Origin: Minisyncoccia bacterium | GTDB taxonomy: Bacteria; Patescibacteriota; Minisyncoccia; Phycocordibacterales; UBA918 | Direction of reading: 5' to 3' | Length of the DNA: 64,000 bases | NCBI GenBank assembly: GCA_041738755.1 | Contig: JBGSPE010000003.1 | Span: forward strand, 62,602 to 126,601 | In this document: positions 1 through 64,000 of the stretch, in pieces | Numbering within the stretch: the stretch's first letter is position 1 | Layout of the letters: each line of letters begins with the position of its first letter | The notes under the pieces: generated by a model | Seen by the model: only the letters and a program-made list of their open reading frames with translations | Told to the model about the DNA's origin: nothing | Database searches by the model: none | Position numbers and translations under genes: made by a program

Positions 1-279
1 AAAGGAACGACCGTAGTGACGACCGGACTCATCGAAAGTGTCCGTGAACTCCTGACTAAAAAAGGCGACAAAATGGCCTTTATTAAACTTGTAGACCAGA
101 CTGACTCGATTGAACTCACCGCCTTCCCTTCTACCTACCTTGAACAAAAAGACATTCTTCAACCCGGCACCTGTGTTGCTATCAAAGGCAAGCTTGATAT
201 CAGAAACGACGAACCGAGTATTTTAATTGATAGAGCTAAAAATATCGCACCTGTTGACAATGCTAATGTTACTGTCTAA
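1..279 (+). CDS. dnaE: 3' end of DNA polymerase III alpha subunit (C-terminal OB-fold region); the 5' part lies outside the window
   Basis: The reading frame is open from position 1. The tail '...AFIKLVDQTDSIELTAFPSTYLEQKDILQPGTCVAIKGKLDIRNDEPSILIDRAKNI' resembles the DnaE C-terminal OB-fold by eye. The first in-frame start-like codon at 16 is GTG. Confidence 0.45.
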   Translation, partial: KGTTVVTTGLIESVRELLTKKGDKMAFIKLVDQTDSIELTAFPSTYLEQKDILQPGTCVAIKGKLDIRNDEPSILIDRAKNIAPVDNANVTV

Positions 280-315
280 TATGGCTTCAGAAGCAGATCT
301 ATATCTGGAGAAATT

Positions 316-645
316 TTGATGCGACACATGCGCGAAGCTACTCTCGTATTCGACCCAAGAATCTCACACCCGCTATATAAGAAGCATAAGGTAGATAAGG
401 TTAACGTCATTCGAGTCTTGTCGAGCGAACGTTTAACAGATGAAGAAAGTTGCCTCTTCGAAAACAAAGCCAAAATAATATTTCCAGATCATTTTCTCGA
501 AATAGTCAGGTTCAACGAACAGACTGTCTATCTTGCGTTCAATTTTTCTGATGACGCTATCCTGGATAAATCTTTCCAAAGTTTACTTGTAAATTTTCAC
601 GGCTGGTTAAAACTTGCACGAATTGAGGATTTCGTATTGGCTTAG
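316..645 (+). CDS. Hypothetical protein, 109 aa
   Basis: ORF with GGAGA 9 nt upstream of the ATG; a hairpin plus T-run terminator follows; no recognisable motifs. Confidence 0.4.
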   Translation: MMRHMREATLVFDPRISHPLYKKHKVDKVNVIRVLSSERLTDEESCLFENKAKIIFPDHFLEIVRFNEQTVYLAFNFSDDAILDKSFQSLLVNFHGWLKLARIEDFVLA

Positions 646-652
646 TTCTACT

Positions 653-688
653 AAAAATCGCGCCGAGCAATCGACGCGGTTTTTCTTT
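653..688 (+). terminator. Rho-independent terminator after ORF 316..645
   Basis: Stem tcgcgccga(658-666)/tcgacgcgg(671-679) with a GCAA loop, followed by TTTTCTTTT. Confidence 0.45.
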
Positions 689-739
689 TCCCTAAACATA
701 TCTGTTAACAGCTATGTTTAGCACACGGTGTTTGACTGA

Positions 740-952
740 TTTAATACTCATGCTACGATGTATTACATCAGAGATTGTAGTGGCCACCAACCATTAGTTT
801 ATGTATCATATATGATACATAAATGGACTACTTCCCTAATCTGAACTAATGAGCGCTGTGCAGGCATACCTGCCAGAATCTCGGTGGAACCGCGGTCTAG
901 ATCGCCCGAGTGAGTATACGAACCTTCGTGTATTCACTCGGGCGCTTTTTTA
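740..952 (+). promoter_or_regulatory. T-box riboswitch leader of thrS (antiterminator/terminator switch); the 5' boundary is approximate
   Basis: AATCTCGGTGGAACCGCGG at 877-895 matches the T-box consensus AATTAGGGTGGTACCGCGG. Antiterminator: CUCGG(880-884)/CCGAG(906-910) and GCGG(892-895)/UCGC(902-905), leaving a 7-nt UGGAACC bulge. The competing terminator stem is cgcccgagtga(903-913)/tcactcgggcg(934-944) followed by CTTTTTT. Stem-III-like hairpin GCAGG CAUA CCUGC at 861-874. ACC-A (Thr codon plus purine) at 786-789 and 790-793. Possible promoter TTGACT (733-738)/TACGAT (755-760). Confidence 0.55.
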
Positions 953-1106
953 TTCACTTTATTAACCTAACCACAAAGATTTTCAAAATTAGATAACGTA
1001 CAAGGCATGGAGAAAAAGTTTTTCGAGTCGTATCAGGCATACGGTGAGAAAAACTTTGAGGCTCCATAACGCAGTAATTTGCTAATTTTGAAAATCATCA
1101 CACTTT

Positions 1107-2858
1107 ATGTCAGAACAACTAAACAATAAACGACACACACTAGCCCACCTCTTGGCTGCGGCGGTCATTGAAACGTATCCCCATGCAAAATTGACCCTTG
1201 GTCCGGCTATCGATACGGGCTTCTACTACGATATCGACTTCGCTGAGGGAGATGTACCTGGTGACAGTGATCTCAAAGACCTCCAAAAGTTGATGAAGAA
1301 ACTCATCAACAAATGGACTGAATTCACTCACGAAGTCGTGACGGTAGATCGTGCTCAAGAAGTCTTTGCTGGTAACCAGTACAAGCTTGAATTGATTGAT
1401 GAAATTGATTCACGAGGCGAGACGATTACCCTCTACACAGTCGGTGGATTTACCGACCTTTGTCGGGGTGGACACTGTAACAATCCGAAAGAAGACATTA
1501 GTACTGATGCCTTTAAGCTCGACAAAATTGCGGGAGCCTACTGGCGCGGAGATGAAAAAAACCCAATGCTCACTCGTATCTACGGCATCGCATTTGATAC
1601 AAAAGAAGAACTTGAAGGCTACGAAAAGCAACTTGAAGAAGCAAAAGCCCGTGACCATCGTAAACTTGGGAAAGAACTTGACCTCTTTACCTTCTCTGAT
1701 TTGGTCGGACCTGGTCTTCCGCTCTTCACTCCGCGCGGTACGATGATGCGTGATCTTATCGTCGATAAAATCATGACTATTCAAGCCAAATACGGCTATC
1801 AAAAAGTCACCATCCCTCACATAACCAAAAGTGACCTCTACAAAACCTCTGGTCATTGGGAAAAGTTTGGTGATGAACTTTTCAAAGTAAAAGGTCAATC
1901 TGACGCTGAGTTTGTCATGAAGCCTATGAACTGTCCGCATCATACCCAAATTTTCGACAGCCGACCGCGCTCATACAAAGAACTTCCTATTCGCTATGCT
2001 GAAACAACCATGGTCTACCGGGATGAACAAGCCGGTGAATTGATTGGGTTAGGGCGCGTTCGAAGTATCACACAAGATGACGGTCACGTGTTCTGTACTG
2101 TTGATCAGATTGACCAAGAAGTCGAAAATATCGTTCGAGTGATACAAGAATTCTACACCTCACTAGGAATGTACAATGATGGTAATTTCTGGGTTTCACT
2201 CTCTACTAGCGATCCAAACAAGCCGGAAGACTATCTTGGTGATAGAGAAAACTGGAAAAAAGCTGAGACTATGCTCGAAGCAGTTGCTACGAGACTCAAC
2301 TTACCGTATAAGCGGATTGAAGGTGAAGCTGCATTTTACGGACCAAAACTCGACTTTATGTTCAAAGACGCCATTGGTCGTGAACGTCAGCTGGCGACCG
2401 CTCAGCTTGATTTTGTGATGCCGGAGCGTTTCTCTCTTTCCTACACAGATAACACTGGAGTGAAGCAAACACCCGTCATGATTCACCGAGCAATCGCGGG
2501 GTCACTCGAACGGTTTATGGCTATCATGATTGAGCACTTTGCAGGTAACTTCCCGCTTTGGCTCTGCCCAACACAACTAGCCATCATCCCCGTAGCAGAT
2601 ACACATACCCCGTACGCGCGAGAGATTGCAGCCCATTTGAAAAACCATAATTTCCGGATTGAACTTGATGAATCAAACGAAAGTATGGGTAAGAAGATTC
2701 GCACAGCTAAGAAGGACCGACTCCCCTACTTCATCGTCATCGGTGATAAGGAAGTGGAGAATAAGACCGTTACTCTTGAATCACGTGATACCGGTGAGTC
2801 AGTAACTCTGAACTTAGAGGAACTAATAGAGAAACTGACTGCAGAAAATACCAGGTAG
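1107..2858 (+). CDS. thrS: Threonyl-tRNA synthetase, short form lacking the N-terminal TGS domain but retaining the editing domain
   Basis: 583 aa. N-terminus 'RHTLAHLLAAAVIETYPHAKLTLGPAIDTGFYYDIDF' is editing-domain-like; class II core motifs and anticodon-binding C-terminus recognised by eye. Confidence 0.9.
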   Translation: MSEQLNNKRHTLAHLLAAAVIETYPHAKLTLGPAIDTGFYYDIDFAEGDVPGDSDLKDLQKLMKKLINKWTEFTHEVVTVDRAQEVFAGNQYKLELIDEIDSRGETITLYTVGGFTDLCRGGHCNNPKEDISTDAFKLDKIAGAYWRGDEKNPMLTRIYGIAFDTKEELEGYEKQLEEAKARDHRKLGKELDLFTFSDLVGPGLPLFTPRGTMMRDLIVDKIMTIQAKYGYQKVTIPHITKSDLYKTSGHWEKFGDELFKVKGQSDAEFVMKPMNCPHHTQIFDSRPRSYKELPIRYAETTMVYRDEQAGELIGLGRVRSITQDDGHVFCTVDQIDQEVENIVRVIQEFYTSLGMYNDGNFWVSLSTSDPNKPEDYLGDRENWKKAETMLEAVATRLNLPYKRIEGEAAFYGPKLDFMFKDAIGRERQLATAQLDFVMPERFSLSYTDNTGVKQTPVMIHRAIAGSLERFMAIMIEHFAGNFPLWLCPTQLAIIPVADTHTPYAREIAAHLKNHNFRIELDESNESMGKKIRTAKKDRLPYFIVIGDKEVENKTVTLESRDTGESVTLNLEELIEKLTAENTR

Positions 2859-2871
2859 AACTACCCACAAT

Positions 2872-2905
2872 AAAAAGGCCGGCCCTTATGGGCCGGCCTT
2901 TTTAT
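2872..2905. terminator. Bidirectional rho-independent terminator between thrS and the convergent giant gene
   Basis: Perfect stem ggccggccc(2877-2885)/gggccggcc(2890-2898) with a TTAT loop, flanked by AAAAA and TTTTT. Confidence 0.7.
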
Positions 2906-2946
2906 TATCAGCAAGAACACGCTCTTCGTGAAACAAGTAATCTGAT

Positions 2947-5900
2947 TTATATCTCTTCCAATTCCGCAACCACTTCAATATTCACACTATCGGTAAATGT
3001 CGTATTAGTCACCGGCTCAGTACAACTGAAGGTAAAGAGGCTCTTAGCATTAATCGGACCACTACCCTCAGTACCACTGGTACCGCTTGGATTCCGGTCT
3101 ACCCCTGGTCCATAGACCCGGCAATTCATTGGGTAGGTGGCTGCCGTAGACCACGTCAATGTAATAGTTTCACCTTGTTTGACTCGATACCTATCAGCAG
3201 TAAGATTTAAACCAGGATCTGGTGGCGGAATTGTAAAGGTAAAGACACGACTGTTATCCCCTTCATTAGTTTCAGTTACGGTATTTGTACTATCGACGAA
3301 GACTCTTGTCCGCGCAGCACCAAATGGTATTGAGCCAGTTACCCGTTCTGTTCGATTAACCGCTGAACCAACAGTGAGTAGTCCAAGTGAACCAGTAGTA
3401 GTGAACTCATACCCATCACCACTACGGTCAAACTGTAATTCGTAGTTAGCGCTAGCTAACGTATCACTTTCACCGTCGTTTCTCGTTTGAAATACAATAT
3501 CAATATAGTCATACATTCCTGTCACACTATTAAACGTTGGTGAAAGATTGTACGTAATATCTGGTTGGGTAAGATTTGGATAATTTCGAGTGGTAACAGT
3601 AACCGTCCTGTCGGTAGTACCACCAAGACCTGTACACGAAACAGTATAGACGGCGTTCGTTCCTGGAACTGGTGGTGTGACTGAATTGTCAGTCCCATTT
3701 TCGTTAGGCGACCCTCCGGTTGAGAAGCCACTACCAGCCGTTGCGGTACAACTTGAAGCACCAACACTCGTCCAGCGCAGCGCTATGGTATCACCAGGAT
3801 TTATCGTTGGATTGCTACTTAACCAAGCTCCAGTGCCGTTCACTCTTGTTTGTAGGGTCACACTCGGTGGTGGTGGTAAAGTGATGGTTACGGTGTGATT
3901 TGTACAGGCAGCTGGAAGTGTATTACCGATATCACGAGCACACGCTCTCACCGTATATGTCCCATCGGCTAACCACGTATTGTTAATTGTCCATTGCTGA
4001 CCTGTGGTGTATGTCGGTGATGGAGATGGAGTATCGTTTGATCCATTATTTTGCCAATCAATCGTGTAGTAGAACTGCGACGTTGGATTTGGATGTGTAG
4101 ACACAATTCTAAACTGCACTGGAGTACCAGCTACTCCAGCTGTACTTGCAGCTGGGAAGTTTACTGTTGGAGCATTGGGGGCTTGGGCATTTAAGTTTAC
4201 CTGAACGGTATCTGATTCGGTACCACACGTCAGAATATATGGGCTACTTTGTGTAATTGTCGCACCCACACTTCCATTTGCAGTGACAATTTGTGATCCG
4301 GCAGTTATACCAGCGCCACTTAACGTACACGTCGGTGTAGCACCAGTACTTGTCCACGTTAAACTCACCCCAGTGTTGTAATTCACCGATACCGGACCAT
4401 TAGACCCGTTGACCCTTAGGTCAGGCAATGTTGGACACGAAGCAGGAGTAAACCGTGTCACGGTGGAAGAATTTGGAGACTGTCCCGCCGCGTTGTTAGC
4501 TCGAACATAGAATGAATATGAAGTGTTCGTGCCTCCAGTGAAGGTGTAGTTTGAACCACCTGAGTTTGCGATAAATGTACCGTTACTGTAGTACACACTG
4601 TAACTAGTAGCTCCCGGCACATCATTCCAATCAAGGAAGAGCTGGTTAGTACCACAGGCCTGTGGAGTGGCGGTGAGGCCGGTTGGTGTAGCAGGCGCAC
4701 AGATAGTTGGCGTCGTCGCCGTTACGGTAGAAGAGTTTCCTGATTGAACTGAAGCTGCGTTATTCGCTCGGACATAAAACGAATAGCTGGTGTTTGGTGA
4801 CCCTGTAAAGGTGTAATTTGAACCAACTGAATTACCAACGAAGGTACCGTTACTGAGATACACACTGTAGCTGGCTGCATTAGTCGAATCATTCCAATCA
4901 AGGAAGAGTTGGTTGGTACCACAGGCTTGTGGTGTAGCAGTAAGACCAGTTGGCGTAGTTGCTGCTGGAGGTGCGCACACAGCTGGAGCATTGGCAGTCG
5001 CGAAGGCTGACCAGGCAGAGTTTCCAACAGCATTTTTAGCTCGGACTTGGAAGTCGTAGGTGGATCCAGGATTAAGTCCAGTGATAGTTCGGGGACTCGT
5101 GACATCATTCACTATTGTCCAACCACCACTTGGAGAAAGGCGGAACTGAATATCGTAGCCGGTTGCACCAGTTACATTTGACCAAGAAACAGTGACTGCT
5201 CCTGTGCCACAAGAGCCCGGAGTGGCGGTGGGGGTTGCAGGTTGTGCTGGTGCAGTCGCACACGCAACTGGCGCAGTCGCATTCATCGCTCCTGAGTAGG
5301 CAGATGAACCAGCACTATTAGTCGCTCGCACCGTATATGACTGGGCAGAGCCATTGGCTAGACCAGTGTGACTAAATGAAGTACTTGGTCCATCGTAGAT
5401 GACAGTACCTGCACCGTTGCGGAGCTGGTAGCTGGTGGCTCCAGAGACGGCTGACCAGGAGACATTTATCTGACCAGTACCACAAGCTTGAGGGGTGGCG
5501 GTAGGGGTGGCTGGGGTAGCTGGGGTAGCTGGGGTCACGGTAATAGTTGTCCAACCACTACAGTTATTTCCCTCATTAGACTCTGTCACTTCAGAACTTA
5601 TGTCCGCACAGACTTGTAGATAATAAGTACCAGGCCCTGAAAAGGTGTAGTTTACGTTGGCGTTTGACTCACTATAACCAGCTGGAAAACCAGCTGGAAT
5701 ACCACTCCTAAACAAAGCTGGCTGACTTGGTAAGCCTCCATTTCCGGCATTAGTATCAGTGTCAAACCAAAATCGAACATTGAAAGGTGCGCCGGTTGAA
5801 AGAGTACCTTGGTTTCGTACAAGCGCACTATAATTGGTTGCGCTACCCGGATTGACTGACGTTGCCCCACTGACTGAGGGGACGATAACATCTGACTGAC

Positions 5901-8328
5901 CACAACTACTTGGAGCCGTTGCGCTCCTTGCTCCTGAGTACGCAGATGAGCCGCCAGCGTTAATGGCTCGCACCGTATATGACTGGGCAGAGCCATTGGC
6001 TAGACCAGTGTGACTAAATGAAGTACTTGGTCCATCGTAGATGACGGTACCGGCACCGTTGCGGAGCTGGTAGCTGGTGGCTCCAGAAACAGCATTCCAA
6101 GAAACGTTTATTTGACCAGTTCCACATGAGCCGGGAGTAGCGGTAGGGGTGGTGGGGGTGGTTGGTGCACAAATATTTGGTGATGTCCGACTTATCGAGG
6201 CTGATTCCGCTCCCGCTCCAGCTCCATTCCAAGCTCGCACTCGGTAGGTATACAGGGAATTAGGTAACGGTGCAGTATGGGTGAATGAGGTGACATTACC
6301 GACGTTTTGCCATGCTCCATTAATTTGAATATCATATCCAGACGCTCCGGCAACACTGTTCCAGGTAAGGTTAATTTGATTCGTACCACAGGAGCTGGGA
6401 GTGCCGTTAAGGCCAGTTGGGGTGGCGGGTGGACAAACATTTGGTGTTGTTGCATTAACAGAACCTGAGTAGGCAGATGAACCAGCACTATTAGTCGCTC
6501 GCACCGTATATGACTGGGCTGAGCCATTAGCTAAACCAGTGTGACTAAATGAAGTACTTGGTCCATCGTAGATGACAGTACCTGCGCCGTTGCGGAGCTG
6601 GTAGCTGGTGGCTCCAGAGACGGCTGACCAGGAGACATTTATCTGACCAGTACCACAAGCTTGAGGAGTTGCGGTAGGGGTGGTGGGTTGTAAAGGTGTG
6701 ACTGGGCAGTTAGTTTGATACCGTGCAATCATAGTAGTGACACCATTTATGAATGTTGTTTCTACACACTGATTGGGAGGAAAAGCGGCAAGCCAAGTAA
6801 AGTAATCCATTACAGGTAGTGGGGTTCTAATATCAGGAGTCCATCCTCGGCCGACACATGTATCACCCGCGGTTGTGATAGCAATACTACTAATTCCAGG
6901 ATTGGCACAAACATCAAACGTAATAGGTGGGACTGGAGGTCCCGGAATATCGATAGGATGAGCATTGACTACCGAAAATGGTACTACACTGGCCCCGAGC
7001 ATACACAGTACTATCAGTAGTGGCCCCAGACTGTCGGGAGCTTTCGTGTTGTGGCGAAGTGTATACTCACGACGATGGACAATCCAAACCAGGATAAGTA
7101 ACACGAGTAATAAAGCTGCACCACCATAAAGAAATAAAGGATTGAATATAATTCCCTCAGAGAGTGTTATGTTTTCAGACGGTTCTTGGTGACACGCTCC
7201 ACCCAATACGTCACAGTCATACGTTACTGTTTCTTGCGACACCGGTACACCATCTCTTTCAATTGTGGATGTTAGCAAAATAGCATTCTGATTGGTAGGA
7301 GGCACAAAACTTGGTATACTCGCATCAGAAATACTATCCCCTGCAACTGACGCTACCGTTAATCCGGCAGGATCAGTCAGTTCAAATGATAAACGATACG
7401 GTGTAAGTTCAGCCGTGGCTGGCGTAGCAATACAGTAAAATAGGTCTGCTGACTGATTAGCAGACAACGGAATATCACGTACGCCAGCAACCAATATTCG
7501 TGGGTCAGGTGTAGCTTTTAGAAACTGAAAGTCCTGTATTGACTTAGCTCCCCTATCATCAATAATTGCATTAACTAAAAATTCTTTATCACTAGTGGGC
7601 TTGGTAGTATACGTAATCACTTCTTCACTATTAGCGGCGATGGTAAGGATACTCGATTTAGTATCAAGCCGACTGTCTTCAGTCGGGTATGGTCCCAGAT
7701 ACTGATTCCACTGTATCGGAACAACTTTGTCTTCATCTGTTGCGTTGATTACTGCAACGCTTATAGTTACACTCTGATCATCGGTGATTATTGTTTGATC
7801 AAAACTCTCATACGGTTGACCATTAATCTGCATCGTGTTGTGATCAAGCTGTACCACCTCACTTTCTGAGGCAATTGTAAAACGTGGACCATATCCCAAC
7901 CCTATTGCCGTCTCACCCATGAATGACATTACGTACTGGATAGCGTAATCACCCATTGGCTGATTTTCAGGTACCACCCATTCGTCAGCAAAAGAATACT
8001 TGCCTTGTGCCGGTAGTATGATATTTTCTTCGACCACATAGGTATCGACTAATCGCAACGATTGATCTTCCCGAATTTGAAACACTCTTGCTCGCAGTTC
8101 TGCAACGGGGACCGTGATGCTATTTTGATTTTCAATACTTCCAGTGAATCCAACCGGGGTTTGTGGTACCCCGATGGCTACCGTACTAGTGACAGCCAGT
8201 TTAATATTAGTCAGTGCAAAGTTGTCAGTACAGAAGAGGTTATTACGAGCGGCAGGAGTTTCGGTTGGTGCCTGTTGTGCGAATATTGTACTCACTGAAG
8301 AGAAAAGCAACATAAGTACAAGGGTCAC
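2947..8328 (-). CDS. Giant secreted surface protein (1793 aa) with a signal peptide, an N-terminal ~420-aa module, an internal two-helix membrane hairpin, ~6 fibronectin-III-like modules and CARDB-like motifs
   Basis: Signal peptide MTLVLMLLFSSVSTIFAQQ. Near-identical Fn3-type modules (TPTATPQACGTGQINVSWSAVSGATSYQLRNG...) occur three times, plus two copies of a second module. CARDB-type 'TESNEGNN'/'TETNEGDN' motifs. Internal LFLYGGAALLLVLLILVWIV-HRREYTLRHNTKAPDS-LGPLLIVLCMLGASVVPFSVVNA. Confidence 0.75.
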   Translation of the reverse strand: MTLVLMLLFSSVSTIFAQQAPTETPAARNNLFCTDNFALTNIKLAVTSTVAIGVPQTPVGFTGSIENQNSITVPVAELRARVFQIREDQSLRLVDTYVVEENIILPAQGKYSFADEWVVPENQPMGDYAIQYVMSFMGETAIGLGYGPRFTIASESEVVQLDHNTMQINGQPYESFDQTIITDDQSVTISVAVINATDEDKVVPIQWNQYLGPYPTEDSRLDTKSSILTIAANSEEVITYTTKPTSDKEFLVNAIIDDRGAKSIQDFQFLKATPDPRILVAGVRDIPLSANQSADLFYCIATPATAELTPYRLSFELTDPAGLTVASVAGDSISDASIPSFVPPTNQNAILLTSTIERDGVPVSQETVTYDCDVLGGACHQEPSENITLSEGIIFNPLFLYGGAALLLVLLILVWIVHRREYTLRHNTKAPDSLGPLLIVLCMLGASVVPFSVVNAHPIDIPGPPVPPITFDVCANPGISSIAITTAGDTCVGRGWTPDIRTPLPVMDYFTWLAAFPPNQCVETTFINGVTTMIARYQTNCPVTPLQPTTPTATPQACGTGQINVSWSAVSGATSYQLRNGAGTVIYDGPSTSFSHTGLANGSAQSYTVRATNSAGSSAYSGSVNATTPNVCPPATPTGLNGTPSSCGTNQINLTWNSVAGASGYDIQINGAWQNVGNVTSFTHTAPLPNSLYTYRVRAWNGAGAGAESASISRTSPNICAPTTPTTPTATPGSCGTGQINVSWNAVSGATSYQLRNGAGTVIYDGPSTSFSHTGLANGSAQSYTVRAINAGGSSAYSGARSATAPSSCGQSDVIVPSVSGATSVNPGSATNYSALVRNQGTLSTGAPFNVRFWFDTDTNAGNGGLPSQPALFRSGIPAGFPAGYSESNANVNYTFSGPGTYYLQVCADISSEVTESNEGNNCSGWTTITVTPATPATPATPTATPQACGTGQINVSWSAVSGATSYQLRNGAGTVIYDGPSTSFSHTGLANGSAQSYTVRATNSAGSSAYSGAMNATAPVACATAPAQPATPTATPGSCGTGAVTVSWSNVTGATGYDIQFRLSPSGGWTIVNDVTSPRTITGLNPGSTYDFQVRAKNAVGNSAWSAFATANAPAVCAPPAATTPTGLTATPQACGTNQLFLDWNDSTNAASYSVYLSNGTFVGNSVGSNYTFTGSPNTSYSFYVRANNAASVQSGNSSTVTATTPTICAPATPTGLTATPQACGTNQLFLDWNDVPGATSYSVYYSNGTFIANSGGSNYTFTGGTNTSYSFYVRANNAAGQSPNSSTVTRFTPASCPTLPDLRVNGSNGPVSVNYNTGVSLTWTSTGATPTCTLSGAGITAGSQIVTANGSVGATITQSSPYILTCGTESDTVQVNLNAQAPNAPTVNFPAASTAGVAGTPVQFRIVSTHPNPTSQFYYTIDWQNNGSNDTPSPSPTYTTGQQWTINNTWLADGTYTVRACARDIGNTLPAACTNHTVTITLPPPPSVTLQTRVNGTGAWLSSNPTINPGDTIALRWTSVGASSCTATAGSGFSTGGSPNENGTDNSVTPPVPGTNAVYTVSCTGLGGTTDRTVTVTTRNYPNLTQPDITYNLSPTFNSVTGMYDYIDIVFQTRNDGESDTLASANYELQFDRSGDGYEFTTTGSLGLLTVGSAVNRTERVTGSIPFGAARTRVFVDSTNTVTETNEGDNSRVFTFTIPPPDPGLNLTADRYRVKQGETITLTWSTAATYPMNCRVYGPGVDRNPSGTSGTEGSGPINAKSLFTFSCTEPVTNTTFTDSVNIEVVAELEEI

Positions 8329-8482
8329 AGCATAAAAAAACCTAGCGCAGTCATACTAAGCACATACACGCTAATCTGTGGCCGTACTATGCCTGGACGC
8401 TTGGTATAGTGCGCGAGCACTGGAGGAAGCAATAAAACGAGATTGGTTACTACTGCTAAAAGATAACGGTAAATCATAATCA

Positions 8483-9919
8483 TTATTTATAGTGAGGCAT
8501 ATCTTCACTCCGGGTATTTCTTGGGATTGCAGAGTTACGCGGCTTTCGGTGAGTCCAGATCCAGGCGAAGATAAAGAAGGTAACTAAAACTACACCAAAC
8601 AAGAGAATTGGCATATTAAGTTTTAAAAAGGACGTACCGTCTATTGCAACATCTTCTTGCTCAGTTTGCTCTAGGCCACACACACTATCGGCAAACTGTT
8701 CACATAAAAATGGAATCGTATAACTCTCTACCTCTCCCCCGCCGAGCAATAATTTCACTTGCAGAGTAACGGCTTGAAGGTCAGTCTCTGGAGTGAACGC
8801 TTGTATAAAAGCGTAAGTATCCTCGAGTAAGATGCTGGTCTGTGTGTATTTTGAAAGTTCCGCACCTGAGGCATCAAGCAAGGTCAACTCAATCGTCGTA
8901 TCAGGAATCGGGGTAGTATATGGTGCTTCAAGACAAACTACCATGGAAACTGACTGTCCGGCTCTTAGCGGGAAAGCTGTGAGACCAGCAACGGTACTTC
9001 GTACCTCATACCCTTCTGCGCGGACAATTGGAATGTTTAACATTCGTTTTGAATCACCATCTTGCAGTTGTGCTACGAGATGAATCTTCGATTCTAATTG
9101 ACCAATGACATCATAAGAAACCTCAACCGACTCACCAGCTGGAATGGTAAGTGACTCAGTTTGGGTGTATCGGAGATTAGCTTCTGTGAGAGCATGGTTG
9201 GCATACTGTAACCACTGTACCGTGACTGTTTTATCAATTGTACTTGGATTAGAAACTACTGTAGTAACAGCAATTGCATCATTGCGTGGGGCGACAGGCA
9301 AGGTAGTGACGTCGTAGGTTTGGCCAGCAATTGTTGTCCGACTTTTTTCAAACGTAACCAGTGAATTAACGTCGGCTCCGCCAACGGTAAACTCGGTCGT
9401 GCCAAGAGACGTACTATCTGCTGTGAATTCTCCAGCAAGGGGTTGACCATTTTGGGCATGGAGTGAGTAACTCACATAATAGGTACCTTGTTCAACAGTG
9501 GTTGGCACCTGCCACGTTACCGTAGTGGGCATTTTGGAGTTTGCTCCCAGACCTAGATTTTCCCTTACAACAAACTGATCAATCGACACATCAACTGATG
9601 CGTCAGCATTACTTCCACCCAGTTTAAACACTTTAGCAACGAGGGTAGCTCCAGCAATGGCTAGTGTGTTTTTGTTTTCGATGACGACTTCAAAGGTAAG
9701 TGTTTCGCCTTGATTAATAGTTAGCGCCTCTCCTTCCCGGGAGATGGTCACGAGGCTGGACTGGAAATACTCACTACATAAGCCAACAATATCGGTAGCG
9801 AACGGTTGCGCTACGGGTCTTGGAGGAGCTTCACTTCCCTCTTGAGCGATGACAAGTGGAACCTGAGAGAACAGTGTGATGGCTGCGATGAACGCAGAGA
9901 GGATTTGGGTCTTACTCAT
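8483..9919 (-). CDS. Membrane-anchored surface protein (478 aa; signal peptide, beta-rich ectodomain, Cys pair, C-terminal TM and basic tail); paralog of the N-terminal module of 2947..8328
   Basis: Signal peptide MSKTQILSAFIAAITLFSQVPLVIAQE. C-terminus ...FLCEQFADSVCG...ILLFGVVLVTFFIFAWIWTHRKPRN. Same layout and Cys positions as the first 420 aa of the giant neighbour. Confidence 0.7.
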   Translation of the reverse strand: MSKTQILSAFIAAITLFSQVPLVIAQEGSEAPPRPVAQPFATDIVGLCSEYFQSSLVTISREGEALTINQGETLTFEVVIENKNTLAIAGATLVAKVFKLGGSNADASVDVSIDQFVVRENLGLGANSKMPTTVTWQVPTTVEQGTYYVSYSLHAQNGQPLAGEFTADSTSLGTTEFTVGGADVNSLVTFEKSRTTIAGQTYDVTTLPVAPRNDAIAVTTVVSNPSTIDKTVTVQWLQYANHALTEANLRYTQTESLTIPAGESVEVSYDVIGQLESKIHLVAQLQDGDSKRMLNIPIVRAEGYEVRSTVAGLTAFPLRAGQSVSMVVCLEAPYTTPIPDTTIELTLLDASGAELSKYTQTSILLEDTYAFIQAFTPETDLQAVTLQVKLLLGGGEVESYTIPFLCEQFADSVCGLEQTEQEDVAIDGTSFLKLNMPILLFGVVLVTFFIFAWIWTHRKPRNSAIPRNTRSEDMPHYK

Positions 9920-9987
9920 TACCTGTATTATACAGTTTTTACCTCATATAACAGTTAGTGGTGTTAACTAGTGTAGTTTGAAAAACA

Positions 9988-10020
9988 ACAAAAGCCGGCC
10001 CCTCTAGGGCCGGCTTTTGT
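9988..10020 (-). terminator. Rho-independent terminator downstream of gene 10041..12980
   Basis: Stem gccggccc(9994-10001)/gggccggc(10006-10013) with a TCTA loop, plus an A/T run; read on the minus strand it is stem then UUUUGUUGUUUUU. Confidence 0.6.
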
Positions 10021-10040
10021 TGATTTAAAGAAATGAGAGA

Positions 10041-12980
10041 TTATGCGACTTCTTTCACTGCCTTCATAATTGACATCTTGACCGCTGACGCCTCGTCAGT
10101 GTACGTTCCGTCAATTGCTCCAGTGAGCGCATCAATCATGTTCTTAATCTTTTCATCACTCAACTTCGCTGTTGTGGTGGTAAGGAGGTCAGAGACAACA
10201 TGTTGTTCACCTCGACGGTTTCGGTACACCGCATCTAAGTCAGCAGCAGCGTCAGCGAGTGCGAACATTGGTCGATTACCAATCATTTCGTATGCCGCAA
10301 CGATGTTGCCAGTGACGATAGCTTCGGCGAGCGAACCTGAACCTTCAGGCACCATAGTTGGTGTGAATGAAGGCGCTTTCGCTTCAGTGGCTGCATCAAC
10401 TCGACACACTGCACAGAGATTTTGCATCCGAGCTTCATTGATTACAATCCAACCATCTTCAAGTGGGTATGATTTCTTGGCTTCGACAATCACTGCGTCA
10501 AGCGCATCATTTCGTTCAACCGTACCTTCAGTGGTACTAATAAAGTACTGAACCGCGTCGCTTGAAAGAAGTGCCTTTTGAGCATGCGCTCGATTTTCAA
10601 GATCAGTTACTATTTCATCACTAACTGGAATTTGATTGACCGGAGTGTTGGCATAGTTTGCATATCCTACAACTGCTTCCGTTGGAAGATTAGCCGGGAT
10701 AGAAGCAACTGTTGAGGTAGCGACTGGTGCTACAGACGGTGTTACAAAGAGATCTGGTCGGACTGCTTCTGCTTGTCGCATCATCTGGTGTGAAGTATCA
10801 GCCTCAGGGTAGGTGTAGTCAATATTTGCAGTAACGGCAACTTGTCGTCGGATGACAATGAGGTAGGTTACGTATAATGCCCACGCCATCAAGAGGAGGT
10901 AGAAGAAGAGGGTCAATACGGGACCAGCTTCAAACCCAGTGTATGGCACATCAGTGAGTGAAATACCAGCGACAAGTGGTTGTTGGTCTCGTGCTTGTAA
11001 GAGAACAGTTTCGTCTTCGACTTCTACTTCAACTGAACATTCACGGTCTCGTGATCCTCGGGCAGCATTAATAGTGTATTCGGTATCTCGAGTTGGTCGG
11101 AGTTCAATTTCTCCATCATAGAGTTCATCTTTATCTCGAGCTGGCACACCATCAGTTGTGACGATTACGTTTCCTCGGTCATCTTCAATCGTGACTGCAG
11201 TAGCGCGGCTCGTGTCCCAGGTAAGGGTAATCTCTTCACCTCGGCGGATAGTCGTATCTGAGATAGTGAGTTCACATCGTGGAGTTGAACTTCCACCACC
11301 TCCGCCACCACCTCCGTTATCTTCATCAACATTGATTACTACCGGACAATCAACACTTCGATTTCCTTCCGTTGCGGTGAGTACGTAGGTAGTATTTGAG
11401 TTAGGTGAGACAGTTTGCGTTCCATTCAAGGTCGTAGCGTTGATAACGCTAATTGAGACACTATCGACTCCGGTGGTATTCCAGGTCAAAACTGAACTAT
11501 CACCTTCATCGATACTGTTTGGTGAAGCGGCAAAGGTAACGTTATTTTCACAGGTAAGCGTATCAGTTACCGGTGGTTGCACCGTTACTGGTGCTGGACA
11601 AGAAACCGTATCTCCATTGCTATCAGTTGCGGTGAGCGTAAAGTTAGTATTGGTATTTACAAAGAGACTTTGTGAACCAGTCAGCCCCACCATTCCAGCC
11701 GTCGGAGTAATCGATACTGAATTGGCACCGGTTACTACCCAAGCAAGCGTTGTTGTACCACCACCATTTGGAAGAATAGCTGGAGTAGCGGTGAAGCTTT
11801 CACAGACTGGTACCGGATCATCTGATACGGTTACCGTAACCTGACAATCATCTGTTTGGTTATTCGCACCGAATACCGTAAGGGTGTAGGTAAGCGTAGC
11901 AAGCGGTGTCACTGAGACAGAACCGTTAACAGGGACATCTCCCACACCATTATTGATAACCACTCGATTGGCGTTCACTGTTGTCCAGGCGAGAGTCACT
12001 GGCGTACCAGTTGTAACTGTTCCTGGAGTTGCGGTGAAGCTTTCACAGTTTGGAGCCACTGGAGTTACACAATCGTTATCAATTTGAGTTCGTACAATTT
12101 GACTATGGACAAACGTACCGAAGTTGTTGAGTTCGTAAGCTGTTGCACGAGCTTGGTTTGTCACTTCAAAGTCCCCACACTGCGTTGGTGCAGTCACCTT
12201 CCCTACCCACGTGATAGTTCCATACTCACCTGGAGTTAGAACGTGACCATTAAAAAGGAGGGTTCGTGTACTGTCTTGATAGACGGGTGTATTGCCATAA
12301 CCAGCAGTGAGGTTTGCGGTGAGCGTATAACGGAGGTATTGAATGTGATTTTGAATAGCATCTTCAATTCGAACGCCGTCGCCGGTACAATTTGCAGTAC
12401 CAATGTTCTTGACGACAATCGTGTAGGTAAGTTCATCTCCCACCATAGCATTTGTCTTATCAACTGCCTTAGTGATTTCAAGCTTACACTCGGTTACGAC
12501 TGGTGGTGGTAAACAAATGATTGAGACTTGGGTACGACACTTATCGTTACCATCCTCAGCTTCAATAACATACGTAGTATTCACGAGAATATTAGTGTAG
12601 GTTTTTGAACCTTGTGGTCCGCTGACTGATTCACCATTAATGGTGACATTTGAGAAGCCACTCACATCCCAGGTAAGGGTGATTGATCCACCAGAAATAA
12701 TTTCAGTGAAATCTGTCTTCAGTGAACACTTCTTGAAAACAATGTTGTTTGAAACGCTTCCAAGGTCTGGCTGATTGCCTACATTACCAGAAACTGAAGG
12801 AAGTGTCGGAGTCTCAAGTAAGTCGAGACTACCGAAGCCCGGAAGACTTGCCCCATCAAGGATTGAAGCGTTTGCCAATTGCGGTCCTGCCACAAACGTA
12901 ACCAACGCTAAAACCACTACTGTGACTTTAAAGGTCTTGAGTAATGTGTTCATAATACTATTGTTATAATTGCTATTCAT
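10041..12980 (-). CDS. Large surface protein with DUF11/Ig-like repeat modules, a poly-Gly linker, an LPXTG-like 'VPYTG' motif plus TM plus RRQ, and a 266-aa C-terminal cytoplasmic domain
   Basis: Start chosen at ATG 12980 (GGAG 12 nt upstream) giving MNSNYNNSIMNTLLKTFKVTVVVLALVTFVAGPQLANA; the track start at 13118 is probably not used. Repeated ~90-aa beta modules ('ITKAVDKTNAMVGDELTYTIVVKNIGTANCTGDGV' DUF11-like). 'DEDNGGGGGGGGSS'. '...SLTDVPYTGFEAGPVLTLFFYLLLMAWALYVTYLIVIRRQ' then 266 further residues. Confidence 0.7.
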   Translation of the reverse strand: MNSNYNNSIMNTLLKTFKVTVVVLALVTFVAGPQLANASILDGASLPGFGSLDLLETPTLPSVSGNVGNQPDLGSVSNNIVFKKCSLKTDFTEIISGGSITLTWDVSGFSNVTINGESVSGPQGSKTYTNILVNTTYVIEAEDGNDKCRTQVSIICLPPPVVTECKLEITKAVDKTNAMVGDELTYTIVVKNIGTANCTGDGVRIEDAIQNHIQYLRYTLTANLTAGYGNTPVYQDSTRTLLFNGHVLTPGEYGTITWVGKVTAPTQCGDFEVTNQARATAYELNNFGTFVHSQIVRTQIDNDCVTPVAPNCESFTATPGTVTTGTPVTLAWTTVNANRVVINNGVGDVPVNGSVSVTPLATLTYTLTVFGANNQTDDCQVTVTVSDDPVPVCESFTATPAILPNGGGTTTLAWVVTGANSVSITPTAGMVGLTGSQSLFVNTNTNFTLTATDSNGDTVSCPAPVTVQPPVTDTLTCENNVTFAASPNSIDEGDSSVLTWNTTGVDSVSISVINATTLNGTQTVSPNSNTTYVLTATEGNRSVDCPVVINVDEDNGGGGGGGGSSTPRCELTISDTTIRRGEEITLTWDTSRATAVTIEDDRGNVIVTTDGVPARDKDELYDGEIELRPTRDTEYTINAARGSRDRECSVEVEVEDETVLLQARDQQPLVAGISLTDVPYTGFEAGPVLTLFFYLLLMAWALYVTYLIVIRRQVAVTANIDYTYPEADTSHQMMRQAEAVRPDLFVTPSVAPVATSTVASIPANLPTEAVVGYANYANTPVNQIPVSDEIVTDLENRAHAQKALLSSDAVQYFISTTEGTVERNDALDAVIVEAKKSYPLEDGWIVINEARMQNLCAVCRVDAATEAKAPSFTPTMVPEGSGSLAEAIVTGNIVAAYEMIGNRPMFALADAAADLDAVYRNRRGEQHVVSDLLTTTTAKLSDEKIKNMIDALTGAIDGTYTDEASAVKMSIMKAVKEVA

Positions 12981-13191
12981 AAATTCAATACTCCGACCTA
13001 CCAGGTTGCGGTACGCGAGAGTAACAAAGTCTACGAAACTATGTGTGAGAGAACTGTGGCCAGTAAAGTGTACCAGCACCTGATAATTTATAATATACCA
13101 TATATTGAGTTTTGTCAATAGTTATAGGCTTTTGTACTTCTCTTAAACAACCTCTCGTAACATTGCCTAAGCTGGCCAATCTGCTTGATTC

Positions 13192-13872
13192 TTACAACGT
13201 TCGAACTGAAATTTGCTTGGCTTCGACAATAAAGCGGTCGTCAGTACTTCCAAAACTATTACAGGTAGCCAGTGTGAGGAGTTTTTGATCCCCCGCAATT
13301 GGAACGGTGACATCTTGAGCTCGCGCTTTATAGGTATTTTGCACTTCATATACCACAACTGCCGTGTCAGTCGTAACTTCGATAGTATCTCCCCACTCAA
13401 GATCTTCAATACCATTAAAGGCTTGGAAGTTACGATTGAGGACAGTTGGGAGGTAGCTCGAGTGGCCCAAGATAAAGACGTTCCCATCTTGTGCAAGATG
13501 AGCAGAATCAGGGTGTCGTACCACTCCACTCAAAAGAGCATTATCAAGATCAGCTACGGTTCGAGATGTTGGATTTAAGACCGGGACGGTTCGGTCAAGC
13601 TTGGCAATATAAATTGAACGCGGCAAAACCGGACCGACAGTCTCATCAAGCTCATCAATTGAAGCCGCTTGTTCGATAGCCTGATTCTGTTCAGGCACGA
13701 TAATTTCTTGCGCTGGCTCAAATGGCACGACTTCTTCCTTTGGTTCAGGGACAAAATCAATTGCCACCAAGAGTAAGTATGAGAGTGAAAAAATCACAAA
13801 AAAGACACCGAAGAAAGCGGTCTTTCGTTCCCAAATTGCATCAGTGAGTGTTTGAATAGTGTGTCGAGACAT
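13192..13872 (-). CDS. Sortase family transpeptidase with an N-terminal TM anchor
   Basis: TM 'TAFFGVFFVIFSLSYLLLVAIDF'; His region 'VFILGHSSY'; catalytic 'LLTLATCNSFGSTDDRFIV' (TLxTC plus the conserved Arg). Confidence 0.75.
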   Translation of the reverse strand: MSRHTIQTLTDAIWERKTAFFGVFFVIFSLSYLLLVAIDFVPEPKEEVVPFEPAQEIIVPEQNQAIEQAASIDELDETVGPVLPRSIYIAKLDRTVPVLNPTSRTVADLDNALLSGVVRHPDSAHLAQDGNVFILGHSSYLPTVLNRNFQAFNGIEDLEWGDTIEVTTDTAVVVYEVQNTYKARAQDVTVPIAGDQKLLTLATCNSFGSTDDRFIVEAKQISVRTL

Positions 13873-13887
13873 AAAATGTATCCCGAT

Positions 13888-13915
13888 ATTATACGCACTT
13901 TTATTAAAAAGTCAA
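13888..13915 (-). promoter_or_regulatory. Near-consensus sigma70-type promoter for the sortase/surface-protein transcript
   Basis: On the minus strand: TTGACT (plus 13910-13915), 16-nt spacer, TATAAT (plus 13888-13893); leader to the sortase ATG at 13872 is about 8-10 nt. Confidence 0.45.
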
Positions 13916-13998
13916 TACTTAGGCCCTCTTCTTTAAAATAAGGGATTAAAACCATAACTATTGACAAATAGGTTGTAAAGTAGTATGTTGCGAAGACT

Positions 13999-15024
13999 AT
14001 GAATAACGTTACCATTGAAGTTGAAAAGAAAACTGTCGTCATGAAGTCTTTGGCAATCCTAGGCCTCATTTTTATCATTAGTTTCATTGCGTGGTTATCA
14101 GTTCAAATCGTTGCGGTAGCGCCAAGCGCCTTCTCTTCCCTGGCCTCGCTCGCAAGCAGCATCTCAGATGCGCGTGAAGAGGTGGTTGAAGAAATGAAGG
14201 AACCAGAAGTCCTCACCATCCAGAGCAACACTCAAACTATTACCACGAGCGAGCAAGTGGTACTTTCCTGGGACGACGTAGACGCACCTGGTACCTATGC
14301 ATTTGTGTACGAATGTTCAAATGGAGTAACGGTTGAAATTACGGGAGTTGATGGATTTCGAAATATCGCCTGTGGCACCAACTACAACCTTGGTGATATC
14401 CAAAACCTGACCTTCACCGTTGCCTCAAATGAAATTCGCAGTACCGACATCGCGTACACTATTTCATTTTTAAGAAGTGATGAAACAAAGCCATCACACA
14501 TCGGAAGCGGTACAGTAACCGTTACAAATCTTGCGATTGCTGATCCAAATGAACCAGTAGTCGAAGCAGAGGAGGAAACCCCAGAAGTCGTAGTTGAAGA
14601 AGAGGCTCCAGCCGTTACTCCTCCGGTGGTAGTTGAAGAGCCAGAATTTGTTTTCGAAATCCCCGTCTCAAATCCAAATGGTACCGCCGACCTTACAACT
14701 CGATTTCTCAATGTTGGAGAAATTATCAATAATCGCTTTGTTGCAGGCACAGTTGAGAGAGATGAAACAGGAGCTATTCAATTTGAAGTCCGAAACATTG
14801 GTAATAAAACTTCAGAGTCATGGAGTTTCGAAGTAAGCTTACCTGACGGTTCAACCTATGAGTCAACTACGCAAGCGCCACTTCGACCAAACGAACGAGC
14901 AACCCTTGCCCTTGGCTTCGAAGCTGATGGCGGATCAAGTTTTACGTTTGAAGTTTCCGTTGAAAGTGACGATGAACGAACTGAAAACAATAATTCATTC
15001 CGACAAATCGTTTCATTTCGATAG
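13999..15024 (+). CDS. N-terminally membrane-anchored protein with a Glu/Pro/Val-rich linker and a CARDB-like domain
   Basis: TM 'LAILGLIFIISFIAWLSVQIVAVA'; linker 'EPVVEAEEETPEVVVEEEAPAVTPPVVVEEPE'; C-terminal 'DERTENNNSFRQIV' CARDB-type signature. Possible promoter TTGACA(13961-13966)/TATGTT(13984-13989). Confidence 0.65.
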   Translation: MNNVTIEVEKKTVVMKSLAILGLIFIISFIAWLSVQIVAVAPSAFSSLASLASSISDAREEVVEEMKEPEVLTIQSNTQTITTSEQVVLSWDDVDAPGTYAFVYECSNGVTVEITGVDGFRNIACGTNYNLGDIQNLTFTVASNEIRSTDIAYTISFLRSDETKPSHIGSGTVTVTNLAIADPNEPVVEAEEETPEVVVEEEAPAVTPPVVVEEPEFVFEIPVSNPNGTADLTTRFLNVGEIINNRFVAGTVERDETGAIQFEVRNIGNKTSESWSFEVSLPDGSTYESTTQAPLRPNERATLALGFEADGGSSFTFEVSVESDDERTENNNSFRQIVSFR

Positions 15025-15030
15025 AAATAC

Positions 15031-15066
15031 AAAAAGTCCCGGGCCATTGGCCCGGGACTTTTTGTA
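15031..15066. terminator. Bidirectional terminator between 13999..15024 and gyrB
   Basis: Stem gtcccgggcc(15036-15045)/gcccgggac(15050-15058) flanked by AAAAA and TTTTT. Confidence 0.65.
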
Positions 15067-15069
15067 TTT

Positions 15070-17145
15070 CTAAATATCCACGTTCGCCATTTTGGCGTTG
15101 TTTTGAATAAATGATTTTCGACTTGGAACGTCGTTCCCCATCAAAATATCAAACACTCGGTCGGCCGCCATCGCGTCTTCGACACAGACTTGCTTCAAGA
15201 TTCGATTGGCTGGATTCATCGTTGTTTCCCAGAGCTCGTCCGCGTTCATTTCTCCCAGACCCTTGTACCGTTGAATACGTGCCTTCCCTGTCTTCTTGAC
15301 CACCTCTTCGGTCTCTTCCTCTTCACTCTCATCTACTACTTCAACATCCTCACTCACGTCTTCACCCATATCCTTAAGGATAGAGAATTTTTCAGTGTCA
15401 TCAAACGCATACCGAACGTCTTTCCCTTTCTGAATTTTATAGAGTGGTGGTTGCGCAATATAGACAAATCCTCCATCAACTAACTGTCTAAAGTAGCGGT
15501 AGAACAGCGTTAAGAGTAACGTTCGAATGTGTGCACCGTCAACGTCTGCGTCAGTTGCGATAATAATCTTGTGATACCGTAATCGAGAGATATCAAACAC
15601 GTCGCCAATTGCTGTCCCAAGCGCAATCACGAGATTTTTAATCTGTTCTGACGCCAGCATTTTATCAATTCGGGCCCGCTCGACATTAAGAATCTTACCT
15701 CTAAGTGGCAAAATAGCCTGCGTCTTTCGGTCCCGCCCCATCTTGGCTGATCCACCGGCTGAGTCTCCCTCCACAATAAAGATTTCGGAATCTTCCGCCC
15801 GCTTACTTTGACAGTCGGCCAACTTACCCGGAAGTGACATCCCTTCAAGGGCACCCTTACGAAGCACGCTATCCTTAGCTGCCTTAGCTGCCTTACGGGC
15901 TTTTACCGCAATAATCACTTTGTTTATGATGGCTTTTGCGTCATCTGGGTTTTCTTCAAGGAAATTATTAAATGCCTCACCAAAGACTGATTCGGTTGCA
16001 CTTCTAGCCTCCACTGATCCAAGCTTGGCTTTGGTTTGTCCTTCAAATTGAATCTCAGGCATCTTTACCGATACTACTGCCGTGATACCTTCGAGTACAT
16101 CGTCACCGGTAAAGCCAGCGTCTTTGTCTTTGACTGAGAAAAAATTATTTTTCTTAGCGTAGGTATTGAGGGTTCTTGTTAGCGCGGTTTTAAAACCAGT
16201 GATGTGAGTCCCGTGCTCTGGGTTATAGATATTGTTCGCAAACGCAGTGATTCTCGGTGAAATATCATCGACGTATTGAAGCGCAACTTCTACCGACAAC
16301 ACCGCCGCATCAACCTCATTTTTTTCAACGTAGAAAATATTTTTATGAACGGGCTTTTGGTACTTGTTATTAAACGCCACCAATGACCGTAGTCCACCTT
16401 CAAAGTAGAAAGTCTGTTGTGGTACGACCAAGTGCTCATCGGCCAGATATTGCTTACCCTTAAGATCAAGTTTCTTTTGAACATCTTCATCGATGTCTCT
16501 CGCATCAATCACCGTCAGATGCATAGCTTTCACCAAGTACGCTTGTTGTCTCAAGTGGGTGAAGATTCGCTTGTAGTCGTATTTAATTTCTTTGAAGATA
16601 TCAATATCTGCCTTGAATGTAATCACCGTACCTTGGAGTTTTGAGGGACCTATTTTCTTAGTTTTATAAACTGGCTTCCCAATTTTATATTCCTGCATGT
16701 GATAGCTACCGTCTCGATGCACTTCTGCAATCAAGTGCTCTGAAAGAGCATTCACAACCGATACCCCTACCCCGTGCAGTCCACCAGACACCTTATAACC
16801 TGATTCATCACCACCAAACTTTCCTCCGGCGTGCAGCACGGTCAAAATAGTTTCAAGGGCAGATACACCAGTCTGCTTATGAACATCAACTGGAATTCCT
16901 CGGCCATTATCAACGACGCGAATATAATTGTCAGGCAAGAGTGCCACTTCAACCCGATTAGCAAAACCGCCCATCGCTTCATCGCGTGAGTTATCAAAAA
17001 TCTCCCAGATCAAGTGATGCAATCCATCAGGACCAGTCGTGCCAATGTACATCCCCGGACGCTTTCGCACTGGCTCGAGTCCTTCGAGAACGGAAATTGA
17101 GGAAGCGTCGTAATTTTTACTCTTTTCAGGTTTTTTCGCCGGCAT
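15070..17145 (-). CDS. gyrB: DNA gyrase subunit B
   Basis: 691 aa. N-terminal GHKL ATPase ('LEGLEPVRKRPGMYIGTTGPDGLHHLIWEIFDNSRDE'), Toprim 'EGDSAGGSAK', C-terminal GyrB tail. Confidence 0.9.
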   Translation of the reverse strand: MPAKKPEKSKNYDASSISVLEGLEPVRKRPGMYIGTTGPDGLHHLIWEIFDNSRDEAMGGFANRVEVALLPDNYIRVVDNGRGIPVDVHKQTGVSALETILTVLHAGGKFGGDESGYKVSGGLHGVGVSVVNALSEHLIAEVHRDGSYHMQEYKIGKPVYKTKKIGPSKLQGTVITFKADIDIFKEIKYDYKRIFTHLRQQAYLVKAMHLTVIDARDIDEDVQKKLDLKGKQYLADEHLVVPQQTFYFEGGLRSLVAFNNKYQKPVHKNIFYVEKNEVDAAVLSVEVALQYVDDISPRITAFANNIYNPEHGTHITGFKTALTRTLNTYAKKNNFFSVKDKDAGFTGDDVLEGITAVVSVKMPEIQFEGQTKAKLGSVEARSATESVFGEAFNNFLEENPDDAKAIINKVIIAVKARKAAKAAKDSVLRKGALEGMSLPGKLADCQSKRAEDSEIFIVEGDSAGGSAKMGRDRKTQAILPLRGKILNVERARIDKMLASEQIKNLVIALGTAIGDVFDISRLRYHKIIIATDADVDGAHIRTLLLTLFYRYFRQLVDGGFVYIAQPPLYKIQKGKDVRYAFDDTEKFSILKDMGEDVSEDVEVVDESEEEETEEVVKKTGKARIQRYKGLGEMNADELWETTMNPANRILKQVCVEDAMAADRVFDILMGNDVPSRKSFIQNNAKMANVDI

Positions 17146-17237
17146 GCAGAATGTTTAAACAAATAATTGCTGGTCATTATAACATTTTTAGACCCATTCT
17201 GCCCATGTAAAAAAACGTTAAAATAAGGGATAATTAG

Positions 17238-17265
17238 TTGACTTTTTTAATATTATGTGTATAAT
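17238..17265 (+). promoter_or_regulatory. Near-consensus sigma70-type promoter for ORF 17296
   Basis: TTGACT(17238-17243), 16-nt spacer, TGTATAAT(17258-17265); SD GAGAGGAAG 6 nt before the ATG at 17296. Confidence 0.5.
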
Positions 17266-17295
17266 ATTAGATGTCATTTCTGAGAGGAAGTCGAA

Positions 17296-17793
17296 ATGGA
17301 AGATGTTCTTAATCAAGAAGCAGAGACCACTCAACATATACCGGTTGTGGCAAAAATCCTGCTTGCGGTGTTAGCCGTTACTGCTGGTTCACTCCTCAAC
17401 AGCTCAGGTGGGGCACTGCTTGCGGGCATTGCTGTATACCTCGCTTTCAAGACAGTTCGGAACACATCCGGGCATGATCGATGGTTACTCATCACTGCCG
17501 GTATCATCGGCCTCAATGTGAGTCTTACCACCCTGTGGTATGGGGTAATCGGCAACTACGTTGATCCTGAACTGGCGCCAATCTGGTCGAAGTTTGAGTG
17601 TGATTACTCAGGCGGAAGCGATGTGTACTGCCCCAGTTACGTTACTGATAAGCGGGACAAAATCCTGGCGAAGCGAGGTGTCACTACCACCATTGTCTGG
17701 TGGGCTACTGGGAGCGCCCTTAATCAGGGCGAACCAGTCACGCACCACAATGTGCAAGGTCTGGCGATAACCTATTGGTTTCCCGAATTCTAA
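17296..17793 (+). CDS. Small integral membrane protein (165 aa), function unknown
   Basis: Strong promoter and SD; 3-4 hydrophobic helices; two Cys near the C-terminus ('FECDYSGGSDVYCPSY'). Confidence 0.6.
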   Translation: MEDVLNQEAETTQHIPVVAKILLAVLAVTAGSLLNSSGGALLAGIAVYLAFKTVRNTSGHDRWLLITAGIIGLNVSLTTLWYGVIGNYVDPELAPIWSKFECDYSGGSDVYCPSYVTDKRDKILAKRGVTTTIVWWATGSALNQGEPVTHHNVQGLAITYWFPEF

Positions 17794-17804
17794 ACTGCCC
17801 GAGT

Positions 17805-17852
17805 GGTGTGTGTCTCAAAATGTACAGAGACACACACCCGCGGGCTTTTTTA
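17805..17852. terminator. Bidirectional terminator between 17296..17793 and pheT
   Basis: 11-bp perfect stem gtgtgtgtctc(17806-17816)/gagacacacac(17828-17838), then CCGCGGGCTTTTTT. Confidence 0.6.
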
Positions 17853-17855
17853 TTA

Positions 17856-19793
17856 CTACCGGACTTCCCAACCTTTGTCGGCGACGACCTTGTAGACGGT
17901 ATCCATATATCCAGCAACCTCATCATCAGTCAAGGTTTTTTCAAATGACTGAAAGACGAGACGGAAGGCGTAGGAGGTTCTCCCCTCTTTTGTAAAGGTG
18001 TCAAAGAGAGAAAGTCGGACAAGCAAGTCGCCAGCAGCGTGTGTGATGGTTGCTTCAATATCATAGGCCAACTCTCCTTCGCCCACCCACAGCGCAATAT
18101 CGCGACTAATGGCTGGATAGACTGACACTGCTTTGTACATTGCCGGACTATGGGAAATAAATTCTCCGTATGAAGATGGCACCGGTAAGGTTGGTAATAG
18201 AGCTGAAAGATTTGCTTCCGCTACCCCTTTATCGACCTTCCAATCGATTGGAAGGTTTAGTATGGTTTCAACTGTAGCACAAGCGGTCTTGAGGATGGCG
18301 TCATCTTTCGGATTATAACCATTGCCCTTGGTACGAACTCCAAGTGCGAGAGAAACATACTCAGTAACTGACGTGGAGGTCTTATCAAACACGGTACCAA
18401 TTTCAAATACCCTGACATCTGTCACGCCAAGTAAATCAGTATGAAGAAAGTTAGCATCGAGCGCTTTTTCAATGTTTTTAGTAAGTGTATTGCGAAGATA
18501 ACTCTTATCGGCAGCGAGAGCATTTTGTAATTGTATTTCTGCTTTATTGGTGAAGGACGAGGTAATAATTTCTGAAAAACCATTTTCAATCAGCTCTTGT
18601 CGAATGGCTTCGGTATAAAATTGTCGCACGTTTACTCGACTGACTGACTGGGGTTCTGGTGGGATTGCCACAATGGTATGGAGTCCATGGATACGACCAA
18701 TCTCCTCAATAAAATCTTCTGCAATCAATAAGTCATTACGCTCCCATGGTCCAACGACCGTAAAGCTCTCAGGTGTTTCGGCTGTCACCTCTGCTCCAAT
18801 TCGAAGCATAATGTCTTTCATTTCAGATGGTGACAAAGATAAGCCGAGCAATGCGTTTACCTGCACAAAGGGTACCGTCACTTCAGGATTTATTTTTTTA
18901 GCTTGATATGAGTCAACCCAACCCTCGAAGGTACCACCAGCGGTATCAGTGATAAGTTTTATGACTTCTGCCTGCGCAATCGGAACGAGTTCACGAGATG
19001 GTTCGTTTTCAAATCGCTTACTAGCGTCAATGACGATACCGAGGCGGCGAGCAGTTTTACGAGTGATAGTTGGATTAAAGTGAGCCGCTTCAATAAGAAT
19101 ATGTTTAGTACCGCTGTGTACCCCAGCAAACCGACCGCCTTTTACTCCCGCCAAACCAATTGGGGTATCGGTCGCTCCATCAACAATCAGTAACTCAGTT
19201 CCCTTGAGAGTTACGACTCTGTCACCTTCAGTCCCACCCTCAGGGAGTAAAGAAACCGTTTCATCTGGTCGGGCATGGCGTATGACAAAATTCCACTTCC
19301 CATCAACCTGGGTAAACAAGTCGGCATCATAGGCATGAGTTGGTTCACCAATGGCATACATGACGTAGTTGGTAGCATCGACAATGTTATTGATAGAACG
19401 GACTCCGAGTGCATTGAGTCGCTTCTTCAACCACTCAGGTGATTCTTTTACTTCAATGCCAGTTATTAAGGCAGCTGAGAAACGAGGGCAAGCGGTAGGA
19501 TTTTCAATTGTAATAGTGATTTTATCAGTGACGGCAAGCTCTACCGTTTGTTGTAGCGGATCAAGTGTAAGCTGCGTATTAAGCAGTGAAGCGAGCTCAC
19601 GCGCAATTCCTCTGTGACAGAGGCAGTCACTAGCCCGGTTCGGTAGCACACTCACGTCAATCACCGTCTCCCCTGCCACCTCATCAACACCATCCACTTC
19701 AAAAGAATGGAAGGTCAAAAGCTCTTCCACTTTTTCTGGAGATGGGAGACTGTCTCCAACATACTCTTTTAACCATGAGTGTACGACTTTCAT
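17856..19793 (-). CDS. pheT: Phenylalanyl-tRNA synthetase beta subunit, short form without the N-terminal tRNA-binding domain
   Basis: Start set at ATG 19793 ('MKVVHSWLKEYVGDSLPSPEKVEELLTFHSFEVDGVD', the canonical PheT N-terminus); the track's longer start at 19856 is probably not used. B3/4 and B5 regions recognisable. Confidence 0.85.
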   Translation of the reverse strand: MKVVHSWLKEYVGDSLPSPEKVEELLTFHSFEVDGVDEVAGETVIDVSVLPNRASDCLCHRGIARELASLLNTQLTLDPLQQTVELAVTDKITITIENPTACPRFSAALITGIEVKESPEWLKKRLNALGVRSINNIVDATNYVMYAIGEPTHAYDADLFTQVDGKWNFVIRHARPDETVSLLPEGGTEGDRVVTLKGTELLIVDGATDTPIGLAGVKGGRFAGVHSGTKHILIEAAHFNPTITRKTARRLGIVIDASKRFENEPSRELVPIAQAEVIKLITDTAGGTFEGWVDSYQAKKINPEVTVPFVQVNALLGLSLSPSEMKDIMLRIGAEVTAETPESFTVVGPWERNDLLIAEDFIEEIGRIHGLHTIVAIPPEPQSVSRVNVRQFYTEAIRQELIENGFSEIITSSFTNKAEIQLQNALAADKSYLRNTLTKNIEKALDANFLHTDLLGVTDVRVFEIGTVFDKTSTSVTEYVSLALGVRTKGNGYNPKDDAILKTACATVETILNLPIDWKVDKGVAEANLSALLPTLPVPSSYGEFISHSPAMYKAVSVYPAISRDIALWVGEGELAYDIEATITHAAGDLLVRLSLFDTFTKEGRTSYAFRLVFQSFEKTLTDDEVAGYMDTVYKVVADKGWEVR

Positions 19794-19795
19794 AT

Positions 19796-20059
19796 TCAGT
19801 CCGTTAGAGATAGAAAACTTTTTAAACGATTTTTTATGTATCTTTTTCCCATACAAGTTTTTAAGTATTTTTCTCTGTTAAACGCGTCAGTTTGACTAAG
19901 ACACATTTCGTAATAAATAATTTCAACAGGAAGTCTATCCTTTGTGGAAGTGACATAACCTTGTTGATGTTGTTTAAAACGTTTTCGTAAATCATTTGTA
20001 CAACCAGTATATAACTTATTATCGTTAAGACTTTTGAGTACATAGACATAATATGACAT
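19796..20059 (-). CDS. Freestanding GIY-YIG nuclease-domain protein (87 aa) inserted between pheS and pheT
   Basis: 'YYVYVLKSLNDNKLYTGCTNDLRKRFKQHQQG' carries GIY-YIG hallmarks (YVYxL...YxGxT.dlxxRxxxH). Its stop TGA lies 2 nt before the pheT ATG. Confidence 0.65.
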   Translation of the reverse strand: MSYYVYVLKSLNDNKLYTGCTNDLRKRFKQHQQGYVTSTKDRLPVEIIYYEMCLSQTDAFNREKYLKTCMGKRYIKNRLKSFLSLTD

Positions 20060-20075
20060 ATTAATCTCTAACGGA

Positions 20076-20801
20076 CTAAAACTGATTTACAAACCTAAGG
20101 TCGCCGGTGTAATAATCACGAATATCTTCTACGCCATATCGCATCACCCCAAGCCTATCAACTCCAATCCCAAAGGCATACCCTGAATAAACAGTTGGAT
20201 CAATACCGCAGTTGCGAAGTACGTTTGGGTGCACCATTCCGGCCCCCATGACTTCAATCCACTTCCCCGCGAGCTTTGAATTACCATCAAGTAGTTTCAT
20301 ATCTACCTCAACACCTGGTTCGACAAACGGGAAGAAGCTCGGTCGAAAGCGTACCTCAGTGCTCCCACTAAAAAACTTTGAAAAGAAGTATTCGAGCGTG
20401 CCCTTGAGGTGACCAAGATTAATATCTTTGTCGACATGCAATCCTTCCAGCTGATAAAACTGCGCTTCGTGAGTAGCGTCAGTAGCTTCATTTCGGAATA
20501 CCTTACCCGGTACAATCATCTTGATTGGTGGTTGGTTATGTTCCATAAACCGAGCTTGAACTGGACTGGTATGAGTTCGCAGTACCATTGGCTCGCTAAC
20601 ATCTTTGGTCTTAAACCAAAACGTATCCTGCATATCGCGCGACGGGTGATCTTTCGCTACGTTTAATTTATCAAAATTGTATTCTTCTGTTTCAGCTTCT
20701 GGACCTTCCGCAAACACAAAACCAATCTCCGAAAAGATGTGATTGATTTCGGCAATCATCTGTGACAGCGGATGTTGATGGCCAGCCGGGATTTGGTGCA
20801 T
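20076..20801 (-). CDS. pheS: Phenylalanyl-tRNA synthetase alpha subunit (catalytic core only, 241 aa)
   Basis: Class II motifs: 'FRNEATDATHEAQFYQLEGL' (motif 2), 'GYAFGIGVDRLGVMRYGVEDIR' (motif 3). Confidence 0.85.
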   Translation of the reverse strand: MHQIPAGHQHPLSQMIAEINHIFSEIGFVFAEGPEAETEEYNFDKLNVAKDHPSRDMQDTFWFKTKDVSEPMVLRTHTSPVQARFMEHNQPPIKMIVPGKVFRNEATDATHEAQFYQLEGLHVDKDINLGHLKGTLEYFFSKFFSGSTEVRFRPSFFPFVEPGVEVDMKLLDGNSKLAGKWIEVMGAGMVHPNVLRNCGIDPTVYSGYAFGIGVDRLGVMRYGVEDIRDYYTGDLRFVNQF

Positions 20802-20806
20802 AGGAA

Positions 20807-21964
20807 TTAGTTATCTGCTTCGATTGTTGTAAGCAACTCAAAATATCGACCGTCTTCCTCTACGTATATATTGTCATCGGTAACCACTACCTCAAAGTCA
20901 TCCCCTTCGTAAATCTTTTGGGTATTTTGCCACGCTCGGTCGTCAATCTCTGTAACATAGAGACCGTCTTCTAATTTGAGAATAACAAGATCATTCACAT
21001 CAGGAAAGAAGAAGAACGAGTCGACTGTTTGCCACTTTCTATCAAGTTTGATTTCACTCCGGCAAGCGCGCGTATTGGCAAACCATAGTGGTGTGGTTGT
21101 AGAGAGCCGTTGTGTATCAACCTGCAAAGCGACATGCTCACCATACCGGGTCGCCAGTGTACTCGTCGCGGCATCAAACACGCAGAAATAGTGCGGTACA
21201 GTGTTCTCTGATCCAACCCAGCGCGCGTACAGTTCATTTTCTCTTAAGACGATGCGCATATTGTTTCGCTCAATAAATGCTTCAGTGGTAGAAGCAACCG
21301 GGACACTGCTCGTTGCAAACCGAAACTGTTCAAGTTGTGTTTCAATTCGGTCAACCAATGTCGATGAGGCAGCAGTACTACTCGCCATCTCGGTGAAAAG
21401 GCTCATTACAAAATCAAATTCAGTGTTAGCTGTCAGGGTACCCGTAGCGGTGGTGGTTGTAACCAAAAATGGTTCGGTGGTTGTACCTTTTGCAAAAAGG
21501 TTAGTTGAGGTACTGCTCTCAATAAACACCCCGACTCCAGTGGCATTTCGGTATTCTGGAATTGGGCGGATTTGTGGTTCGACCGGCATGTTAAAGGCTG
21601 CTACCTCAGTCACTATATATGGATCAACCGGAAGTTCTTTTACCCAAGTTTGTAAACCATTCCCTTGTACCACCAACCGATGAACTCCATTTTCAATATT
21701 TTGGATATAGTAGGCACTCCGAAAGAGACGCGGACGGTCTACTTGCACCTCATCTAAATAGACGTCTACATCAAGATTATTTGTCGTAATATAAATTCCA
21801 CCCGTAGTAACAATTGTCGTTTCTTCATTTTCAAAACTCAGACGGTAGCCTGACGTGTAAAAAATAAAAATCGGCAAGGTGACGAGAAAAATTGCCAAAA
21901 GTAAAAAGAAGAAACTTTGCCGTTTACGATATGAGAGTAATTTAATTTGTGGTTCAGTTGGCAT
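20807..21964 (-). CDS. Membrane-anchored PEGA-domain protein
   Basis: N-terminal TM 'FFFLLLAIFLVTLPIFIFYT'; PEGA-like 'LDVDVYLDEVQVDRPRLF...NIENGVHRLVVQGNGLQTWVKELPVDP'. Confidence 0.55.
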   Translation of the reverse strand: MPTEPQIKLLSYRKRQSFFFLLLAIFLVTLPIFIFYTSGYRLSFENEETTIVTTGGIYITTNNLDVDVYLDEVQVDRPRLFRSAYYIQNIENGVHRLVVQGNGLQTWVKELPVDPYIVTEVAAFNMPVEPQIRPIPEYRNATGVGVFIESSTSTNLFAKGTTTEPFLVTTTTATGTLTANTEFDFVMSLFTEMASSTAASSTLVDRIETQLEQFRFATSSVPVASTTEAFIERNNMRIVLRENELYARWVGSENTVPHYFCVFDAATSTLATRYGEHVALQVDTQRLSTTTPLWFANTRACRSEIKLDRKWQTVDSFFFFPDVNDLVILKLEDGLYVTEIDDRAWQNTQKIYEGDDFEVVVTDDNIYVEEDGRYFELLTTIEADN

Positions 21965-21969
21965 AGAGG

Positions 21970-23529
21970 TTATTTGACTCGTTTTGGGGTTACCCAGAAG
22001 CCCATGTACCGACCAAACATCAGTCGGGTCTGGGCATCAAGACCTGGCAAAGCGCTAAAGATAATCATCGTGATAGGAACCATAATCCACTGGAGTACCA
22101 TTACGACATATTTAAAACGAGAGTATTTCTCTGGTCGAGGCGGTGTCAGTGACAGTGAGATGATTGAAGAAATAACTAATCCAATCATCGCGATAATGAG
22201 AAGATTTCGCACCATGATAGGTAACTCGTAGGAAAGTACTGTTTCATGAAATTCACGAGTCCCTAAGAAAATTGGAGCCCACCCTAAAATGAAAAGCATG
22301 ATGGGATTGGTCACCAGTGACCAATACCCTTCCCCTTGAAGTGCCGCAATTGCTAGTCGCTTTTTGAGAGGAATATTTTTGTTCTTCGTAAAGTGAAAAG
22401 TAATGTATACCCAGTTCTCAACACCATAGGTCCACCGTCGGTGTTGTTTGTAGATATTTTTAATTGTTCCGAAGAAGGTTGGTGCGATTGTAGCGTCCAT
22501 CGAGATGGGATATGAAAGCGGCACAATATCAAACACTCCATCATTGGCAATCAAAAGGTTCCAATAAATACGCGAATCTTCACTCACGACATTTGCTTGC
22601 CCATAGCCTATTTCATAGAGCGCTTGGTATGACACAGAGTGAGACGAGAACGTAGCGGACTTATCAGGCCGTTCCTGCATAATCATTTGCCAAAAGGTAC
22701 TCGACATCGCCATTACCCGAGACAAAGCCGGAGCTTCCCAGAGATTGTTATTAAATAATGGCACCGGTTGAAAAGCACTCTTGTAAGGATGTTCACTATT
22801 CAAGAAGTGCCACATAAGGCAGTTAAAGTAGTCAGGGTAAATAACCGTATCCACATCAAAAATAGAAGTGATGATATCTTCGTTCGGGATGTTGTTGGCA
22901 GCAATTATCTCAGTATGAACCTGATGAAGGGCATGGTGTGTGTTTGACCCCTTACCAGCCAGTTCACCTGGAATATCTGCTGGGTGAGCTGAAACCAAGA
23001 AGTGACCAAACATATGACCGTACTTTTCTTGCATGGCATGACCTTGCGCAACAGCCCCCTCGCCTGCTCGCTCTTCAGCTGCCAACACAACAATCATTTT
23101 TTTAAGATCATACTTGGCTGCAGTAAGACCTCGTAGTGCTTCTTCAAGCACCTCTACCGGTTCGCTGTAATACGGAAAGATAATTAAATGATGGAATTTT
23201 TGGTACGGTAGTGCACTAACCAGCATCTGCCAATCAAGTTGCATATGGTGCTTAAGACGCTTCCAGTTATACCGGACGTGGTAAGAAAGGAAGATTGTCT
23301 TTAATACCCAGTAGATAGCAAAAGCAATAATGAAATAAGCCGCCCAGAATGGGAAATAGATTGAAGCGAGAATCACTCCAATCAAAGCTGACCACGATAG
23401 CGCTCCTGGAACAATCTCAAGAAACCGATAAAAACGTCTATCAGACCCGGTGAGTTCCGTGGCACGACCGACCTTAAAGTCAGGCCGTCTCGCGTAAGGA
23501 AGTAAATGCGACTGTGATTCTTCCGACAT
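21970..23529 (-). CDS. Family-2 glycosyltransferase, processive beta-glycan-synthase-like (QxxRW) integral membrane protein
   Basis: DxD 'FDVDTVIYPDYF'; 'VVSEDSRIYWN'; 'KQHRRWTYGVENW' (QxxRW); N- and C-terminal TM helices. Confidence 0.65.
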   Translation of the reverse strand: MSEESQSHLLPYARRPDFKVGRATELTGSDRRFYRFLEIVPGALSWSALIGVILASIYFPFWAAYFIIAFAIYWVLKTIFLSYHVRYNWKRLKHHMQLDWQMLVSALPYQKFHHLIIFPYYSEPVEVLEEALRGLTAAKYDLKKMIVVLAAEERAGEGAVAQGHAMQEKYGHMFGHFLVSAHPADIPGELAGKGSNTHHALHQVHTEIIAANNIPNEDIITSIFDVDTVIYPDYFNCLMWHFLNSEHPYKSAFQPVPLFNNNLWEAPALSRVMAMSSTFWQMIMQERPDKSATFSSHSVSYQALYEIGYGQANVVSEDSRIYWNLLIANDGVFDIVPLSYPISMDATIAPTFFGTIKNIYKQHRRWTYGVENWVYITFHFTKNKNIPLKKRLAIAALQGEGYWSLVTNPIMLFILGWAPIFLGTREFHETVLSYELPIMVRNLLIIAMIGLVISSIISLSLTPPRPEKYSRFKYVVMVLQWIMVPITMIIFSALPGLDAQTRLMFGRYMGFWVTPKRVK

Positions 23530-23649
23530 GTGTACCCCGGAGTATACCGCGTTTTCAGGGGGAAATAAAGGTATTGTGGTGCTTATTTAACTCAGCGCGT
23601 AAGAGTATTTAGACCATCGGATAATTGCCTCTATGGTATTATTATATAT

Positions 23650-24036
23650 ATGAAATGTCTCACTTGCTCAAAAGAGCTAAAGCCCTATCAAAAGAAATAT
23701 TGTTCAAATCTGTGCCAACATGAGCAGCAGAATCGTGAATATATTAAACTCTGGAAAGCAGGACAGGCAGATGGAAATCGTGGCAAAAAAGTAAAGCTTT
23801 TATCAAAACACTTACGTCGCTACTTAATATCTAAACATGACGAAAAATGTTCTCAATGTGCATGGTCAATAAAACATTCAGTTACTGGAGTTGTACCTCT
23901 TGAGATTGATCATATTGATGGTAATGCAGAGAATAATGCCGAAGAAAACCTACGACTCTTATGTCCAAATTGTCACGCACTAACCCCGCACTTTAGAAAC
24001 TTAAATCGCGGACACGGTCGAACATGGAGAAAATAA
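23650..24036 (+). CDS. HNH endonuclease with an N-terminal Cys-rich zinc finger
   Basis: 'CxxC...CxxxC' N-terminus; HNH core 'EIDHIDGNAENNAEENLRLLCPNCHA'. Confidence 0.65.
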   Translation: MKCLTCSKELKPYQKKYCSNLCQHEQQNREYIKLWKAGQADGNRGKKVKLLSKHLRRYLISKHDEKCSQCAWSIKHSVTGVVPLEIDHIDGNAENNAEENLRLLCPNCHALTPHFRNLNRGHGRTWRK

Positions 24037-24066
24037 AAGGACCGCTGTGAAGCGGTCCTTTTATTA
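24037..24066. terminator. Hairpin terminator after the HNH gene (also downstream of tRNA-Thr on the other strand)
   Basis: Stem ggaccgct(24039-24046)/agcggtcc(24051-24058) with a GTGA loop, plus TTTTATT. Confidence 0.55.
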
Positions 24067-24084
24067 GATTGTTTCAAATTTTTG

Positions 24085-24157
24085 AGCCGCCTGTCAGGCT
24101 CGAACTGACGACCTACGCGTTACAAATGCGTTGCTCTACCAACTGAGCTAAGGCGGC
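24085..24157 (-). tRNA. tRNA-Thr (anticodon UGU), CCA not encoded, discriminator U73
   Basis: Folded by hand as a cloverleaf: acceptor GCCGCCU/AGGCGGC, D-arm GCUC-AGUUGGUA-GAGC, anticodon loop UUUGUAA, variable AGGUC, T-arm GUCAG-UUCGAGC-CUGAC. There is one A31-C39 mismatch. Confidence 0.8.
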
Positions 24158-24230
24158 TAAAAAATTTTAAACTCTTTGAAGAAATATTTTTTGTTACAAA
24201 TGGTTCGAACGTATCCCATACGTTCTTACC

Positions 24231-24254
24231 TCTCCCAACTAAACCAAGGCGGCT
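24231..24254 (-). repeat. Duplicated 5' fragment (~24 nt) of the tRNA-Thr gene, 74 nt upstream of it
   Basis: Minus-strand AGCCGCCUUGGUUUAGUUGGGAGA versus tRNA 5' AGCCGCCUUAGCUCAGUUGGUAGA. No matching 3' acceptor strand; the adjacent perfect hairpin gaacgtat-ggg-atacgttc (24203-24221) does not complete a cloverleaf. Confidence 0.4.
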
Positions 24255-24297
24255 TATTTATTGGTGCCCTGCATCATAGCAAATCCTCCAAAATTTA

Positions 24298-24741
24298 CTA
24301 GTGGGTATCTTCGAGCTTGTCGTGCCGAATTCGCGCTTGCTCTTCGGGAGTCAAAGCAACCTTGGCTTTATGCTCTGCAACCTTGCTTAAGTGATTATCA
24401 GAAAACGTATTTCTCATTTCAGCCCGGAGAAGTTTGGCTTTCTGACGATTATTTTCAAAATGAGCTTCGATATATTCATATGTTCTAAGCAGCACCGTTA
24501 GAAACGTACGAAGTAGTGAATGAATACTGTAATACCACCCCAGCTGTACCACATACCGAGCAAAGTTTCGCCACGCCTCTTTAGCTCGGCGACCTACTTC
24601 AATAAACAGATAATCAAGCCAACTACGAAAGCGCTTCAGAATGAAGCGCTTTCCTGTTCTTTTTTCAAATTGTACCACTACCGTTAACACTATCCATAAG
24701 CTCAGGCTTATTACAAACGTTGTGAGAGGTGGTGTAAGCAT
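24298..24741 (-). CDS. Hypothetical membrane protein (147 aa)
   Basis: ORF with an N-terminal TM pair and a basic/helical C-terminus; no family recognised. Confidence 0.45.
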   Translation of the reverse strand: MLTPPLTTFVISLSLWIVLTVVVQFEKRTGKRFILKRFRSWLDYLFIEVGRRAKEAWRNFARYVVQLGWYYSIHSLLRTFLTVLLRTYEYIEAHFENNRQKAKLLRAEMRNTFSDNHLSKVAEHKAKVALTPEEQARIRHDKLEDTH

Positions 24742-24745
24742 TACA

Positions 24746-25330
24746 TTATTTTACCGCCACTCGGGAAATTTTCACAATTGAAACATTTTCGCCGAATTTC
24801 TGAACGGCACCACTTACCATTTCCTTAATAGTTATATCTGGGTTTTTGATGAATGGTTGTTCAAGGAGGATTTGATCTCTAAAGTAAGAAGCCAACTTCC
24901 CTTCCATAATTTTCTCTTGCATGTCAGCTGGCTTATCAGCTACCTCAGCTGCAAAAACTTCTTTAGCTTTTTCGATTGCTTCAGCTGGTACTTCTTCACG
25001 TGTGATGAAGCCCGGATTATTAGCTGCTACTTGCATTGCAATGTCACGAGCCAACGCTACGAACTCAACGTTCTTAGAAACAAAGTCTGTCTCACAACCA
25101 AGCAGTACCATAGCAGCCACCTCGTTCGTATTATGAACATATGAACCTACAGCGCCCGCGCCAATCTCTCTATCAGACTTCTTATCAGCAGCTTCACTTC
25201 GCTTCTTCTTAAGGATGATGACCGCCTTCTCCATGTCACCATCTGCTTCTTCGAGTGCTCGCTTACACTGCATCACTGAAATACCAGTCATGTCACGAAG
25301 TTCTTTTAATTGTGCTGAAGTAATTTCCAT
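24746..25330 (-). CDS. tsf: Elongation factor Ts (short form)
   Basis: Start at ATG 25330 'MEITSAQLKELRDMTGISVMQCKRALEE' (UBA-like N-terminus typical of EF-Ts); the track start at 25339 is a TTG. Confidence 0.85.
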   Translation of the reverse strand: MEITSAQLKELRDMTGISVMQCKRALEEADGDMEKAVIILKKKRSEAADKKSDREIGAGAVGSYVHNTNEVAAMVLLGCETDFVSKNVEFVALARDIAMQVAANNPGFITREEVPAEAIEKAKEVFAAEVADKPADMQEKIMEGKLASYFRDQILLEQPFIKNPDITIKEMVSGAVQKFGENVSIVKISRVAVK

Positions 25331-25387
25331 AAAATACAAAACTTAAGAATGAACAAATAAATTTGACCGAGCTGGCAGCGTGCCGAC

Positions 25388-26143
25388 TTACGCAGTCTTT
25401 CGTCGTGTGAATGAAGATTCACGAGGGGCTACTGGGCGTGGGACATATGCTGCTGCTCCTTCTTGATATGCCTTAGCGAGTTCTTCAAGTACGAGCTTCA
25501 CACTTGTTTGTAGTGAATCATTGGCTACAACTGGATAGGTAATTTTATCAGCGTCACAGTCAGAACTCATGATACCGATAACGGGTACACCACAGGTAGC
25601 AGCTTCCGTGACCGCAATCACATCGTGTCGTGGGTCAACCACCACCATGAAGTCAGGAGCCTTTGTAATTTTTGAAATACCAAAGAAATTGAATGTGAGT
25701 TTATCCATTTCTCGACCAATCATCACTCGTTCTTTCTTTGTGTACTTTCGTTCAAGTTCACCTGATTCTTTTTCCTTCGTAAGGGTATCGAGTCGGTTGA
25801 TACGCTTTTTGATTTCTGGCAGGTTAGTCAACATCCCTCCAATCCATCGGTTTGCTACATATTGGAAACCTCCCTCTTCAGCGATTTTCTTCACGAGCTT
25901 TGAAGATTCATCTTTTGTACCAACAAACATTACCGTCTTACCAGTAAGACCAGCTTGTTTGAGAACTTCTTTTGCTGTTTCAATTGAAGCTGAGGTTTTC
26001 TCGAGATCGAAGACATCGACACCATCTTTAGTGGCGAAAAGGTACGGAATAACGGTTGGGTGTCGGCGACTCTTTTTGAAACCAAAATGAGCTCCGGCTG
26101 TAAACAGACGTTGGATTAATGTTGTATCGTTGGATGTTGACAT
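25388..26143 (-). CDS. rpsB: 30S ribosomal protein S2
   Basis: 'LFTAGAHFGFKKSRRHPTVIPYLFATKDGVDVFDLEKT...' and the conserved rpsB-tsf order. ATG at 26143 preferred over the TTG at 26161. Confidence 0.9.
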   Translation of the reverse strand: MSTSNDTTLIQRLFTAGAHFGFKKSRRHPTVIPYLFATKDGVDVFDLEKTSASIETAKEVLKQAGLTGKTVMFVGTKDESSKLVKKIAEEGGFQYVANRWIGGMLTNLPEIKKRINRLDTLTKEKESGELERKYTKKERVMIGREMDKLTFNFFGISKITKAPDFMVVVDPRHDVIAVTEAATCGVPVIGIMSSDCDADKITYPVVANDSLQTSVKLVLEELAKAYQEGAAAYVPRPVAPRESSFTRRKTA

Positions 26144-26203
26144 AATAATAGTTATAGGCAAAAAGCGTAACCGCTTAGCGACGAGATGGTAGCATAGCCA
26201 CCA

Positions 26204-27199
26204 TTATTCTGCAACAGCTTCGCCACTAGCTTCAGCTGTTAAAGCCTCGACGATTGAACCAATTCCCCCAGCCATAATCTCTTCGAGGTTATGCCACGAC
26301 TGCTTAATCCTGTGGTCAGTCACCCGACTCTGCGGGAAATTATAGGTACGAATCTTTTCCGACCGGTCCCCTGTCCCAATTTGACCTTTTCGTTCTGAAG
26401 CATGCTTCTTTGCCCCCTCTTCATCATGAATAGCTTCGAGCTTCGCCATCAGGAGTGTCATAGCCTTTTCTCGGTTTTTGAGCTGAGAACGTTCTGATTG
26501 TGAGCGAACATCGATACCGGTTGGCTTATGGATGAGCCTAACGGCAGTTTCTACCTTGTTGACGTTCTGCCCACCTGCTCCACCTGCTCGCGAGAACTCC
26601 ATATCAATATCTCCAGGATTAATCTCAAAGAGAGGCTTTTTACGCATTGGTAACACCGCCACAGATGCAGTAGAGGTGTGAATTCGGCCCGCTTTTTCAG
26701 TTACCGGGATTCGTTGTACTCGGTGCACACCGGTTTCGTACCGGAGTGAATCGTAGACAGTCGGGCCTACAATTTCAAAGGCAGCCTCTTTGTACCCACC
26801 TGAAGTAGCTCTTGATTCGTGATCTTTTGAGTACGCCCACCGTTGTACTTCGGCATACCCGAGATACATGAGAGCAAGCTCTTCAGCAAACAGAGCCGCT
26901 TCATCTCCACCAGCGGCCGCTCGTACTTCAAGCACTACTCCGTACGGTTTCACCTCTTCTTCTTTCGAAGACTCAATGATTCTCGCCATTTCATCAAACG
27001 ACGCTTTGAGTTGCTCATCGAGCTCGGCTAATTCTTCGTTGGCTAATTCGACCATTTCTGGGTCATTCAAAAGCTCCGCAGCGAGCTCGCGTTTTTTCAT
27101 CAATGCATCAAACTGCGTACACAAAAATTGTGTCTTATGATTGTCTCTAAAAGATTGTAGGGTTTCTTCAGAAAAGTCCATGGGAGGTATACTACACAA
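26204..27199 (-). CDS. prfA: Peptide chain release factor 1
   Basis: PxT tripeptide '[14 protein letters not shown]' (PVT) and GGQ '[11 protein letters not shown]'. The start is ambiguous: TTG at 27199 or ATG at 27181. Confidence 0.8.
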
Positions 27200-27275
27200 T
27201 AAAACGTGAAAATAGAAGCGTTCTTAACTCATGCTAATTAACAAAGGCGATAAAATGATTTAGATGCTAGGCACA

Positions 27276-27331
27276 AAAACAAAAATCGCGTGAGGTGTAC
27301 TAGACGTACATTGAACGCGATTTTTGTTTTT
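27276..27331. terminator. Two-tier hairpin terminator downstream of rpmE
   Basis: Outer stem atcgcgt(27285-27291)/acgcgat(27315-27321), inner tgtac/gtaca, flanked by A-run and T-run. Confidence 0.5.
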
Positions 27332-27347
27332 TAACGACGCAGATGAA

Positions 27348-27602
27348 TTATTTTTTCGCCTTTGCCTGTCGAGCTTTGAACCGTTCTACTCTACCTGCAG
27401 TATCCATCACCTTCTCCTGTCCAGTATAAAACGGGTGTGAAGCACTGGTTACATCTACTTGTGCCAAGGGGTATTCTTGACCATCAGTCCACTTGTCAGT
27501 AGCTTTTGTAGCAATTGTTGAACCAACCAATACACGCTCCCCGCTGGTGTTATCGTGGAAAATGACTGGTCGGTAGTTCTTTGGGTGAATATCAGCTTTC
27601 AT
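27348..27602 (-). CDS. rpmE: 50S ribosomal protein L31, Cys-less (type B-like)
   Basis: '[15 protein letters not shown]...[24 protein letters not shown]'; no CxxC zinc-ribbon cysteines. Confidence 0.8.
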
Positions 27603-27644
27603 ATATGACGAACACTATAGCAGATAGTAGCCTTTTGGCAATAC

Positions 27645-29009
27645 TTATTGGCCAAGAATCTGAATTTCTCCCGCTAAGCGAGATTTTCGATTCATAACCT
27701 GGTCACCATAGAAGGCATTGGCAGGATTTGAAGCTCCACCCCAGCCTGAGTAGTACCGTAATGCGGCGAGCCTATCTCCAGCGTAGGTACCATCGGCCCC
27801 GTTGTCTCGCATCAAAAGAGCGGTCGCGATAAAGGCGTCCTGATTGTTAAATGGATTTGAAGGACCACTTCCACCATTAATTCTTCGAATTGCATCACTC
27901 GCTTGGTTATAGACAAATCCTCCAGCCCCATTGCTGACAATTCCACCATAGATAGCCCAGGTTGAAGGAATGAACTGTGATGGCCCCATGGCTCCACCCC
28001 AGCCATGTCGAACGCCATTTTGGTAGATTGGACAAGAAACGGTTCGAGTAAATGGATCAAAGCCAAGGATATTTGCAATTGCCATGAAGACTGGTTCATC
28101 ACGTGTTGGGTGCATAACTGGTCGATCGCTTTTGTTGTCAGTAAAGAGACAGCCTCCAAGGTTTGAACCGAGGTTACTTTCTTGTTCAAGGATGGCTAGA
28201 ATAAGTGCGGTATCAACGCCAGTTACCTGATTGGCATACTTAGCCAGTCGTACCGCTTCTGGGAACGGAATACTCCCTCCACCTCCGAGGAGTTGGAAGA
28301 GTGCATTTCGAAGCTGAGCAGCTGTTCGCTGCTGTGATTCGAGTAGTTCTTGGTAGACTGACTCCTCACCCTTTGTCACAGTCAAAATCTCTTCTTTTTG
28401 CTGTTCCTTTACCTCTATCCGTTCCTTTTCAAGTTCTTGAATCAGTCGCATCTCTGCTTCTGTTTGTTGCTTGACCTCAAGCTCACCTCGCTCATTAATA
28501 GTATCTCGTTTGATACCATGCAAAATTTCCAGTGAATCATTTAATGACTCTTTGAGATTTTGATAGGTTGCTACATCAGTAAAAAACTCCGAGAAACTCT
28601 CTTTACTTAACATCACCTCAACCAAACTAAAATCATCAATAGTGGCCGACTTGCGTACCAAGTCTGCTAATGATTGCTGTTGCTTCATCGACTTCTCTTC
28701 TAAGATTGAAAGGACCACTCCCTTTTCACCAATCTGATCTGAGAGTTGTTCAATCGCTACTGAACGGGCTTGAATACCGAGCTGTGCTTGCTTAATCTCA
28801 CCTTCAATAATTGCCATGTCTCGTTCGAGTGAGCGGCGTTCCGTCCGCTTCCCCTCTACAAGTTTTTCTTGGGCTTGAATTTGTCGTTCAACATTTGAGA
28901 GTTCTGCTTGCAAACGCGCTCGACGCTCCGCTTCTGTTTCAGCGAATGCCTGCAGTGGCCCGAGCAATAAACTGACACTAAGAAATATCGTAAGGAATGT
29001 CCTAAACAT
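27645..29009 (-). CDS. Secreted coiled-coil protein with a C-terminal lytic-transglycosylase (SLT-family) domain
   Basis: Signal peptide; ~230-aa heptad-rich region; SLT motifs 'ILEQESNLGSN' (catalytic Glu-Ser), 'GPSQFIPSTW' (GLMQ-like), 'ALRYYSGWGG' (AYNAG-like). Confidence 0.65.
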   Translation of the reverse strand: MFRTFLTIFLSVSLLLGPLQAFAETEAERRARLQAELSNVERQIQAQEKLVEGKRTERRSLERDMAIIEGEIKQAQLGIQARSVAIEQLSDQIGEKGVVLSILEEKSMKQQQSLADLVRKSATIDDFSLVEVMLSKESFSEFFTDVATYQNLKESLNDSLEILHGIKRDTINERGELEVKQQTEAEMRLIQELEKERIEVKEQQKEEILTVTKGEESVYQELLESQQRTAAQLRNALFQLLGGGGSIPFPEAVRLAKYANQVTGVDTALILAILEQESNLGSNLGGCLFTDNKSDRPVMHPTRDEPVFMAIANILGFDPFTRTVSCPIYQNGVRHGWGGAMGPSQFIPSTWAIYGGIVSNGAGGFVYNQASDAIRRINGGSGPSNPFNNQDAFIATALLMRDNGADGTYAGDRLAALRYYSGWGGASNPANAFYGDQVMNRKSRLAGEIQILGQ

Positions 29010-29095
29010 GGTTATAAGTATACCAAAAAATAACGAACCAGATAGTCACCCTTACCCACATCTACCGGCGCCTGCTCTAAAATGATGTATAGCTG

Positions 29096-30121
29096 ATGTT
29101 ATACTCAGAACATATGTCAAACCAATATGATTTTGTAGCCATCGGCGATATTTTAATCGACGCTTTTATTGAACTAAATAAAGACCAAGCTGATGTATCA
29201 ATTGACCTCGATTCGGGACGAAAAACCCTCCATATGCCATTTGGCGGTAAAATCCCCTACAACGATGTCGTTGTCTTACCAGCTGTCGGAAATTCTCCGA
29301 ACGCCGCTGTGTCCGCTCACCGGCTAGGGCTTGAAACCGCCCTCGTGACGAATATTGGCCATGATAAATTTGGAAAGGAGTGTCTTGATGCGCTTCGCCA
29401 GGAAGGTATTCATACTGACTTTGTAAAGATTCATGAGGGTAAAAAGACCAACTACCACTACGTACTTCGCTATGGTGCGGAACGAACAATTTTGATTAAT
29501 CACGAAACCTACCCATACGCACTCCCTGATTTCCCTGTCCCACCTCGATACATCTACTTCTCTTCAGTTGGTGAACATGGTATCGCCTTCCATCACGAAA
29601 TTGCTCAGTATGTCATCGAACACCCTGAGACAAAGCTCGTATTCCAACCAGGAACCTTCCAAATTAAGCTCGGCGCAGTTGAACTCAAAGATGTCTACAG
29701 CAATACCGAAATCTTCTTCTGTAACAAAGAAGAAGCGCAGGAAATCTTAAATACCACCGAACAACATCTCCCGACGCTCCTACGCGGTATTCGTGCGCTT
29801 GGTCCAAAAATCCCTGTTATTACTGATGGTCCAGCGGGAGCCTATGTTATTGATGGCGATGATCAAGCATGGCATATGCCAATGTACCCAGATCCGAGCG
29901 AACCAGTTGACCGAACTGGTGCGGGTGATTCATTTGCCTCAACCTTCACGGCCGCTATCGCGCTCGGCAAAAGTCCGGAAGAAGCACTGTCGTGGGGACC
30001 GGTTAACTCGATGTCAGTGGTACAAAAAATTGGCGCTCAAGCTGGACTCCTTACTATGGAAGAACTCCAAAGTTACCTAGATAACCGACCAGCCGACTAC
30101 GTACCAACCAAAATTAATTAG
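29096..30121 (+). CDS. PfkB-family carbohydrate/nucleoside kinase
   Basis: N-terminal 'FVAIGDILIDAF' and C-terminal 'PVDRTGAGDSFASTF' (PfkB signature 2). An alternative start ATG lies at 29114. Confidence 0.7.
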   Translation: MLYSEHMSNQYDFVAIGDILIDAFIELNKDQADVSIDLDSGRKTLHMPFGGKIPYNDVVVLPAVGNSPNAAVSAHRLGLETALVTNIGHDKFGKECLDALRQEGIHTDFVKIHEGKKTNYHYVLRYGAERTILINHETYPYALPDFPVPPRYIYFSSVGEHGIAFHHEIAQYVIEHPETKLVFQPGTFQIKLGAVELKDVYSNTEIFFCNKEEAQEILNTTEQHLPTLLRGIRALGPKIPVITDGPAGAYVIDGDDQAWHMPMYPDPSEPVDRTGAGDSFASTFTAAIALGKSPEEALSWGPVNSMSVVQKIGAQAGLLTMEELQSYLDNRPADYVPTKIN

Positions 30122-30132
30122 TCTCTAATTAC

Positions 30133-30168
30133 AAAAAAGCCGAGGACCGTTGGTCCTCGGCTTTTTTA
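30133..30168. terminator. Bidirectional rho-independent terminator between the pfkB-like gene and transketolase
   Basis: Stem gccgaggacc(30139-30148)/ggtcctcggc(30152-30161), AAAAAA upstream and TTTTTT downstream. Confidence 0.7.
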
Positions 30169-30183
30169 ATATCTCTACTTCTC

Positions 30184-31170
30184 TTATTCCAAAGCCTTCG
30201 TCGCAGCAGCAATAATCGCTGGCACATCCATACCATAGTGCGCTACCAATTCATCAGGCTCACCTGACTGTCCAAACACATCATCAATTCCCACTCGAAC
30301 AATTTTCGTTGGTCTGACTTCACTTAGAAATTCTGCTACCGCACTACCCAATCCCCCTATCTTTTGGTGCTCTTCAACGGTAACTAAGGCATCGTGTCCC
30401 TCCGCTAAGGCACGAACGGCTTCAGTATCAAGTGGCTTAATCGTTGCCAAGTGAAGCACCGTCGCTCCAATTCCTTGGGTTTCAAGTTCTTTGGCTGCCA
30501 TCAGCGCATTAAAGAGGAGTGAACCTGTAACCACAATCCCGACAGAAGTAGCGTGCGAGGCATTTTTGGTATACATGATTTCGCCTTTACCAATTTCAAA
30601 CGGTGACGCAGCTGTGGTAACAACCGGTGTATCGCTTCGTCCCAACCGGAAGTACACTGGCCCGTCATACTTCGCTGCAGCCAAGGCTACTTTCCTTGCT
30701 TCATGAATATCAGCTGGTGCAATGACCACCATATTTGGCATCGCGCGCATAATTGCAATATCTTCAGTCATTTGGTGTGTGGCGCCATCTGGTCCAACGG
30801 AAATACCGGCGTGAGCACCGACGATTTTTACATTGCTATTATTGTACGCAATAGTCGTACGAATCTGTTCCCAGTTACGGCCTGGTGAGAAGGTTGCATA
30901 GGACGCAATAAATGGAATCTTCCCCATTGCTGCCATCCCAGAAGCCACTGACGCTAGGTTCTGCTCTGCCACACCGACTTGCACAAATCGCTTTGGAAAG
31001 GCTTTTGCAAACGCATCTGTTTTGGTTGATTCTGTAAGGTCACAACAAAGAGCAACGACCCGCTCATCACGAGTACCAGCTTCGAGAAGTCCTTCACCAT
31101 AGCCAACTCGATTGGCTTTTCGTTCAACTCCTTCTGGAGTAAGGTTTGGTTGTAAATGACTGGCGAACAT
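30184..31170 (-). CDS. Transketolase, C-terminal (pyrimidine-binding plus C-terminal domain) subunit of a split enzyme
   Basis: 'FVQVGVAEQNLASVASGMAAMGKIPFIASYATFS...' transketolase central and C-terminal regions. Confidence 0.85.
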   Translation of the reverse strand: MFASHLQPNLTPEGVERKANRVGYGEGLLEAGTRDERVVALCCDLTESTKTDAFAKAFPKRFVQVGVAEQNLASVASGMAAMGKIPFIASYATFSPGRNWEQIRTTIAYNNSNVKIVGAHAGISVGPDGATHQMTEDIAIMRAMPNMVVIAPADIHEARKVALAAAKYDGPVYFRLGRSDTPVVTTAASPFEIGKGEIMYTKNASHATSVGIVVTGSLLFNALMAAKELETQGIGATVLHLATIKPLDTEAVRALAEGHDALVTVEEHQKIGGLGSAVAEFLSEVRPTKIVRVGIDDVFGQSGEPDELVAHYGMDVPAIIAAATKALE

Positions 31171-31190
31171 ATAATGACTGGGAAATATAA

Positions 31191-32087
31191 TTATGAAATA
31201 TCTTGAGCTTGAATCGTTCCGGCAAGCGTACGGAGTTTTTCAAGAGCAACAGCTGCTTGCTGACCTTTGGCTACTCGGTCCTCCGGCCCCTTCCCTGGTG
31301 GATTACCGTGCCACCTGAAATCTCGTTCAAACACATCGACTCCTTTTGAGGCAATCGTGTGCGCAATAATAAGTGATGGCTGACTATATACGGCCTGGGC
31401 TTTTCCGATAGCATCATTTAAGGCGCGCATACTATGTCCATCAACTTCTTGTACATCGAAGTTAAAGGCGGCAAACTTTTCTGCCAGTGGTTCAAGGGGC
31501 ATAACATCTTTTGTGTAGCCATCAATCTGAATACCATTTCGGTCAACAATTACAATCAAATTATGTAATTGTTCCTTACCTGCCAAAAGAGCGGCTTCCC
31601 AGATTTGTCCTTCGTTCAATTCCCCATCACCGGTAAGACAATAGAAGTACTTTGATGAGTAGGGGTTGTCCATTCGCTCGGCCAAAGCCATACCAATCGC
31701 TTGTGAGAGACCTGACCCCAGCGGTCCTGAACTTGTTTCAATTCCAGGTAGTACCTCTTTGTGTGGGTGACCCTGCAAACGACTACCAAACTTCCGAAGG
31801 GTTAACAATTCATCAACCGAGAAGTATCCTGCGTGAGCCAAAGTAGCGTAGAGCACGGGGCAGATGTGGCCGTTTGAAAGTACAAGTCTGTCACGCTCTT
31901 CCCACTCAGGATTCTTTGGGTCATGTTTTAAAATTGCAAAATAAAGGAGCGTAAAGATATCCGCCATTCCTAAGGGGCCTGCAGTGTGACCACTACCAGC
32001 TTCAGAAAGCATTTCAATAATACTTTGGCGGATAGTATTAGCGGTGAGTTCCAGTGTGCGAACTTCAGTTGAGGTAAGGTACTTCAT
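31191..32087 (-). CDS. Transketolase, N-terminal thiamine-diphosphate-binding subunit
   Basis: 'SGHTAGPLGMADIF...', 'LTGDGELNEGQIWEA', 'IVIVDRNGIQIDG' TPP-binding motifs. Confidence 0.85.
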   Translation of the reverse strand: MKYLTSTEVRTLELTANTIRQSIIEMLSEAGSGHTAGPLGMADIFTLLYFAILKHDPKNPEWEERDRLVLSNGHICPVLYATLAHAGYFSVDELLTLRKFGSRLQGHPHKEVLPGIETSSGPLGSGLSQAIGMALAERMDNPYSSKYFYCLTGDGELNEGQIWEAALLAGKEQLHNLIVIVDRNGIQIDGYTKDVMPLEPLAEKFAAFNFDVQEVDGHSMRALNDAIGKAQAVYSQPSLIIAHTIASKGVDVFERDFRWHGNPPGKGPEDRVAKGQQAAVALEKLRTLAGTIQAQDIS

Positions 32088-32131
32088 ATAATGCTAGTAG
32101 TATAGCAACTCACGTACGCTGTTGCTGTGAC

Positions 32132-32788
32132 TTATTCACCGACCAGTGCCTTCAGTGCTTCATAGGCAGCGCGTGGATCAGCCTGCTTCACAATCGCCGA
32201 GCCAGCAATAAATCTATCAGCTCCTGCTTTTTTTAATGATTGAATCGTGTCAGCATTTACCCCTCCGTCGACCGTAATAGAATAGTTAGGAAACCGTTGT
32301 CGCAGTAAGGCGACTTTTTCGATTGTTTTTGTATCGAATACTTGTCCTTGGGCACCAATCGTTTCTACTCCCATCACTTGAATATAGTCTGCCTCCTCTA
32401 CGTATGGCAAGAACGTTTCAAGCGGGGTATCACCATGGAAGGCAACACCAATTGAGACTGTCGTATGTTCTTTGAAGCGCTTAAAAGCCTCAAGTGAAAG
32501 TGACTCAACGTGAAAAACCAACATATCAGCCCCTGCCTTTACCCAGGCGTTTGCAGCAGCTATCGGGTTCGCTACCATCAAATCAATCTCCAGAGTGTAA
32601 CGGTCAGTGTGTGGTTTAACCGCTACCGGTTCACCAAGAGGGTTGTATGGCCACGAAACAGTTGGGACAAATACACCGTCGACGACATCAATCTGTAACT
32701 CACGAGCAAAGAGAAGTGCTCCTGTTGCGGACACTACCTCGGCTTCTGTAGTCGGTATGAGAGCAGGAACAATCGAAATGTACGTCAT
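32132..32788 (-). CDS. rpe: Ribulose-phosphate 3-epimerase-like TIM-barrel enzyme
   Basis: 'IDVVDGVFVPT', 'EIDLMVANP', 'FHVES', 'ITVDGGVN...GSAIV' match the Rpe pattern; pathway neighbours are rpiB and tkt. Confidence 0.65.
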   Translation of the reverse strand: MTYISIVPALIPTTEAEVVSATGALLFARELQIDVVDGVFVPTVSWPYNPLGEPVAVKPHTDRYTLEIDLMVANPIAAANAWVKAGADMLVFHVESLSLEAFKRFKEHTTVSIGVAFHGDTPLETFLPYVEEADYIQVMGVETIGAQGQVFDTKTIEKVALLRQRFPNYSITVDGGVNADTIQSLKKAGADRFIAGSAIVKQADPRAAYEALKALVGE

Positions 32789-32793
32789 AATAA

Positions 32794-33264
32794 TTATTTA
32801 GATACTTGTTCAGCTTTTTTGATTCTCCGCTGGTACTTTGTCTCAGGTGAAGCGGGTGTTGTAAGCCACTCAAGGATGACTTCTTTGGCTTCTTTTTGCG
32901 AGACAAAGCGAGACCCAATAGAAAGTATATTGGCATCATTATGTTCACGACTAAGCCTCACAATGTCTTTATTGCCACCATAGTATACGGTGGCTCGGAC
33001 GTTCTGAAATCGATTTGCGAGCATTGCTTCACCTTGACCTGAACCACCGAAAATAACTGCTTTTGTCGTAGCTGGTTGTGTGCTCACCGCTTTGGCTGCC
33101 AAGCTAATGTAATCTGGATAATCATCTTCAGGAGCAAGCGTCGTTGCTCCATGATCAACCACTTCGTACCCTTCAAGTAATAACCATAGCTTCACACTAT
33201 TTTTCAACTCAAAACCAGCATGATCAGTAGCCAAGTGAATCGTACATGAGGTTGAGTCGTTCAT
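32794..33264 (-). CDS. rpiB: Ribose-5-phosphate isomerase B (RpiB/LacAB family)
   Basis: 'IHLATDHAGFELK', 'DYPDY', 'AVIFGGSGQGEAMLANR', 'REHNDANILSIGSRF'. Confidence 0.8.
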   Translation of the reverse strand: MNDSTSCTIHLATDHAGFELKNSVKLWLLLEGYEVVDHGATTLAPEDDYPDYISLAAKAVSTQPATTKAVIFGGSGQGEAMLANRFQNVRATVYYGGNKDIVRLSREHNDANILSIGSRFVSQKEAKEVILEWLTTPASPETKYQRRIKKAEQVSK

Positions 33265-33266
33265 TG

Positions 33267-34283
33267 TTAGGTAGTCATCCGCGCCACAGCTGCCACGTGT
33301 TCGACCAATGTTTGTGTGTAGCTTGTCTCGTTGTCGTACCAGGCAAACACCTTTACGAGGTTGCCATCAACCACTCGAGTAAATGAGAGGTCGGCAATAG
33401 AGCCTACTTTTGAACCAATAATATCTGACGATACCAACGGTTCGCTCGTAGCCGTAAAAATATGCTTCCATCGATCTTCCCCGGCCGCTTTCGTGAGTGC
33501 CGCATTTACTTCTTCAACAGTAGTATTACGAGAAGCGATGAATGTTACATCAACGATTGATCCAACTGGTACTGGTACCCGCAAGGCAATTCCATCGAAC
33601 TTACCGGCAAGTTCAGGATGAGCTTTGGTCGTCGCCTTGGCAGCACCGGTTGATGAAGGAATAATATTAAGAGCTGCCGCCCTGCCATCACGAAACTCTT
33701 TTTTGCTTGGACCGTCAACCAATGCTTGAGAAGCGGTGTAGGCATGCACCGTACTTAAAATGGCTTTTTCAATTCCAATGGCTTCTTTTAAGATAGCAAC
33801 CAGTGGACTTGTGGCGTTTGTGGTGCACGAAGCGTTAGATGAAATCTGACAGGTCTTTAGTGCTCCTTCATTGACTCCCATCAATACCGTCGCTCCAATT
33901 CCCATTTCGTCTCCACTCGCCGGAGCTGAAATAACTACTCGTTTTGCTCCCGCAGTAAGGTGCTTTTTTGAAGCCTCATACGAAGTAAAGAAACCTGTTG
34001 ATTCAACCACCACGTCGATATTCATACTTCCCCACGGCAACTGCTCTGGTTCACGTTGCTGGACAAATTCAATCCGCTTACCGTCGACGACGAGTGCGTT
34101 ACCATCAACCGTTACGGTAAATGGACTTCGTCCATAGGCAGAGTCGTACGTCAAAAGGTACGCGAGATTATCGATACTACCAAGATCATTCACTGCCACG
34201 ATTTCAATATCGGGATGATTAAATGCCGATCGAAAAAACGTTCGACCGATTCTACCAAAACCATTGATTGCTACTCTTGCCAT
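33267..34283 (-). CDS. gap: Glyceraldehyde-3-phosphate dehydrogenase
   Basis: 'MARVAINGFGRIGR' Rossmann fold and active-site 'SNASCTTNA'. Confidence 0.9.
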   Translation of the reverse strand: MARVAINGFGRIGRTFFRSAFNHPDIEIVAVNDLGSIDNLAYLLTYDSAYGRSPFTVTVDGNALVVDGKRIEFVQQREPEQLPWGSMNIDVVVESTGFFTSYEASKKHLTAGAKRVVISAPASGDEMGIGATVLMGVNEGALKTCQISSNASCTTNATSPLVAILKEAIGIEKAILSTVHAYTASQALVDGPSKKEFRDGRAAALNIIPSSTGAAKATTKAHPELAGKFDGIALRVPVPVGSIVDVTFIASRNTTVEEVNAALTKAAGEDRWKHIFTATSEPLVSSDIIGSKVGSIADLSFTRVVDGNLVKVFAWYDNETSYTQTLVEHVAAVARMTT

Positions 34284-34353
34284 AATAAATAAAAATACTA
34301 ATTAACTTCCTCTACTATACAAGGAATAGAGCGTAAGTTCATTCTTGTTATCC

Positions 34354-35934
34354 TCACGTAAGAGTCTTTCGATACGAAACAAAGAGCAAGAACAAAAGTA
34401 AAAAGAGTAACGTGAGTGAGAGGAGTGGAATTTGATACGCTATGAAAAAATCTGGCCAAAATACCATCTGTTCTGAACTACGACTTGTGTAAAAATCAAT
34501 TATTTGCGAGCGAGTTCCCACCACGCGGGCCTCATAATCATAGATAGTAATCGTGAGACCTGAAGTGCCAGAAAGCATCAGTGGAGCAACCGTAGCTTCA
34601 TAGGCAGTATCGTCGTTATTTATTCGTAGAAGAAATGAGTATGATTTTCGATTGTCAGTTGGGTCAGTCAAGGTGGCGATAATAGTTTTAAGATTTTGAG
34701 CGATAGCAGATTTCGGGATTGAAACAAGAAATAGTTCTTCACTTTTTAGTGACAGTCCCTCACTACCAAATGAGTCAGTTCGGCTCCCCTGGGTAATAAA
34801 TATCTCTGATGGATCAGGCATTCTAAACTCTGGCAATAACCGTTCTGCTTCAGGTACTTCTATAACCGGAGGCGGAACGCCTATTAATCCACCTCCGCTT
34901 CCCTCCCCTCCATCACCAGTACTCTCGAAAGCGAAGACTTGTGCAATGGCTCCTGATGAAACGCGGCCAGATTGATCGACCACAAACGCTGTGTAGTAGA
35001 CAGGAGAATATTGTTCAAGAATGTTTCTATCAAGAAATGTCGTACCACTCCCCTGATAGATAACCGCTCCATCTTGTACATGAGTTGGATACCCCAAGTG
35101 GCTCCGGACAATGCGCACATATGAAAATCCCGCAAAGGTAGGTAGTTGCCAATTCAGCGCCACATCAGTGTTTTGTGCCACCGCACTAAACCGAACGACG
35201 TTCTCAGGAGCAAATAATGCTTCATTACCCAACGTCGTAAATTGCCCTCGCTCCAAAATAGAAGGGATACCTTGTGGTGAATACCCAATCACTTCATATT
35301 CATACACTGTCCCAGGCTCTAAGTCAGTGAGCGTAGTTTGATAGTCACGAAGGAACCGTTCGGTAGCAATGTACCCTAGCTCATATGAACCCGTTCTTCC
35401 CCACCGCACTTCAAAGCGAGCTGGCCTGGCAGTTTTAATAGCAAAACTCGTCGTCGAAAATCCTGATGAAATAACAAGTTCATCAAGTACCACTCTCGTG
35501 GCAGTACCACCGTTGCTTGTACTCGAAGCAACCACCGGGTCAGGTGGGGGCGGAGGCGTATCTGGTGTAGTGGTCGAAAGGGTCGATGACGTAGCCGAAT
35601 AATTCCCCGCAGCATCAAATGTTTGGACGTAATATTGATATGTCGTTGATGGGGAGAGGCCGGTATCAGAAAAATTCGTCTGCGTTGTGGTCGCAAACGG
35701 ATTATTGTCGCGATACAAAACGTAGCCAGCAACAGCAAAATTATCTATTGAGGCGGACCATACGACATCGATTTGCGTACTGGCAATCGGCGTAACTGAG
35801 AGTAAGGTGGGGGTCGTTGGCGCTTCGAGATCTTCACCACCAAATATCCTAATATTGAACTGCGAAGTATCTACCTGAGCCCAAGCCACGGAAACAAACA
35901 AGAACGTACTGAAGATAAGCGTAAGTACTTTCAT
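34354..35934 (-). CDS. Secreted Fn3-repeat protein with a C-terminal TM anchor (last gene of surface module 2)
   Basis: Signal peptide 'MKVLTLIFSTFLFVSVAWAQ'; three Fn3-like modules ('...YQYYVQTFDAAGNYS'); poly-Pro linker; C-terminal 'IPLLSLTLLFLLLFLLFVSYRK'. Confidence 0.65.
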   Translation of the reverse strand: MKVLTLIFSTFLFVSVAWAQVDTSQFNIRIFGGEDLEAPTTPTLLSVTPIASTQIDVVWSASIDNFAVAGYVLYRDNNPFATTTQTNFSDTGLSPSTTYQYYVQTFDAAGNYSATSSTLSTTTPDTPPPPPDPVVASSTSNGGTATRVVLDELVISSGFSTTSFAIKTARPARFEVRWGRTGSYELGYIATERFLRDYQTTLTDLEPGTVYEYEVIGYSPQGIPSILERGQFTTLGNEALFAPENVVRFSAVAQNTDVALNWQLPTFAGFSYVRIVRSHLGYPTHVQDGAVIYQGSGTTFLDRNILEQYSPVYYTAFVVDQSGRVSSGAIAQVFAFESTGDGGEGSGGGLIGVPPPVIEVPEAERLLPEFRMPDPSEIFITQGSRTDSFGSEGLSLKSEELFLVSIPKSAIAQNLKTIIATLTDPTDNRKSYSFLLRINNDDTAYEATVAPLMLSGTSGLTITIYDYEARVVGTRSQIIDFYTSRSSEQMVFWPDFFIAYQIPLLSLTLLFLLLFLLFVSYRKTLT

Positions 35935-35942
35935 TCACTCTA

Positions 35943-36710
35943 TTATAACGGAAGTGCAGTCATGGTGCTGGTTGCTATGTAGAGACCGGAGGCTACTCCA
36001 GCATTCTGACCCACTCCCACACGAAACTTCACTGTAGTGGTGGAACCGTTGGGATGGTTAGGCTGACCTGAGCGAGCAATCAATATGTCATTAGTAGTTA
36101 ATGCTCTCCAGCACCGATCTGTAACATTTCCTGTACCAATATTACAGGCAATACCATTGTCTCTAAATGTTGAACCTGCATGGATTCCTTCGACTGTAAA
36201 TCCAAAAAATGCTTCCCCATCGCCTACCTCAAACAGGAAGTCTGGAGTTGTTGTTGCTGGATAATTTGCGATACTATCAGTTGGGCTATTCATAGCAGGG
36301 TCGTTCGGGGTCGTAATCGTCAAGCTGTAGCCGGACGGACTATCAGTTGTAACGACGACACTAGTTGATCCATTAGAGGTACCACCACTCAATCCGCCAA
36401 TATCAGGGCTAAGGAAGACCTCAGTCGCATCACTGATACTAATAAAGACCTCTTGCATCTGCTGATAGCCCGCTCGCAAGCTATACGTGGTACTGTCAGA
36501 TGGTCCGGTTGCCGATTCTCCAATCGTACTTTCAAGTGAAAAAGAGTCTGATTCAGAAAGCCCACCACCATTATTGATGCTATCGCTTTGAATTTGATAA
36601 TTGCTACTTGAGCGGACTTGCGCAAACCCCAGCTGAAGGCTGGTCAAAATGAGGGTGGTGCAAATCAAGGCGGTAAAAGAATCTTTGAGTAACAGAGAGA
36701 GCATAGTCAC
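35943..36710 (-). CDS. Small secreted beta-rich protein, paralog A (WxL/TasA-like size and layout; conserved Cys pair)
   Basis: Signal peptide; 'GIACNIGTGNVTDRCWRAL...TTTVKFRVGVGQNAGVASGLYIATSTMTALPL'; paralog of 37773..38486. Confidence 0.6.
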   Translation of the reverse strand: MTMLSLLLKDSFTALICTTLILTSLQLGFAQVRSSSNYQIQSDSINNGGGLSESDSFSLESTIGESATGPSDSTTYSLRAGYQQMQEVFISISDATEVFLSPDIGGLSGGTSNGSTSVVVTTDSPSGYSLTITTPNDPAMNSPTDSIANYPATTTPDFLFEVGDGEAFFGFTVEGIHAGSTFRDNGIACNIGTGNVTDRCWRALTTNDILIARSGQPNHPNGSTTTVKFRVGVGQNAGVASGLYIATSTMTALPL

Positions 36711-37750
36711 TATGCCTTACGCTTAAATTCAAATCGCTTAAAGAAAAGTCGGAAACTAAAAATAAAAATGAGGAGAATGAGAAATATTCCACCAATAATT
36801 TTATACGGAATTACCCAGAAAGAGGTCGTGACGGTATCTACGATATCATCGTAACCACGATTTATTTGCGCTGTAACAGTATACCGGCCAAGGAGCAATT
36901 CTCTGTCCCAGGTGAGTTCACGCACCCGCAGTGACTTCGGTAAAACAAACCACGGTTCAAGCTCAATGTATCCTACCTCTTCACCAAACATATTGGTGAT
37001 AGAAATTTCTCCGTACGGATTCACATGAACAGACCCGGTATTTTCATACAAAATTCCCAAATCAATAGGACCTTCTTGGTACCACCAGGCATCACCTACT
37101 GTACTAATACTTTTGGTTTCACCTGAGGTTTCAATGTCTCCTTCAACAGTAATGAAAAAGAGTGAACCAATCCGAGCAATAACTGGTGACCGTGGTCCGT
37201 CAGCAATTTGATTCTCATCAATGCGAACGGTAGAGACTAAAACACTACCGTAGTAGCCCCCTGGTTCTACGTCTGGTGGGATGCTGATTGTTACAGGAAT
37301 ACGAGCTCGCTCACCAAGCTTCAGCTGGAAGGTATCTTGCGGCACCGATACATAATCTCGAATACTATACGGACCGCGAGTTTCACCAGTCAAACTGGCC
37401 GCCCCACTTCCATCAGTACTTCCAACAATATCTTCAATTTCTAACTTAAATTCTCGATTGTCACTAATTCGGTTGGTAACCGAAATTTCTCGGACTACTG
37501 TTTGTCCTGGTTGTAAAGCAATTTCAGTTCGGCCTGGACCAACCACAAAATCTCCGACCGCAATGTCATTACCAGAGATTTGTTCAGAGACGTACCAATT
37601 TCCTGATGGAATAGCACTATCCGGTGTGGTGGTCGGTGTTGTGGTGGCACCCGGAAGAGTTTCATCAGCTTGTGCACCAACTTCGAAGGTAGGTAGTAAC
37701 AGCGTTACAAAAAGAAAGAATATGAGAGCTTTTTTGCCTGTAGTCGCCAT
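36710..37750 (-). CDS. Secreted protein with a C-terminal TM anchor and basic tail (DUF916-like arrangement)
   Basis: Signal peptide 'ALIFFLFVTLLLPTFEVGAQA'; ~300-aa beta-rich ectodomain; C-terminal 'IIGGIFLILLIFIFSFRLFFKRFEFKRKA'. Confidence 0.6.
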   Translation of the reverse strand: MATTGKKALIFFLFVTLLLPTFEVGAQADETLPGATTTPTTTPDSAIPSGNWYVSEQISGNDIAVGDFVVGPGRTEIALQPGQTVVREISVTNRISDNREFKLEIEDIVGSTDGSGAASLTGETRGPYSIRDYVSVPQDTFQLKLGERARIPVTISIPPDVEPGGYYGSVLVSTVRIDENQIADGPRSPVIARIGSLFFITVEGDIETSGETKSISTVGDAWWYQEGPIDLGILYENTGSVHVNPYGEISITNMFGEEVGYIELEPWFVLPKSLRVRELTWDRELLLGRYTVTAQINRGYDDIVDTVTTSFWVIPYKIIGGIFLILLIFIFSFRLFFKRFEFKRKA

Positions 37751-37772
37751 AATCTGTGACCTTCAGGGTACC

Positions 37773-38486
37773 TTATATATTAAAGAGAGACAAGGTCGCT
37801 GTTGCGGTGTAGGTTTGAGCTGTTAGGGCTGGTGTTGCCGCATTAGGAACATGCACTCGAAATTGCAAGGTAGTTGTAGCTCCTGTTGGGGCAGCTGAAC
37901 CCCGGTTTACAATTTCAAATGGCGTTGTACTTGGTGCTTTCCAGCAGTGCTCTCCTGTGTCAGTACCAGCTGGTACATTACAGGCATTTGAACCGTTATG
38001 TAAGAAGGCATCAGCAGTATCAGGAGTCGAAGAAGAGAAGACTGAGTACGCAAATTGGGCAGATCCAGTTGTTGTAAAGTTATATGAAGGAAAGCCACCT
38101 ACGTCCCCAGCATAGTCAACGATTGATTCACTGTCATCAATATCTCCAATCATAGCTTGCGGGGTGCCATTATCGAAGAAATCAATCTCAACCCGATAGC
38201 CAGCCGCATTGTTTGAAAGGACAGAGAATCTCGTTGTACCAGTCGCATTTCCTCCCGTGAGACCATTGATACTACCGGCCATAGTGACATTCACTGGATC
38301 CACCAAGAAAGAACTCTCAGCAATAATAGTCTGTCGAATCCGAAAATCAGGCGTGGTATCAACCTGTCCCCGGCTGATTTGTGGCTCAAACGTAAAGTAA
38401 CTGGCAAACAAGACAGTCATGAGCGCAACGGTTATAACTAATGATTGCTTACTAATGAGCAAGAGGTTTTTAAGTGGGACGTTCAT
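37773..38486 (-). CDS. Small secreted beta-rich protein, paralog B
   Basis: Signal/TM '[16 protein letters not shown]'; '[19 protein letters not shown]...[34 protein letters not shown]', same Cys-x12-13-CW and C-terminal pattern as paralog A. Confidence 0.6.
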
Positions 38487-38587
38487 AATGGTTTTAATTT
38501 TATACTCTTATTTTATAATAATTTTGTGGGTTTTTTCGTCAAAATTGAAGGTTCTGTGTATAAGTTACTCAAGTAAAAGCAGGATTT

Positions 38588-41500
38588 TTAGATATCTGCG
38601 CCTCCCCCGCTACCACCACCTGACGCTTGGTTGTAGACTCGAACCTGGATTTCATCCAAGCTAAAGACACTTGTCTGATCAGCAGTTAATCTCACTCTGA
38701 AATTTGTATTACTAAATTCTGCTACAGACCATGGTGTTCGACCCCACAAGTCTGACGGTCCGCCCGCAGTCAAAACCACATCCGAACTGGCGACATTAGT
38801 TAACTCTTTGGTATCAGTCCATGATGAGCCACCATCCCATGACAACTGAGCGGAGAGTATAGCGGTTGGATTTGAACTTCTTATCTCCAATTTTATTTCA
38901 ATACCCTGGATAGTATTACCAGTATTTATTGGGAAACTATGATTTTGCCAAACTGAAGGATTAGTGTTATTGGCAATTGCACGCGTTTCATCAACCCCAT
39001 CATAAGAATTAGCAATATCTCTCCAACCACTACCTCCTGTTGGCCGTCTAAAATTTGGATCATTCCCAATCTGCTCACCCGGACCAGCCCCTCCACCAAC
39101 AACAATCCCGTCACCCACAGGTGCTTCTCCTCCAATATCACTCGCTCGTCCTCCCCCGCCACCGCGTGATTCAAATCGACTATGTTGCCTTGGACTCACA
39201 CTACCGAAGATATCTTGTACTCCATTTTCATCTTCAGCCACCACTCCACCAGGGTAGAGATTAATAGTCACGGCAGAGTCTCTTGGTGGAGCATTCCAGT
39301 CAGCTACTACGAGGTAATTTTGTGCACTTGAAGTACTAATAACAAAATCTTCATTGAACACAATTGTGCCAGTCTCTGACTCAGCATCAATTATCATAAC
39401 GCCAGTGCCAGCAATCACTTCATCACCAGCAAGCCCTCCATTAAACTCACCACTAGGCATTAAGTCTCTCACGAGTCGAATATTGGTAAAGTCTGCGGAA
39501 TCAATATTAGTTACACCACTCAAATCAAAAGTAAGACTGGTCAAAGTCGCAGTACCACTTTCAGGAATGAGTTTAAAAGCAAATAATTCCTCGTCAGTCT
39601 TGTTTTGGAAATTAAAGGCGTTACTCACCTGCCCCTGATCATGGTTTGCAATAGTGCTACTACCACTGATTGCCTCGTTTACAAAGAACCAATTAGTATT
39701 ATTGCCACCATCAACAGAACTAGTGGCCGAGATAGAAGTAGAAGCAAACGAATCCTTTACATCGACAAACTCTACATTAATTTGTGAGCCAGACACATCA
39801 AGCCCCCACGCTGTCCCACTTGCAGTAGAGCGAAGATATACTTCGTTACCAGCAGTACCAGCCAAATCGATATTTTGGATAGTACTGGTTGCTCCTGCCA
39901 AAAATGCCGCTGACGTACCGGGGAGCATCGTATAGGTATTTGTCACAGTTAGTGGTGCACCGTAGGTTACCGACTGAGTGGTGGAGCCATTTTGTGATTC
40001 GTTAGTAACAGTTAGATTATAGAATTCAAGCGTTCCTGTCGCTACCTGCGCTGCCACACCACCAAACACAACCGTACTCGTTGCCGGTTCAAAACTTCCC
40101 GCGTTTGTAAAGTCACCTAATATAGATAACTCATCTGTGACTTTGAGACTACCGTTTTGGGAAATTTGTACATCACTGGTTGAAGCGGTAACGATGTTGG
40201 CCGTCTGGCCAATGACTTGACGGTTATTTATAAGTGAATTCACCCCACCATCATCTCTAAATCCAACCACAACATATAATCCTTCTCCAAAGGTAACTCC
40301 AGTTGCAAATTGATCCCCAGCAGAACTCGTCAGAGATTGTGGACCCCAAGTAATACCATCGGAAGACGTTATCGCCGTAGGCACAAATGCTAACAGATCA
40401 AAATCAATTGTACTTCCAACAGCAATAAATTCGTTGTTACCATACTCCACATCATACAAGAAGCCAGCAAATCCCGGAGTCACACCAAGACTCCAGTCCG
40501 TCCCATTATTTGAATACATAATGACATCACCAGTTTCATCTGGCCCTAGTGCGCCCACCGCTACAAACTGACCATTTCCATAGGTGACGCTTTGCCAATC
40601 ATCATCGTTGCCAAGGGCCGATTGAGCTGTCCAATTGATGCCGTCTGGTGAGGTCATAATCCTAGTAGTACCCGTTGCTGCCACCGCCACAAAGAGGCCG
40701 TCACCGTAGGTTACCCCAGTCCAGGAATCATCATTGCCCGCTGCCGAGCGGTCAGTCCAAGTGACACCGTCGGATGAAGTATAGATACGATTTTCGGTAC
40801 TGACAGTGGTATCACAAACTTCACCAGTAAGTCCGCAAGATACCGCAACAAACAAACCATCTCCGTACGTAACGCTTTGCAAAGGAACCGAGGCAATAGT
40901 TTGAACTATCCACGTGATGCCGTCGGATGAGGTCATGACTCGGTCAGTACCTGGTCCATTACCAACCGCTACAAACTGACCATTGCCGTAGGTGACACCT
41001 GCCCAAGCGTCGTTATTTCCAGCAGCCGACTGAGCAGTCCAGGTTTCGCCATCGGGTGAGGTCATCACAGCATCTCCAACGCCAGTGGCGTCACCGACTG
41101 CCACAAACGTACCGTTACCGTAGGCGATATCTAACCAAGCATCATCATTATTTACCGCACTAATCGAATTCCAAGACGCACTGGCTTGAAATACACCATC
41201 CACCACCACATCATAGAGTCGATTGGTACCACTAAAATCACCTGTTAAATCGCTATCACTACCACTCAAATACAAGGTAGTGTTAGAAAAATCAATATCT
41301 CCGTTTTGGGTAAAATCTCCCGTGACGGTTAGTTCAGTGTGCGGATCCAAGGTTCCACTGCTGGAAATCGTAAGGTCAGTAACAGATACATTAGTAATGA
41401 AATCAATAGTACCAGTAACAGCGACATCACCAAGCTCTGGTGTTGCGACGGCAGTAGAGACGGTTTTGTTGCTACCGCTCAAGAACAATGTGCCGTCATT

Positions 41501-44500
41501 CAACAAACTGCCGTTACCTACTAAATCACCAGCTACTGAGAGTGATGTAGTACTTATAAGGGTAGTGTCAGGGGCAATAGTAAGATCGCTCGTTGAAGCC
41601 ACACCTATAGTAGCAATCCCGCCCTGTTCGTACATAACCCGCTGTGTACCGGCAATGGCAACAGCGACTGACGTTCCTGCTCCAGAGGAAACTGCTTCTA
41701 GTTGTACTCCCGTACCCGCAACTGTACTGGTTGCCCAAGAAATACCATCGAGAGATGTCATAACCTGAGCGTTATTCGAAACATCAACACCAACCGCCGT
41801 AAAATAGCCCTGCTCATATATAACGTCTTTCCATTGACCAACCGGAGCAGTCTGAGTTGTCCAGATGATGCCGTCAGGCGAGGTCATGACGTAGTCATCA
41901 CTACCACCACCCACAGCCACAAAGGTACCGTTACCGTAAGTAACACCTTGCCAGTTATCAGTGTCTCCGTCGGTTGCTTGGGCCGTCCAAGTAATACCAT
42001 CGGGAGAGGTCATAACAGCGTCTCCAAATTCGCCATTACCTACAGCCACGAAGGTGTCATTACCATATGCAGCATCACTCCAGTAATCATTGTTCCCCGC
42101 TGCGGTCGTAGTCGCCCAGCTGAGACCATTGGTTGAGTACATCACCACATCATCAGCAGCAACATTAAAACTAGACGGTGTGCCGACAGCCACATAGGTT
42201 CCATTCCCATACGTGACACCGAACCAGTTATCATTATCTCCCGCAGCACTTCCAGAAGTCCAATTGATACCGTCCGGTGAGACAGCTACCGATGGTGTAA
42301 GACCAACATACGGGATACCAACCGAAACAAACTGCCCACCTGCGTAAATGATATCAAGACCTAGATAAAGTCCAAATGGAGAGTCAGTCGTAGTGGTTGC
42401 CCATGATATACCATCCATTGAGTACATAATCTCATCATTAGAACTTAATCCACCAATTCCAACTGCGACAAAGGTATTGGTACCGTACGCGACACCGTAC
42501 CACTCTTCATTATTACCAGCTGCACTTTGGGTTACCCATCCATCTGTCCCAGTGGGGTCAATCACCACATCACCAAGTGTGTTACTGCCGCTAAAGTTAC
42601 CTGATAATTGCGGTAATGAACCTCCTACAATCAATGTCGTTTCAGAAAAATCTATTGAACCATTTTGTGTAAAGTCACCGTTTAACGTTAAGTTTGCGGT
42701 TGGAGCGAAGATAGTAGACGACGCCACAAGCAACGCCGCTGAAGTGGCGGTTGAACCAATTGATGTAGTTGCACCATCTACATCAAAGAGAACGTCTCCG
42801 TCATCATCAAAATCATAAAATGCTGCTGTACCAAGATCTATCTCCCCGGTCGTACTTGAGTGTTGCAATCGTACAGTATCCGACCACAAATCAATATCCA
42901 AAATATCAGTCTCACCATTAAGGTACGTCAGTGTAGTGGCACTGGTCGTAGCAGACTCATCGACAAAAAGAGTGAGCGGGGTGGTTTCATTAAAAGCGGG
43001 TGTACCCTCTGCGTACATCACCCGGTCGCCAGAAGAACTAACGGCTACAAATTGACCGTTGCCGTACGTGACACTCTGCCAGGAATCATTATTTCCTACC
43101 GCCGTACGAACAGTCCACGTCACACCATCCGGTGAAGTCATGACTCGGTCAAGACCAGTACCTACCGCGACAAAGAGCCCATTGCTGTACGTGACACTTT
43201 GCCACGAGTCATTATTTCCGGCGGCAGTCGAGGTGGCCCAGGTGATACCGTCAGTTGAGACCATGACGCGGTCACTCCCCGAATTTCCAACCGCTACAAA
43301 CAGACCGTTGCCGTACGTGACACTCTGCCAATTATCATTGTTATCAGCTGCTGATTGAACCGTCCAATTGATACCATTGGAGGAAGTCATGACGCGGTCG
43401 CCAGAGTCACCCACGGCTACAAAAAGACCATTAGCGTAGGTGACACTACGCCAGGAATCATTATCTCCAGCAGCTGTTGAGGTCGCCCAATTGATACCAT
43501 CGGAGGAAGTCATGACTACATCTTCCGTTCCGAGGTTTCGAACACCGACTGCCACAAAGAGACCATTTCCATAGGTCACACTTTGCCAACGATCATTATT
43601 TCCAGCCGCTGGACGAGCGGTCCAAGCAACACCATCAGATGAAGTCATGACACAATCATCGGCACTTCCATCCAAAACTGTACAACCTCCCACAGCCACA
43701 AAGAGACCATTGGCATAGGTGACACTACGCCACGTATCATTGTCCCCAGCGGCAGTTGAGGTGGCCCAATTAAAACCATCTACTGAAGTCATGACTCGGT
43801 CTGCTGTGATACCAACCGCTACATATAATCCATTATTATAAGTAACACTATTCCACATATCATTATCTCCAGCGGCGGTTGTTGTAGACCAACCACTTAG
43901 TCCTACTTCCTGATACTCTGGTAACGTAAGACTGAAGTTTCCAAAAGCATCAGTTGTGGTACTAAATGTATTCAACACATCGATACTACTATCTGCGTAC
44001 ATTACTCGGTCCCCTGAGTTACCGACCGCTACAAAACGATTGTTTGCAAAGGTAACAGCCAGCCAACCGTCATTATCACCGGCGGCAGGGCGGGCGGTCC
44101 AATTGATGCCGTCAGGAGAGGTCATGACGGTATCAGGACCTTCACCGACTGCTACAAATAATCCGTTGCCATACGTAACGTCATACCATAAATCGTCATC
44201 GCCAGCGGCAGACCGAACAGTCCAAGTAATACCGTCAAGAGAGGTCATGACTCCGTCAGTACTCGGACCAGTACCGACAGTCACAAACAGTCCGTTGCCA
44301 TAGGTGACACTTTGCCAAGTATCATTATTACCGGCAGCAGACTGCACGGTCCAGGTAATGCCGTTTGAGGAAGTAATGACACGGTCACCGAAACTACCAA
44401 CCGCTACAAACAGTCCGTTGCCGTAGGTGACACTTTGCCAGAAATCGTCATTTCCAGCCGCAGACTGCACGGTCCAGGTAATCCCATCAGATGAGGTCAT

Positions 44501-45739
44501 GACGCATTCTACATCTGAAAGGCAAGAACCGACTGCTACAAACAGTCCGTTGCCGTACGTAACATCCCACCACGAATCATTATTACCGGCGGCTGAGCTT
44601 GTTGCCCAGGTAATCCCATCAGATGAGGTCATGACGCGGTCGCCAAAAACACCAACCGCTACAAACAGTCCGTTGCCGTAGGTGACACCAAGCCACTGAT
44701 CATCATTACCAGCGGCTGAGCTTGTTGCCCAGGTAATCCCATCAGATGAGGTCATGACTTGGTCAAGCCCTGTAGCGACGGCAACGTAGGTGCCATTACC
44801 ATAAGTGATACTTTGCCAAAAGTCATCATTTCCAGCCGCGGTTGTAGTTGCCCAGTCACTCAATATTGTCTCAGTACCTAATGGTGTTACAACAGAGGCT
44901 GTAACAGTACTTGTTGCAGTAATTGGGGTACTACCATCACTTTCGTATAACGTTCCTGAAAGAGTAATTGGCCCACCACTCGGTTCACCCATAACCTCAG
45001 CTAACGCCACTGCTACCATCGCCGCATCATCGGTCGCTTGTGTCCAACCAGCAGTTACGTCGGTACTAGCAACGGTGTCGTAGGTATAAAAGCCCGCTAA
45101 TTGTGCTCCAAAATCTTCCTCATCGCGACTCGTCCAACCAGAGAGCGGTGTTATGCCCGTGACTGCTGCGAGCCCAGAAAAGAGCCCGAGCGAAACATGC
45201 GCAGTCCGACCAGACAAAGGTACGGTGACGCTAGGATTAACAGCGTTAGCAACAATTGAATTATCAAAAGCCACTACTTCAGTATCAGCGCCAGCTGTAA
45301 ACGTATAAGCCACTGCATGCTTCCCTCCTCCGCCGGTTTCATTGACCGATACTGTTTGGGCACCAGTTGGAATACTGGACGTACCAACGTACGCATACAC
45401 ACAGGCTGGTTCCGTCACCGTGTCACATGCTCTAGCAACCCTCGTAAGAGTCAAACTCCCATACGTCACACTATCAATCCGATCAGCTGCAGAGGTATTT
45501 TGCACAATATATACCAACACTCCACGCGGTGTTCCAACCGGCGTATGAGTCCAACTAAAATCTACTGTTGATCCCGCAGCGACATTGCCATCTTCAGAAA
45601 ACGCATCGAACGCTACCGCGGCCTCTGCGGTGACAGCTGAAACAAGGAAGCTTCCAAAGGCAAACAAAACCCCAACCGTCATACATATATATGTACGGTA
45701 CGTTGCTTTGAAAGCTGATTGTATATGAAGTATTTTCAT
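38588..45739 (-). CDS. Giant secreted protein (2383 aa) built of ~30+ tandem Asp-box-like (S-x-D-G-x-T-W) propeller-blade repeats with a Gly-rich C-terminal domain
   Basis: Signal peptide 'MTVGVLFAFGSFLVSAVTAEA'. ~45-aa unit 'vMTSsDGiTWatssAAGNnDsWqsVTYGNGLFVAVG' repeated throughout. C-terminus poly-Gly 'GGGGGRASDIGGE...' and 'GGGSGGGADI'. Confidence 0.7.
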   Translation of the reverse strand: MKILHIQSAFKATYRTYICMTVGVLFAFGSFLVSAVTAEAAVAFDAFSEDGNVAAGSTVDFSWTHTPVGTPRGVLVYIVQNTSAADRIDSVTYGSLTLTRVARACDTVTEPACVYAYVGTSSIPTGAQTVSVNETGGGGKHAVAYTFTAGADTEVVAFDNSIVANAVNPSVTVPLSGRTAHVSLGLFSGLAAVTGITPLSGWTSRDEEDFGAQLAGFYTYDTVASTDVTAGWTQATDDAAMVAVALAEVMGEPSGGPITLSGTLYESDGSTPITATSTVTASVVTPLGTETILSDWATTTAAGNDDFWQSITYGNGTYVAVATGLDQVMTSSDGITWATSSAAGNDDQWLGVTYGNGLFVAVGVFGDRVMTSSDGITWATSSAAGNNDSWWDVTYGNGLFVAVGSCLSDVECVMTSSDGITWTVQSAAGNDDFWQSVTYGNGLFVAVGSFGDRVITSSNGITWTVQSAAGNNDTWQSVTYGNGLFVTVGTGPSTDGVMTSLDGITWTVRSAAGDDDLWYDVTYGNGLFVAVGEGPDTVMTSPDGINWTARPAAGDNDGWLAVTFANNRFVAVGNSGDRVMYADSSIDVLNTFSTTTDAFGNFSLTLPEYQEVGLSGWSTTTAAGDNDMWNSVTYNNGLYVAVGITADRVMTSVDGFNWATSTAAGDNDTWRSVTYANGLFVAVGGCTVLDGSADDCVMTSSDGVAWTARPAAGNNDRWQSVTYGNGLFVAVGVRNLGTEDVVMTSSDGINWATSTAAGDNDSWRSVTYANGLFVAVGDSGDRVMTSSNGINWTVQSAADNNDNWQSVTYGNGLFVAVGNSGSDRVMVSTDGITWATSTAAGNNDSWQSVTYSNGLFVAVGTGLDRVMTSPDGVTWTVRTAVGNNDSWQSVTYGNGQFVAVSSSGDRVMYAEGTPAFNETTPLTLFVDESATTSATTLTYLNGETDILDIDLWSDTVRLQHSSTTGEIDLGTAAFYDFDDDGDVLFDVDGATTSIGSTATSAALLVASSTIFAPTANLTLNGDFTQNGSIDFSETTLIVGGSLPQLSGNFSGSNTLGDVVIDPTGTDGWVTQSAAGNNEEWYGVAYGTNTFVAVGIGGLSSNDEIMYSMDGISWATTTTDSPFGLYLGLDIIYAGGQFVSVGIPYVGLTPSVAVSPDGINWTSGSAAGDNDNWFGVTYGNGTYVAVGTPSSFNVAADDVVMYSTNGLSWATTTAAGNNDYWSDAAYGNDTFVAVGNGEFGDAVMTSPDGITWTAQATDGDTDNWQGVTYGNGTFVAVGGGSDDYVMTSPDGIIWTTQTAPVGQWKDVIYEQGYFTAVGVDVSNNAQVMTSLDGISWATSTVAGTGVQLEAVSSGAGTSVAVAIAGTQRVMYEQGGIATIGVASTSDLTIAPDTTLISTTSLSVAGDLVGNGSLLNDGTLFLSGSNKTVSTAVATPELGDVAVTGTIDFITNVSVTDLTISSSGTLDPHTELTVTGDFTQNGDIDFSNTTLYLSGSDSDLTGDFSGTNRLYDVVVDGVFQASASWNSISAVNNDDAWLDIAYGNGTFVAVGDATGVGDAVMTSPDGETWTAQSAAGNNDAWAGVTYGNGQFVAVGNGPGTDRVMTSSDGITWIVQTIASVPLQSVTYGDGLFVAVSCGLTGEVCDTTVSTENRIYTSSDGVTWTDRSAAGNDDSWTGVTYGDGLFVAVAATGTTRIMTSPDGINWTAQSALGNDDDWQSVTYGNGQFVAVGALGPDETGDVIMYSNNGTDWSLGVTPGFAGFLYDVEYGNNEFIAVGSTIDFDLLAFVPTAITSSDGITWGPQSLTSSAGDQFATGVTFGEGLYVVVGFRDDGGVNSLINNRQVIGQTANIVTASTSDVQISQNGSLKVTDELSILGDFTNAGSFEPATSTVVFGGVAAQVATGTLEFYNLTVTNESQNGSTTQSVTYGAPLTVTNTYTMLPGTSAAFLAGATSTIQNIDLAGTAGNEVYLRSTASGTAWGLDVSGSQINVEFVDVKDSFASTSISATSSVDGGNNTNWFFVNEAISGSSTIANHDQGQVSNAFNFQNKTDEELFAFKLIPESGTATLTSLTFDLSGVTNIDSADFTNIRLVRDLMPSGEFNGGLAGDEVIAGTGVMIIDAESETGTIVFNEDFVISTSSAQNYLVVADWNAPPRDSAVTINLYPGGVVAEDENGVQDIFGSVSPRQHSRFESRGGGGGRASDIGGEAPVGDGIVVGGGAGPGEQIGNDPNFRRPTGGSGWRDIANSYDGVDETRAIANNTNPSVWQNHSFPINTGNTIQGIEIKLEIRSSNPTAILSAQLSWDGGSSWTDTKELTNVASSDVVLTAGGPSDLWGRTPWSVAEFSNTNFRVRLTADQTSVFSLDEIQVRVYNQASGGGSGGGADI

Positions 45740-45742
45740 AGG

Positions 45743-48700
45743 TTAGCTGGTTGGTTCACTTGGAGTTGGTAATGGTTCTGGTTCGGGAGTTAGCTCTGGT
45801 TCTGGCTCGGGTTCTGGTTCTGGTAGCGGCTCAGGGGTTGGCTCTGGTTCTGGAACTACCGGTTCCACTGGTGGTTCAACGCTTGGCTCTGGTGGTCCGC
45901 CTTCCCCGCTTTGACCACCTCCTCCACTCGTTTCATCAACTGATTCCTCATCTGTTGGTTCAGCTGGCGGGTTTGGTGGCTCTGATTCAGGAGTTGGTTC
46001 TGGTTGTACGGGTGCTGGAGTGCCGTCAATATTATTGTTATCAAGCAACTGCCGTAAATCATTGGCGTCGATACACACTCCATCCACACACAATTCTTCT
46101 TTTACCTCGATTCGGTTCGTCTTAATGCCAGCCACTTGTAGGATTCCGTCAACGAATCCTTGCGCCAGAGATACCAATCTATCAAACAGTGTCTCATCAA
46201 TATTTTCTCCTACCGTTTGAACTGATGATGTACTCATAAGCGAAGCTAGGCTAGCCGCTTGCGTTTCACCGATGAAGCGGTAGCTCAAATCAACAAACAT
46301 CACGATTTGTCCTACTTGTACTGATTGACCATTAACATCCCGAGTCTCACTTGGCGTACCAGCCAACCCTGCGAGCTGCTCTGCCACACTCTGATCTGCC
46401 AAGACTTGATTAGCACTATTAATCTGCTCAATCATCGATTCGCCGTTCAAGGGCACACACGGTGAACCATTATCAGCTCCACCACCGTAGTAACATCCGT
46501 CATGGACCCGTGGATCATTTGGGTCAGTGATTGGTTGGTATACCGGGTCAACCAAATCATCACCAAACTGATTGATGAAGGTTCGAGAATATTTTCGTGA
46601 TGAATCAAAGTCTTCAAGCGCGATACCAACAACCGTACCTGTTGCAGTCGCCTTCATTGCTACCCCCGGAAGTGAAGATAATGTCAGTTGATCACCTTTT
46701 TTAATTGGACCATTTTCAGTTGAAAGTTGAATTGGGACACGACCTGAGAGCGCAATTGGATACGCCGTCTCACCAGCTCTCGTTGACTCATCATCTGCTC
46801 CCATTAATACACCTGGCTTAGTTGAGACCACACCGATAATCGGGTCAGTTCCTTCATCTGCCCGAACCACTGAAAGCTCACCATCGAGTGAAACAATTTC
46901 TCCGGTCTCAAGTGACTGGCTTGAGAAATACATTTCAGCGAGGTCAGAGTTACCGGTGAATTGTGAGACTGAAGCAATTCGTCCTTGCACTGACGCAATA
47001 CAAGCACCGTCATTGTCGACACAGATACCACCTCGTCCGATTTGGAGTCCAGCCATATTGGTTCCGTCTCCAATCGTCGTCGTACCGTACGCAGTTACAT
47101 TAAAGACTGATGTATTGGTGTTACGGAAATCAACAAAGCGTGAGGTGGTTGATGAGAATGACCCGCCACTGTTACCAAAGTTAAGCTCAAGTCCTGTTCC
47201 AGTAAAGGTCGAGGTATCTTGGAAGAGGCTCATGAGTGTTGCGCTTGTAATACTTGAAGAGAACCCGCGAATGGCATTGCCCTGCGTAGTGCCTCGCGTC
47301 TGGAAGAAGCCTCCAGCTGGAGCTAGTACGCCACCAGCATCCCCTTCAGTGATACCCCGAACTCCAAAGGTTCGTCCCGTTCCAGAAATAGCCGTATTCT
47401 CTCCTTGTGTATTGCTACCCCGGTTGGTTTGAATCTCAAGACCTCGAACCGTATTTCCAAAAATGGTATCGTCTTCAACCCGAAAAATACTGCCGATGAT
47501 AGTTGTGGTAGCGGTGTTATTTGCATCAAGGTTAAAGAAATTACCGTATTGCAATGCCCCATTAGAACTATTGGTAGTCGTAATCCACTGCTGAAGCGCT
47601 GCGGTACCAGTACCAGTGAGACTATCTACCTGTAATGCCAACCGAGAACTTGGTGATGTCGTCCCAAGGCCGATGTTGCCGGTAGTGAGGTTACCGTATA
47701 GCGCATTCCCAAGACTCAAGAAGTTACTCGTACCACTCGTCGGTAACTCTATGTTGTCACCAATTAAAATATTGTTACTGCCCGTACTCGTGTTACTACC
47801 GGTATTATCACCAAGGAAGATATTGTTGTTGCCGGTTACACCCGCACCAGCAAAATTACCGATGAAAATATTTTCCGTCCCCTCACTATCTGTACCAGCT
47901 GATTGACCAATGGCGATAGTGTAGTCTGCTAAGGTATCACGGAGCGCCGATGTTCCAAGAGCGATATTGAAATCCCCAGTGGAAGCAAACACCCCAGCAT
48001 CAGTACCTATATAGGTATTATTACTTTCTGTTGTGAGGCTAAAACCAGCACTTTTACCGAACAATACATTACCATCTCCACTAGTCACAGACCCTCCTGC
48101 GCTAATACCAAAGAAGGCATTGTTGCTACCAGTCACACCACTATGCATGTCATTAAATTCATTCAGTCCAAACGCTACGTTGTAATTAACATCATTAGCT
48201 GACAGTAACCCATCTCCGTTGTATCGCACAATTGAACCAGTCGTGAGATTAATATCCCCTGCAACGGTAAGTCGACTACTTAGAGTAGTCGTCCCGATTC
48301 CGATATTTCCACTAGAATCAATCAACATCCGAGATGTTCCACCGACTGAAAACCCTAACGTATTAGTACCACCAAACATTCCAGTATCGGTATCATTTTC
48401 AAATGAAAATGCCGGCGCATTAGCGAGACTGGTACTTAAACGTGCGAGACCAACACTACTGATATAAGCAGCTCCGCCAAAGTTAAATTCTCCTGTAAAA
48501 TCTCCAGTGACACCGCTCAAAGTACCAGTAACATTTGCGTTACCTGCGACAGTGAGGAGTTGAGATGGGGTAGTGGTACCAATCCCCACATTACCACTCG
48601 CATCAATCCGAAGTCGTTCGGTGCCAGCAGTGGAGAAACCAAGAATATCAGTACCACCTCTGAACATACCGGTATTAGTATCACCACTAAAAGAAAAACT

Positions 48701-51700
48701 TGGTGAACTAGTTGACCCATCCATCATTCGAATACCAAATAAGTCAGTGATGTTATAGTTCAAACTTGTGAGATTTATTTGATCGGACGTAACGTCAAAT
48801 TCTAAACCTTGAATATAAACACCCGTAATGCCTCCTACACCGACCCTTAAATCATTACCATTATCAGCAATCACTAAATCTGCAGTGGAACCAGAATTAA
48901 TTTTAAATCCATTATTTCCAAAACCAATTGAGCCTACGTCTCCTCCGTCACCATCATTAAATTGAATCAAGGTACTTGGTCCAGCGGTAGCAATATTATC
49001 GAGTCCGCCTTGGATCAAAAGACCTGAGCGATTGGCATTATTACCATCATTCAAAATAGCTGCCGCAAAGTCTGCCGCATCTGCAAAGACATTGAGGCGT
49101 GAGGTACCACCGGTACCACCAATTGAGAGATTGTCGGTGAGTGAGGTGAGGTAGGTGTTAGCACCTCCGTCAGTGAAGAGTGATGCTCCACCTGAGATTC
49201 CAAGTGTCGAAGTCGCCACCCAGTTAAACCCTGAGCCAGTGCTCTGGAGGACCATACCGTTTGAGCCGGTACTTGAGGCGTTGTCGACGAGGGCTCCGGT
49301 GATACGAACGCCGCCAGCGACTGTGAGACGTTGTGAGGGAGTGGTGGTTCCGATGCCCACGAGGCCACTGGCGTTAATACGGAGGCGTTCGGTAGCAGCG
49401 GTACTAAAGCCAAGTTGGTTGTTGGCTGCCGAAAACATTCCATTATCAGCGTCCAAATCGACACCGAAATCAACGTTAGTTGGACTACCTGCACTATCAG
49501 TAGTGTATCTAAAAGCTTCGATGATTCCAGAGGTATTATTATAATACAGACTACCATCACCAAAGTTAACACCCGATGAATCAATGACTAACATTTCAGT
49601 GCCTCCAGCTCGTACTGAAATTACATTTGAAGACTCTGCAGTAATTCCCGTATCAGCATCCCCTACAAAGCTAAGTCCGCCGGTACCGAGAGCCCCTTGA
49701 GCCAAGAAAAGTGTGTCCGTAAAGAGACCGCCGCCAGCAACGGTGAGAGCTTCACTTGGTGATGTGGTACCGATACCGATATTCCCGCTTGCATCAATGC
49801 GGAGACGTTCGGTACCGGCAGTTGCAAAACCGAGAATATCAGTAGAGGTACTAAACATACCGGTATCAGTATCTCCGCTAAATGAATACACAGGGGTAAC
49901 TGCACCACCTAGCTTACCAGGCGTAATTTTAAAACTTCCATCGATAAATGATCCTGGTAGATCGAAGCGAAGATCAGCTCCCCCATACACTTCAAAGTCT
50001 CCACCTTGAACATACAGATTCGTTATGTCAGCGCCGGCAGTTGAAATGCCACCGCCACTTAAAAACTGAGCAGCAATTGCTCCATCAACTGTCGCGACGA
50101 GAGCGCCAGAAGTGCGATAAAACCCAGTATCAGTATCAGCTGCAAAGGTAATAGACGGAGCACTAACAGTTCCTGTTGCTGCCCGAAACGCCCCTGTCAT
50201 CGCGACTGAACCATTAGCCAGGAAGTCTCCAGACCCGAAGCCAAGCGTACTGGTTGCTACCCAATTAAATCCAGAACCAGTGCTTTGGAGGACCATACCG
50301 TTTGAACCAGTACTTGAGGCGTTATCAACCAAGGCTCCCGTGATGCGGACACCGCCAGCGACGGTGAGACGTTGAGATGGGGTGGTGGTGCCAATCCCGA
50401 CAAAGCCATTACTATTTAATATAGTCAGGTCAGGTGCAATCAAATTTCCCACAGCTGAAAAACTCAAATTAGCATTTAACGATTGCCCAATCGAAGCACT
50501 ATCTGGAGTACCATCAGCGTCACTGATAAAGAGCAATTGCGCTACGTTCCCAACCCCAACATTATCATTTGTCGATAAAATAAAGTCGACCTGTCCAGTA
50601 TTTTTATGAATGTGCAATAGACCTTCAGGAGTAGTAGTACCGATGCCGACATTCCCACTCGCACCAATCGTCAATCGTTCAGTACCATTTGTACTAAATC
50701 CAATGAGTCCATAATCAGAACTGAACATACCACTACCACCAAAGTTAAACTGTGGTGCCGATTCGGTACTTGTTCCAAATGACTTAAACGCCACTGAATT
50801 CACACCTCCAGGATCAATAAAGGTTGAAACGTCAAAAAATCCAACTTCAAATTCGTTTAAAAATATTGACGGCACCCCGTTAGCGACCAGTCTTATTTCG
50901 CCCGCTAATTCACTCTCAATTCCAGTATCCGTATCTCCAGCAAACGAAATTCCTCCGGTACCGAGAGCCCCTTGAGCCAAGAAGAGAGTATCTGTCATGT
51001 CGACAGAGCCATCCGCGAAAAAGTCTCCGCCGCCTCCGCCAGAAATACCCAATGTCGACGTCGCCACCCAATTGAAGCCGGTGCCGGTACTTTGGAGGAC
51101 CTGTCCTGTAGTACCACTGGCATTATTGCTATCAAAGAGGGCTCCGGTGATACGGACGTTACCGGCAACTGTGAGACGCTGACTTGGAGTACTTGTCCCA
51201 ATTCCCACGTTGCCACCGCCCGAAATAGTCAAAATATTTGTATTTCCTCCAGCACCAATATTAAGATTACGACTTGATTGTGTTGAGTAGATAAATGCAT
51301 CTAAATTCCCTGATGTTTCAACTCCCATAAACAGATCGGGTCCGGCAACATTACCATGATCAAACCTGATTTGATTGTTTGTAACATTAATTTTCGCACG
51401 ATCTTGATTCCCCAGGTCAGTCTGTACTGTAAACACCTCATTCCCCGTATCATCAAATACCGCCAATGCTCGAGCTTTAGAATCCTGAATGGTTAAAGTT
51501 CCAGGAGGTGATGTGGTGCCAATTCCAACATTTCCACTACTCAACAGAGATAAGGCTGGCGTTGAAGAAAGTCCACTTGCCGAAGCGTTGGTACCAAGGT
51601 AAATATTTTGTGCTCCCAAAAATAATTCGTTTCCAGTGTAAATTGCCGCGTCGTTCTCAACCGAAAAACCATTCATGACGTTGGTAAGCGTTGACAATGA

Positions 51701-53674
51701 TGAGTACTCACGAATGAAAAAATCTCCCGAACCACCAGCGCCCGCTGCCAGACGCAGTTCTGCGGCAGCAACAGTTCCATTTGTAGTATTTTGAATGCTC
51801 ACCCCTCGAGCAGTATTTCCTGTACCGACCACATGCAGCTGGGAAGTAGGACTTGAAGTCCCAATTCCCACCTCACCCGAGAGTCGCTCAATCGCAAAAA
51901 ATGGTGAATCATCAAAACTTGAGCCGGTATCAATTGAAAATGTATCTGTAGCCGCTCGGTAGCCCTGGATAATTTGAGGATTACCATTTGATAAAAAGCG
52001 CATAGCAGTGTCACCACTAGAAATATTATCGATATCCACTCCAGTAAATGAACCATTGGTTGAAATGAAGGTAGCTACGACAGCCTGATTATCAATAACT
52101 GTGAATTTTCTTTGTGGTGTACTTGTTCCAACCCCAACTCCCCCACCAGCGGTAACAAACACGCCCTCATCACCTCCATCACCAGATAACCAGTTTGAAC
52201 CAAGTGCAATGTTGGCAACTGTACCACTCATAGTAAGGGTTGATGAGAGTGTCGCAGCAGCCGCATTCACAGTACCAGTGAAGGTTGGTGAGTCAGAGAA
52301 GACCGAGAAGCCTGTGCCAGTTTCGTCAGAGAGTAACGCCGCAAGTTGAGCTGAGTTGGTAAATGAAGATGAGAAACCAAGTGTTGAAGTGGCTACCCAG
52401 TTAAACCCAGTACCAGTACTTTGAAGAACTGAGCCATTTGAGCCAGTTGAAGATGCGTTATCAACCAATGCTCCAGTGATGCGTACACCGCCAGCGATAG
52501 TGAGGCGTTGTGATGGAGTGGTGGTGCCGATACCAACAAAACCACTATTCACCACTCGCATCGCTTCAGTCGCTCCGTTGTTCCCCACTCCAAAAATAAT
52601 GGCATCGGTGGTTCCAACTCCGGTAGTTGAGCGTAGAGTCAGGGTTGAACCAACTGCCGTACCACCATTTACGAGCGGTGCAATAATCGAGGTAGTAAAG
52701 GTCGGAGTGGTTGAAAAAACAACGTTCCCAGTTCCAGTTTCATTAGTGATTGAACTAAGGAGTTGGGCTGAGGTAATACTGCTGGCTGCAGTACCGTACA
52801 GTGTTCCACTTGTCGGTAAGGTAAGCGTTGTAGCTGCAGTAGTGGTAAACGTTAAGTTATGGGCACCCGTTCGAGTAAAGGTATTAGCTCCAATAGTAAA
52901 GGCGCCAGGCAATACTGGAGTACCGGTGAATGTTGGTGACACAGAAAAAACAACATTCCCTGTGCCTGTCTCATCACCCAAGATGGCAGCGAGTTTGGCA
53001 GAGGTATCAATACTTGTCGTACCAAAGAGTCCCAAGGTTGAAGTTGATACCGTCAATACTCCACCCGTATTTGTAAGTCCTGTACCTGTTAAATCAGTGA
53101 AATTCTCACCGTTGATAACGAGGTTGGTCGTGGTAGCAGTCTGTGACGTGAGATTTGTAATGCTTGAAGAGGCGCTTGAGATTAAACCGCCAGTGAAGGT
53201 GAGAAGACCTGAAGCGGTATCTGCTTGATCTGAACGGAGGAAAGACGTAGATGCGACACCACCAACTCTTTGGGCTTCAAAGGCGGCTGGTACGGTTCCA
53301 AATGGTTTCCGAGGGACCATCTCGCCATCACCTTCAACATTGATAGAGAGAAAGAGCGGTTGATTGAAATCAACCGAAGAGAGTGGCGTGGTTGAACCAA
53401 GCATGATTGAAAAGAGACCGTTCACGACAGACACTTCATTGGCACCAGTTAGTGTCTCAGTCCAGAGAAGTGTACCGCCCGTCACTGCCGTATAGAGACG
53501 GAACTCCATGGCGTATGGGCCGTCGGCGACAGCGAGTCCGGTGGGGTCAGTGAGCTTACCTTGGTAGTTGATGGTGGGGGTGGGTTGGGCCAAGGTATTC
53601 GAAATAAAAACAACATTGCTCACGAGCAACGTGGCAAAGACAAATCCTGTGATGAGGCGCAGTGACTTCATCAT
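45743..53674 (-). CDS. Giant secreted fibre-like protein (2643 aa) with repeated 'GNVGIGTT(T/S)P...LTVAGGVRITGAL' modules, a possible auto-chaperone-like region, and a Pro/Glu-rich C-terminus
   Basis: Signal peptide 'LITGFVFATLLVSNVVFISNTLA'. >4 near-identical ~50-aa modules 'GIGTTTPSQRLTVAGGVRITGALVDNASSTGSNG(M/S)VLQSTG(S/T)GFNWVATSTLG'. C-terminal 'NSDLAEMYFSS' region. Final ~90 aa 'PEPEPEPEPELTPEPEPLPTP'. Confidence 0.7.
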   Translation of the reverse strand: MMKSLRLITGFVFATLLVSNVVFISNTLAQPTPTINYQGKLTDPTGLAVADGPYAMEFRLYTAVTGGTLLWTETLTGANEVSVVNGLFSIMLGSTTPLSSVDFNQPLFLSINVEGDGEMVPRKPFGTVPAAFEAQRVGGVASTSFLRSDQADTASGLLTFTGGLISSASSSITNLTSQTATTTNLVINGENFTDLTGTGLTNTGGVLTVSTSTLGLFGTTSIDTSAKLAAILGDETGTGNVVFSVSPTFTGTPVLPGAFTIGANTFTRTGAHNLTFTTTAATTLTLPTSGTLYGTAASSITSAQLLSSITNETGTGNVVFSTTPTFTTSIIAPLVNGGTAVGSTLTLRSTTGVGTTDAIIFGVGNNGATEAMRVVNSGFVGIGTTTPSQRLTIAGGVRITGALVDNASSTGSNGSVLQSTGTGFNWVATSTLGFSSSFTNSAQLAALLSDETGTGFSVFSDSPTFTGTVNAAAATLSSTLTMSGTVANIALGSNWLSGDGGDEGVFVTAGGGVGVGTSTPQRKFTVIDNQAVVATFISTNGSFTGVDIDNISSGDTAMRFLSNGNPQIIQGYRAATDTFSIDTGSSFDDSPFFAIERLSGEVGIGTSSPTSQLHVVGTGNTARGVSIQNTTNGTVAAAELRLAAGAGGSGDFFIREYSSLSTLTNVMNGFSVENDAAIYTGNELFLGAQNIYLGTNASASGLSSTPALSLLSSGNVGIGTTSPPGTLTIQDSKARALAVFDDTGNEVFTVQTDLGNQDRAKINVTNNQIRFDHGNVAGPDLFMGVETSGNLDAFIYSTQSSRNLNIGAGGNTNILTISGGGNVGIGTSTPSQRLTVAGNVRITGALFDSNNASGTTGQVLQSTGTGFNWVATSTLGISGGGGGDFFADGSVDMTDTLFLAQGALGTGGISFAGDTDTGIESELAGEIRLVANGVPSIFLNEFEVGFFDVSTFIDPGGVNSVAFKSFGTSTESAPQFNFGGSGMFSSDYGLIGFSTNGTERLTIGASGNVGIGTTTPEGLLHIHKNTGQVDFILSTNDNVGVGNVAQLLFISDADGTPDSASIGQSLNANLSFSAVGNLIAPDLTILNSNGFVGIGTTTPSQRLTVAGGVRITGALVDNASSTGSNGMVLQSTGSGFNWVATSTLGFGSGDFLANGSVAMTGAFRAATGTVSAPSITFAADTDTGFYRTSGALVATVDGAIAAQFLSGGGISTAGADITNLYVQGGDFEVYGGADLRFDLPGSFIDGSFKITPGKLGGAVTPVYSFSGDTDTGMFSTSTDILGFATAGTERLRIDASGNIGIGTTSPSEALTVAGGGLFTDTLFLAQGALGTGGLSFVGDADTGITAESSNVISVRAGGTEMLVIDSSGVNFGDGSLYYNNTSGIIEAFRYTTDSAGSPTNVDFGVDLDADNGMFSAANNQLGFSTAATERLRINASGLVGIGTTTPSQRLTVAGGVRITGALVDNASSTGSNGMVLQSTGSGFNWVATSTLGISGGASLFTDGGANTYLTSLTDNLSIGGTGGTSRLNVFADAADFAAAILNDGNNANRSGLLIQGGLDNIATAGPSTLIQFNDGDGGDVGSIGFGNNGFKINSGSTADLVIADNGNDLRVGVGGITGVYIQGLEFDVTSDQINLTSLNYNITDLFGIRMMDGSTSSPSFSFSGDTNTGMFRGGTDILGFSTAGTERLRIDASGNVGIGTTTPSQLLTVAGNANVTGTLSGVTGDFTGEFNFGGAAYISSVGLARLSTSLANAPAFSFENDTDTGMFGGTNTLGFSVGGTSRMLIDSSGNIGIGTTTLSSRLTVAGDINLTTGSIVRYNGDGLLSANDVNYNVAFGLNEFNDMHSGVTGSNNAFFGISAGGSVTSGDGNVLFGKSAGFSLTTESNNTYIGTDAGVFASTGDFNIALGTSALRDTLADYTIAIGQSAGTDSEGTENIFIGNFAGAGVTGNNNIFLGDNTGSNTSTGSNNILIGDNIELPTSGTSNFLSLGNALYGNLTTGNIGLGTTSPSSRLALQVDSLTGTGTAALQQWITTTNSSNGALQYGNFFNLDANNTATTTIIGSIFRVEDDTIFGNTVRGLEIQTNRGSNTQGENTAISGTGRTFGVRGITEGDAGGVLAPAGGFFQTRGTTQGNAIRGFSSSITSATLMSLFQDTSTFTGTGLELNFGNSGGSFSSTTSRFVDFRNTNTSVFNVTAYGTTTIGDGTNMAGLQIGRGGICVDNDGACIASVQGRIASVSQFTGNSDLAEMYFSSQSLETGEIVSLDGELSVVRADEGTDPIIGVVSTKPGVLMGADDESTRAGETAYPIALSGRVPIQLSTENGPIKKGDQLTLSSLPGVAMKATATGTVVGIALEDFDSSRKYSRTFINQFGDDLVDPVYQPITDPNDPRVHDGCYYGGGADNGSPCVPLNGESMIEQINSANQVLADQSVAEQLAGLAGTPSETRDVNGQSVQVGQIVMFVDLSYRFIGETQAASLASLMSTSSVQTVGENIDETLFDRLVSLAQGFVDGILQVAGIKTNRIEVKEELCVDGVCIDANDLRQLLDNNNIDGTPAPVQPEPTPESEPPNPPAEPTDEESVDETSGGGGQSGEGGPPEPSVEPPVEPVVPEPEPTPEPLPEPEPEPEPELTPEPEPLPTPSEPTS

Positions 53675-54429
53675 GGCGATTGTTGATTAAGTGGAACAGT
53701 GATGACAGGAATTTCAGCGCCGATGATTTCGCTCTGCCCATTCACTTGACTCACGAATTTCTGCCCTGAAGCATCGGTGCGAATGACAATCCGATCAGAA
53801 AATAAATCTTGTAACTCTAGTAATTCACCTTCACTCAGCTGTGATGGGAGTAGCAAAATTCCTTCCGTACTCGACGCAAAGCTTCGTACCTGATCAGGTA
53901 CTGTTTTGAAATCTGCGGTATAGACGTCTGCTTCTGGTGTTGATGCAAGAGTGGTCACCACCGGAGGTGCAGGCGTCACATCAGTGGCCAAGAGTGAAAG
54001 TGACGAGACTTTGGTACTGGCTACCTGGACCTCAGGATTGGTGAGTTGTGAGAAGGTATTCTCAAACAAGTACCCGCTAAAGAGTCCAAGGAAGACTGCC
54101 GCTGCCACGACCACTTTGGTGCGATTGGCTTTGACTCGGTGCGCCTTTGCTCGAGCTACCTTTCTTTGCGTCACCTCTTCTCGCAATGAGCGTTCCTGTT
54201 TTCTTTCTTCACTCAGTTTTTGTTTTCGGATGGATTGCTCAATCTCCATGATGGATTCGTAGTGCTTGAGTGACTCAACGTCGATGTACCACTGGCGGCC
54301 AATGTGGCTGGCGACGATTTTCCCCTCCCGAGCAAGTCTGGTGATGTAGTCACTTGAGTAACTGACGAGCGCGGTGGCTGACTTTATGCTGTGGAGTTTT
54401 TTGCCGTCGATTTCAAGAACCTTTGCCAT
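53671..54429 (-). CDS. Membrane-tethered HTH protein (excisionase/MerR-type HTH_17-like N-terminus, single TM, ~130-aa extracytoplasmic C-terminus), paralog 1
   Basis: 'HSIKSATALVSYSSDYITRLAREGKIVASHIGRQWYIDVESL', then a Lys/Arg/Glu-rich helix, TM 'VVVAAAVFLGLFSGYLF'. Its stop overlaps the giant gene start (ATGA at 53671-53674). Confidence 0.6.
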   Translation of the reverse strand: MAKVLEIDGKKLHSIKSATALVSYSSDYITRLAREGKIVASHIGRQWYIDVESLKHYESIMEIEQSIRKQKLSEERKQERSLREEVTQRKVARAKAHRVKANRTKVVVAAAVFLGLFSGYLFENTFSQLTNPEVQVASTKVSSLSLLATDVTPAPPVVTTLASTPEADVYTADFKTVPDQVRSFASSTEGILLLPSQLSEGELLELQDLFSDRIVIRTDASGQKFVSQVNGQSEIIGAEIPVITVPLNQQSP

Positions 54430-54494
54430 ACTGTTGTAACTTTAATTATAAAGCTAAAACGGGAAAAACTGGCAGGCAAAATGTGTATAAAAAA

Positions 54495-55427
54495 CTACGG
54501 GAGAAGGAGTAAAATATTTGCGAGTGCAACGTTCAAGCTTGAGTCATACTCACTACCTGAAGCAGAGATTTCTAAGTTGGTTGCCAAAAGTCCAAAACTT
54601 ACAAGGAAGGCACCGACGACCGCTAAGGCTGGTACTAAGAGACTGGTTTTTGTCGCTGGTTGTTGTGTCCGTGTTTTTGAAACAGTTGCTTTTGGAATAT
54701 TACCAGGGGTAAAAGATGTCGGAACGGTAGATTGTGCGTGAGTGCTTAGTGATTGTACAGACGGCGTTACTGAATGTCTTTGTACCTGGGGTTGAATTGG
54801 GCGCTTAACGGCTACTCCCGGACGTCGTGGGCGTATCATCACGGCTTTTTTAGCCACTGCAGGGGCAATGACTGGTATTTCCTCAGGGATTACAGGCGTT
54901 TCTTCTTCATCTGAGATATCAGCAATTACCAAAGTTCCTGACAACGCTACCTCAGGCAACGGTTCAGGCTTGAAATTAGTAGGTTTTTTATTCTCAGTAC
55001 TGATTTTAACCTTTTCTGAATCAGCGATATTGACGTTGAGCCGAGTTGGCTTGGAGTGCTTCTTCACACTCGGCATGAGTGACTGATCGTCTTCTTCGTA
55101 GGAAACCTCAGTCCGTGAATCTAACCCGTTTTGACCGAGAACGATTCTGGCTGTTTTATTTTTCAGATATGGTTCTACGGCTACCCGAGATACGTAGTTT
55201 TTACTTACTACTTTCTCTGTTATCTCGGATTCGTTAGTAGTCTTGTACTTACCATCTCGGTGCTCAATGAGTGAATCTTCGTGTATATACCATGCTCGAC
55301 CGACTAATCTCGCGTCGACTTTTTTAGCTCGAGCGAGCTGCCCGAGATAATCAGGAGTGTAGCGATATTTTAAAGCCAAGCTGGTAGCTTTAATATATTC
55401 TCGGCCATGAAAAGTAACTGCGTCCAT
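54495..55427 (-). CDS. Membrane-tethered HTH protein, paralog 2 (same N-terminal domain, long Pro-rich linker, TM near the C-terminus)
   Basis: 'EYIKATSLALKYRYTPDYLGQLARAKKVDARLVGRAWYIHEDSL'; TM 'LLVPALAVVGAFLVSFGLLATNL'. ATG at 55427 preferred over the TTG at 55433. Confidence 0.6.
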   Translation of the reverse strand: MDAVTFHGREYIKATSLALKYRYTPDYLGQLARAKKVDARLVGRAWYIHEDSLIEHRDGKYKTTNESEITEKVVSKNYVSRVAVEPYLKNKTARIVLGQNGLDSRTEVSYEEDDQSLMPSVKKHSKPTRLNVNIADSEKVKISTENKKPTNFKPEPLPEVALSGTLVIADISDEEETPVIPEEIPVIAPAVAKKAVMIRPRRPGVAVKRPIQPQVQRHSVTPSVQSLSTHAQSTVPTSFTPGNIPKATVSKTRTQQPATKTSLLVPALAVVGAFLVSFGLLATNLEISASGSEYDSSLNVALANILLLLP

Positions 55428-55443
55428 ACTCAAGTAGTGTATC

Positions 55444-55470
55444 AGAAAAACCCCTCTTGCAAGGGGCCCT
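55444..55470 (-). terminator. Rho-independent terminator downstream of gatB, ~20 nt before the start of HTH paralog 2
   Basis: Minus strand: CCCCU-UGCAAG-AGGGG followed by UUUUUCUGAU. Confidence 0.5.
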
Positions 55471-55494
55471 TACTAACGAAACCGGGTATTACTT

Positions 55495-56916
55495 TTATGC
55501 AGCTGCCAAGGCCTCTTCTAGAGCGGATTTGAGTGTCTCAGGGTTGGCTGAGCCTCTGGTACGCTTCATTCCTTGCCCAACCAAGAATTGGATGGCTGTC
55601 ACCTTGCCAGCTTTATACTCAGCGACCACTTCAGGATGATCTTTAAGGATTGTGACGATGATATCAGTGAGCGCCGAAACATCCGATATCTGTAGCAAAT
55701 TCCTAGCCGTAGCGAGTTCACGTGGACCAGTGTTTGAACCAAATAACTCCGGGAGTATATCCTTCCCGACTCGTGAGTTAATTTCATTTTTCACAAGCAT
55801 GGTCGCGAGCTCAAGGAAGTGTTCAGCTTTCATATGTGCAAGCATTTTTCCTTCACTGGTCATTAAGGCAACCACGTCAGACGTAAGGTAATTAGCAGCG
55901 AGCTTAAGTACCGCCGTGTCTTCCTCATTCGCAATAGATACTACGGATTGGAAGTACGTATCAATCTCAAGATTACCCATGAGAGTATCAATTATGTCAC
56001 TCGTTAATCCGAGATTTCTATACTCTTCCCTCTTAATACTTGGTAATTTAGGCATTATCTCGGCTAGACGAGCGCTTGAAAATTGCTCATGTTCGCTGAC
56101 AATAATCTTTGGAATGTCTGGGTCTGGGAAGTAGCGGTAGTCTTTGGCGGTCTCTTTTGAACGCTGCGAGAACGTGGTCAGCTTGTTCTCATTCCAACCT
56201 CTCGTCTCCTGCTTCACTTCTTCACCCGCTTCAATCAGTGCAATCTGTCTTTCAATCTCGTAGGCGATTGCTCCCTCCACTGACTTGAACGAATTGAGAT
56301 TCTTCACTTCTACCTTGGTACCAAAGTTGTCAGGGTCCGCTGACACTGAGATGTTAGCTTCGACCCGCATCTCTCCCCGCTCCATGTTGGCGTCACTGAT
56401 GCCAAGCGTCCGAAGGAGGATTTGCAACTCTCTTGCAAATGCCCCAGCGGTCTTCGCGTCATGGATGACCGGCTCAGTGACAAGTTCCATTAAGGGGACT
56501 CCCGCTCGGTTGAAATCAACGAGGCTTCCGTCCACTCTATCGTGAACGCTTCGAGCGGTGTCTTCTTCGAGATGAACTCGTGTAAGCTCAACTCCTTCCA
56601 ACATACCGCCAGTCAAAAATGGCCACGCGTACTGACTGATCTGATACGCCTTCGGGATGTCAGGATAAAAATAATTCTTCCGATCAAACTCAGAGTAGTT
56701 GGCAGCAGTTGCTCCAACCGCTTGTCCGAAGAGAAGCACTTTTTCAATCGCTGATTCATTAGGGACTGGTAAGGTGCCGGGATGAGCGAGACAAATCGGA
56801 CACGTATGTGTGTTTGGCTCACCACCATGGGGGTCATTTTTACAACCGCAGAACATTTTGCTCTTGGTCTTTAGCTCGGCATGAACCTCTAAGCCGATTG
56901 TTGGTGTGTACTTCAT
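55495..56916 (-). CDS. gatB: Asp-tRNA(Asn)/Glu-tRNA(Gln) amidotransferase subunit B
   Basis: Start at 'MKYTPTIGLEVHAELKTKSKMFCGC...'; the track N-extension is probably not used. GatB/GatE catalytic and YqeY-like tail domains. Confidence 0.85.
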   Translation of the reverse strand: MKYTPTIGLEVHAELKTKSKMFCGCKNDPHGGEPNTHTCPICLAHPGTLPVPNESAIEKVLLFGQAVGATAANYSEFDRKNYFYPDIPKAYQISQYAWPFLTGGMLEGVELTRVHLEEDTARSVHDRVDGSLVDFNRAGVPLMELVTEPVIHDAKTAGAFARELQILLRTLGISDANMERGEMRVEANISVSADPDNFGTKVEVKNLNSFKSVEGAIAYEIERQIALIEAGEEVKQETRGWNENKLTTFSQRSKETAKDYRYFPDPDIPKIIVSEHEQFSSARLAEIMPKLPSIKREEYRNLGLTSDIIDTLMGNLEIDTYFQSVVSIANEEDTAVLKLAANYLTSDVVALMTSEGKMLAHMKAEHFLELATMLVKNEINSRVGKDILPELFGSNTGPRELATARNLLQISDVSALTDIIVTILKDHPEVVAEYKAGKVTAIQFLVGQGMKRTRGSANPETLKSALEEALAAA

Positions 56917-56924
56917 AATGTGTG

Positions 56925-57902
56925 CTACGTATTGTACGTTTCTCGCAGGTGTGAGACAAGCGCATCTTGGAGGATTTTGCACGATTCAGGGTCATCTTGA
57001 CTGATTACAAACACACGATTCTCAGTTTTGGCAAGGGTAGCGATTGCAGTATCAATAAAGTCTTGTTCTACAAGGTCTTTTTTGGTCAAAATAATCCACT
57101 CTTCCCTTTCGAGTAGTGATTTATCATATGAAGATAGCTCTTCTCGAATGGTGTAATGCGTATCTACCGGTGATTCGTTCTCAAGTGATACGAGGTGAAG
57201 GAGCATCTTGGTGCGAGAGACGTGCCGTAAGAACCGGTGTCCAAGGCCCTTTCCTTCGGCCGCACCAGCAATGAGCCCTGGTACATCAGCCAAAATAAAT
57301 CCATACAAGTCACCGAGGTGTGGTTCGAGTGTGGTGAATGGATAAGCGCCAATCTTAGAAGTGGCGTTCGTGAAAATATTTAAAAGTGTCGACTTACCAG
57401 CATTAGGGAGGCCAATCAAACCGACGTCGACCATGAGCGCCACCTCAATCAAGAAGTCGCCATCTTCACCTTTGATACCGGGAGTACTTTCTTTGGGAGA
57501 TTGGTTGGTTGATGACTTGAAGTATTCGTTCCCGAGGCCACCATTTCCCCCTTTGAGGATTCGTTCGGTTTGACCTTCTTTCGTTAATTCAAAACTCCGG
57601 TTGCGACCAAGATCAGTCACCCGTGAACCAACGGGGATATCAATGTAAAGATCCTCACCGTTCTTGCCGTGCTTGCTATCGCTCATTCCAGCTTCACCGT
57701 GTACGGCCGTAAAAACCTTATTGCCTGTATATTTGGCTAGGTAGTTTACATCACGAATAGCCCGTACATAGACGGCTCCCCCGTTACCTCCATTGCCTCC
57801 TGAAGGCCCAGCTAAAGGGCGAAACTTCTCGTGTCGCCACCGTACCACGCCAGCTCCGCCGTTCCCGGCTTTGGCATATATCGTTAATTCATCGACAAAC
57901 AT
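56925..57902 (-). CDS. obg: GTPase Obg (N-terminal Gly-rich Obg fold plus G domain; no C-terminal TGS extension)
   Basis: 'MFVDELTIYAKAGNGGAGVVRWRHEKF...', G1 'GLPNAGKST', G3 'ADVPG', G4 'TKKD'. Confidence 0.9.
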   Translation of the reverse strand: MFVDELTIYAKAGNGGAGVVRWRHEKFRPLAGPSGGNGGNGGAVYVRAIRDVNYLAKYTGNKVFTAVHGEAGMSDSKHGKNGEDLYIDIPVGSRVTDLGRNRSFELTKEGQTERILKGGNGGLGNEYFKSSTNQSPKESTPGIKGEDGDFLIEVALMVDVGLIGLPNAGKSTLLNIFTNATSKIGAYPFTTLEPHLGDLYGFILADVPGLIAGAAEGKGLGHRFLRHVSRTKMLLHLVSLENESPVDTHYTIREELSSYDKSLLEREEWIILTKKDLVEQDFIDTAIATLAKTENRVFVISQDDPESCKILQDALVSHLRETYNT

Positions 57903-57959
57903 CCTGGCACAGTACCGTACTTGCCCATATTATGCAATAAAAATAACGTTCGATAAGAA

Positions 57960-58298
57960 CTATGACGAGATAAACTTGCTACCGATAGTACTCACGATAC
58001 TCATCAATAGTGAACCAAGTAAGGCATACCAGAAGCCATCTACCGCAAAGCCATCAATGAATGACGCAGCAAACATAAAGAGGAGTGCGTTAATCACAAA
58101 AGAAAATAAACCAAGAGTGACGATAGTGATGGGGAGCGTAAGGATGAATAGAATTGGTCGGACAATGGCATTAAGAATACCGAGAATAAGCGCAGCGATA
58201 ATCGCCGGGTATAAGCCAGTGACGGTGATACCAGGGACAAATTCGGCAATCAATAATAATCCCAGGGCACTAAAGAGGATTCGTAGTATAAGTTGCAT
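57960..58298 (-). CDS. Small 4-TM membrane protein, YvlD/phage-holin-4-like family
   Basis: 112 aa, 'LLLIAEFVPGITVTGLYPAIIAALILGILNAIVRPILFILTLPI...' pattern typical of the YvlD/Phage_holin_4_2 family. Confidence 0.5.
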   Translation of the reverse strand: MQLILRILFSALGLLLIAEFVPGITVTGLYPAIIAALILGILNAIVRPILFILTLPITIVTLGLFSFVINALLFMFAASFIDGFAVDGFWYALLGSLLMSIVSTIGSKFISS

Positions 58299-58335
58299 AT
58301 CAGCTATTGTAGCTGACTTATGTATTCACGCAAAC

Positions 58336-58362
58336 AAAAATAACCCCGAAGGGTTATGTTTG
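58336..58362 (-). terminator. Terminator downstream of secA
   Basis: Minus strand: AUAACCC-UUCG-GGGUUAU followed by UUUUGUUUG. Confidence 0.5.
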
Positions 58363-58372
58363 TTGATTTCGA

Positions 58373-60895
58373 CTATTTGGTCACGATGGTCCAACCTGAC
58401 TCTAGGAGTTCTTCAGCCTTTTTGTACTTGAGCTCTCTGGTCTCTTCACCATTGGTGACCATGACGATGTCATTTCGGTTGAAGGTCTCAACTTTCACAA
58501 TTGGTGTACTTTTCTTGCTCTTGCTCTCGGCAGTTGCTCCGGCAGCAGCTTGTGCTGCGATAGCTTCTTCTTTTCGTGCAGCTTCTTCTTTGACAACCAC
58601 TTGTGGTTGGAGGTTCGGGAGGATTTCTGACATTCGGTACAGGGTCGCTGCTTCCATTTCTTTGAAGAGTCTGGTTCCTTCTTTTCGGTATTCAATGAGT
58701 GGGTCTCGTTGACCATAGGCACGCAAGCCCACGCTTGAGCGGGTGTAGCTCATCACCTCAAGGTGCTCTACCCAGAGCATATCAATCATCTGTAGCGCCA
58801 AACGACGGAAGAGATCGAGGAAGACGGTCTCACCGAACTCACTTTTCTTTTGCTCAATGAGCGGTGACACCTGGGCGTAACTCGCTTCAAGTTCTCCGAG
58901 GACTTTGGCGACTTCGCTCTCATCACCCGTCAGGAGCTTTCGCCGTCTGGCATAGATAGTCTGGCGATGTTGGTTTAAGACATCATCGTACGCGAGGATT
59001 TGCTTTCGCGAATCAAAGTGGAAGCCTTCAATTTTGGTCTGAGCACTTTCGAGAGTTCGGGAAATCAGCTTCATTTCAATTGGTTGATCGGCTGGGATAC
59101 CAAAGGTACCCATGAGACTCTGGACGCGCGCGCCACCAAAGACTCGCATCAGTGAGTCGTCCATTGAAACAAAGAACTGCGTTTCTCCTGGGTCACCTTG
59201 TCGTCCAGCTCGTCCGCGCAACTGATTATCGATACGCCTGGCTTCGTGTCGTTCGGTACCAAGGACAAAGAGTCCACCCAAGGCTTTCACAGCATCAGAT
59301 TCTTCCGTGCTGGCTTCCGGTCCACCGAGCTTGATGTCGACTCCTCGACCAGCCATGTTGGTAGCGAGTGTTACCGCACCAACCTTTCCGGCTGCGGCAA
59401 TAATTTCTCCTTCTTGCTCATGATTCTTGGCGTTCAACATCTGGTGTGGGATTGAAGCTTTAGAAAGCGCTACCGCTAGTCGTTCGTTTGATTCAATCGA
59501 AGCTGTACCAATCAAGAGTGGTTGTCCCTTCTGGTGAATTTCTTTTACCTTATTAATGATAGCGGTAAACTTTCCTTCTTCATTTTGATAGATAAGGTCG
59601 TTATGGTCGCGGCGCGCAATGGTTCGGTTCGTTGGTACAGGAATCACCTCAAGGTTGTACACGGTGAAAAACTCTTCTTGTGAGGTAAGGGCGGTACCCG
59701 TCATACCAGAAAGCTTGTCGTAGAGTCGGAAATAGTTTTGGTAGGTAATTGATGCAAAGGTCTTTGACTCCTTTTGAATCTGAACACCCTCCTTGGCTTC
59801 CACGGCTTGATGGAGTCCATCAGACCAACGACGTCCTGGTTGGAGTCGGCCGGTGAATTCATCCACAATCACCACCTCACCGTCGCGTACAACGTACTCT
59901 TTATTATTGGTGAAAATTGCTCGGGCTCGCACAGCGGTCTCTAAGTGGTGTACGTAGCGAATTCCTTTTTCGGTATAAATATTTTCAATACCAAGGTGCT
60001 TTTCAGCTGCTTCGATACCAGCATCAGTCAGTGTAGCGCTCTTAAGCTTCTCATCGATGATGTAGTGCTCCTCAGGCGTTAATTTGGCTGCAATCGTAGC
60101 AAACAGTGGGTAGAGGTTTTCGGTGTCAGCAGCGGGCGCTGAGATGATAAGCGGGGTTCTCGCTTCATCGATAAGAATGGAGTCAATTTCGTCGATAATC
60201 GCGTACGCGTGATGTGGTTGTCGTAACTTATCCGCTTCGTATTCGATATTGTCACGCAAATAATCAAACCCAAACTCACTGTTAGTACCGTAGGTAATAT
60301 CAGCTCGATAGGCTTCGTGTCGTGAACACGGTCGCAAGAAATCATAGACGACTTTGTATGAACCTTTTTCGTCTCGTTCTTCATCAACCTCTTGGTGACC
60401 AGCGTCATAGAGATATGAGGCATTGTGATTGATAACACCAACCGTCAAACCAAGACCAGCATAAATCTGACCCATCCAAACAGCATCTCGTCGAGCCAGG
60501 TAGTCGTTTACCGTAATAACATGCACTCCTTTCCCGGTGAGGGCATTTAGAGTAGCTGGTAGCGTTCCTACCAACGTCTTCCCTTCACCAGTACGCATCT
60601 CGGTAATCTTTCCTCGATGGAGAATAATCCCACCAATCATCTGCACATCGTAGTGTCGCATGGCCATGGTGCGCTTGGCTGACTCACGCACGAGCGCAAA
60701 GACTTCTGGCAAAACACTCTCCAAAGTCGCGCCAGCAGCCACCTTATCTCGATTGGCCTGAAGCTGGGTTTTGAGACCTCCATCACTTAAGGCAGCTATT
60801 TCTGCCTCTTTTTCATTAATAGCCTTAATAATAGGCTTAATTTCTGCTAATTCCTTTTCGTAGGTCGGACCGAAAAATTTATCTAAGAATGACAT
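58373..60895 (-). CDS. secA: Preprotein translocase ATPase SecA
   Basis: Start at ATG 60895 'MSFLDKFFGPTYEKELAEIK...' (canonical SecA N-terminus). DEAD motor motifs 'MRTGEGKTLV' and 'DEID'. No Zn-finger C-terminal tail. Confidence 0.9.
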   Translation of the reverse strand: MSFLDKFFGPTYEKELAEIKPIIKAINEKEAEIAALSDGGLKTQLQANRDKVAAGATLESVLPEVFALVRESAKRTMAMRHYDVQMIGGIILHRGKITEMRTGEGKTLVGTLPATLNALTGKGVHVITVNDYLARRDAVWMGQIYAGLGLTVGVINHNASYLYDAGHQEVDEERDEKGSYKVVYDFLRPCSRHEAYRADITYGTNSEFGFDYLRDNIEYEADKLRQPHHAYAIIDEIDSILIDEARTPLIISAPAADTENLYPLFATIAAKLTPEEHYIIDEKLKSATLTDAGIEAAEKHLGIENIYTEKGIRYVHHLETAVRARAIFTNNKEYVVRDGEVVIVDEFTGRLQPGRRWSDGLHQAVEAKEGVQIQKESKTFASITYQNYFRLYDKLSGMTGTALTSQEEFFTVYNLEVIPVPTNRTIARRDHNDLIYQNEEGKFTAIINKVKEIHQKGQPLLIGTASIESNERLAVALSKASIPHQMLNAKNHEQEGEIIAAAGKVGAVTLATNMAGRGVDIKLGGPEASTEESDAVKALGGLFVLGTERHEARRIDNQLRGRAGRQGDPGETQFFVSMDDSLMRVFGGARVQSLMGTFGIPADQPIEMKLISRTLESAQTKIEGFHFDSRKQILAYDDVLNQHRQTIYARRRKLLTGDESEVAKVLGELEASYAQVSPLIEQKKSEFGETVFLDLFRRLALQMIDMLWVEHLEVMSYTRSSVGLRAYGQRDPLIEYRKEGTRLFKEMEAATLYRMSEILPNLQPQVVVKEEAARKEEAIAAQAAAGATAESKSKKSTPIVKVETFNRNDIVMVTNGEETRELKYKKAEELLESGWTIVTK

Positions 60896-60971
60896 AGTGG
60901 AGCTAGTATATATGTTTGTGGGGCCAATTACAAAGAAAACAGCGCTTTTTACACCGCTTACCACCATACCT

Positions 60972-61019
60972 AGCCAGACTCCTTTATGTATCAGGCATGA
61001 TACATAAAGGAGTCTGGCT
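60972..61019. repeat. Perfect 22-bp-arm inverted repeat (4-nt loop GGCA) upstream of secA; its inner 11-nt arms are identical to the palindrome at 798-823
   Basis: agccagactcctttatgtatca-ggca-tgatacataaaggagtctggct. No flanking U-run on either strand. Confidence 0.5.
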
Positions 61020-61235
61020 TCGTACTACATAAACTCTGAAGTTGTCCCCTGCGTAGAATTTGAGGCGACAAGATTTTAATTTAGGAAGTGTACTCAGATG
61101 TACAGTGACTAGATTAAAATCGCAGTCAACAATGAATTCTACCGGGAGCCAGCTTCAGAGACGCGAAATCGCCCCGAAGGGCGATTTACGCAATAAACTT
61201 GACACGCAGGTGGCGAACCTCCCCCGCATCATGGA

Positions 61236-61421
61236 TTATTTTTTTGAGGTCTTCTTCTTTGCAGCCTTCTTTGCTACCTTCTTGACGGTCTTCTTAGCAG
61301 GAGCTTTTTTAGCTACCTTCTTGACTACCTTCTTAGGTGCCTTCTTTGCTACTTTCTTCACAGTCTTCTTGACTGCCTTCTTTGCAACTTTCTTTGCTGG
61401 CTTCTTTTTTGCTGCTGGCAT
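61236..61421 (-). CDS. Small Lys/Ala-rich histone-H1-like basic protein (AKK(A/V) repeats)
   Basis: 'MPAAKKKPAKKVAKKAVKKTVKKVAKKAPKK...'; the DNA is a degenerate ~12-bp tandem repeat. ATG at 61421 preferred over the upstream TTG at 61466. Confidence 0.55.
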   Translation of the reverse strand: MPAAKKKPAKKVAKKAVKKTVKKVAKKAPKKVVKKVAKKAPAKKTVKKVAKKAAKKKTSKK

Positions 61422-61572
61422 GTTTGTTGTGTGGTGAGAAAAGTTATGAATAAGATTCGACCGCAATTTCTTCTCTTTTCAAAGAACTCATTTGAGAAGA
61501 CTTTTGCATTACTATAATTATCACTCTAAAAAAAATTAAAACAATTTTTTATTTTTGTTTTGTGGGGATAAA

Positions 61573-62586
61573 CTAAATTTGTAAAACTTCCCTTTCAATT
61601 TTTATTTTTGTTTTTAAAAAAACTTTTTCGGAAATATTTTTTACAAATGAATTTATTTCCGCTGCGGTTGCGCCACCATGGTTCACCAAGACGAGAGCTT
61701 GTGCTTCATACAGTCCGACATTTCCTTCAGTGTACCCGCGAAGTTTGCAGAGCTTATCAAGTATCCAACCGAGTGATACCTTCATCTTATCGCTTCCTTC
61801 AGGGTAACCTGGTAGTTCAGAATAGTGTTGTTTTAATTCGTTATATTGTTCTATTGGAATGACTGGATTCTTAAAGAATGAACCAGCGGTACCAACCACG
61901 TGCCAGTTGGGAAACTTCGCGGAACGAATCGCGACCACACTCGCACGTACCTGTGCTGGAGTGAGGGTCGGTTCATCAAGGAGTGATTTTAAATCTGCGT
62001 AGGTAAGCTTCGGTGCGTAATTTTTTTTGAGTACAAACGTCACTGACAAAATAATCCACTCACTTCCCTCTACAGTTTTAAAAAACGATTGACGATACAA
62101 AAACGCACATTCTTGATTTGAAAATGTTTTTTTTGTAAATGTTTTTTTATTAAACGCAACAACGTGTGAAATTATGTGTGACACTTCAACTCCGTACGCC
62201 CCAACATTTTGTACTGGTGTCGCTCCGACACTTCCGGGAATCGCACTCAAGTTCTCCAAACCCCACAGTTCTCTCTCAGTTGTATCGGCCACCAACGCAT
62301 CAAACACAACCCCAGCGCCAGCCGTAACCTCCACTATGTCACCGACTTCGTGATACGTGATTCCACCTATTTTCATGAGCGCCACGATGCCGCGAAAGCC
62401 CTCATCAGACACCAGTACATTTGACCCACCACCAAGTACCAAGAGTGGTGTCTCCTGTACGCTTGCATACTGCGCTACGAGTTCTAGCTCTTCTTCTGTT
62501 GTTACCTCCACTACATAATCAGCAACACCACCTACTTGTAAGGTGGTGTACTGACTTAAGCGTATGTTTTCTTTAAGTGGTGGCAT
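61573..62586 (-). CDS. murB: UDP-N-acetylenolpyruvoylglucosamine reductase
   Basis: FAD-binding N-terminus 'LSQYTTLQVGGVADYVVEVTTEEELELVAQYA...LLVLGGGSNVLV' and MurB C-terminal domain; contains an internal KKTFTKKTFS insertion. Confidence 0.85.
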   Translation of the reverse strand: MPPLKENIRLSQYTTLQVGGVADYVVEVTTEEELELVAQYASVQETPLLVLGGGSNVLVSDEGFRGIVALMKIGGITYHEVGDIVEVTAGAGVVFDALVADTTERELWGLENLSAIPGSVGATPVQNVGAYGVEVSHIISHVVAFNKKTFTKKTFSNQECAFLYRQSFFKTVEGSEWIILSVTFVLKKNYAPKLTYADLKSLLDEPTLTPAQVRASVVAIRSAKFPNWHVVGTAGSFFKNPVIPIEQYNELKQHYSELPGYPEGSDKMKVSLGWILDKLCKLRGYTEGNVGLYEAQALVLVNHGGATAAEINSFVKNISEKVFLKTKIKIEREVLQI

Positions 62587-64000
62587 TATTGGCAGCCCTC
62601 TTGCGGCGCACGGCCGGCTTCGATATTACCAGCGATACAGGTGGCACTACGAGCAAAACTTGGCACCGCAGTTTGACCATCGCGGAGTGTTTGGAGAGCT
62701 TTTTCGTTGTCTCCCTTTTCGTAGTACAAGAAAGCGAGTGTAGCCCAATTCTGAGCATTCTCTGGAGCTACTTCAACGCGGTACTGGAAGAGATCAAGGA
62801 GGAAATCAGTTTGATTTGCTTGATTAGCAGCGCCAAGGAGGAAGTCACTCATGGCAAAGCGCACGCGGGCATCTTCCCCATTATTGAGCGCAATTGCTTC
62901 TTCTGGTCGATTCACATAGAAGAGCGCTCCAGCGTAGTACTCTCTCGCCTCAAGGTTTCGCTCATCAAGTCGGAAGGCTTCTTCCATAAAGTTCACCGCT
63001 GCTTCGTTATCATTTTGACTCAAAGCCACAAAGCCTTGTTGGATGATAATTGACTGTTTATTTGGTGAAAGTGAACGAGCCAGTGCCATTTGTTCAGCCG
63101 CTTTATCGAGCTGATTGATTGAACGGTAATAGGTACCGGCAAAGACATGTACCCTGGCATCACCCGGCTTCTCAGCCATCAAACGATTGAGCTGTGCCTC
63201 AGTCGCTTCAAGGTACGCAGCACGAGTCTCCTCATCGACTTCAGGATTACGAGCGAGACCAATGGTTTGCTGCGCGAGCTGTTCGGTGATTTCTTGATGG
63301 GCAAATGAATTACGGTCGATAGCGGTCAAGAAATGCTCAAGACGAATATCCGGATTTTGTTCCTGAAAACCGTTCAAAATATCTCCGGCAGCTCGCATCC
63401 CTGGTACGTGGGCGAAGTAGATAATCGCCAAGGTTCCCAAGATAACAATCGGCGCCACAAACTGCGTGATAATAACTTCGTCTACCTTTGCCTTCTCCAC
63501 CTTCGCTATCGGCGTGCTCACGCGTGAGTGAATCAGACCAAGAATAATCGCAAAGAAGATATAGCTCACAATGTTATCAAACACCACAAAGTTGTGGGTG
63601 AAGTATCCAGCCAAAAGACCGAGCAAAACCCCTCGCTCAAGTACGGTGAAGGTCTCATCCTTTTTATTCAGAATTGGTCGCAAGAATAAGTAGTACGCAC
63701 AGGCAAGGAAGATACCCAAGTACGCGATAAGTCCCAAGAACCCACCAGCAATCAACCAATCGAAGAAGATATTGTGTGACCGATCAAACCACTGTTCTTG
63801 CGCGTATAGTCGAGGGTCAAAGTTTTCATTAAAAACATAGTTGAAGTTACTCTGACCATACCCAAGGACCGGTCGTTCTTTCACCCCGTCCCAGGCCATA
63901 CCCCAGATGATGCCTCGAATACTCAAGTCATCAATAGAAATATTAGCGATACGGGCGAGGTTTGGATTACTCTGAATAACCGCTGAATCACGAGCAACCA
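62586..64000 (-). CDS. O-antigen-ligase-like (Wzy_C) membrane protein with a C-terminal TPR region; the 5' part probably continues beyond the window
   Basis: '...LGYGQSNFNYVF...HNIFFDWLIAGGFLGLIAYLGIFL' (end of a Wzy_C-type domain) followed by TPR-like helical repeats. The frame is open to the window edge. Confidence 0.5.
   Translation of the reverse strand, partial: VARDSAVIQSNPNLARIANISIDDLSIRGIIWGMAWDGVKERPVLGYGQSNFNYVFNENFDPRLYAQEQWFDRSHNIFFDWLIAGGFLGLIAYLGIFLACAYYLFLRPILNKKDETFTVLERGVLLGLLAGYFTHNFVVFDNIVSYIFFAIILGLIHSRVSTPIAKVEKAKVDEVIITQFVAPIVILGTLAIIYFAHVPGMRAAGDILNGFQEQNPDIRLEHFLTAIDRNSFAHQEITEQLAQQTIGLARNPEVDEETRAAYLEATEAQLNRLMAEKPGDARVHVFAGTYYRSINQLDKAAEQMALARSLSPNKQSIIIQQGFVALSQNDNEAAVNFMEEAFRLDERNLEAREYYAGALFYVNRPEEAIALNNGEDARVRFAMSDFLLGAANQANQTDFLLDLFQYRVEVAPENAQNWATLAFLYYEKGDNEKALQTLRDGQTAVPSFARSATCIAGNIEAGRAPQEGCQ

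What the first reader, a model, noticed from the sequence alone, without database searches (positions are those of the whole stretch)
740..952. T-box riboswitch on thrS whose discriminator-sensing bulge matches the tRNA-Thr encoded in the same window
Read directly: a T-box sequence (AAUCUCGGUGGAACCGCGG, 877-895) forms an antiterminator (CUCGG/CCGAG and GCGG/UCGC) with a 7-nt UGGAACC bulge. The 3' strand of that antiterminator is also the 5' strand of a strong terminator (903-944 plus U6). In T-box systems the bulge UGGN pairs with the tRNA 3' NCCA end. Here N is A, and the tRNA-Thr(UGU) at 24085-24157 has discriminator U73, so the match is self-consistent. Thr codons ACC-A lie upstream at 786-793. 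T-boxes are mainly a Firmicutes feature, so finding one in a genome that otherwise looks CPR/Gram-positive-like is taxonomically interesting if that inference holds. The Stem I/specifier architecture looks short and non-canonical; the palindrome at 798-823 sits where Stem I/II would be.
Basis: partly seen in the sequence, partly recalled or inferred. Interest (0 to 1): 0.6.

Follow-up and report, generated by a model that had tools for sequence, protein, structure and literature searches.

The report
Miniature threonine T-box riboswitch in CPR
The leader of the threonyl-tRNA synthetase gene is a real tRNA-sensing T-box riboswitch, but its tRNA-reading half is a compact four-helix module not described for terminator-type T-boxes, and it recurs across one group of ultra-small (CPR) bacteria.

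Summary
Window 767-951 holds a promoter-proximal leader ending in a textbook T-box discriminator domain: Stem III, AAUCUCGGUGGAACCGCGG, and an antiterminator with a 7-nt UGGAACC bulge. A 19-bp terminator plus U6 overlaps that antiterminator, upstream of thrS (1107-2858).

The Rfam T-box model scores only 29.6 bits (gathering score 93) because about 86 positions of Stem I are missing. The organism is a Paceibacteria (CPR) bacterium.

I collected 39 related leaders, 38 from other genomes and metagenomes; thrS follows wherever the downstream gene was read, except L114. They share one architecture:
- the transcript starts at a short closing helix P1;
- invariant junction bases follow (GA-UUG ... 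CUAA);
- a 6-bp hairpin carries a 7-nt anticodon-loop-like loop, Y-U-ACC-A-A;
- then usually two variable hairpins;
- then the canonical discriminator.

ACC plus the following A are invariant (39/39), the stems covary, and the bulge is always UGGA. tRNA-Thr has U73 in the two genomes where I could read it.

The closest known relatives are the "ultrashort Stem I" T-boxes. Those are described only as translational ileS regulators of Actinobacteria that depend on a Stem II S-turn and a IIA/B pseudoknot. This family is thrS-specific, uses a terminator, occurs in CPR, and shows no recognisable S-turn or pseudoknot.

Verdict: a genuine T-box and a new variant of a known kind. No experiment supports it yet, and the tRNA-Thr(GGU) that ACC implies is not in the window.

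The parts
732..759 (+). Promoter-like site: TTGACT, 16-nt spacer with TG, then TACGAT. The predicted transcript start is about 766-767, 1-2 nt before P1.
Evidence: A -35/-10 pair is found in 37 of 39 family members.
768..772 (+). P1, 5' strand (UCAGA). It pairs with 840-844.
   Evidence: Covariation: CAGA/UCUG, CAGG/CCUG, CAAA/UUUG, AUCC/GGAU, ACCU/GGGU, GUCU/AGAC. The outermost pair is A-U in 16 and U-A in 11 of 39 sequences. RNAalifold alone did not predict P1.
773..777 (+). Junction GA (773-774) and UUG (775-777). UUG can pair with UAA at 837-839 (helix P1b).
   Evidence: In the 32-sequence block alignment, A774, U775 and U776 are invariant, and G773 and G777 are conserved in at least 90%. 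P1b is paired in 39/39, but only one of its three pairs varies, and on one side only (G-U in 37, A-U in 1, G-C in 1). P1b is therefore inferred.
778..796 (+). SL1, the ultrashort Stem I. The 6-bp stem is 778-783 with 791-796. The 7-nt terminal loop CCACCAA is at 784-790, with specifier ACC at 786-788 followed by A789 and A790.
   Evidence: All 6 pairs covary and 97% of cells are paired. RNAalifold predicts this hairpin independently. Loop composition in 39 leaders: position 1 is C in 32 and U in 6; position 2 is U in 34; ACC in 39/39; A in 39/39; A in 37/39.
797..824 (+). SL2, a variable hairpin. In the window it is a perfect 11-12 bp palindrome with loop UAUA.
   Evidence: Its sequence and length are not conserved in the family, and no AGUA/GAA S-turn is seen.
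825..835 (+). SL3, a small hairpin (GGA-CUACU-UCC) that abuts CUAA.
   Evidence: In 29 of 39 members the interval between SL1 and CUAA folds into exactly two hairpins, and in 31 of 39 the last hairpin ends within 2 nt of the end of that interval, which includes the C of CUAA.
836..844 (+). Junction CUAA (836-839) and the P1 3' strand UCUGA (840-844).
   Evidence: AA is invariant and CU is conserved in at least 90%. The Rfam model aligns this stretch to the F-box region CGUUA.
845..855 (+). Linker ending in the conserved AGNG (A852, G853, G855) just 5' of Stem III.
   Evidence: These columns are invariant in alignment A3. They match 'AGuG' in the Rfam T-box consensus.
856..876 (+). Stem III: 8 bp, U859 bulged, loop CAUA.
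   Evidence: Seven of 8 pairs covary in A3 and 8 of 8 in A4.
877..910 (+). T-box sequence (877-895) and antiterminator. A1 is 880-884 with 906-910. The bulge UGGAACC is 885-891, with UGGA at 885-888. A2 is 892-896 with 901-905.
   Evidence: The bulge is UGGA in every family member.
903..951 (+). Intrinsic terminator: a 19-bp stem at 903-944 and U6 at 946-951. It overlaps the 3' strands of the antiterminator.
   Evidence: An equivalent hairpin of -22 kcal/mol or stronger, followed by a U-run and overlapping the antiterminator, is present in 36 of 39 members.
1107..2858 (+). thrS, the regulated gene (threonyl-tRNA synthetase, 583 aa).
   Evidence: Pfam families on record for it: tRNA-synt_2b, HGTP_anticodon and tRNA_SAD (weak).
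24085..24157 (-). tRNA-Thr(UGU) with discriminator U73. It shows that tRNA-Thr of this organism ends in UCCA once CCA is added. It is not the isoacceptor that ACC predicts.

Best explanation
This is a transcription-attenuating T-box riboswitch that couples thrS expression to the charging level of tRNA-Thr.

Structure shown by sequence and comparison. The leader RNA starts at about 766 and folds its first ~80 nt into a compact decoding module. A closing helix P1 (768-772 with 840-844), extended by UUG/UAA, encloses three hairpins. The first hairpin (SL1, 778-796) has 6 bp and a 7-nt loop that looks like an anticodon loop (Y-U-NNN-A-A) but displays the Thr codon ACC (786-788).

Mechanism inferred from the established T-box mechanism.
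- The GGU anticodon of tRNA-Thr pairs with ACC as a loop-loop contact, with A789 stacking below it.
- If the tRNA is uncharged, its 3' end U73-C-C-A pairs with UGGA (885-888) in the bulge. This stabilises the weak antiterminator (-9.6 kcal/mol), so RNA polymerase reads through into thrS.
- If the tRNA is charged, the antiterminator is not held. The 19-bp terminator (-34.1 kcal/mol) forms and transcription stops at the U6 tract.

What is missing. The module has no distal Stem I platform that could dock the tRNA elbow, and no recognisable Stem II S-turn or IIA/B pseudoknot.

Speculation. The pre-organised anticodon-like loop, together with the invariant junction purines (G773, A774, A838, A839), may supply the extra stabilisation of the three-base-pair contact.
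For: - Discriminator half. Its sequence and fold are those of a T-box. RNAalifold recovers SL1, the base of Stem III, A1 and A2 without guidance.
- Context. The element lies directly upstream of thrS, between a promoter-like site and a strong intrinsic terminator.
- Family. A covariance model built from 27 leaders scores the window at 118.6 bits. It also finds members that were not used to build it, at 43-111 bits: L132, L131, L130, L112, L115, L085, L108, L084, L048, L028, L022, L045, L065 and L114. Rfam's T-box model gives these leaders only 30-43 bits.
- Covariation. On 39 sequences 96.5% of cells are paired and 24 of 32 pairs show changes on both sides. None of 500 shuffles reaches the observed values, and sliding the 3' partner drops pairing to 31-44%. 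SL1 and Stem III covary at every pair.
- Specifier. ACC and the following A are invariant in 39/39 while the flanking stem varies freely. The second ACC (790-792) is not conserved.
- Bulge. It is UGGA in all members. tRNA-Thr has U73 in the window and in L057.
- Control from a related genome. L043 (4830-5085) has a T-box upstream of aspS. Its short hairpin loop is CUGACA, containing the Asp codon GAC followed by A, and its bulge is UGGC, which fits G73 of tRNA-Asp. Codon and bulge thus change together with the gene.
- Terminators are present in 36 of 39 members.
- A conserved promoter places the RNA 5' end at P1.
Against: - No experiment exists.
- The Rfam score is far below threshold.
- The only tRNA-Thr in the window has anticodon UGU, which would leave a C-U mismatch at the third codon position. 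I could not show that this genome has tRNA-Thr(GGU): none of the loci scanned for tRNAs (110 of those fetched) carries one.
- For the window alone, the minimum-free-energy fold of 766-846 is -22.4 kcal/mol. It keeps P1 and SL2 but pairs the SL1 5' strand elsewhere. The proposed fold is 5.3 kcal/mol less stable.
- RNAalifold did not call P1.
- P1b (UUG/UAA) has almost no covariation (one pair varies on one side in 2 of 39), so it is only consistent with pairing, not demonstrated.
- In the block alignment A2 the CUAA anchor of five distant sequences was chosen to maximise P1. The covariance model later chose the same anchors for the four of them that it aligned (L028, L045, L048, L065).
- The absence of an S-turn or pseudoknot rests on motif inspection and single-sequence folding, not on a structural test.
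Confidence: 0.85

Rival explanations
1. It is an ordinary class I T-box whose long Stem I is present but too diverged for the model to align.
For: The Rfam model does align the whole region end to end, model positions 1-219.
Against: Only about 110 nt lie between the predicted transcript start and the T-box sequence. The promoter sits at a fixed 5-8 nt from P1 in most members, leaving no room for an ~90-nt Stem I. The alignment deletes 86 Stem I positions. Nothing resembling a K-turn, an AG bulge or a distal-loop platform is conserved in 39 leaders.
Confidence: 0.03
2. The riboswitch is functional, but its ligand is the tRNA-Thr(UGU) encoded in the window. This could be because it is the only tRNA-Thr, or because U34 reads all four ACN codons.
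For: That tRNA has the matching U73. No other tRNA-Thr is visible in the 64 kb. CPR genomes are reduced.
Against: ACC is strictly invariant in 39 leaders. T-box decoding modules studied so far favour a G34-C pair at the third position (review PMC7583486). A C-U mismatch would weaken a three-base-pair contact that here lacks the usual supports. The window is only 64 kb of the genome.
Confidence: 0.1
3. SL1 is a protein operator: ThrRS binds an anticodon-arm mimic in its own leader, as in Escherichia coli thrS, and the T-box-like 3' half is incidental.
For: SL1 has the dimensions of an anticodon stem-loop, and its loop follows the Y-U-NNN-R-A pattern.
Against: The loop displays the codon ACC, not a Thr anticodon (NGU). 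The G35 and U36 that ThrRS reads (established knowledge of the E. coli operator) are therefore absent. The 3' half is invariant T-box sequence with a covarying antiterminator, which is not incidental. The aspS leader of L043 changes both codon and bulge.
Confidence: 0.02
4. The element is a decaying relic that no longer regulates: constitutive termination or constitutive readthrough.
For: Relics exist in the family. L001 keeps only the decoding module, and L022 keeps only the discriminator half, with a promoter-like site in place of the rest.
Against: The window copy has every element intact and scores near the top of the family at 118.6 bits. Every position that is invariant in the family is intact in the window copy.
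Confidence: 0.04

Closest known systems
Ultrashort-Stem-I ('US', class II) ileS T-boxes of Actinobacteria (Sherwood, Grundy and Henkin 2015; structures of the Mycobacterium tuberculosis and Nocardia farcinica ileS T-boxes)
   Same: Stem I is reduced to a short hairpin that carries the specifier in its terminal loop. There is no double-T-loop platform, so no tRNA-elbow contact. tRNA is held at two sites only, the anticodon and NCCA. Stem III and the UGGN bulge are canonical. These properties are described in bioRxiv 10.1101/2023.02.28.530422, PMC7583486 and PMC12990946.
   Different: The known class is described as translational (Shine-Dalgarno sequestrator), restricted to ileS and tRNA-Ile, and found in Actinobacteria. 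It depends on a Stem II S-turn and a IIA/B pseudoknot docked beside the codon-anticodon helix. The window element uses an intrinsic terminator, regulates thrS and occurs in CPR/Paceibacteria. In place of the S-turn stem and pseudoknot it has two unconserved hairpins, and the whole module is closed by a helix P1 between the RNA 5' end and the sequence after CUAA.
Canonical class I transcriptional T-box (Rfam RF00230; for example Bacillus subtilis tyrS and thrS)
   Same: It shares the T-box sequence, the antiterminator/terminator switch, the AGNG linker and Stem III, pairing of UGGN with the discriminator, specifier ACC followed by a purine, and an aminoacyl-tRNA synthetase gene downstream.
   Different: It has no long Stem I. 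That means no K-turn, no internal specifier loop with an S-turn, and no AG bulge or distal-loop platform. The score is 29.6 bits against a gathering score of 93. Reviews state that transcriptional T-boxes generally require the long Stem I (PMC7583486, PMC11297988).
glyQS-type T-boxes
   Same: Both are transcriptional T-boxes that lack a Stem II S-turn and a IIA/B pseudoknot.
   Different: glyQS leaders keep the long Stem I with its elbow platform, and they rely on an all-G-C codon-anticodon helix (PMC7583486). The window element has neither.
aspS T-box of a related Paceibacteria genome
   Same: It comes from the same bacterial group, has a short hairpin with the codon in the terminal loop, and has an intrinsic terminator.
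   Different: It keeps a Stem II with AGUA/GAA S-turn signatures and a IIA/B pseudoknot (UCGG..CUACA..CCGA..UGUAG), as read directly. It has no GAUUG/CUAA junction or P1. It looks like the actinobacterial decoding module joined to a terminator.

Membership tests
T-box riboswitch (general; Rfam RF00230) | Conserved T-box sequence (AA..GGUGGNACCGCG) forming the 5' side of an antiterminator with a 7-nt bulge | tested here: met
   877-895 matches. A1, A2 and the bulge UGGAACC are the minimum-free-energy fold of 879-911. RNAalifold predicts A1 and A2 on 27 leaders.
T-box riboswitch (general; Rfam RF00230) | A mutually exclusive, more stable terminator (or sequestrator) that shares the antiterminator's 3' strand | tested here: met
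   Terminator at 903-944 plus U6, -34.1 against -9.6 kcal/mol. Present in 36 of 39 family members.
T-box riboswitch (general; Rfam RF00230) | The fourth base of UGGN is complementary to the discriminator base of the cognate tRNA | tested here: met
   UGGA against U73 of tRNA-Thr in the window and in L057. UGGA occurs in every thrS leader. The aspS leader of L043 has UGGC.
T-box riboswitch (general; Rfam RF00230) | A specifier codon for the amino acid of the regulated gene, followed by a purine | tested here: met
   ACC then A at 786-789, invariant in 39/39. The downstream gene is thrS.
T-box riboswitch (general; Rfam RF00230) | Long Stem I with a K-turn, an internal specifier loop and a distal interdigitated T-loop platform | tested here: not met
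   86 Stem I model positions are deleted in the Rfam alignment. Only a 19-nt hairpin is present, and the promoter leaves no room for more.
T-box riboswitch (general; Rfam RF00230) | Score at or above Rfam's gathering threshold | tested here: not met
   29.6 bits against 93 for the window. Seven relatives score 30.6-43.4 bits.
T-box riboswitch (general; Rfam RF00230) | Stem III preceded by conserved linker purines | tested here: met
   A852, G853 and G855 are invariant, and Stem III covaries at 7-8 of 8 pairs.
T-box riboswitch (general; Rfam RF00230) | Readthrough or binding that depends on uncharged tRNA | not testable with these tools
   This needs in vitro transcription or binding assays.
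Ultrashort-Stem-I (class II) T-box | Stem I replaced by a short helix with the specifier in the terminal loop, and no elbow platform | tested here: met
   SL1 has 6 bp and the 7-nt loop CCACCAA. It is supported by covariation and by RNAalifold.
Ultrashort-Stem-I (class II) T-box | Stem II with a conserved S-turn, followed by a IIA/B pseudoknot | tested here: not met
   SL2 and SL3 are unconserved plain hairpins. AGUA occurs in this region in only 3 of 39 members. The tail that would form helix IIB pairs with the RNA 5' end instead, forming P1. This is motif and fold inspection only, so a cryptic equivalent is not excluded.
Ultrashort-Stem-I (class II) T-box | Translational control through a Shine-Dalgarno sequestrator | tested here: not met
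   There is an intrinsic terminator with a U-run, and thrS starts 156 nt further on. One relative, L014, may be translational.
Ultrashort-Stem-I (class II) T-box | Regulates ileS and responds to tRNA-Ile | tested here: not met
   The gene is thrS and the specifier is ACC.
ThrRS translational operator (E. coli thrS type) | Anticodon-arm mimic displaying a Thr anticodon (NGU) next to the ribosome-binding site | tested here: not met
   The loop shows the codon ACC, not NGU, and lies more than 300 nt upstream of the start codon.

The most novel reading that the evidence does not exclude
The thrS leaders of Paceibacteria form a third structural class of T-box decoding domain. It is a cloverleaf-like four-helix junction of about 80 nt, closed by the RNA's own 5' end. 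One arm is an anticodon-stem-loop look-alike that presents the codon. The class works at the level of transcription termination without an elbow-docking platform, an S-turn or a pseudoknot. If this holds, the elements thought to make co-transcriptional tRNA capture fast enough are dispensable. It would also mean T-box regulation is widespread in CPR bacteria yet invisible to the Rfam model.
Probability: 0.55. Interest if true: 0.72.

Novelty: new variant of a known kind. Interest (0 to 1): 0.62.

Why it matters
Current reviews divide T-boxes into two groups. Transcriptional T-boxes need a long Stem I to grab the tRNA elbow quickly. Translational, ultrashort ileS T-boxes can do without it because a Stem II S-turn and a pseudoknot compensate (PMC7583486, PMC11297988, PMC12990946, bioRxiv 10.1101/2023.02.28.530422).

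A conserved terminator-type family with neither support would test that kinetic argument directly. It would also give a very small (about 145 nt) natural tRNA sensor for structural and engineering work.

The family shows that CPR/Patescibacteria use T-box control of aminoacyl-tRNA synthetases. About 33-37 of the 80 species-level thrS loci I retrieved carry a T-box, yet all eight leaders tested with Rfam's model (the window and seven relatives) score far below its threshold (30-43 bits against 93), so routine annotation misses them. In the paper library I could search, no paper mentions T-boxes together with CPR, Patescibacteria, Parcubacteria or Saccharibacteria.

Tried and rejected
1. Rfam at gathering threshold found no T-box. 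Only the permissive local scan shows it.

2. I searched for non-Thr members of the same junction architecture in metagenome contigs, using a pattern that excludes NCN codons. It returned 56 loci.
- None is a convincing non-Thr member.
- Most are unrelated T-boxes in which GATTG and CTAA occur by chance.
- Nine are further members of the thrS family, hit by chance.
- The architecture therefore appears specific to thrS.

3. I looked for K-turn and S-turn (loop E) readings of the GA-UUG/CUAA junction. By inspection neither consensus fits.

4. An alternative register, AGAUUG pairing with UAAUCU, was rejected. The compensatory changes in L004, L014 and L018 fit the P1 register, not this one (direct reading).

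5. The linker (C)AAU as a partner of AUUG is not conserved (L007, L016, L056).

6. tRNA-Thr(GGU) was not found in any locus scanned for tRNAs (110 of those fetched).

7. I asked whether UGA in the hairpin loop of the L089 trpS leader reflects a UGA=Trp genetic code. There are no in-frame UGA codons, and tables 4 and 11 give the same long ORFs. This remains unexplained.

8. The hairpin at 978-1096 is not a repeat within the window or in the loci fetched up to that point.

9. Sherwood 2015, Sherwood 2018, Vitreschak 2008 and Battaglia 2019 are not held in the library. Details of those papers are taken from later open-access papers or from memory.
Full report
**Observation.**
- A sigma-70-type promoter-like site (TTGACT at 732-737, a 16-nt spacer with TG, TACGAT at 754-759) precedes the element.
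- The T-box sequence AAUCUCGGUGGAACCGCGG lies at 877-895.
- Region 879-911 on its own folds into the T-box antiterminator as its minimum-free-energy structure (-9.6 kcal/mol). Helix A1 is 880-884 with 906-910, the 7-nt bulge UGGAACC is 885-891, and helix A2 is 892-896 with 901-905.
- A 19-bp hairpin at 903-944 (-34.1 kcal/mol), followed by U6 at 946-951, reuses the 3' strands of A2 and A1.
- thrS starts at 1107.
- The only tRNA gene in the window is tRNA-Thr(UGU) at 24085-24157 on the minus strand. It ends in ...AGGCGGC-U, so its discriminator is U73 and CCA is not encoded.

**Covariance-model test.** At Rfam's gathering threshold the window yields only the tRNA. A permissive scan of 600-1150 matches the T-box model RF00230 at 767-912, but with 29.6 bits against a threshold of 93 (E = 8.6e-5 for that small search). 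The alignment shows why. The 3' half fits well: linker AGNG, Stem III, T-box and antiterminator. In the 5' half, 86 model positions of Stem I are replaced by 15 bases. On this test alone the call would be weak, so I turned to comparative evidence.

**Organism and relatives.** Searching species-representative genomes with the ThrRS protein returned 80 loci. Most are labelled Paceibacteria, Parcubacteria or other Patescibacteria (CPR), some of them Saccharibacteria, with a few other labels, at 47-86% protein identity. I treated 36 of the 80, together with the window, as carrying GGTGGAACC within 600 nt upstream of thrS, always with A at the fourth bulge position. The same protein was found on one other short contig from a sequencing run.

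**Shared leader plan.** Printing the leaders side by side revealed one common plan. Window coordinates are given in brackets.
- The promoter -10 hexamer comes first.
- About 6 nt later comes the P1 5' strand, xCAGA (768-772).
- GA (773-774) and UUG (775-777) follow.
- SL1 is a hairpin with a 6-bp stem and a 7-nt loop (778-796).
- One or, usually, two variable hairpins follow (797-824 and 825-835).
- CUAA (836-839) comes next, then the P1 3' strand UCUGx (840-844).
- An A/U-rich linker ends in AGNG (845-855).
- Stem III (856-876), the T-box and antiterminator, and the terminator complete the leader.

**Structure tests.**
- *Block alignment A2.* On 32 sequences (5' block plus the CUAA block, no gaps) the named structure has 92.5% of cells paired and 12 of 15 pairs changed on both sides. 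None of 500 shuffles reaches the observed values, and sliding the 3' partner gives only 23-47% pairing.
- *Full-length alignment A3.* On 27 sequences 95.7% of cells are paired and 19 of 32 pairs change on both sides.
- *Covariance model R1.* Built from A3, it scores the window at 118.6 bits. It also finds leaders that were not in the training set, at 43-111 bits: eight metagenome contigs, one further metagenome contig (L114) and five more distant genomes.
- *Model-based alignment A4.* On 39 leaders 96.5% of cells are paired and 24 of 32 pairs change on both sides.
- *SL1 and Stem III* covary at every pair.
- *P1* shows CAGA/UCUG, CAGG/CCUG, CAAA/UUUG, AUCC/GGAU, ACCU/GGGU and GUCU/AGAC. Its outer pair is A-U in 16 sequences and U-A in 11.

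Three caveats apply to these tests.
- RNAalifold without guidance recovers SL1, the base of Stem III, A1 and A2, but not P1.
- The UUG/UAA extension (P1b) varies at only one pair, on one side, in 2 of 39 sequences, so it is merely compatible with pairing.
- In A2 the CUAA anchor of five distant sequences was picked to maximise P1. The model later chose the same anchors for the four of them that it aligned.

For the window sequence alone, the thermodynamic optimum of 766-846 keeps P1 and SL2 but mispairs the SL1 5' strand. It is 5.3 kcal/mol more stable than the comparative structure.

**The specifier.** In the 39 aligned leaders the SL1 loop reads as follows:
- position 1 is C in 32 and U in 6;
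- position 2 is U in 34;
- positions 3-5 are ACC in 39;
- position 6 is A in 39;
- position 7 is A in 37.

The Thr codon and the purine after it are therefore invariant, while the stem around them changes freely. The loop has the size and the Y-U-NNN-R-A pattern of a tRNA anticodon loop, but it carries the codon. The window copy has C rather than U at loop position 2.

A natural control comes from L043, a related genome, which has a T-box in front of aspS. A short hairpin there carries the loop CUGACA, that is GAC followed by A. The bulge is UGGC, which fits the G73 of bacterial tRNA-Asp (established knowledge). A terminator follows. Codon and bulge thus change together with the regulated gene.

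**The tRNA.** U73 is present in tRNA-Thr(UGU) of the window and of L057, matching the invariant UGGA. The anticodon that ACC predicts is GGU. No such gene is in the window or in any locus scanned for tRNAs, so the identity of the ligand isoacceptor is inferred, not shown.

**Level of regulation.** In 36 of 39 members a hairpin of -22 to -37 kcal/mol begins within the antiterminator's 3' strands and is followed by a U-run. The RNA therefore begins at P1. The unit is a self-contained promoter-leader-terminator cassette. It follows a separate terminator of the upstream gene at about 659-690.

**What is absent.** Between SL1 and CUAA, 29 of 39 members fold into exactly two hairpins, and in 31 of 39 the last hairpin ends within 2 nt of the end of the interval, which includes the C of CUAA. 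Together with P1 this makes a four-helix junction with almost no linker bases. These two hairpins vary in length and sequence, and the interval they occupy ranges from 20 to 85 nt. AGUA, the S-turn signature, occurs there in only 3 of 39 members. The tail that would form helix IIB of the IIA/B pseudoknot pairs with the 5' end instead. By contrast, the aspS leader of L043 does show AGUA/GAA signatures in a Stem II and a IIA/B-type pseudoknot (direct reading).

**Comparison with the literature.** Reviews and recent papers state the following (PMC7583486; PMC11297988; PMC12990946, March 2026).
- Transcriptional T-boxes generally need the long Stem I with its interdigitated T-loop platform.
- Shorter Stem I variants belong to translational T-boxes.
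[quoted passage not shown] Full-text searches that combined T-box with Candidate Phyla Radiation or Patescibacteria found nothing. In a looser search that included Parcubacteria and Saccharibacteria, none of the 15 papers listed mentioned either name. TBDB built its class II model from Actinobacteria only (PMC7778990). The library covers open-access papers only, so an earlier description elsewhere cannot be excluded.

**Interpretation.** The element works like a T-box and meets the family's functional hallmarks: the T-box sequence, a bulged antiterminator competing with a terminator, a UGGN-discriminator match, a cognate specifier followed by a purine, Stem III, and a synthetase gene downstream. 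It fails two structural hallmarks of class I (long Stem I, Rfam threshold). It also fails three of the four hallmarks of the ultrashort class II (S-turn and pseudoknot, translational control, ileS).

I therefore file it as a genuine T-box with a new variant of the decoding domain. How a three-base-pair contact suffices co-transcriptionally is unknown. My suggestion rests on general knowledge that tRNAs with complementary anticodons form unusually stable loop-loop complexes. The anticodon-loop-like preorganisation of SL1 may provide stability, with possible help from the invariant junction purines.

**Distribution.** Model R1 or the motif detects the leader in about 33-37 of the 80 species-level thrS loci. 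It is present in nearly all loci with ThrRS at least 73% identical to the window's, and is scattered below that. Two more distant loci, L078 and L079 (the latter labelled Saccharimonadales), carry a thrS T-box with a different core (GAGGUGGAACCUCCC). In L078 a hairpin loop contains ACCAA. Rfam's T-box model gives 30.6-43.4 bits to the seven relatives in which it found a match, out of eight loci tested.

Noticed in passing
window 951-1106: Between the terminator and the thrS start codon lies a long, nearly perfect hairpin at 978-1096 (-43.1 kcal/mol, z = -5.9; arms TTTTCAAAATTAG and CTAATTTTGAAAA). It encloses a 20-codon ORF at 1007-1069. It is unique within the window and among the loci fetched up to that point. 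Close relatives such as L002 lack it, so it looks like an insertion.
   Followed up: partly
L005, L008, L009, L011, L032, L077 (spacer between terminator and thrS): Many relatives carry structured insertions of 100-400 nt at the same place. They share the motif CAACGTCCTCG or its reverse complement, which suggests a small mobile or repeated element that inserts in either orientation.
   Followed up: partly
L043 4830-5085: A T-box lies upstream of aspS in a related Pacebacteria bin. It has a short hairpin with GAC in its loop, a Stem II with AGUA/GAA S-turn signatures, a IIA/B pseudoknot, the bulge UGGC and an intrinsic terminator. It looks like an actinobacterial-type ultrashort decoding module joined to a terminator. 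Rfam scores it at 35.2 bits.
   Followed up: partly
L089 3399-3505 and L124 506-614: Two short leaders, closely similar by eye, lie upstream of trpS on metagenome contigs. They differ in the hairpin loop (CUUGACA against AUUGGCA, that is UGA against UGG at the would-be specifier) and in the bulge (UGGC against UGGU). There is no sign of UGA recoding on the L089 contig. This is unexplained.
   Followed up: partly
L014 2824-3010: One family member has no U-run terminator. Instead a helix GAAUGAAC...GUUCAUUC ends at the thrS AUG, 68 nt after the T-box. This may be a switch to translational control within the family.
   Followed up: no
L001 2822-2897; L022 2795-2905: Partial leaders exist. L001 has the closest ThrRS (86% identity) and keeps P1 and SL1 but has no T-box or antiterminator. 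L022 keeps only Stem III, the T-box and the terminator, with a promoter-like TTGACA..TATAAT where the decoding module should be.
   Followed up: partly
L078 and L079, about 2790-2960: The thrS leaders of two more distant CPR genomes (L079 is labelled Saccharimonadales) have a variant T-box core, GAGGUGGAACCUCCC. In L078 a possible outer helix (AGUGUU with AACACU) encloses a hairpin GCGG-CCUCACCAA-CCGC. Model R1 does not detect them.
   Followed up: no
window 607-690: A weak Rfam match to the cyanobacterial sRNA PsrR1 (28 bits against a gathering score of 42) covers the terminator hairpin of the upstream ORF (CGCGCCGAGCAATCGACGCG flanked by A-runs and T-runs, apparently bidirectional). It is most likely a chance match to a terminator.
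   Followed up: no
window 2947-8328, 38588-45739 and 45743-53674 (minus strand): There are very large ORFs of 1793, 2383 and 2643 aa. The first contains many near-identical repeats (...CGTGQINVSWSAVSGATSYQLRNGAGTVIYDGPSTSFSHTGLANGSAQSYTVRA...).
   Followed up: no
window 785-789 and 883-887: CCACC in the specifier loop is complementary to GGUGG of the T-box, and single-sequence folding pairs them. Any ACC-specifier T-box has this property. Whether such self-pairing matters in the absence of tRNA is unknown.
   Followed up: no

What the first reader, a model, noticed from the sequence alone, without database searches (positions are those of the whole stretch)
798..823. 26-nt perfect palindrome in the thrS leader sharing 11+11 arms with an inverted repeat upstream of secA
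tttatgtatca-tata-tgatacataaa (798-823) and agccagactcc-tttatgtatca-ggca-tgatacataaa-ggagtctggct (60972-61019) share identical 11-nt arms with a 4-nt spacer. Two copies of an 11+11 palindrome in 64 kb is very unlikely by chance. Both copies sit in 5' leader or upstream regions of essential genes (thrS, secA). Candidate explanations: operator for a dimeric regulator, a conserved RNA hairpin, or a small palindromic mobile repeat (REP/MITE-like).
Basis: seen in the sequence. Interest (0 to 1): 0.55.

Follow-up and report, generated by a model that had tools for sequence, protein, structure and literature searches.

The report
Repeated binding-site palindrome of a TrpR-like protein
The two identical palindromes are copies of a short DNA repeat found between genes in a group of tiny uncultured (CPR) bacteria, most likely the docking site of a small Trp-repressor-like protein, and both copies are recent additions near thrS and secA, not conserved parts of those genes' control regions.

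Summary
TTTATGTATCA-N4-TGATACATAAA occurs at 798-823 and 60983-61008, where the arms extend to a perfect 22+4+22 hairpin at 60972-61019. No shuffle of the window produced a match.

It is not a conserved part of either leader. Four relatives (ThrRS 85-87% identical) have the same thrS T-box leader without it. The region upstream of secA is hypervariable among relatives.

The exact core recurs in 15 genome stretches and 39 metagenome stretches. Most are Patescibacteria (CPR) and almost all sites are intergenic.

A 130-aa YerC/TrpR-family helix-turn-helix protein has this palindrome abutting its ATG and again 1-2 nt after its stop in every locus examined. Distant paralogues are bracketed by different palindromes of their own. 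One of these resembles the published TrpR operator consensus, and a relic of it sits at window 692-721.

Best reading, confidence about 0.55: a dispersed operator-like site for a TrpR-family dimer. It sits in a variable hairpin slot of the thrS T-box and at the apex of a hairpin upstream of the secA promoter.

Unresolved points:
- No family member is encoded in the 64-kb window.
- The set of neighbouring genes is not conserved between genomes.
- Half the copies are embedded in long, unique, perfect hairpins.
- Variant copies change symmetrically on both arms.

These features keep a selfish-repeat role or an RNA-hairpin role open.

The parts
798..823 (.). Type-B palindrome, copy 1 (TTTATGTATCA-TATA-TGATACATAAA). 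A bare copy with no extended arms, lying in the variable linker of the thrS T-box leader.
   Evidence: Absent from four orthologous leaders.
60972..61019 (.). Type-B palindrome, copy 2. The core is 60983-61008 (loop GGCA), at the apex of a perfect 22-bp-arm hairpin. No T-run on either side.
   Evidence: The region is not conserved in relatives L060-L062.
692..721 (.). Type-A palindrome (ctaaacatATCTGTTAACAGCTatgtttag). A single relic of the pair that brackets a TrpR-like gene at this position in relatives. It ends 10 nt before the thrS -35.
732..759 (+). Predicted thrS promoter, TTGACT-16-TACGAT, preceded by TG.
   Evidence: Conserved in relatives.
767..951 (+). thrS T-box leader. Ultrashort Stem I at 778-796 with an ACC specifier (786-788) in a 7-nt loop. 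Stem III at 860-873. T-box sequence at 883-894. Terminator at 903-944 followed by a T-run.
1107..2858 (+). thrS (threonyl-tRNA synthetase).
58373..60895 (-). secA.
60905..60933 (-). Predicted secA promoter, TTGTAA-17-TATACT. The -10 ends 9 nt before the ATG and is conserved in relatives.

Best explanation
The 26-bp palindrome is one copy type ('type B') of a small family of dispersed, intergenic palindromes in a Kaiserbacteria/Parcubacteria-like clade of Patescibacteria. I propose that it is the cognate double-stranded DNA site of a dimeric 130-aa YerC/TrpR-family helix-turn-helix protein. Each 11-bp arm (TTTATGTATCA) would be one half-site, and the 4-bp centre is only weakly constrained (YNNR).

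The protein's own gene carries one copy over its promoter and abutting its ATG, which suggests autorepression of a leaderless-looking mRNA. A second copy lies directly after its stop codon.

Extra copies arise in variable intergenic DNA and persist where a stable hairpin or a bound protein is tolerated or useful.

In this window both copies are lineage-specific additions:
- Copy 1 replaced about 8 nt of the variable linker between the ultrashort Stem I and the next hairpin of the thrS T-box leader. As RNA it is just another hairpin in a slot that holds unrelated hairpins in relatives. As DNA it would put a bound repressor about 31-56 nt downstream of the thrS start site, acting as a roadblock.
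- Copy 2 tops a 22-bp perfect hairpin just upstream of the secA promoter, where a bound protein and/or the hairpin would insulate secA from upstream transcription.

Shown: the family exists, it is intergenic, it is linked to the HTH gene, palindrome and protein co-vary across paralogues, and it is absent from orthologous leaders.

Inferred: protein binding, repression or roadblock, and insulation.
For: 1. Real family. The exact 10+4+10 core occurs in 15 stretches of GTDB species genomes, 13 of them CPR and up to 5 per genome, and in 39 metagenome stretches. None occur in viral contigs. Of 53 non-redundant copies, nearly all are intergenic. The 11th base, T, is kept in 73 of 80 arms.

2. Link to the protein. 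The 130-aa protein has a core variant abutting its ATG in all eight loci examined (L003, L008, L012, L016, L035, L063, L064, and L051, a duplicate of L008), including members only 50-61% identical. Where the DNA after the stop could be read, a core copy begins 1-2 nt downstream; in L016 only the inner GTATCA-N4-TGATAC is kept, and the L064 contig ends within the downstream copy.

3. Family identity. All 46 aligned family members hit Pfam Trp_repressor, best 7e-17. The profile hits solved YerC/TrpR-like structures 3KOR, 3FRW and 3G1C at E 1e-13 to 1e-12, and E. coli TrpR at about 2e-4. The best-probability Foldseek matches are the same proteins, although not significant.

4. Specificity co-varies. 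Paralogues 24% identical to type B are bracketed by ATGTATCTGTTAACAGATACAT in L056, L058 and L059; by TGTAGCGATTAATCGCTACA / CTAGCGATTAATCGCTAG in L057; and by ATAGTACGGTTAACCGTACTAT in L005. Their recognition helices differ.

5. The type-A core is TGTA-N12-TACA. It matches 12 of the 16 specified positions of the published TrpR motif TGTAcTnGTnnACnAgTACA (PMC9413887).

6. Not part of the T-box. Four orthologous leaders conserve Stem I, the CCTAATCTGAAC..GAGCGC segment, Stem III, the T-box sequence and the terminator, but carry unrelated short hairpins where the window has the palindrome.

7. DNA-level symmetry. The 4-nt centre is Y at position 1 (38 of 40) and R at position 4 (39 of 40). It is fully palindromic in 17 of 40 copies against 2.5 expected. 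An RNA loop would not require this.

8. The copies at the regulator's own promoter tolerate a one-arm change that creates TATAAT (L003, L012).
Against: 1. No member of the protein family is encoded in the 64-kb window (tblastn; hmmsearch at E<10), nor are its usual neighbours present. The rest of the source genome could not be read.

2. The genes next to sites differ completely between related genomes: rmuC, grpE-dnaK and NUDIX in one; rplT/RNase J, lysS and smc in another; thrS and secA here. This is unlike a conserved regulon.

3. About half of the copies are embedded in long perfect hairpins with unique outer arms, 7-20 extra bp. Variant cores are mostly changed symmetrically: 13 symmetric against about 5 asymmetric. 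Independent half-site recognition does not predict either feature.

4. Type B has TGTA-N10-TACA spacing, 2 bp shorter than known TrpR/HisR operators.

5. Copy 2 lies upstream of the secA promoter rather than over it.

6. There are no binding data of any kind.
Confidence: 0.55

Rival explanations
1. A selfish, self-propagating miniature palindromic repeat, analogous to REP or MITE elements. Its copies spread through intergenic DNA with no regulatory purpose. The TrpR-like gene bracketed by two copies would be its associated (mobilising or domesticated) protein, as RAYT genes are bracketed by REPs.
For: Copies are lineage-specific at both window sites. There is no conserved set of neighbouring genes. 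Copies cluster, for example 4 in 250 bp at L035 10404-10662 and 3-4 upstream of obg in L049. Nested and tandem arrangements occur in L047 and L049. The gene is precisely bracketed by copies. The type-A gene is present in four relatives and absent from the window, which keeps one palindrome at exactly that spot. In L034 two sites remain between the kinase and CoaE-like genes without the gene. Variant copies are symmetric, as expected if one arm is copied from the other.
Against: The associated protein is HTH-only, with no HUH, DDE or recombinase domain. There is no direct target-site duplication; flanks are inverted complements or unrelated. Copy number is modest: 5 exact cores in a 0.96-Mb genome. 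Gene loss between two 28-bp repeats is explained by ordinary recombination. Neighbouring genes are as conserved as the TrpR-like gene, 64-82% against 73-82%, so inheritance looks vertical rather than mobile.
Confidence: 0.2
2. An element that works as an RNA hairpin: a terminator, a transcript-stabilising or processing hairpin, or a structural stem of the T-box. The sequence conservation would reflect an RNA-binding factor.
For: Extended perfect stems occur in about half of the copies, and many of these lie between convergent genes or after stop codons with T-runs. Arm changes are compensatory. The palindrome fills the Stem II-like slot of the thrS T-box here and the Stem III slot of another T-box in L011. 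The predicted hairpins are very stable.
Against: The element is orientation-free. The 4-nt centre is itself symmetric or palindromic, which a loop does not need. Copies that abut the ATG of the regulator gene lie over the predicted -10 box and would mostly not be transcribed. One-arm changes that break pairing occur at those promoter copies. It is not conserved in orthologous leaders. Copy 2 has no U-tract on either strand. There is no Rfam family.
Confidence: 0.15
3. Dispersed binding sites of a chromosome-organising protein, in the manner of matS/MatP, SBS/SlmA, NBS/Noc or parS/ParB, rather than of a gene regulator.
For: There are a handful to dozens of identical palindromes per genome next to unrelated housekeeping genes. 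The protein has a C-terminal two-helix extension (residues 106-129) beyond the TrpR core that could bridge dimers.
Against: Sites avoid coding DNA almost completely and often overlap promoters or start codons. There is no positional (origin or terminus) information. The family belongs to amino-acid-sensing repressors.
Confidence: 0.07

Closest known systems
E. coli TrpR and the trp operator; HisR (YerC) operators of Firmicutes and Proteobacteria (PMC9413887)
   Same: A small dimeric PF01371 HTH protein. A roughly 20-bp palindromic operator with TGTA...TACA ends. A site in front of the regulator's own gene (autoregulation). The type-A palindrome matches 12 of 16 specified positions of the TrpR consensus.
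   Different: The CPR proteins carry a conserved C-terminal extension of about 50 aa (PFS..LKRRYPxHFLLF..EEL). The type-B site has 2 bp less between the TGTA and TACA ends. A second copy always follows the stop codon. Extra copies sit next to unrelated housekeeping genes and are often embedded in long hairpins. No amino-acid biosynthesis regulon is apparent.
REP elements with their RAYT (TnpA-REP) genes
   Same: Short extragenic palindromes that are dispersed, sometimes clustered, sometimes serve as terminators, and whose associated gene is flanked by two copies.
   Different: The associated protein here is an HTH DNA binder, not an HUH tyrosine transposase. Copy numbers are far lower. There is no GTAG-type head. 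The arms are perfectly symmetric.
CIRCE / HrcA
   Same: A highly conserved inverted repeat with a fixed spacer upstream of essential or chaperone genes, acting as a DNA operator while also forming an mRNA hairpin. One type-B copy sits upstream of grpE-dnaK in L014.
   Different: Different sequence, spacer (9 nt) and repressor family. The CIRCE regulon is conserved, whereas this one is not.
T-box leaders with an ultrashort Stem I (actinobacterial ileS type; from my own knowledge of Sherwood et al. 2015, not re-read here)
   Same: The thrS leader that hosts copy 1 presents its specifier codon in a terminal loop of a short hairpin. It has the canonical T-box sequence, antiterminator and terminator.
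   Different: The palindrome itself is not a T-box element. It fills a slot that is variable in relatives.

Membership tests
TrpR/YerC (PF01371) repressor-operator system | The associated protein belongs to the Trp_repressor family. | tested here: met
   46 of 46 family members hit PF01371, best 7e-17. The profile hits PDB 3KOR, 3FRW and 3G1C at E 1e-13 to 1e-12 and TrpR at about 2e-4. A single sequence, P0001, scores 25.4 bits against a cutoff of 27.
TrpR/YerC (PF01371) repressor-operator system | The operator is a roughly 20-bp palindrome of the TGTA-N12-TACA type. | tested here: inconclusive
   Type A (window 692-721 and relatives) fits: TGTATCTGTTAACAGATACA. The palindrome of the finding (type B) is TGTA-N10-TACA, 2 bp shorter.
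TrpR/YerC (PF01371) repressor-operator system | A site lies at the regulator's own promoter. | tested here: met
   The core abuts the ATG in L003, L008, L012, L016, L035, L063 and L064. Type A and type C copies lie at the -35 region of their own genes.
TrpR/YerC (PF01371) repressor-operator system | The regulator gene is present in the same genome as the sites. | not testable with these tools
   There is none in the 64-kb window. The 161,768-bp source contig could not be fetched; only a 9-kb Logan contig was returned.
TrpR/YerC (PF01371) repressor-operator system | The protein binds the site specifically, with ligand dependence. | not testable with these tools
   Requires EMSA, DAP-seq or ChIP.
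REP / RAYT | An HUH (Y1) transposase gene flanked by the repeats. | tested here: not met
   The flanked gene encodes an HTH-only TrpR-like protein.
REP / RAYT | Extragenic palindromes in high copy number (tens to hundreds). | tested here: inconclusive
   The copies are extragenic. Exact cores number only 5 in a 962,580-bp genome and 2 in this 64-kb window. They are denser in JRYF01 contigs, 26 relaxed sites in about 95 kb of site-seeded loci.
MITE | Terminal inverted repeats plus a direct target-site duplication. | tested here: not met
   Flanks are either unrelated or inverted complements of each other, never direct repeats.
T-box leader (RF00230): palindrome as a conserved element | The element is conserved at the same position in orthologous leaders. 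| tested here: not met
   Absent from L056-L059, while all other leader elements align.
Intrinsic terminator | A G+C-rich stem followed by a U-tract. | tested here: not met
   Neither window copy is called as a terminator. Copy 2 has 3 T and 2 A in the 8 nt flanking it. Several extended copies in other genomes do have T-runs.

The most novel reading that the evidence does not exclude
A previously undescribed kind of repeat-protein partnership in CPR bacteria. In it, TrpR-fold HTH proteins are each encoded in a cassette bracketed by their own palindrome, and the palindrome multiplies through intergenic DNA. Copies grow into long perfect hairpins, perhaps by hairpin-templated copying, and provide factor-bound boundary or terminator elements for very compact genomes. 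This would be a functional analogue of REP-RAYT, or of roadblock terminators, built on a repressor fold.
Probability: 0.2. Interest if true: 0.8.

Novelty: new variant of a known kind. Interest (0 to 1): 0.55.

Why it matters
Almost nothing is known about transcription control in Patescibacteria, which have very few regulators and cannot be grown easily. This analysis yields a concrete, testable pairing: one small protein family and a 26-bp site. The pairing shows co-variation between paralogous proteins and their palindromes.

It also shows that such sites can be dropped into a riboswitch leader without destroying it.

The unusual features are bracketing of the gene, symmetric evolution of the arms, growth into long perfect hairpins, and a non-conserved set of targets. 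If they reflect a repeat-spreading or boundary-forming mechanism, that would be a new way for reduced genomes to punctuate transcription. If not, this is an ordinary clade-specific repressor with its operator.

Tried and rejected
- **Chance.** Rejected: 0 of 100 shuffles gave a match, and the motif recurs in many genomes.
- **Integral T-box stem.** Rejected: absent from four orthologous leaders.
- **Known RNA family.** None at Rfam gathering thresholds over the whole window. Only the weak T-box hit and noise appeared at E≤10 around both sites.
- **NtcA/CRP-type box.** A literature hit on the half-site string. Rejected: the spacing is wrong (GTA-N10-TAC against GTA-N8-TAC) and the phylum is wrong.
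- **dif/Xer site, DNA-uptake sequence.** Considered from my own knowledge. Rejected: the arm orientation differs from dif, and isolated half-sites do not occur.
- **Phage or plasmid origin.** No motif and no protein relative in viral contigs. No convincing PHROG match.
- **Horizontal transfer of the regulator between CPR classes.** I first inferred this from the 73-82% identity. I withdrew it when neighbouring genes proved equally similar.
- **Pre-existing terminator at secA into whose loop the core was inserted.** Could not be shown: the whole spacer is non-homologous in relatives.
- **The 130-nt hairpin next to copy 2 as part of a repeated element.** No other copy was found in the window or in any locus.
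- **Helical phasing of clustered sites.** From centre-to-centre distances worked out by hand, no pattern emerged.
- **Foldseek on the AlphaFold model.** No significant hit: mean pLDDT 75, and the monomer of an intertwined dimer scores poorly.

Full report
**1. The observation**

Reading the window confirms the finding exactly.
- 798-823 is tttatgtatca-tata-tgatacataaa.
- 60972-61019 is agccagactcc-tttatgtatca-ggca-tgatacataaa-ggagtctggct.

A search that allows three mismatches returns only these two sites, and none of 100 dinucleotide-preserving shuffles gives any. The half-site occurs nowhere else except one 1-mismatch hit without a partner arm.

thrS (1107-2858) and secA (58373-60895, minus strand) are correctly identified.

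**2. Local anatomy of site 1**

The thrS upstream region is a transcription-attenuating T-box. Rfam gives a weak but specific hit (29.6 bits, E 7.5e-5, far below the gathering score of 93). The following features can be read directly:
- The T-box sequence GGUGGAACCGCG lies at 883-894.
- An antiterminator bulge UGGA matches the U discriminator of the window's tRNA-Thr.
- A 19-bp terminator plus U-run lies at 903-951.
- A TTGACT-16-TACGAT promoter lies at 732-759.

Aligning the leader with four relatives (ThrRS 85-87% identical) shows a conserved 6-bp hairpin with a 7-nt loop, C(C/U)ACCAA, that presents the Thr codon ACC (window 778-796). This hairpin is paired in all five sequences, with compensatory changes. 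It is an ultrashort Stem I.

Next comes a segment that differs in sequence and length in every relative. After it, conservation resumes with CCTAATCTGAAC..GAGCGC, Stem III, the T-box and the terminator.

The palindrome sits in that variable segment. It is absent from all four relatives, which carry unrelated small hairpins there. So it is not a conserved T-box element. It is a lineage-specific replacement in a slot that tolerates any hairpin.

**3. Local anatomy of site 2**

Reading in the secA orientation, the order of elements is:
- a conserved 61-aa Lys-rich ORF (61236-61421);
- a conserved GC-rich element plus terminator;
- a spacer;
- a conserved TTGTAA-17-TATACT promoter whose -10 ends 9 nt before the secA ATG.

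The spacer is about 60 nt in L062, about 200 nt in L061 and about 370 nt in L060, with no similarity to the window. In the window it holds a unique 130-nt imperfect hairpin (61040-61165) and the 48-nt perfect hairpin.

Copy 2 is therefore also lineage-specific. It has no U-tract on either strand.

**4. The motif elsewhere**

The 10+4+10 core was scanned in three collections.
- GTDB species genomes: 15 stretches, 13 of them Patescibacteria. One Kaiserbacteria MAG has five copies and one Parcubacteria MAG has four.
- Metagenome collection: 39 stretches.
- Viral contigs: none.

Of 53 non-redundant copies, almost all are intergenic. The conserved unit is 11+4+11: the 11th base is T in 73 of 80 arms. 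Bases beyond it are not conserved.

The centre is Y-N-N-R and is fully palindromic in 17 of 40 copies.

Copies fall into two classes.
- About half are 'bare'. These often lie within a few nt of a start codon.
- About half sit at the apex of much longer perfect hairpins (7-20 extra bp) whose outer arms are different in every copy. These often lie after stop codons or between convergent genes, and sometimes carry T-runs.

**5. The linked protein**

A 130-aa ORF is bracketed by the palindrome in three GTDB loci. One copy abuts its ATG (for example TTTATGTATCATATATAATACATAAATG, which contains TATAAT 6 nt before the ATG). Another begins 2 nt after its stop.

The copy abutting the ATG is present in L016, L035, and in members only 61% and 50% identical (L064, L063). 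In L063 a core variant also begins 1 nt after the stop. In L016 the downstream palindrome keeps only the inner GTATCA-N4-TGATAC. The L064 contig ends within its downstream copy.

The protein belongs to the YerC/TrpR family.
- Pfam Trp_repressor is hit by all 46 aligned relatives, best 7e-17.
- The family profile hits the solved YerC-like structures 3KOR, 3FRW and 3G1C at 1e-13 to 1e-12, and E. coli TrpR at about 2e-4.
- An AlphaFold model is helical with a confident HTH core. Its best-probability Foldseek matches are the same proteins, though they are not significant.
- Beyond the TrpR core there is a conserved C-terminal extension.

The word-index search finds only 20 close clusters. The exhaustive search finds 91 clusters at 50% identity.

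**6. Co-variation across paralogues**

In all four relatives of the window, a distant paralogue (131-140 aa, 24% identical to type B) lies between the 106-aa gene and thrS. It too is bracketed, but by a different palindrome. The palindromes seen are:
- AAAATGTATCTGTTAACAGATACATTTT upstream and ATATCTGTTAACAGATAT after the stop, in L056, L058 and L059;
- CTAGCGATTAATCGCTAG and TGTAGCGATTAATCGCTACA for the more divergent L057 protein;
- ATAGTACGGTTAACCGTACTAT for a third subtype in L005, whose downstream copy tops a 30-bp perfect stem.

Recognition helices differ accordingly: SPNTFTQIKRW, SLSTTHRIYRL, STSTSRLIYEK and SPSTAEKIRLD.

The type-A core is TGTA-N12-TACA. It matches 12 of the 16 specified positions of the TrpR motif quoted in PMC9413887. 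That paper also documents 20-bp palindromic operators and frequent autoregulation for HisR (YerC).

The window lacks the type-A gene but keeps one type-A-like palindrome at 692-721, 10 nt upstream of the thrS -35. This is the expected product of a deletion between the two bracketing copies.

**7. What this supports**

Three lines of evidence point to a protein-binding DNA site, that is, an operator in the broad sense:
- the tight physical coupling between palindrome and gene;
- the switch of palindrome with protein subtype;
- the TrpR-like site architecture, together with the symmetric centre.

For the window this implies two things.
- A bound dimer would sit about 31-56 nt downstream of the thrS transcription start, on top of T-box control. 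A relic of a second TrpR-type site lies just upstream of the promoter.
- A bound dimer and/or hairpin would sit just upstream of the secA promoter.

**8. What does not fit a simple regulon**

- No family member is encoded in the 64 kb. I could not read the rest of the genome.
- The neighbouring genes differ entirely between related genomes.
- Several spacers hold 3-4 copies.
- Half of the copies are embedded in long, unique, perfect hairpins.
- Variant cores are changed on both arms together: 13 symmetric against about 5 asymmetric. Within one contig, T/C at the outermost position pairs with A/G.

These features point to constraint or copying at the level of the palindrome or hairpin itself. 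They keep a selfish-repeat reading and an RNA-hairpin reading open.

The palindrome also fills the Stem III slot of a second T-box in L011. This shows it can serve as a plain structural hairpin in RNA.

I first took the 73-82% identity between differently labelled phyla as evidence for horizontal transfer. I withdrew that because neighbouring genes are equally similar.

**9. Comparison with known systems**

The closest known systems are TrpR-trpO and HisR (YerC) operators. What is the same is the fold, the palindromic site and autoregulation. What differs is the C-terminal extension, the second copy after the stop codon, the N10 spacing of type B, the hairpin-embedded copies and the unrelated housekeeping neighbours.

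The arrangement resembles REP-RAYT (a gene flanked by its repeats). However, the defining HUH transposase is absent and copy number is low. MITE criteria (target-site duplication) are not met.

I found no paper describing this motif or the CPR family.

**10. Verdict**

The operator option is best, the mobile-repeat option is partly supported, and the conserved RNA hairpin option is not supported for these sites.
- Novelty: a new variant of a known kind.
- Interest 0.55. The pairing of protein and site is concrete and testable in a group whose regulation is essentially unknown. The unexplained hairpin and symmetry features could hide something more unusual. The conservative reading, however, is an ordinary clade-specific repressor site.

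Noticed in passing
window 778-796 (within the leader 767-951): The thrS T-box has an ultrashort Stem I: a 6-bp hairpin with a 7-nt loop CCACCAA that presents the Thr codon ACC. It is paired in all 5 related leaders, with one double and two single compensatory changes. Rfam scores the leader at only 29.6 bits (gathering score 93), so such CPR T-boxes are missed by standard annotation.
   Followed up: partly
window ~978-1098: A second conserved structured RNA of about 120 nt lies between the T-box terminator and the thrS ATG. It has 40 predicted pairs, 10 with compensatory changes across 4 sequences. It is absent from relative L057 and has no Rfam match. It could be an additional thrS control element.
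   Followed up: partly
window 692-721: A type-A palindrome (ATCTGTTAACAGCT core) sits exactly where four relatives carry a 131-140-aa TrpR-like gene bracketed by two such palindromes. The window appears to have lost the gene and kept one site, 10 nt upstream of the thrS -35.
   Followed up: yes
L011 3401-3426: The same 26-nt palindrome occupies the Stem III position of another weak T-box hit (E 0.0037), upstream of an Asp/AsnRS-like gene in a Paceibacterota MAG.
   Followed up: partly
window 61040-61165: A unique, roughly 130-nt imperfect long hairpin lies next to copy 2. The region as a whole folds with a z-score of -9.8. It is absent from relatives and has no other copy in the window or the loci. 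It could be a small RNA or a decayed insertion.
   Followed up: partly
window 61170-61421 (minus strand): A 61-aa Lys-rich AKK-repeat ORF is followed by a conserved GGGGGAGGUUCGCCACCU element and a terminator hairpin. All three are conserved upstream of secA in the relatives.
   Followed up: no
window 60905-60910 versus the ATG at 60895; L003, L012, L035, L063: The -10 boxes end only 6-9 nt before the start codons of secA and of the TrpR-like genes, with no Shine-Dalgarno sequence. This suggests leaderless or near-leaderless mRNAs in this clade.
   Followed up: no
L035 10404-10662; L049 5553-5846: In JRYF01 contigs, three to four palindrome copies cluster within single intergenic spacers, for example upstream of obg. 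Nested and tandem arrangements occur in L047 and L049.
   Followed up: partly
L019, L023, L032, L037, L048: AT-rich (27-30% GC) contigs from moss-associated metagenomes conserve the same palindrome overlapping a gene start. They do not look like CPR and encode no TrpR-like protein in the DNA held.
   Followed up: no
window 15022-15072, 2869-2906, 30133-30167, 24032-24065: Long perfect A-run / GC-stem / T-run hairpins lie between genes. They are typical bidirectional intrinsic terminators, unlike copy 2.
   Followed up: no

What the first reader, a model, noticed from the sequence alone, without database searches (positions are those of the whole stretch)
2947..8328. Giant Fn3/CARDB surface protein containing an internal two-helix membrane hairpin; its N-terminal module is a paralog of the neighbouring gene (fusion or helical-hairpin anchor)
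The first ~420 aa (signal peptide, beta-rich domain, CDVLGGAC Cys pair, TM, HRREY) have the same layout as the complete 478-aa neighbour 8483..9919 (signal peptide, beta domain, C-x-x-x-x-C, TM, HRKPRN). In the giant ORF, however, the basic stop-transfer stretch is followed in frame by a second signal-peptide-like hydrophobic segment ('LGPLLIVLCMLGASVVPFSVVNA') and ~1350 aa of Fn3/CARDB modules. Either two ancestral genes fused by loss of a stop, leaving an out-in-out hairpin with both large domains extracellular, or the second segment acts as an internal signal-anchor.
Basis: partly seen in the sequence, partly recalled or inferred. Interest (0 to 1): 0.5.

Follow-up and report, generated by a model that had tools for sequence, protein, structure and literature searches.

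The report
Surface protein with internal signal peptide
This giant gene from a tiny uncultured (Patescibacteria) bacterium is the fused form of a widespread, undescribed two-gene surface cassette, and the second "membrane helix" in its middle is the signal peptide of the downstream partner, so one gene probably yields two surface proteins.

Summary
ORF 2947..8328(-) is an intact 1793-aa gene. Its first ~430 aa are a full-length paralog of the neighbour 8483..9919(-) (25% identity, E 6e-29). Two hydrophobic segments, aa 397-417 and 434-456, flank a basic loop.

It is not an artefact. A profile search of 1.84 billion protein representatives found 946 relatives. All 96 long ones among the best 150 show the same pattern: TM1, a short K/R loop, then a second hydrophobic segment ending in a signal-peptidase-type site (consensus [A/V]-E-A|K-S-V-T-W).

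In many metagenome loci the same two parts are separate adjacent genes. Gene A is signal peptide, three beta-sandwiches, a TM and a basic tail. Gene B starts with an ordinary N-terminal signal peptide carrying the same site. In L122 the stop of A and the ATG of B are in frame, 9 nt apart.

So the second segment is B's signal peptide made internal by fusion. Fused and split states changed at least 24 times on a tree of 146 members.

Most likely mechanism (inferred): Sec export, stop-transfer at TM1, re-initiation at the internal signal peptide, and signal peptidase I cleavage after VNA456. This would give a hairpin-anchored A chain and a 1337-aa Ig-domain B chain. Cleavage is untested. Neither Pfam, NCBIfam nor PDB sequence search gives a significant match to A or B's leading domain.

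The parts
2947..8328 (-). Whole fused A-B gene, 1793 aa (GTG start at 8328; alternative ATG at 8313)
8278..8328 (-). N-terminal signal peptide SP1, aa 1-17 (MTLVLMLLFSSVSTIFA|QQ). It has no basic n-region.
   Evidence: Sequence. The family consensus cleavage is xxA|Q.
7159..8277 (-). A module, aa 18-390: three beta-sandwich domains, paralog of the neighbour gene
7192..7215 (-). Membrane-proximal Cys pair CDVLGGAC (aa 372-379). Both Cys are invariant or nearly invariant across the family.
7078..7140 (-). TM1, the stop-transfer helix, aa 397-417 (PLFLYGGAALLLVLLILVWIV)
7030..7077 (-). Cytoplasmic basic loop, aa 418-433 (HRREYTLRHNTKAPDS). It corresponds to the tail of A fused to the n-region of B's signal peptide.
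6961..7029 (-). Internal signal peptide SP2 (= 'TM2'), aa 434-456 (LGPLLIVLCMLGASVVPFSVVNA). The predicted signal peptidase I site is VNA456|H457, between bases 6961 and 6960.
   Evidence: homology to N-terminal signal peptides of split B genes
6694..6960 (-). Start of the B chain: Cys-rich ~90-aa domain (aa 457-545). It is shared with P0003 and stands where most family members have the 'KSVTW' domain.
4435..6693 (-). Lineage-specific insertion: seven Cys-bounded Fn3 repeats and one CARDB domain (aa 546-1298). Three of the repeats are 84-92% identical at the DNA level.
2950..4434 (-). Conserved B core (aa 1299-1793): Ig-like, PKD-like and CARDB domains, then a terminal Ig domain ending ...VVAELEEI-COOH
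   Evidence: 44-46% identity to P0003, P0004 and P0006; matches to the L002 ortholog; C-terminal motif
8483..9919 (-). Stand-alone A paralog (478 aa): signal peptide, three beta-sandwiches, Cys pair, TM, HRKPRN tail. It is probably co-transcribed with the giant gene.
   Evidence: A strong terminator lies at 9986-10022(-) upstream, and none was found between the two genes.

Best explanation
The ORF is a real single gene. It is the fused form of a widespread two-gene surface cassette.

- Part A is a signal peptide, three beta-sandwich domains, a Cys pair, a TM helix and a basic tail.
- Part B is a signal peptide followed by a string of Ig-like, PKD, CARDB and (here) Fn3 domains, with no other membrane anchor.

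In the fused gene, B's signal peptide has become internal and forms the second hydrophobic segment.

Proposed biogenesis:
1. SP1 targets the chain to Sec and is cleaved.
2. The A module is translocated.
3. TM1 stops transfer, and the K/R/H-rich loop stays in the cytoplasm.
4. The internal signal peptide re-initiates translocation, and the 1337-aa B part is exported.
5. Signal peptidase I cleaves after V-N-A456.

The result would be two chains from one gene, made 1:1 at one translocon. One is an A chain of about 440 aa, anchored by TM1 and keeping the signal peptide as a second helix. The other is a long beta-rich B chain that has to stay on the cell by binding A or the wall, or else is released.

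Shown: the gene is real, A is a paralog of the neighbour, fused and split forms are equivalent across the family, and the internal segment is homologous to true N-terminal signal peptides. Inferred: the topology, the cleavage, the A-B association and an adhesin or surface-structure role.

The stated confidence of 0.6 covers the whole statement including cleavage. The sub-claim 'genuine A+B fusion with an internal, export-competent signal-peptide homolog' stands at about 0.9.
For: Reality and paralogy.

Family size: 946 representative clusters at E<=1e-3 and 291 at E<=1e-30. Lengths are bimodal, about 430-540 aa and 850-1790 aa.

The hairpin pattern in the long forms:
- All 96 long members of the best 150 have TM1, a basic loop (median 7.5 aa, median net charge +3.5) and a second hydrophobic segment.
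- After the second segment, E is at -2 in 53/96, K at +1 in 47/96, S at +2 in 50/96, W at +5 in 37/96 and P at -6 in 30/96. P or G lies at -7..-4 in 79/96, and Pro is never at +1.
- The second segment has a shorter hydrophobic core than TM1 (median 12 against 17.5 residues).

Independent assemblies: 44 fused, 29 short and 6 truncated among the metagenome loci.

Split loci: the short A gene is followed within 0-30 nt by gene B. B begins with a canonical signal peptide that ends at the same site. In L122 it reads MKKILLLLLLCFTLFSTGEAEA|KSVTWSS and the protein ends TVEEI. There the stop of A and the ATG of B are in frame, 9 nt apart.

Fused and split states are intermixed on the A-module tree: at least 24 changes among 146 sequences.

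Close relatives keep the fusion. These are P0003 (...FSVVNA|HPIN), P0004, P0006 and the syntenic L002 gene (...GEA|KNVTWN).

P0003's own N-terminal signal peptide ends GSVVNA|Q, almost the same c-region as the internal FSVVNA|H.

No other hydrophobic segment occurs in B. SecA is encoded in the window.
Against: - No experimental or proteomic evidence of cleavage exists, and no dedicated predictor (SignalP, DeepTMHMM) was available.
- In this particular protein the second segment is 23 uncharged residues long, enough to span a membrane uncleaved. It also lacks the family's E-A|K-S-V-T-W consensus and the 'KSVTW' domain.
- My choice of the cut position used a -3/-1 pattern, so the A at -1 (89/96) and the A/V at -3 are partly forced.
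- If B is cut off, nothing yet explains how it stays on the cell.
- SP1 of the giant has no basic residue.
- The function of A and B is inferred only from generic beta-sandwich folds.
Confidence: 0.6

Rival explanations
1. The fusion is the same, but the second segment is not cleaved. It acts as a reverse signal-anchor. The mature protein is then one 190-kDa chain with an out-in-out helical hairpin that tethers both the A module and the Fn3/Ig string to the membrane.
For: - The window segment has 23 uncharged residues and could span a bilayer.
- B has no other anchor or wall-sorting signal, so staying uncleaved would explain how it is retained.
- E. coli CcmH is a known uncleaved hairpin fusion of this topology (own knowledge).
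Against: - Small residues at -3/-1, a helix breaker at -4..-7 and the absence of Pro at +1 are conserved in about 90% of highly diverged members. An uncleaved anchor would not require this.
- In split genes the homologous segment is a short N-terminal signal peptide. Its h-region of about 13 residues in L122 is too short for a stable anchor.
- Frequent switching between fused and split states implies that both give the same mature product.
Confidence: 0.3
2. Artefact: an assembly chimera, sequencing frameshift or missed stop codon joined two separate genes in this window.
For: - Split A and B genes exist in other genomes.
- The gene contains near-identical Fn3 repeats that could trouble assemblers.
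Against: - There is no stop or frame change at the junction.
- Both flanks read as hydrophobic segments in the same frame.
- The identical protein was predicted in an independent public collection.
- 96 of 96 long representatives and 44 metagenome loci have the same uninterrupted junction, including the closest orthologs.
- The repeats lie about 300 nt or more downstream of the junction and are only 84-92% identical.
Confidence: 0.02
3. B is made separately from an internal translation start inside the fused ORF, so the fusion is only apparent at the protein level.
For: Gene pairs with overlapping or closely abutting A and B genes occur in the family.
Against: - In the window there is no in-frame ATG, GTG or TTG between TM1 and the second segment. 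The first is M444, inside the hydrophobic core, which would leave no n-region.
- The loops of fused relatives usually have no Met.
Confidence: 0.03

Closest known systems
Viral envelope glycoprotein polyproteins with internal signal peptides (bunyavirus Gn-Gc, alphavirus E2-6K-E1, flavivirus prM-E); own knowledge
   Same: The layout is the same: signal peptide, ectodomain, stop-transfer TM, short basic cytoplasmic loop, internal signal peptide, second ectodomain. Signal peptidase cuts after the internal signal, which stays as the second helix of the upstream chain. The two products assemble 1:1.
   Different: These are eukaryotic ER systems encoded by viruses, and they share no sequence relationship with this gene. 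The gene here is bacterial and chromosomal (none was found in viral contigs), and cleavage has not been shown.
Bradyrhizobium japonicum FbcH, the cytochrome b-c1 precursor (Thony-Meyer et al. 1991; own knowledge, paper not in the searchable library)
   Same: It is a bacterial single ORF whose downstream half starts with an internal signal-peptide-like segment. Processing there gives two membrane or periplasmic proteins. The same two proteins are encoded by separate genes in other bacteria.
   Different: The upstream partner is a polytopic cytochrome and the proteins are unrelated. FbcH is a single case, not a family of hundreds of diverged members that switch between fused and split forms.
E. 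coli CcmH, a fusion of CcmH and CcmI (own knowledge)
   Same: It has a cleaved N-terminal signal peptide, a periplasmic domain, a TM-loop-TM hairpin and a second periplasmic domain. It arose by fusion of genes that are adjacent and separate elsewhere.
   Different: The second TM is a permanent anchor without a signal-peptidase site. There is no sequence similarity.
Clostridioides difficile SlpA, an S-layer precursor (own knowledge)
   Same: One ORF yields two surface subunits that stay together non-covalently.
   Different: It is cut by the cysteine protease Cwp84, not at an internal signal peptide. It has no membrane hairpin and is wall-anchored by CWB2 repeats.
Multi-domain Fn3/CARDB/PKD bacterial surface adhesins
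   Different: B has no LPXTG, lipobox, SLH or other known anchoring signal. It is coupled to a dedicated membrane-anchored partner module that has no Pfam, NCBIfam or PDB sequence relative.

Membership tests
Pfam fn3 (PF00041) / CARDB (PF07705) domain proteins | Match to the family HMM above the gathering score | tested here: met
   fn3 scores 91.2 bits against a cut-off of 25. CARDB scores 44.7 bits against 22.7.
Sec-type cleavable signal peptide (internal segment aa 418-456) | Positively charged n-region | tested here: met
   The loop HRREYTLRHNTKAPDS has 4 K/R and 3 H. The family loop has median net charge +3.5.
Sec-type cleavable signal peptide (internal segment aa 418-456) | Short h-region followed by a helix breaker and a c-region | tested here: inconclusive
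   Across the family the hydrophobic core has a median of 12 residues and P or G lies at -7..-4 in 79/96. The window copy has 23 uncharged residues, broken by G445 and P450.
Sec-type cleavable signal peptide (internal segment aa 418-456) | Small residues at -3 and -1, and no Pro at +1 | tested here: met
   The site is V-N-A|H-P. In the family, Pro at +1 occurs in 0/96. P0003's own N-terminal signal peptide ends the same way, VVNA|Q.
Sec-type cleavable signal peptide (internal segment aa 418-456) | Homology to bona fide N-terminal signal peptides | tested here: met
   Split loci encode gene B starting M-K-K, an h-region, then AEA|KSVTW, in register with the internal segment of fused genes.
Sec-type cleavable signal peptide (internal segment aa 418-456) | Actual cleavage by signal peptidase I | not testable with these tools
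   This needs proteomics or reporter assays.
Polyprotein with internal signal peptide (FbcH type / viral glycoprotein precursor type) | A single ORF with an upstream stop-transfer TM, a cytoplasmic loop and an internal signal peptide with an SPase site, where the partners are separate genes elsewhere | tested here: met
Polyprotein with internal signal peptide (FbcH type / viral glycoprotein precursor type) | Two mature polypeptides demonstrated | not testable with these tools
   No protein-level data are available.
Sortase substrate (LPXTG sorting signal) | LPXTG-like motif, then a TM and a basic tail at the C-terminus | tested here: not met
   There is no LPXTG-like motif before TM1 in the giant, in the neighbour or in relatives. 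TM1 is not C-terminal in the giant. The sortase context is not family-wide.
Bacterial lipoprotein | Lipobox [LVI][ASTVI][GAS]C at the end of the signal peptide | tested here: not met
   IVLC442 has Leu at -1, and no Cys is conserved in the segment across the family.
Alpha-2-macroglobulin / MG-domain proteins (for the A module) | Pfam MG2 match above the gathering score | tested here: not met

The most novel reading that the evidence does not exclude
This would be a large, so far undescribed family of natural bacterial polyproteins. Signal peptidase I, acting at an internal signal peptide placed after a stop-transfer helix, would turn one ORF into two subunits of a conserved cell-surface complex: a hairpin-anchored base A plus a long Ig-domain arm B. 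The genome-resolved members are Patescibacteria. The gene boundary would be evolutionarily free to open and close because both states give the same products. The complex could be a main envelope or host-attachment structure of these epibiotic bacteria.
Probability: 0.45. Interest if true: 0.65.

Novelty: new variant of a known kind. Interest (0 to 1): 0.5.

Why it matters
- **A rare mechanism in bacteria.** Internal, cleavable signal peptides that split one ORF into two exported proteins are routine in enveloped viruses but very rare in bacteria. Here there seem to be hundreds of diverged natural examples, each with a matched split-gene control. That makes a ready-made system for studying stop-transfer and re-initiation at SecYEG, and SPase I action on internal sites.

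- **A new surface system.** The work defines a two-component surface cassette (A and B) for which Pfam, NCBIfam and PDB sequence search give no significant match to the A module or B's leading domain. Its genome-resolved members belong to Patescibacteria, whose envelope and attachment proteins are largely unknown.

- **Annotation.** 'Giant hairpin' proteins of this kind should be read as A+B fusions. Short A genes should be paired with the downstream B gene.

Tried and rejected
**Searches that found nothing useful**
- The word-indexed homolog search found nothing with the junction region and only 4 proteins with a 51-sequence profile. The exhaustive HMM search was needed.
- Exact look-up of the product failed for both start codons, and cluster look-ups gave no names. 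Taxonomy beyond the genome-resolved loci (window, L001, L002) is therefore not established.
A 12-sequence alignment worked.
- Pfam and NCBIfam have no family for the A module or for B's leading domain. PDB sequence profiles gave nothing significant.
- A viral origin is unsupported: no relative was found in viral contigs.
- Literature searches found no description of the family, and the FbcH paper is not in the library.
- The AFDB fold library was unavailable.

**Ideas rejected**
- A frameshift or stop at the junction.
- A sortase-substrate reading of TM1.
- A lipoprotein reading.
- A family-wide link to the sortase and DUF11 genes. That context occurs only in the window and in L002/L086.

**Not resolved**
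- A motif scan for a signal peptidase I gene in the window found nothing convincing.

Full report
**1. What is in the window**

ORF 2947..8328(-) is intact and encodes 1793 aa from a GTG start. Public gene callers start at the ATG five codons later, and that 1788-aa product is identical to database protein P0001.

A hydrophobicity scan finds exactly two strong internal segments, at about aa 397-417 and 434-456. They are separated by HRREYTLRHNTKAPDS. Nothing hydrophobic follows in the remaining 1337 aa.

The junction DNA (window 6961-7140) reads through in one frame. It has no stop and no in-frame start codon before M444, which lies inside the second segment.

The first ~430 aa align end to end with the 478-aa product of the neighbouring gene 8483..9919(-). 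Signal peptide, beta-rich body, Cys pair, TM helix and basic tail all match (25% identity, E 6e-29).

Pfam finds fn3 and CARDB in the downstream part. There are seven Cys-bounded Fn3 repeats between aa 546 and 1298, and three of them are 84-92% identical at the DNA level.

**2. Organism and synteny**

The adjacent ThrRS is 76-86% identical to ThrRS genes of uncultured Patescibacteria (Paceibacteria/Parcubacteria) genomes.

One of these, L002, carries a 1249-aa gene at the same place, convergent with thrS. Its layout is the same:
- signal peptide;
- A module;
- Cys pair;
- TM1, then KKRRNH;
- a second hydrophobic segment ending GEA|KNVTWN;
- a long beta-rich C-terminal part ending ...GVIEEI.

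L001, the closest genome by ThrRS, ends inside the C-terminus of a homolog.

**3. The hairpin is a family trait, not an accident**

A profile of the two window paralogs was searched against 1.84 billion representative proteins. It found 946 relatives at E<=1e-3 and 291 at E<=1e-30. Lengths are bimodal, about 430-540 aa and about 850-1790 aa.

All 96 long proteins among the best 150 show TM1, a short basic loop (median 7.5 aa, median 4 K/R, median net charge +3.5) and a second hydrophobic segment.

That second segment looks like a signal peptide rather than a membrane anchor:
- Its hydrophobic core is shorter than that of TM1 (median 12 against 17.5 residues).
- P or G lies at -7..-4 in 79/96.
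- Pro is never at +1.
- The site consensus is P(-6)...[A/V]-E-A|K-S-V-[T/S]-W-[N/S].

My placement of the cut used a -3/-1 pattern, so A at -1 and A/V at -3 are partly forced. Positions that were not forced are still strongly conserved: E at -2 in 53/96, K at +1 in 47/96, S at +2 in 50/96, W at +5 in 37/96.

The window protein and its nearest relatives P0003 and P0004 are a divergent branch (VNA|HP, IIHA|QL). P0003's own N-terminal signal peptide ends GSVVNA|QE, almost the same as the internal FSVVNA|HP.

**4. Fused and split forms**

A scan of metagenome contigs returned 79 loci. Of the A-module ORFs in them, 44 are long with the hairpin, 29 are short and 6 are cut by contig ends.

About 19 of the 29 short A genes have a downstream gene that starts within 0-30 nt, or overlaps. 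By my reading, that gene encodes an ordinary N-terminal signal peptide ending at the same site:
- L122: MKKILLLLLLCFTLFSTGEAEA|KSVTWSS...
- L095: ...VGSAEA|KSVTWSQ
- L119: ...SGDVEA|KSVVWST
- L143: ...NSAEA|ASVYWNK
- L150: ...PLAHA|ESVLWNT

These genes continue into the same domains as the fused proteins and end ...TVEEI.

In L122 the TAA of gene A and the ATG of gene B are in frame, 9 nt apart. One substitution would recreate the fused architecture.

On a neighbour-joining tree of 146 A modules, the fused/split character needs at least 24 changes. Shuffled labels need 41.6 on average and never fewer than 32. The state therefore carries phylogenetic signal but flips often.

This is strong evidence that the internal segment is gene B's signal peptide, and that fused and split versions are functionally interchangeable.

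**5. What the parts are**

The window protein lacks the KSVTW domain. In its place are a ~90-aa Cys-rich domain shared with P0003 and the Fn3/CARDB array. It keeps the conserved last ~500 aa, at 44-46% identity to P0003, P0004 and P0006.

35 of 96 B parts end [E/Q]-E-[I/V/L/F/T]-COOH, as the window protein does (ELEEI). A second group ends ...CDFNWKEVAP.

Neither Pfam, NCBIfam nor PDB sequence profiles recognise A or the KSVTW domain. No relative was found in viral contigs, and no paper describing the family was found.

**6. Mechanism**

The most likely sequence of events is as follows.
1. SP1 directs the chain to Sec. SecA is encoded in the window.
2. The A module is exported.
3. TM1 stops transfer, and the basic loop stays inside, as the positive-inside rule predicts.
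4. The internal signal peptide restarts translocation of B.
5. Signal peptidase I cuts after VNA456.

This would give an A chain with a two-helix hairpin and a free 1337-aa B chain.

The steps up to the out-in-out topology follow from the sequence and from the equivalence with split genes. I put them at about 0.9. Cleavage is inferred from the conserved site and from the interchangeability of fused and split forms. I put it at about 0.6.

The main rival, at about 0.3, is that the segment stays uncleaved as a second membrane helix. In the window copy this is physically possible, since the segment has 23 uncharged residues, and it would explain how B stays on the cell.

An artefact is very unlikely (about 0.02), and internal initiation has no start codon to use (about 0.03).

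The biological role is a surface structure or adhesin of an epibiotic, small-genome bacterium. This is a reasonable inference from the domain types only.

**7. Local context**

A strong terminator at 9986-10022(-) lies upstream of the stand-alone A gene, and none was found between that gene and the giant gene. The two are therefore probably one transcription unit.

The sortase and DUF11 genes upstream are shared only with L002/L086 and are not part of the family's conserved context.

**8. Comparison and novelty**

The design is that of viral glycoprotein polyproteins and of the Bradyrhizobium FbcH cytochrome b-c1 precursor (own knowledge). If the segment is uncleaved, it is that of E. coli CcmH. 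The kind of mechanism is therefore known.

What appears new is a large, diverged bacterial family built this way, with natural split-gene counterparts, and a partner module that no database describes. I rate it a new variant of a known kind, interest 0.5.

Noticed in passing
window 10041..13118 (-), with the sortase gene at 13192..13872 (-): A DUF11-repeat surface protein carries an LPXTG-like sorting signal: ...LTDVPYTGFEAGP, then a TM helix, then RRQ. The motif is conserved as VPYTG in L002. Instead of ending there, the protein continues with about 300 more, presumably cytoplasmic, residues. A sortase gene sits directly upstream (Pfam Sortase E 2.5e-20). Sortase cleavage would separate an exported Ig-repeat part from a large cytoplasmic domain, which is unusual for a sortase substrate.
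   Followed up: partly
L081 6108..9986 (also L082, L083), flanking the short A gene P0094: This is a B-like protein with a KSVTW-like domain, PKD-like domains and a terminal Ig domain ending WQEF. Its N-terminus is a TM anchor, a run of nine Gly and a Hint/intein-like domain (CFISDTD...VVHN). A second, nearly identical Hint copy is inserted mid-protein. Some B-type proteins may therefore be released from a membrane anchor by autoprocessing rather than by signal peptidase.
   Followed up: partly
L113 9680..13243 and 13234..16389: Two fused A-B genes lie in tandem, each with its own TM1, basic loop and internal signal peptide.
   Followed up: no
L154 1501..2703 and 2731..3963; L148 2264..3694 and 3698..4735: These loci are split at other points. 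In L154 gene B itself begins with a TM1-like helix, KKKK and the signal peptide. In L148 the break lies inside the signal peptide. They could be real variants or sequencing errors.
   Followed up: no
window 38588..45739 (-) and 45743..53674 (-): Two further giant ORFs lie back to back, 2383 and 2643 aa. The only Pfam hits are weak (EPTP; Peptidase_G2 autoproteolytic domain).
   Followed up: partly
window 4435..6693 (-): Seven Fn3 repeats, each bounded by a Cys pair. Three are recent duplicates (84-92% DNA identity, spacing 531-642 nt). This is a lineage-specific expansion absent from P0003 and L002.
   Followed up: partly
window 2950..3000 (-) and the C-termini of family members: Many B parts end in a conserved free C-terminus, [E/Q]-E-[I/V/L/F/T] (ELEEI here). 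Another subgroup ends ...CDFNWKEVAP. This could be a docking or recognition tail.
   Followed up: partly
window 8278..8328 (-): The N-terminal signal peptide of the giant gene has no Lys or Arg in its n-region with either possible start codon, unlike its ortholog P0003 (MRLYTV...).
   Followed up: no
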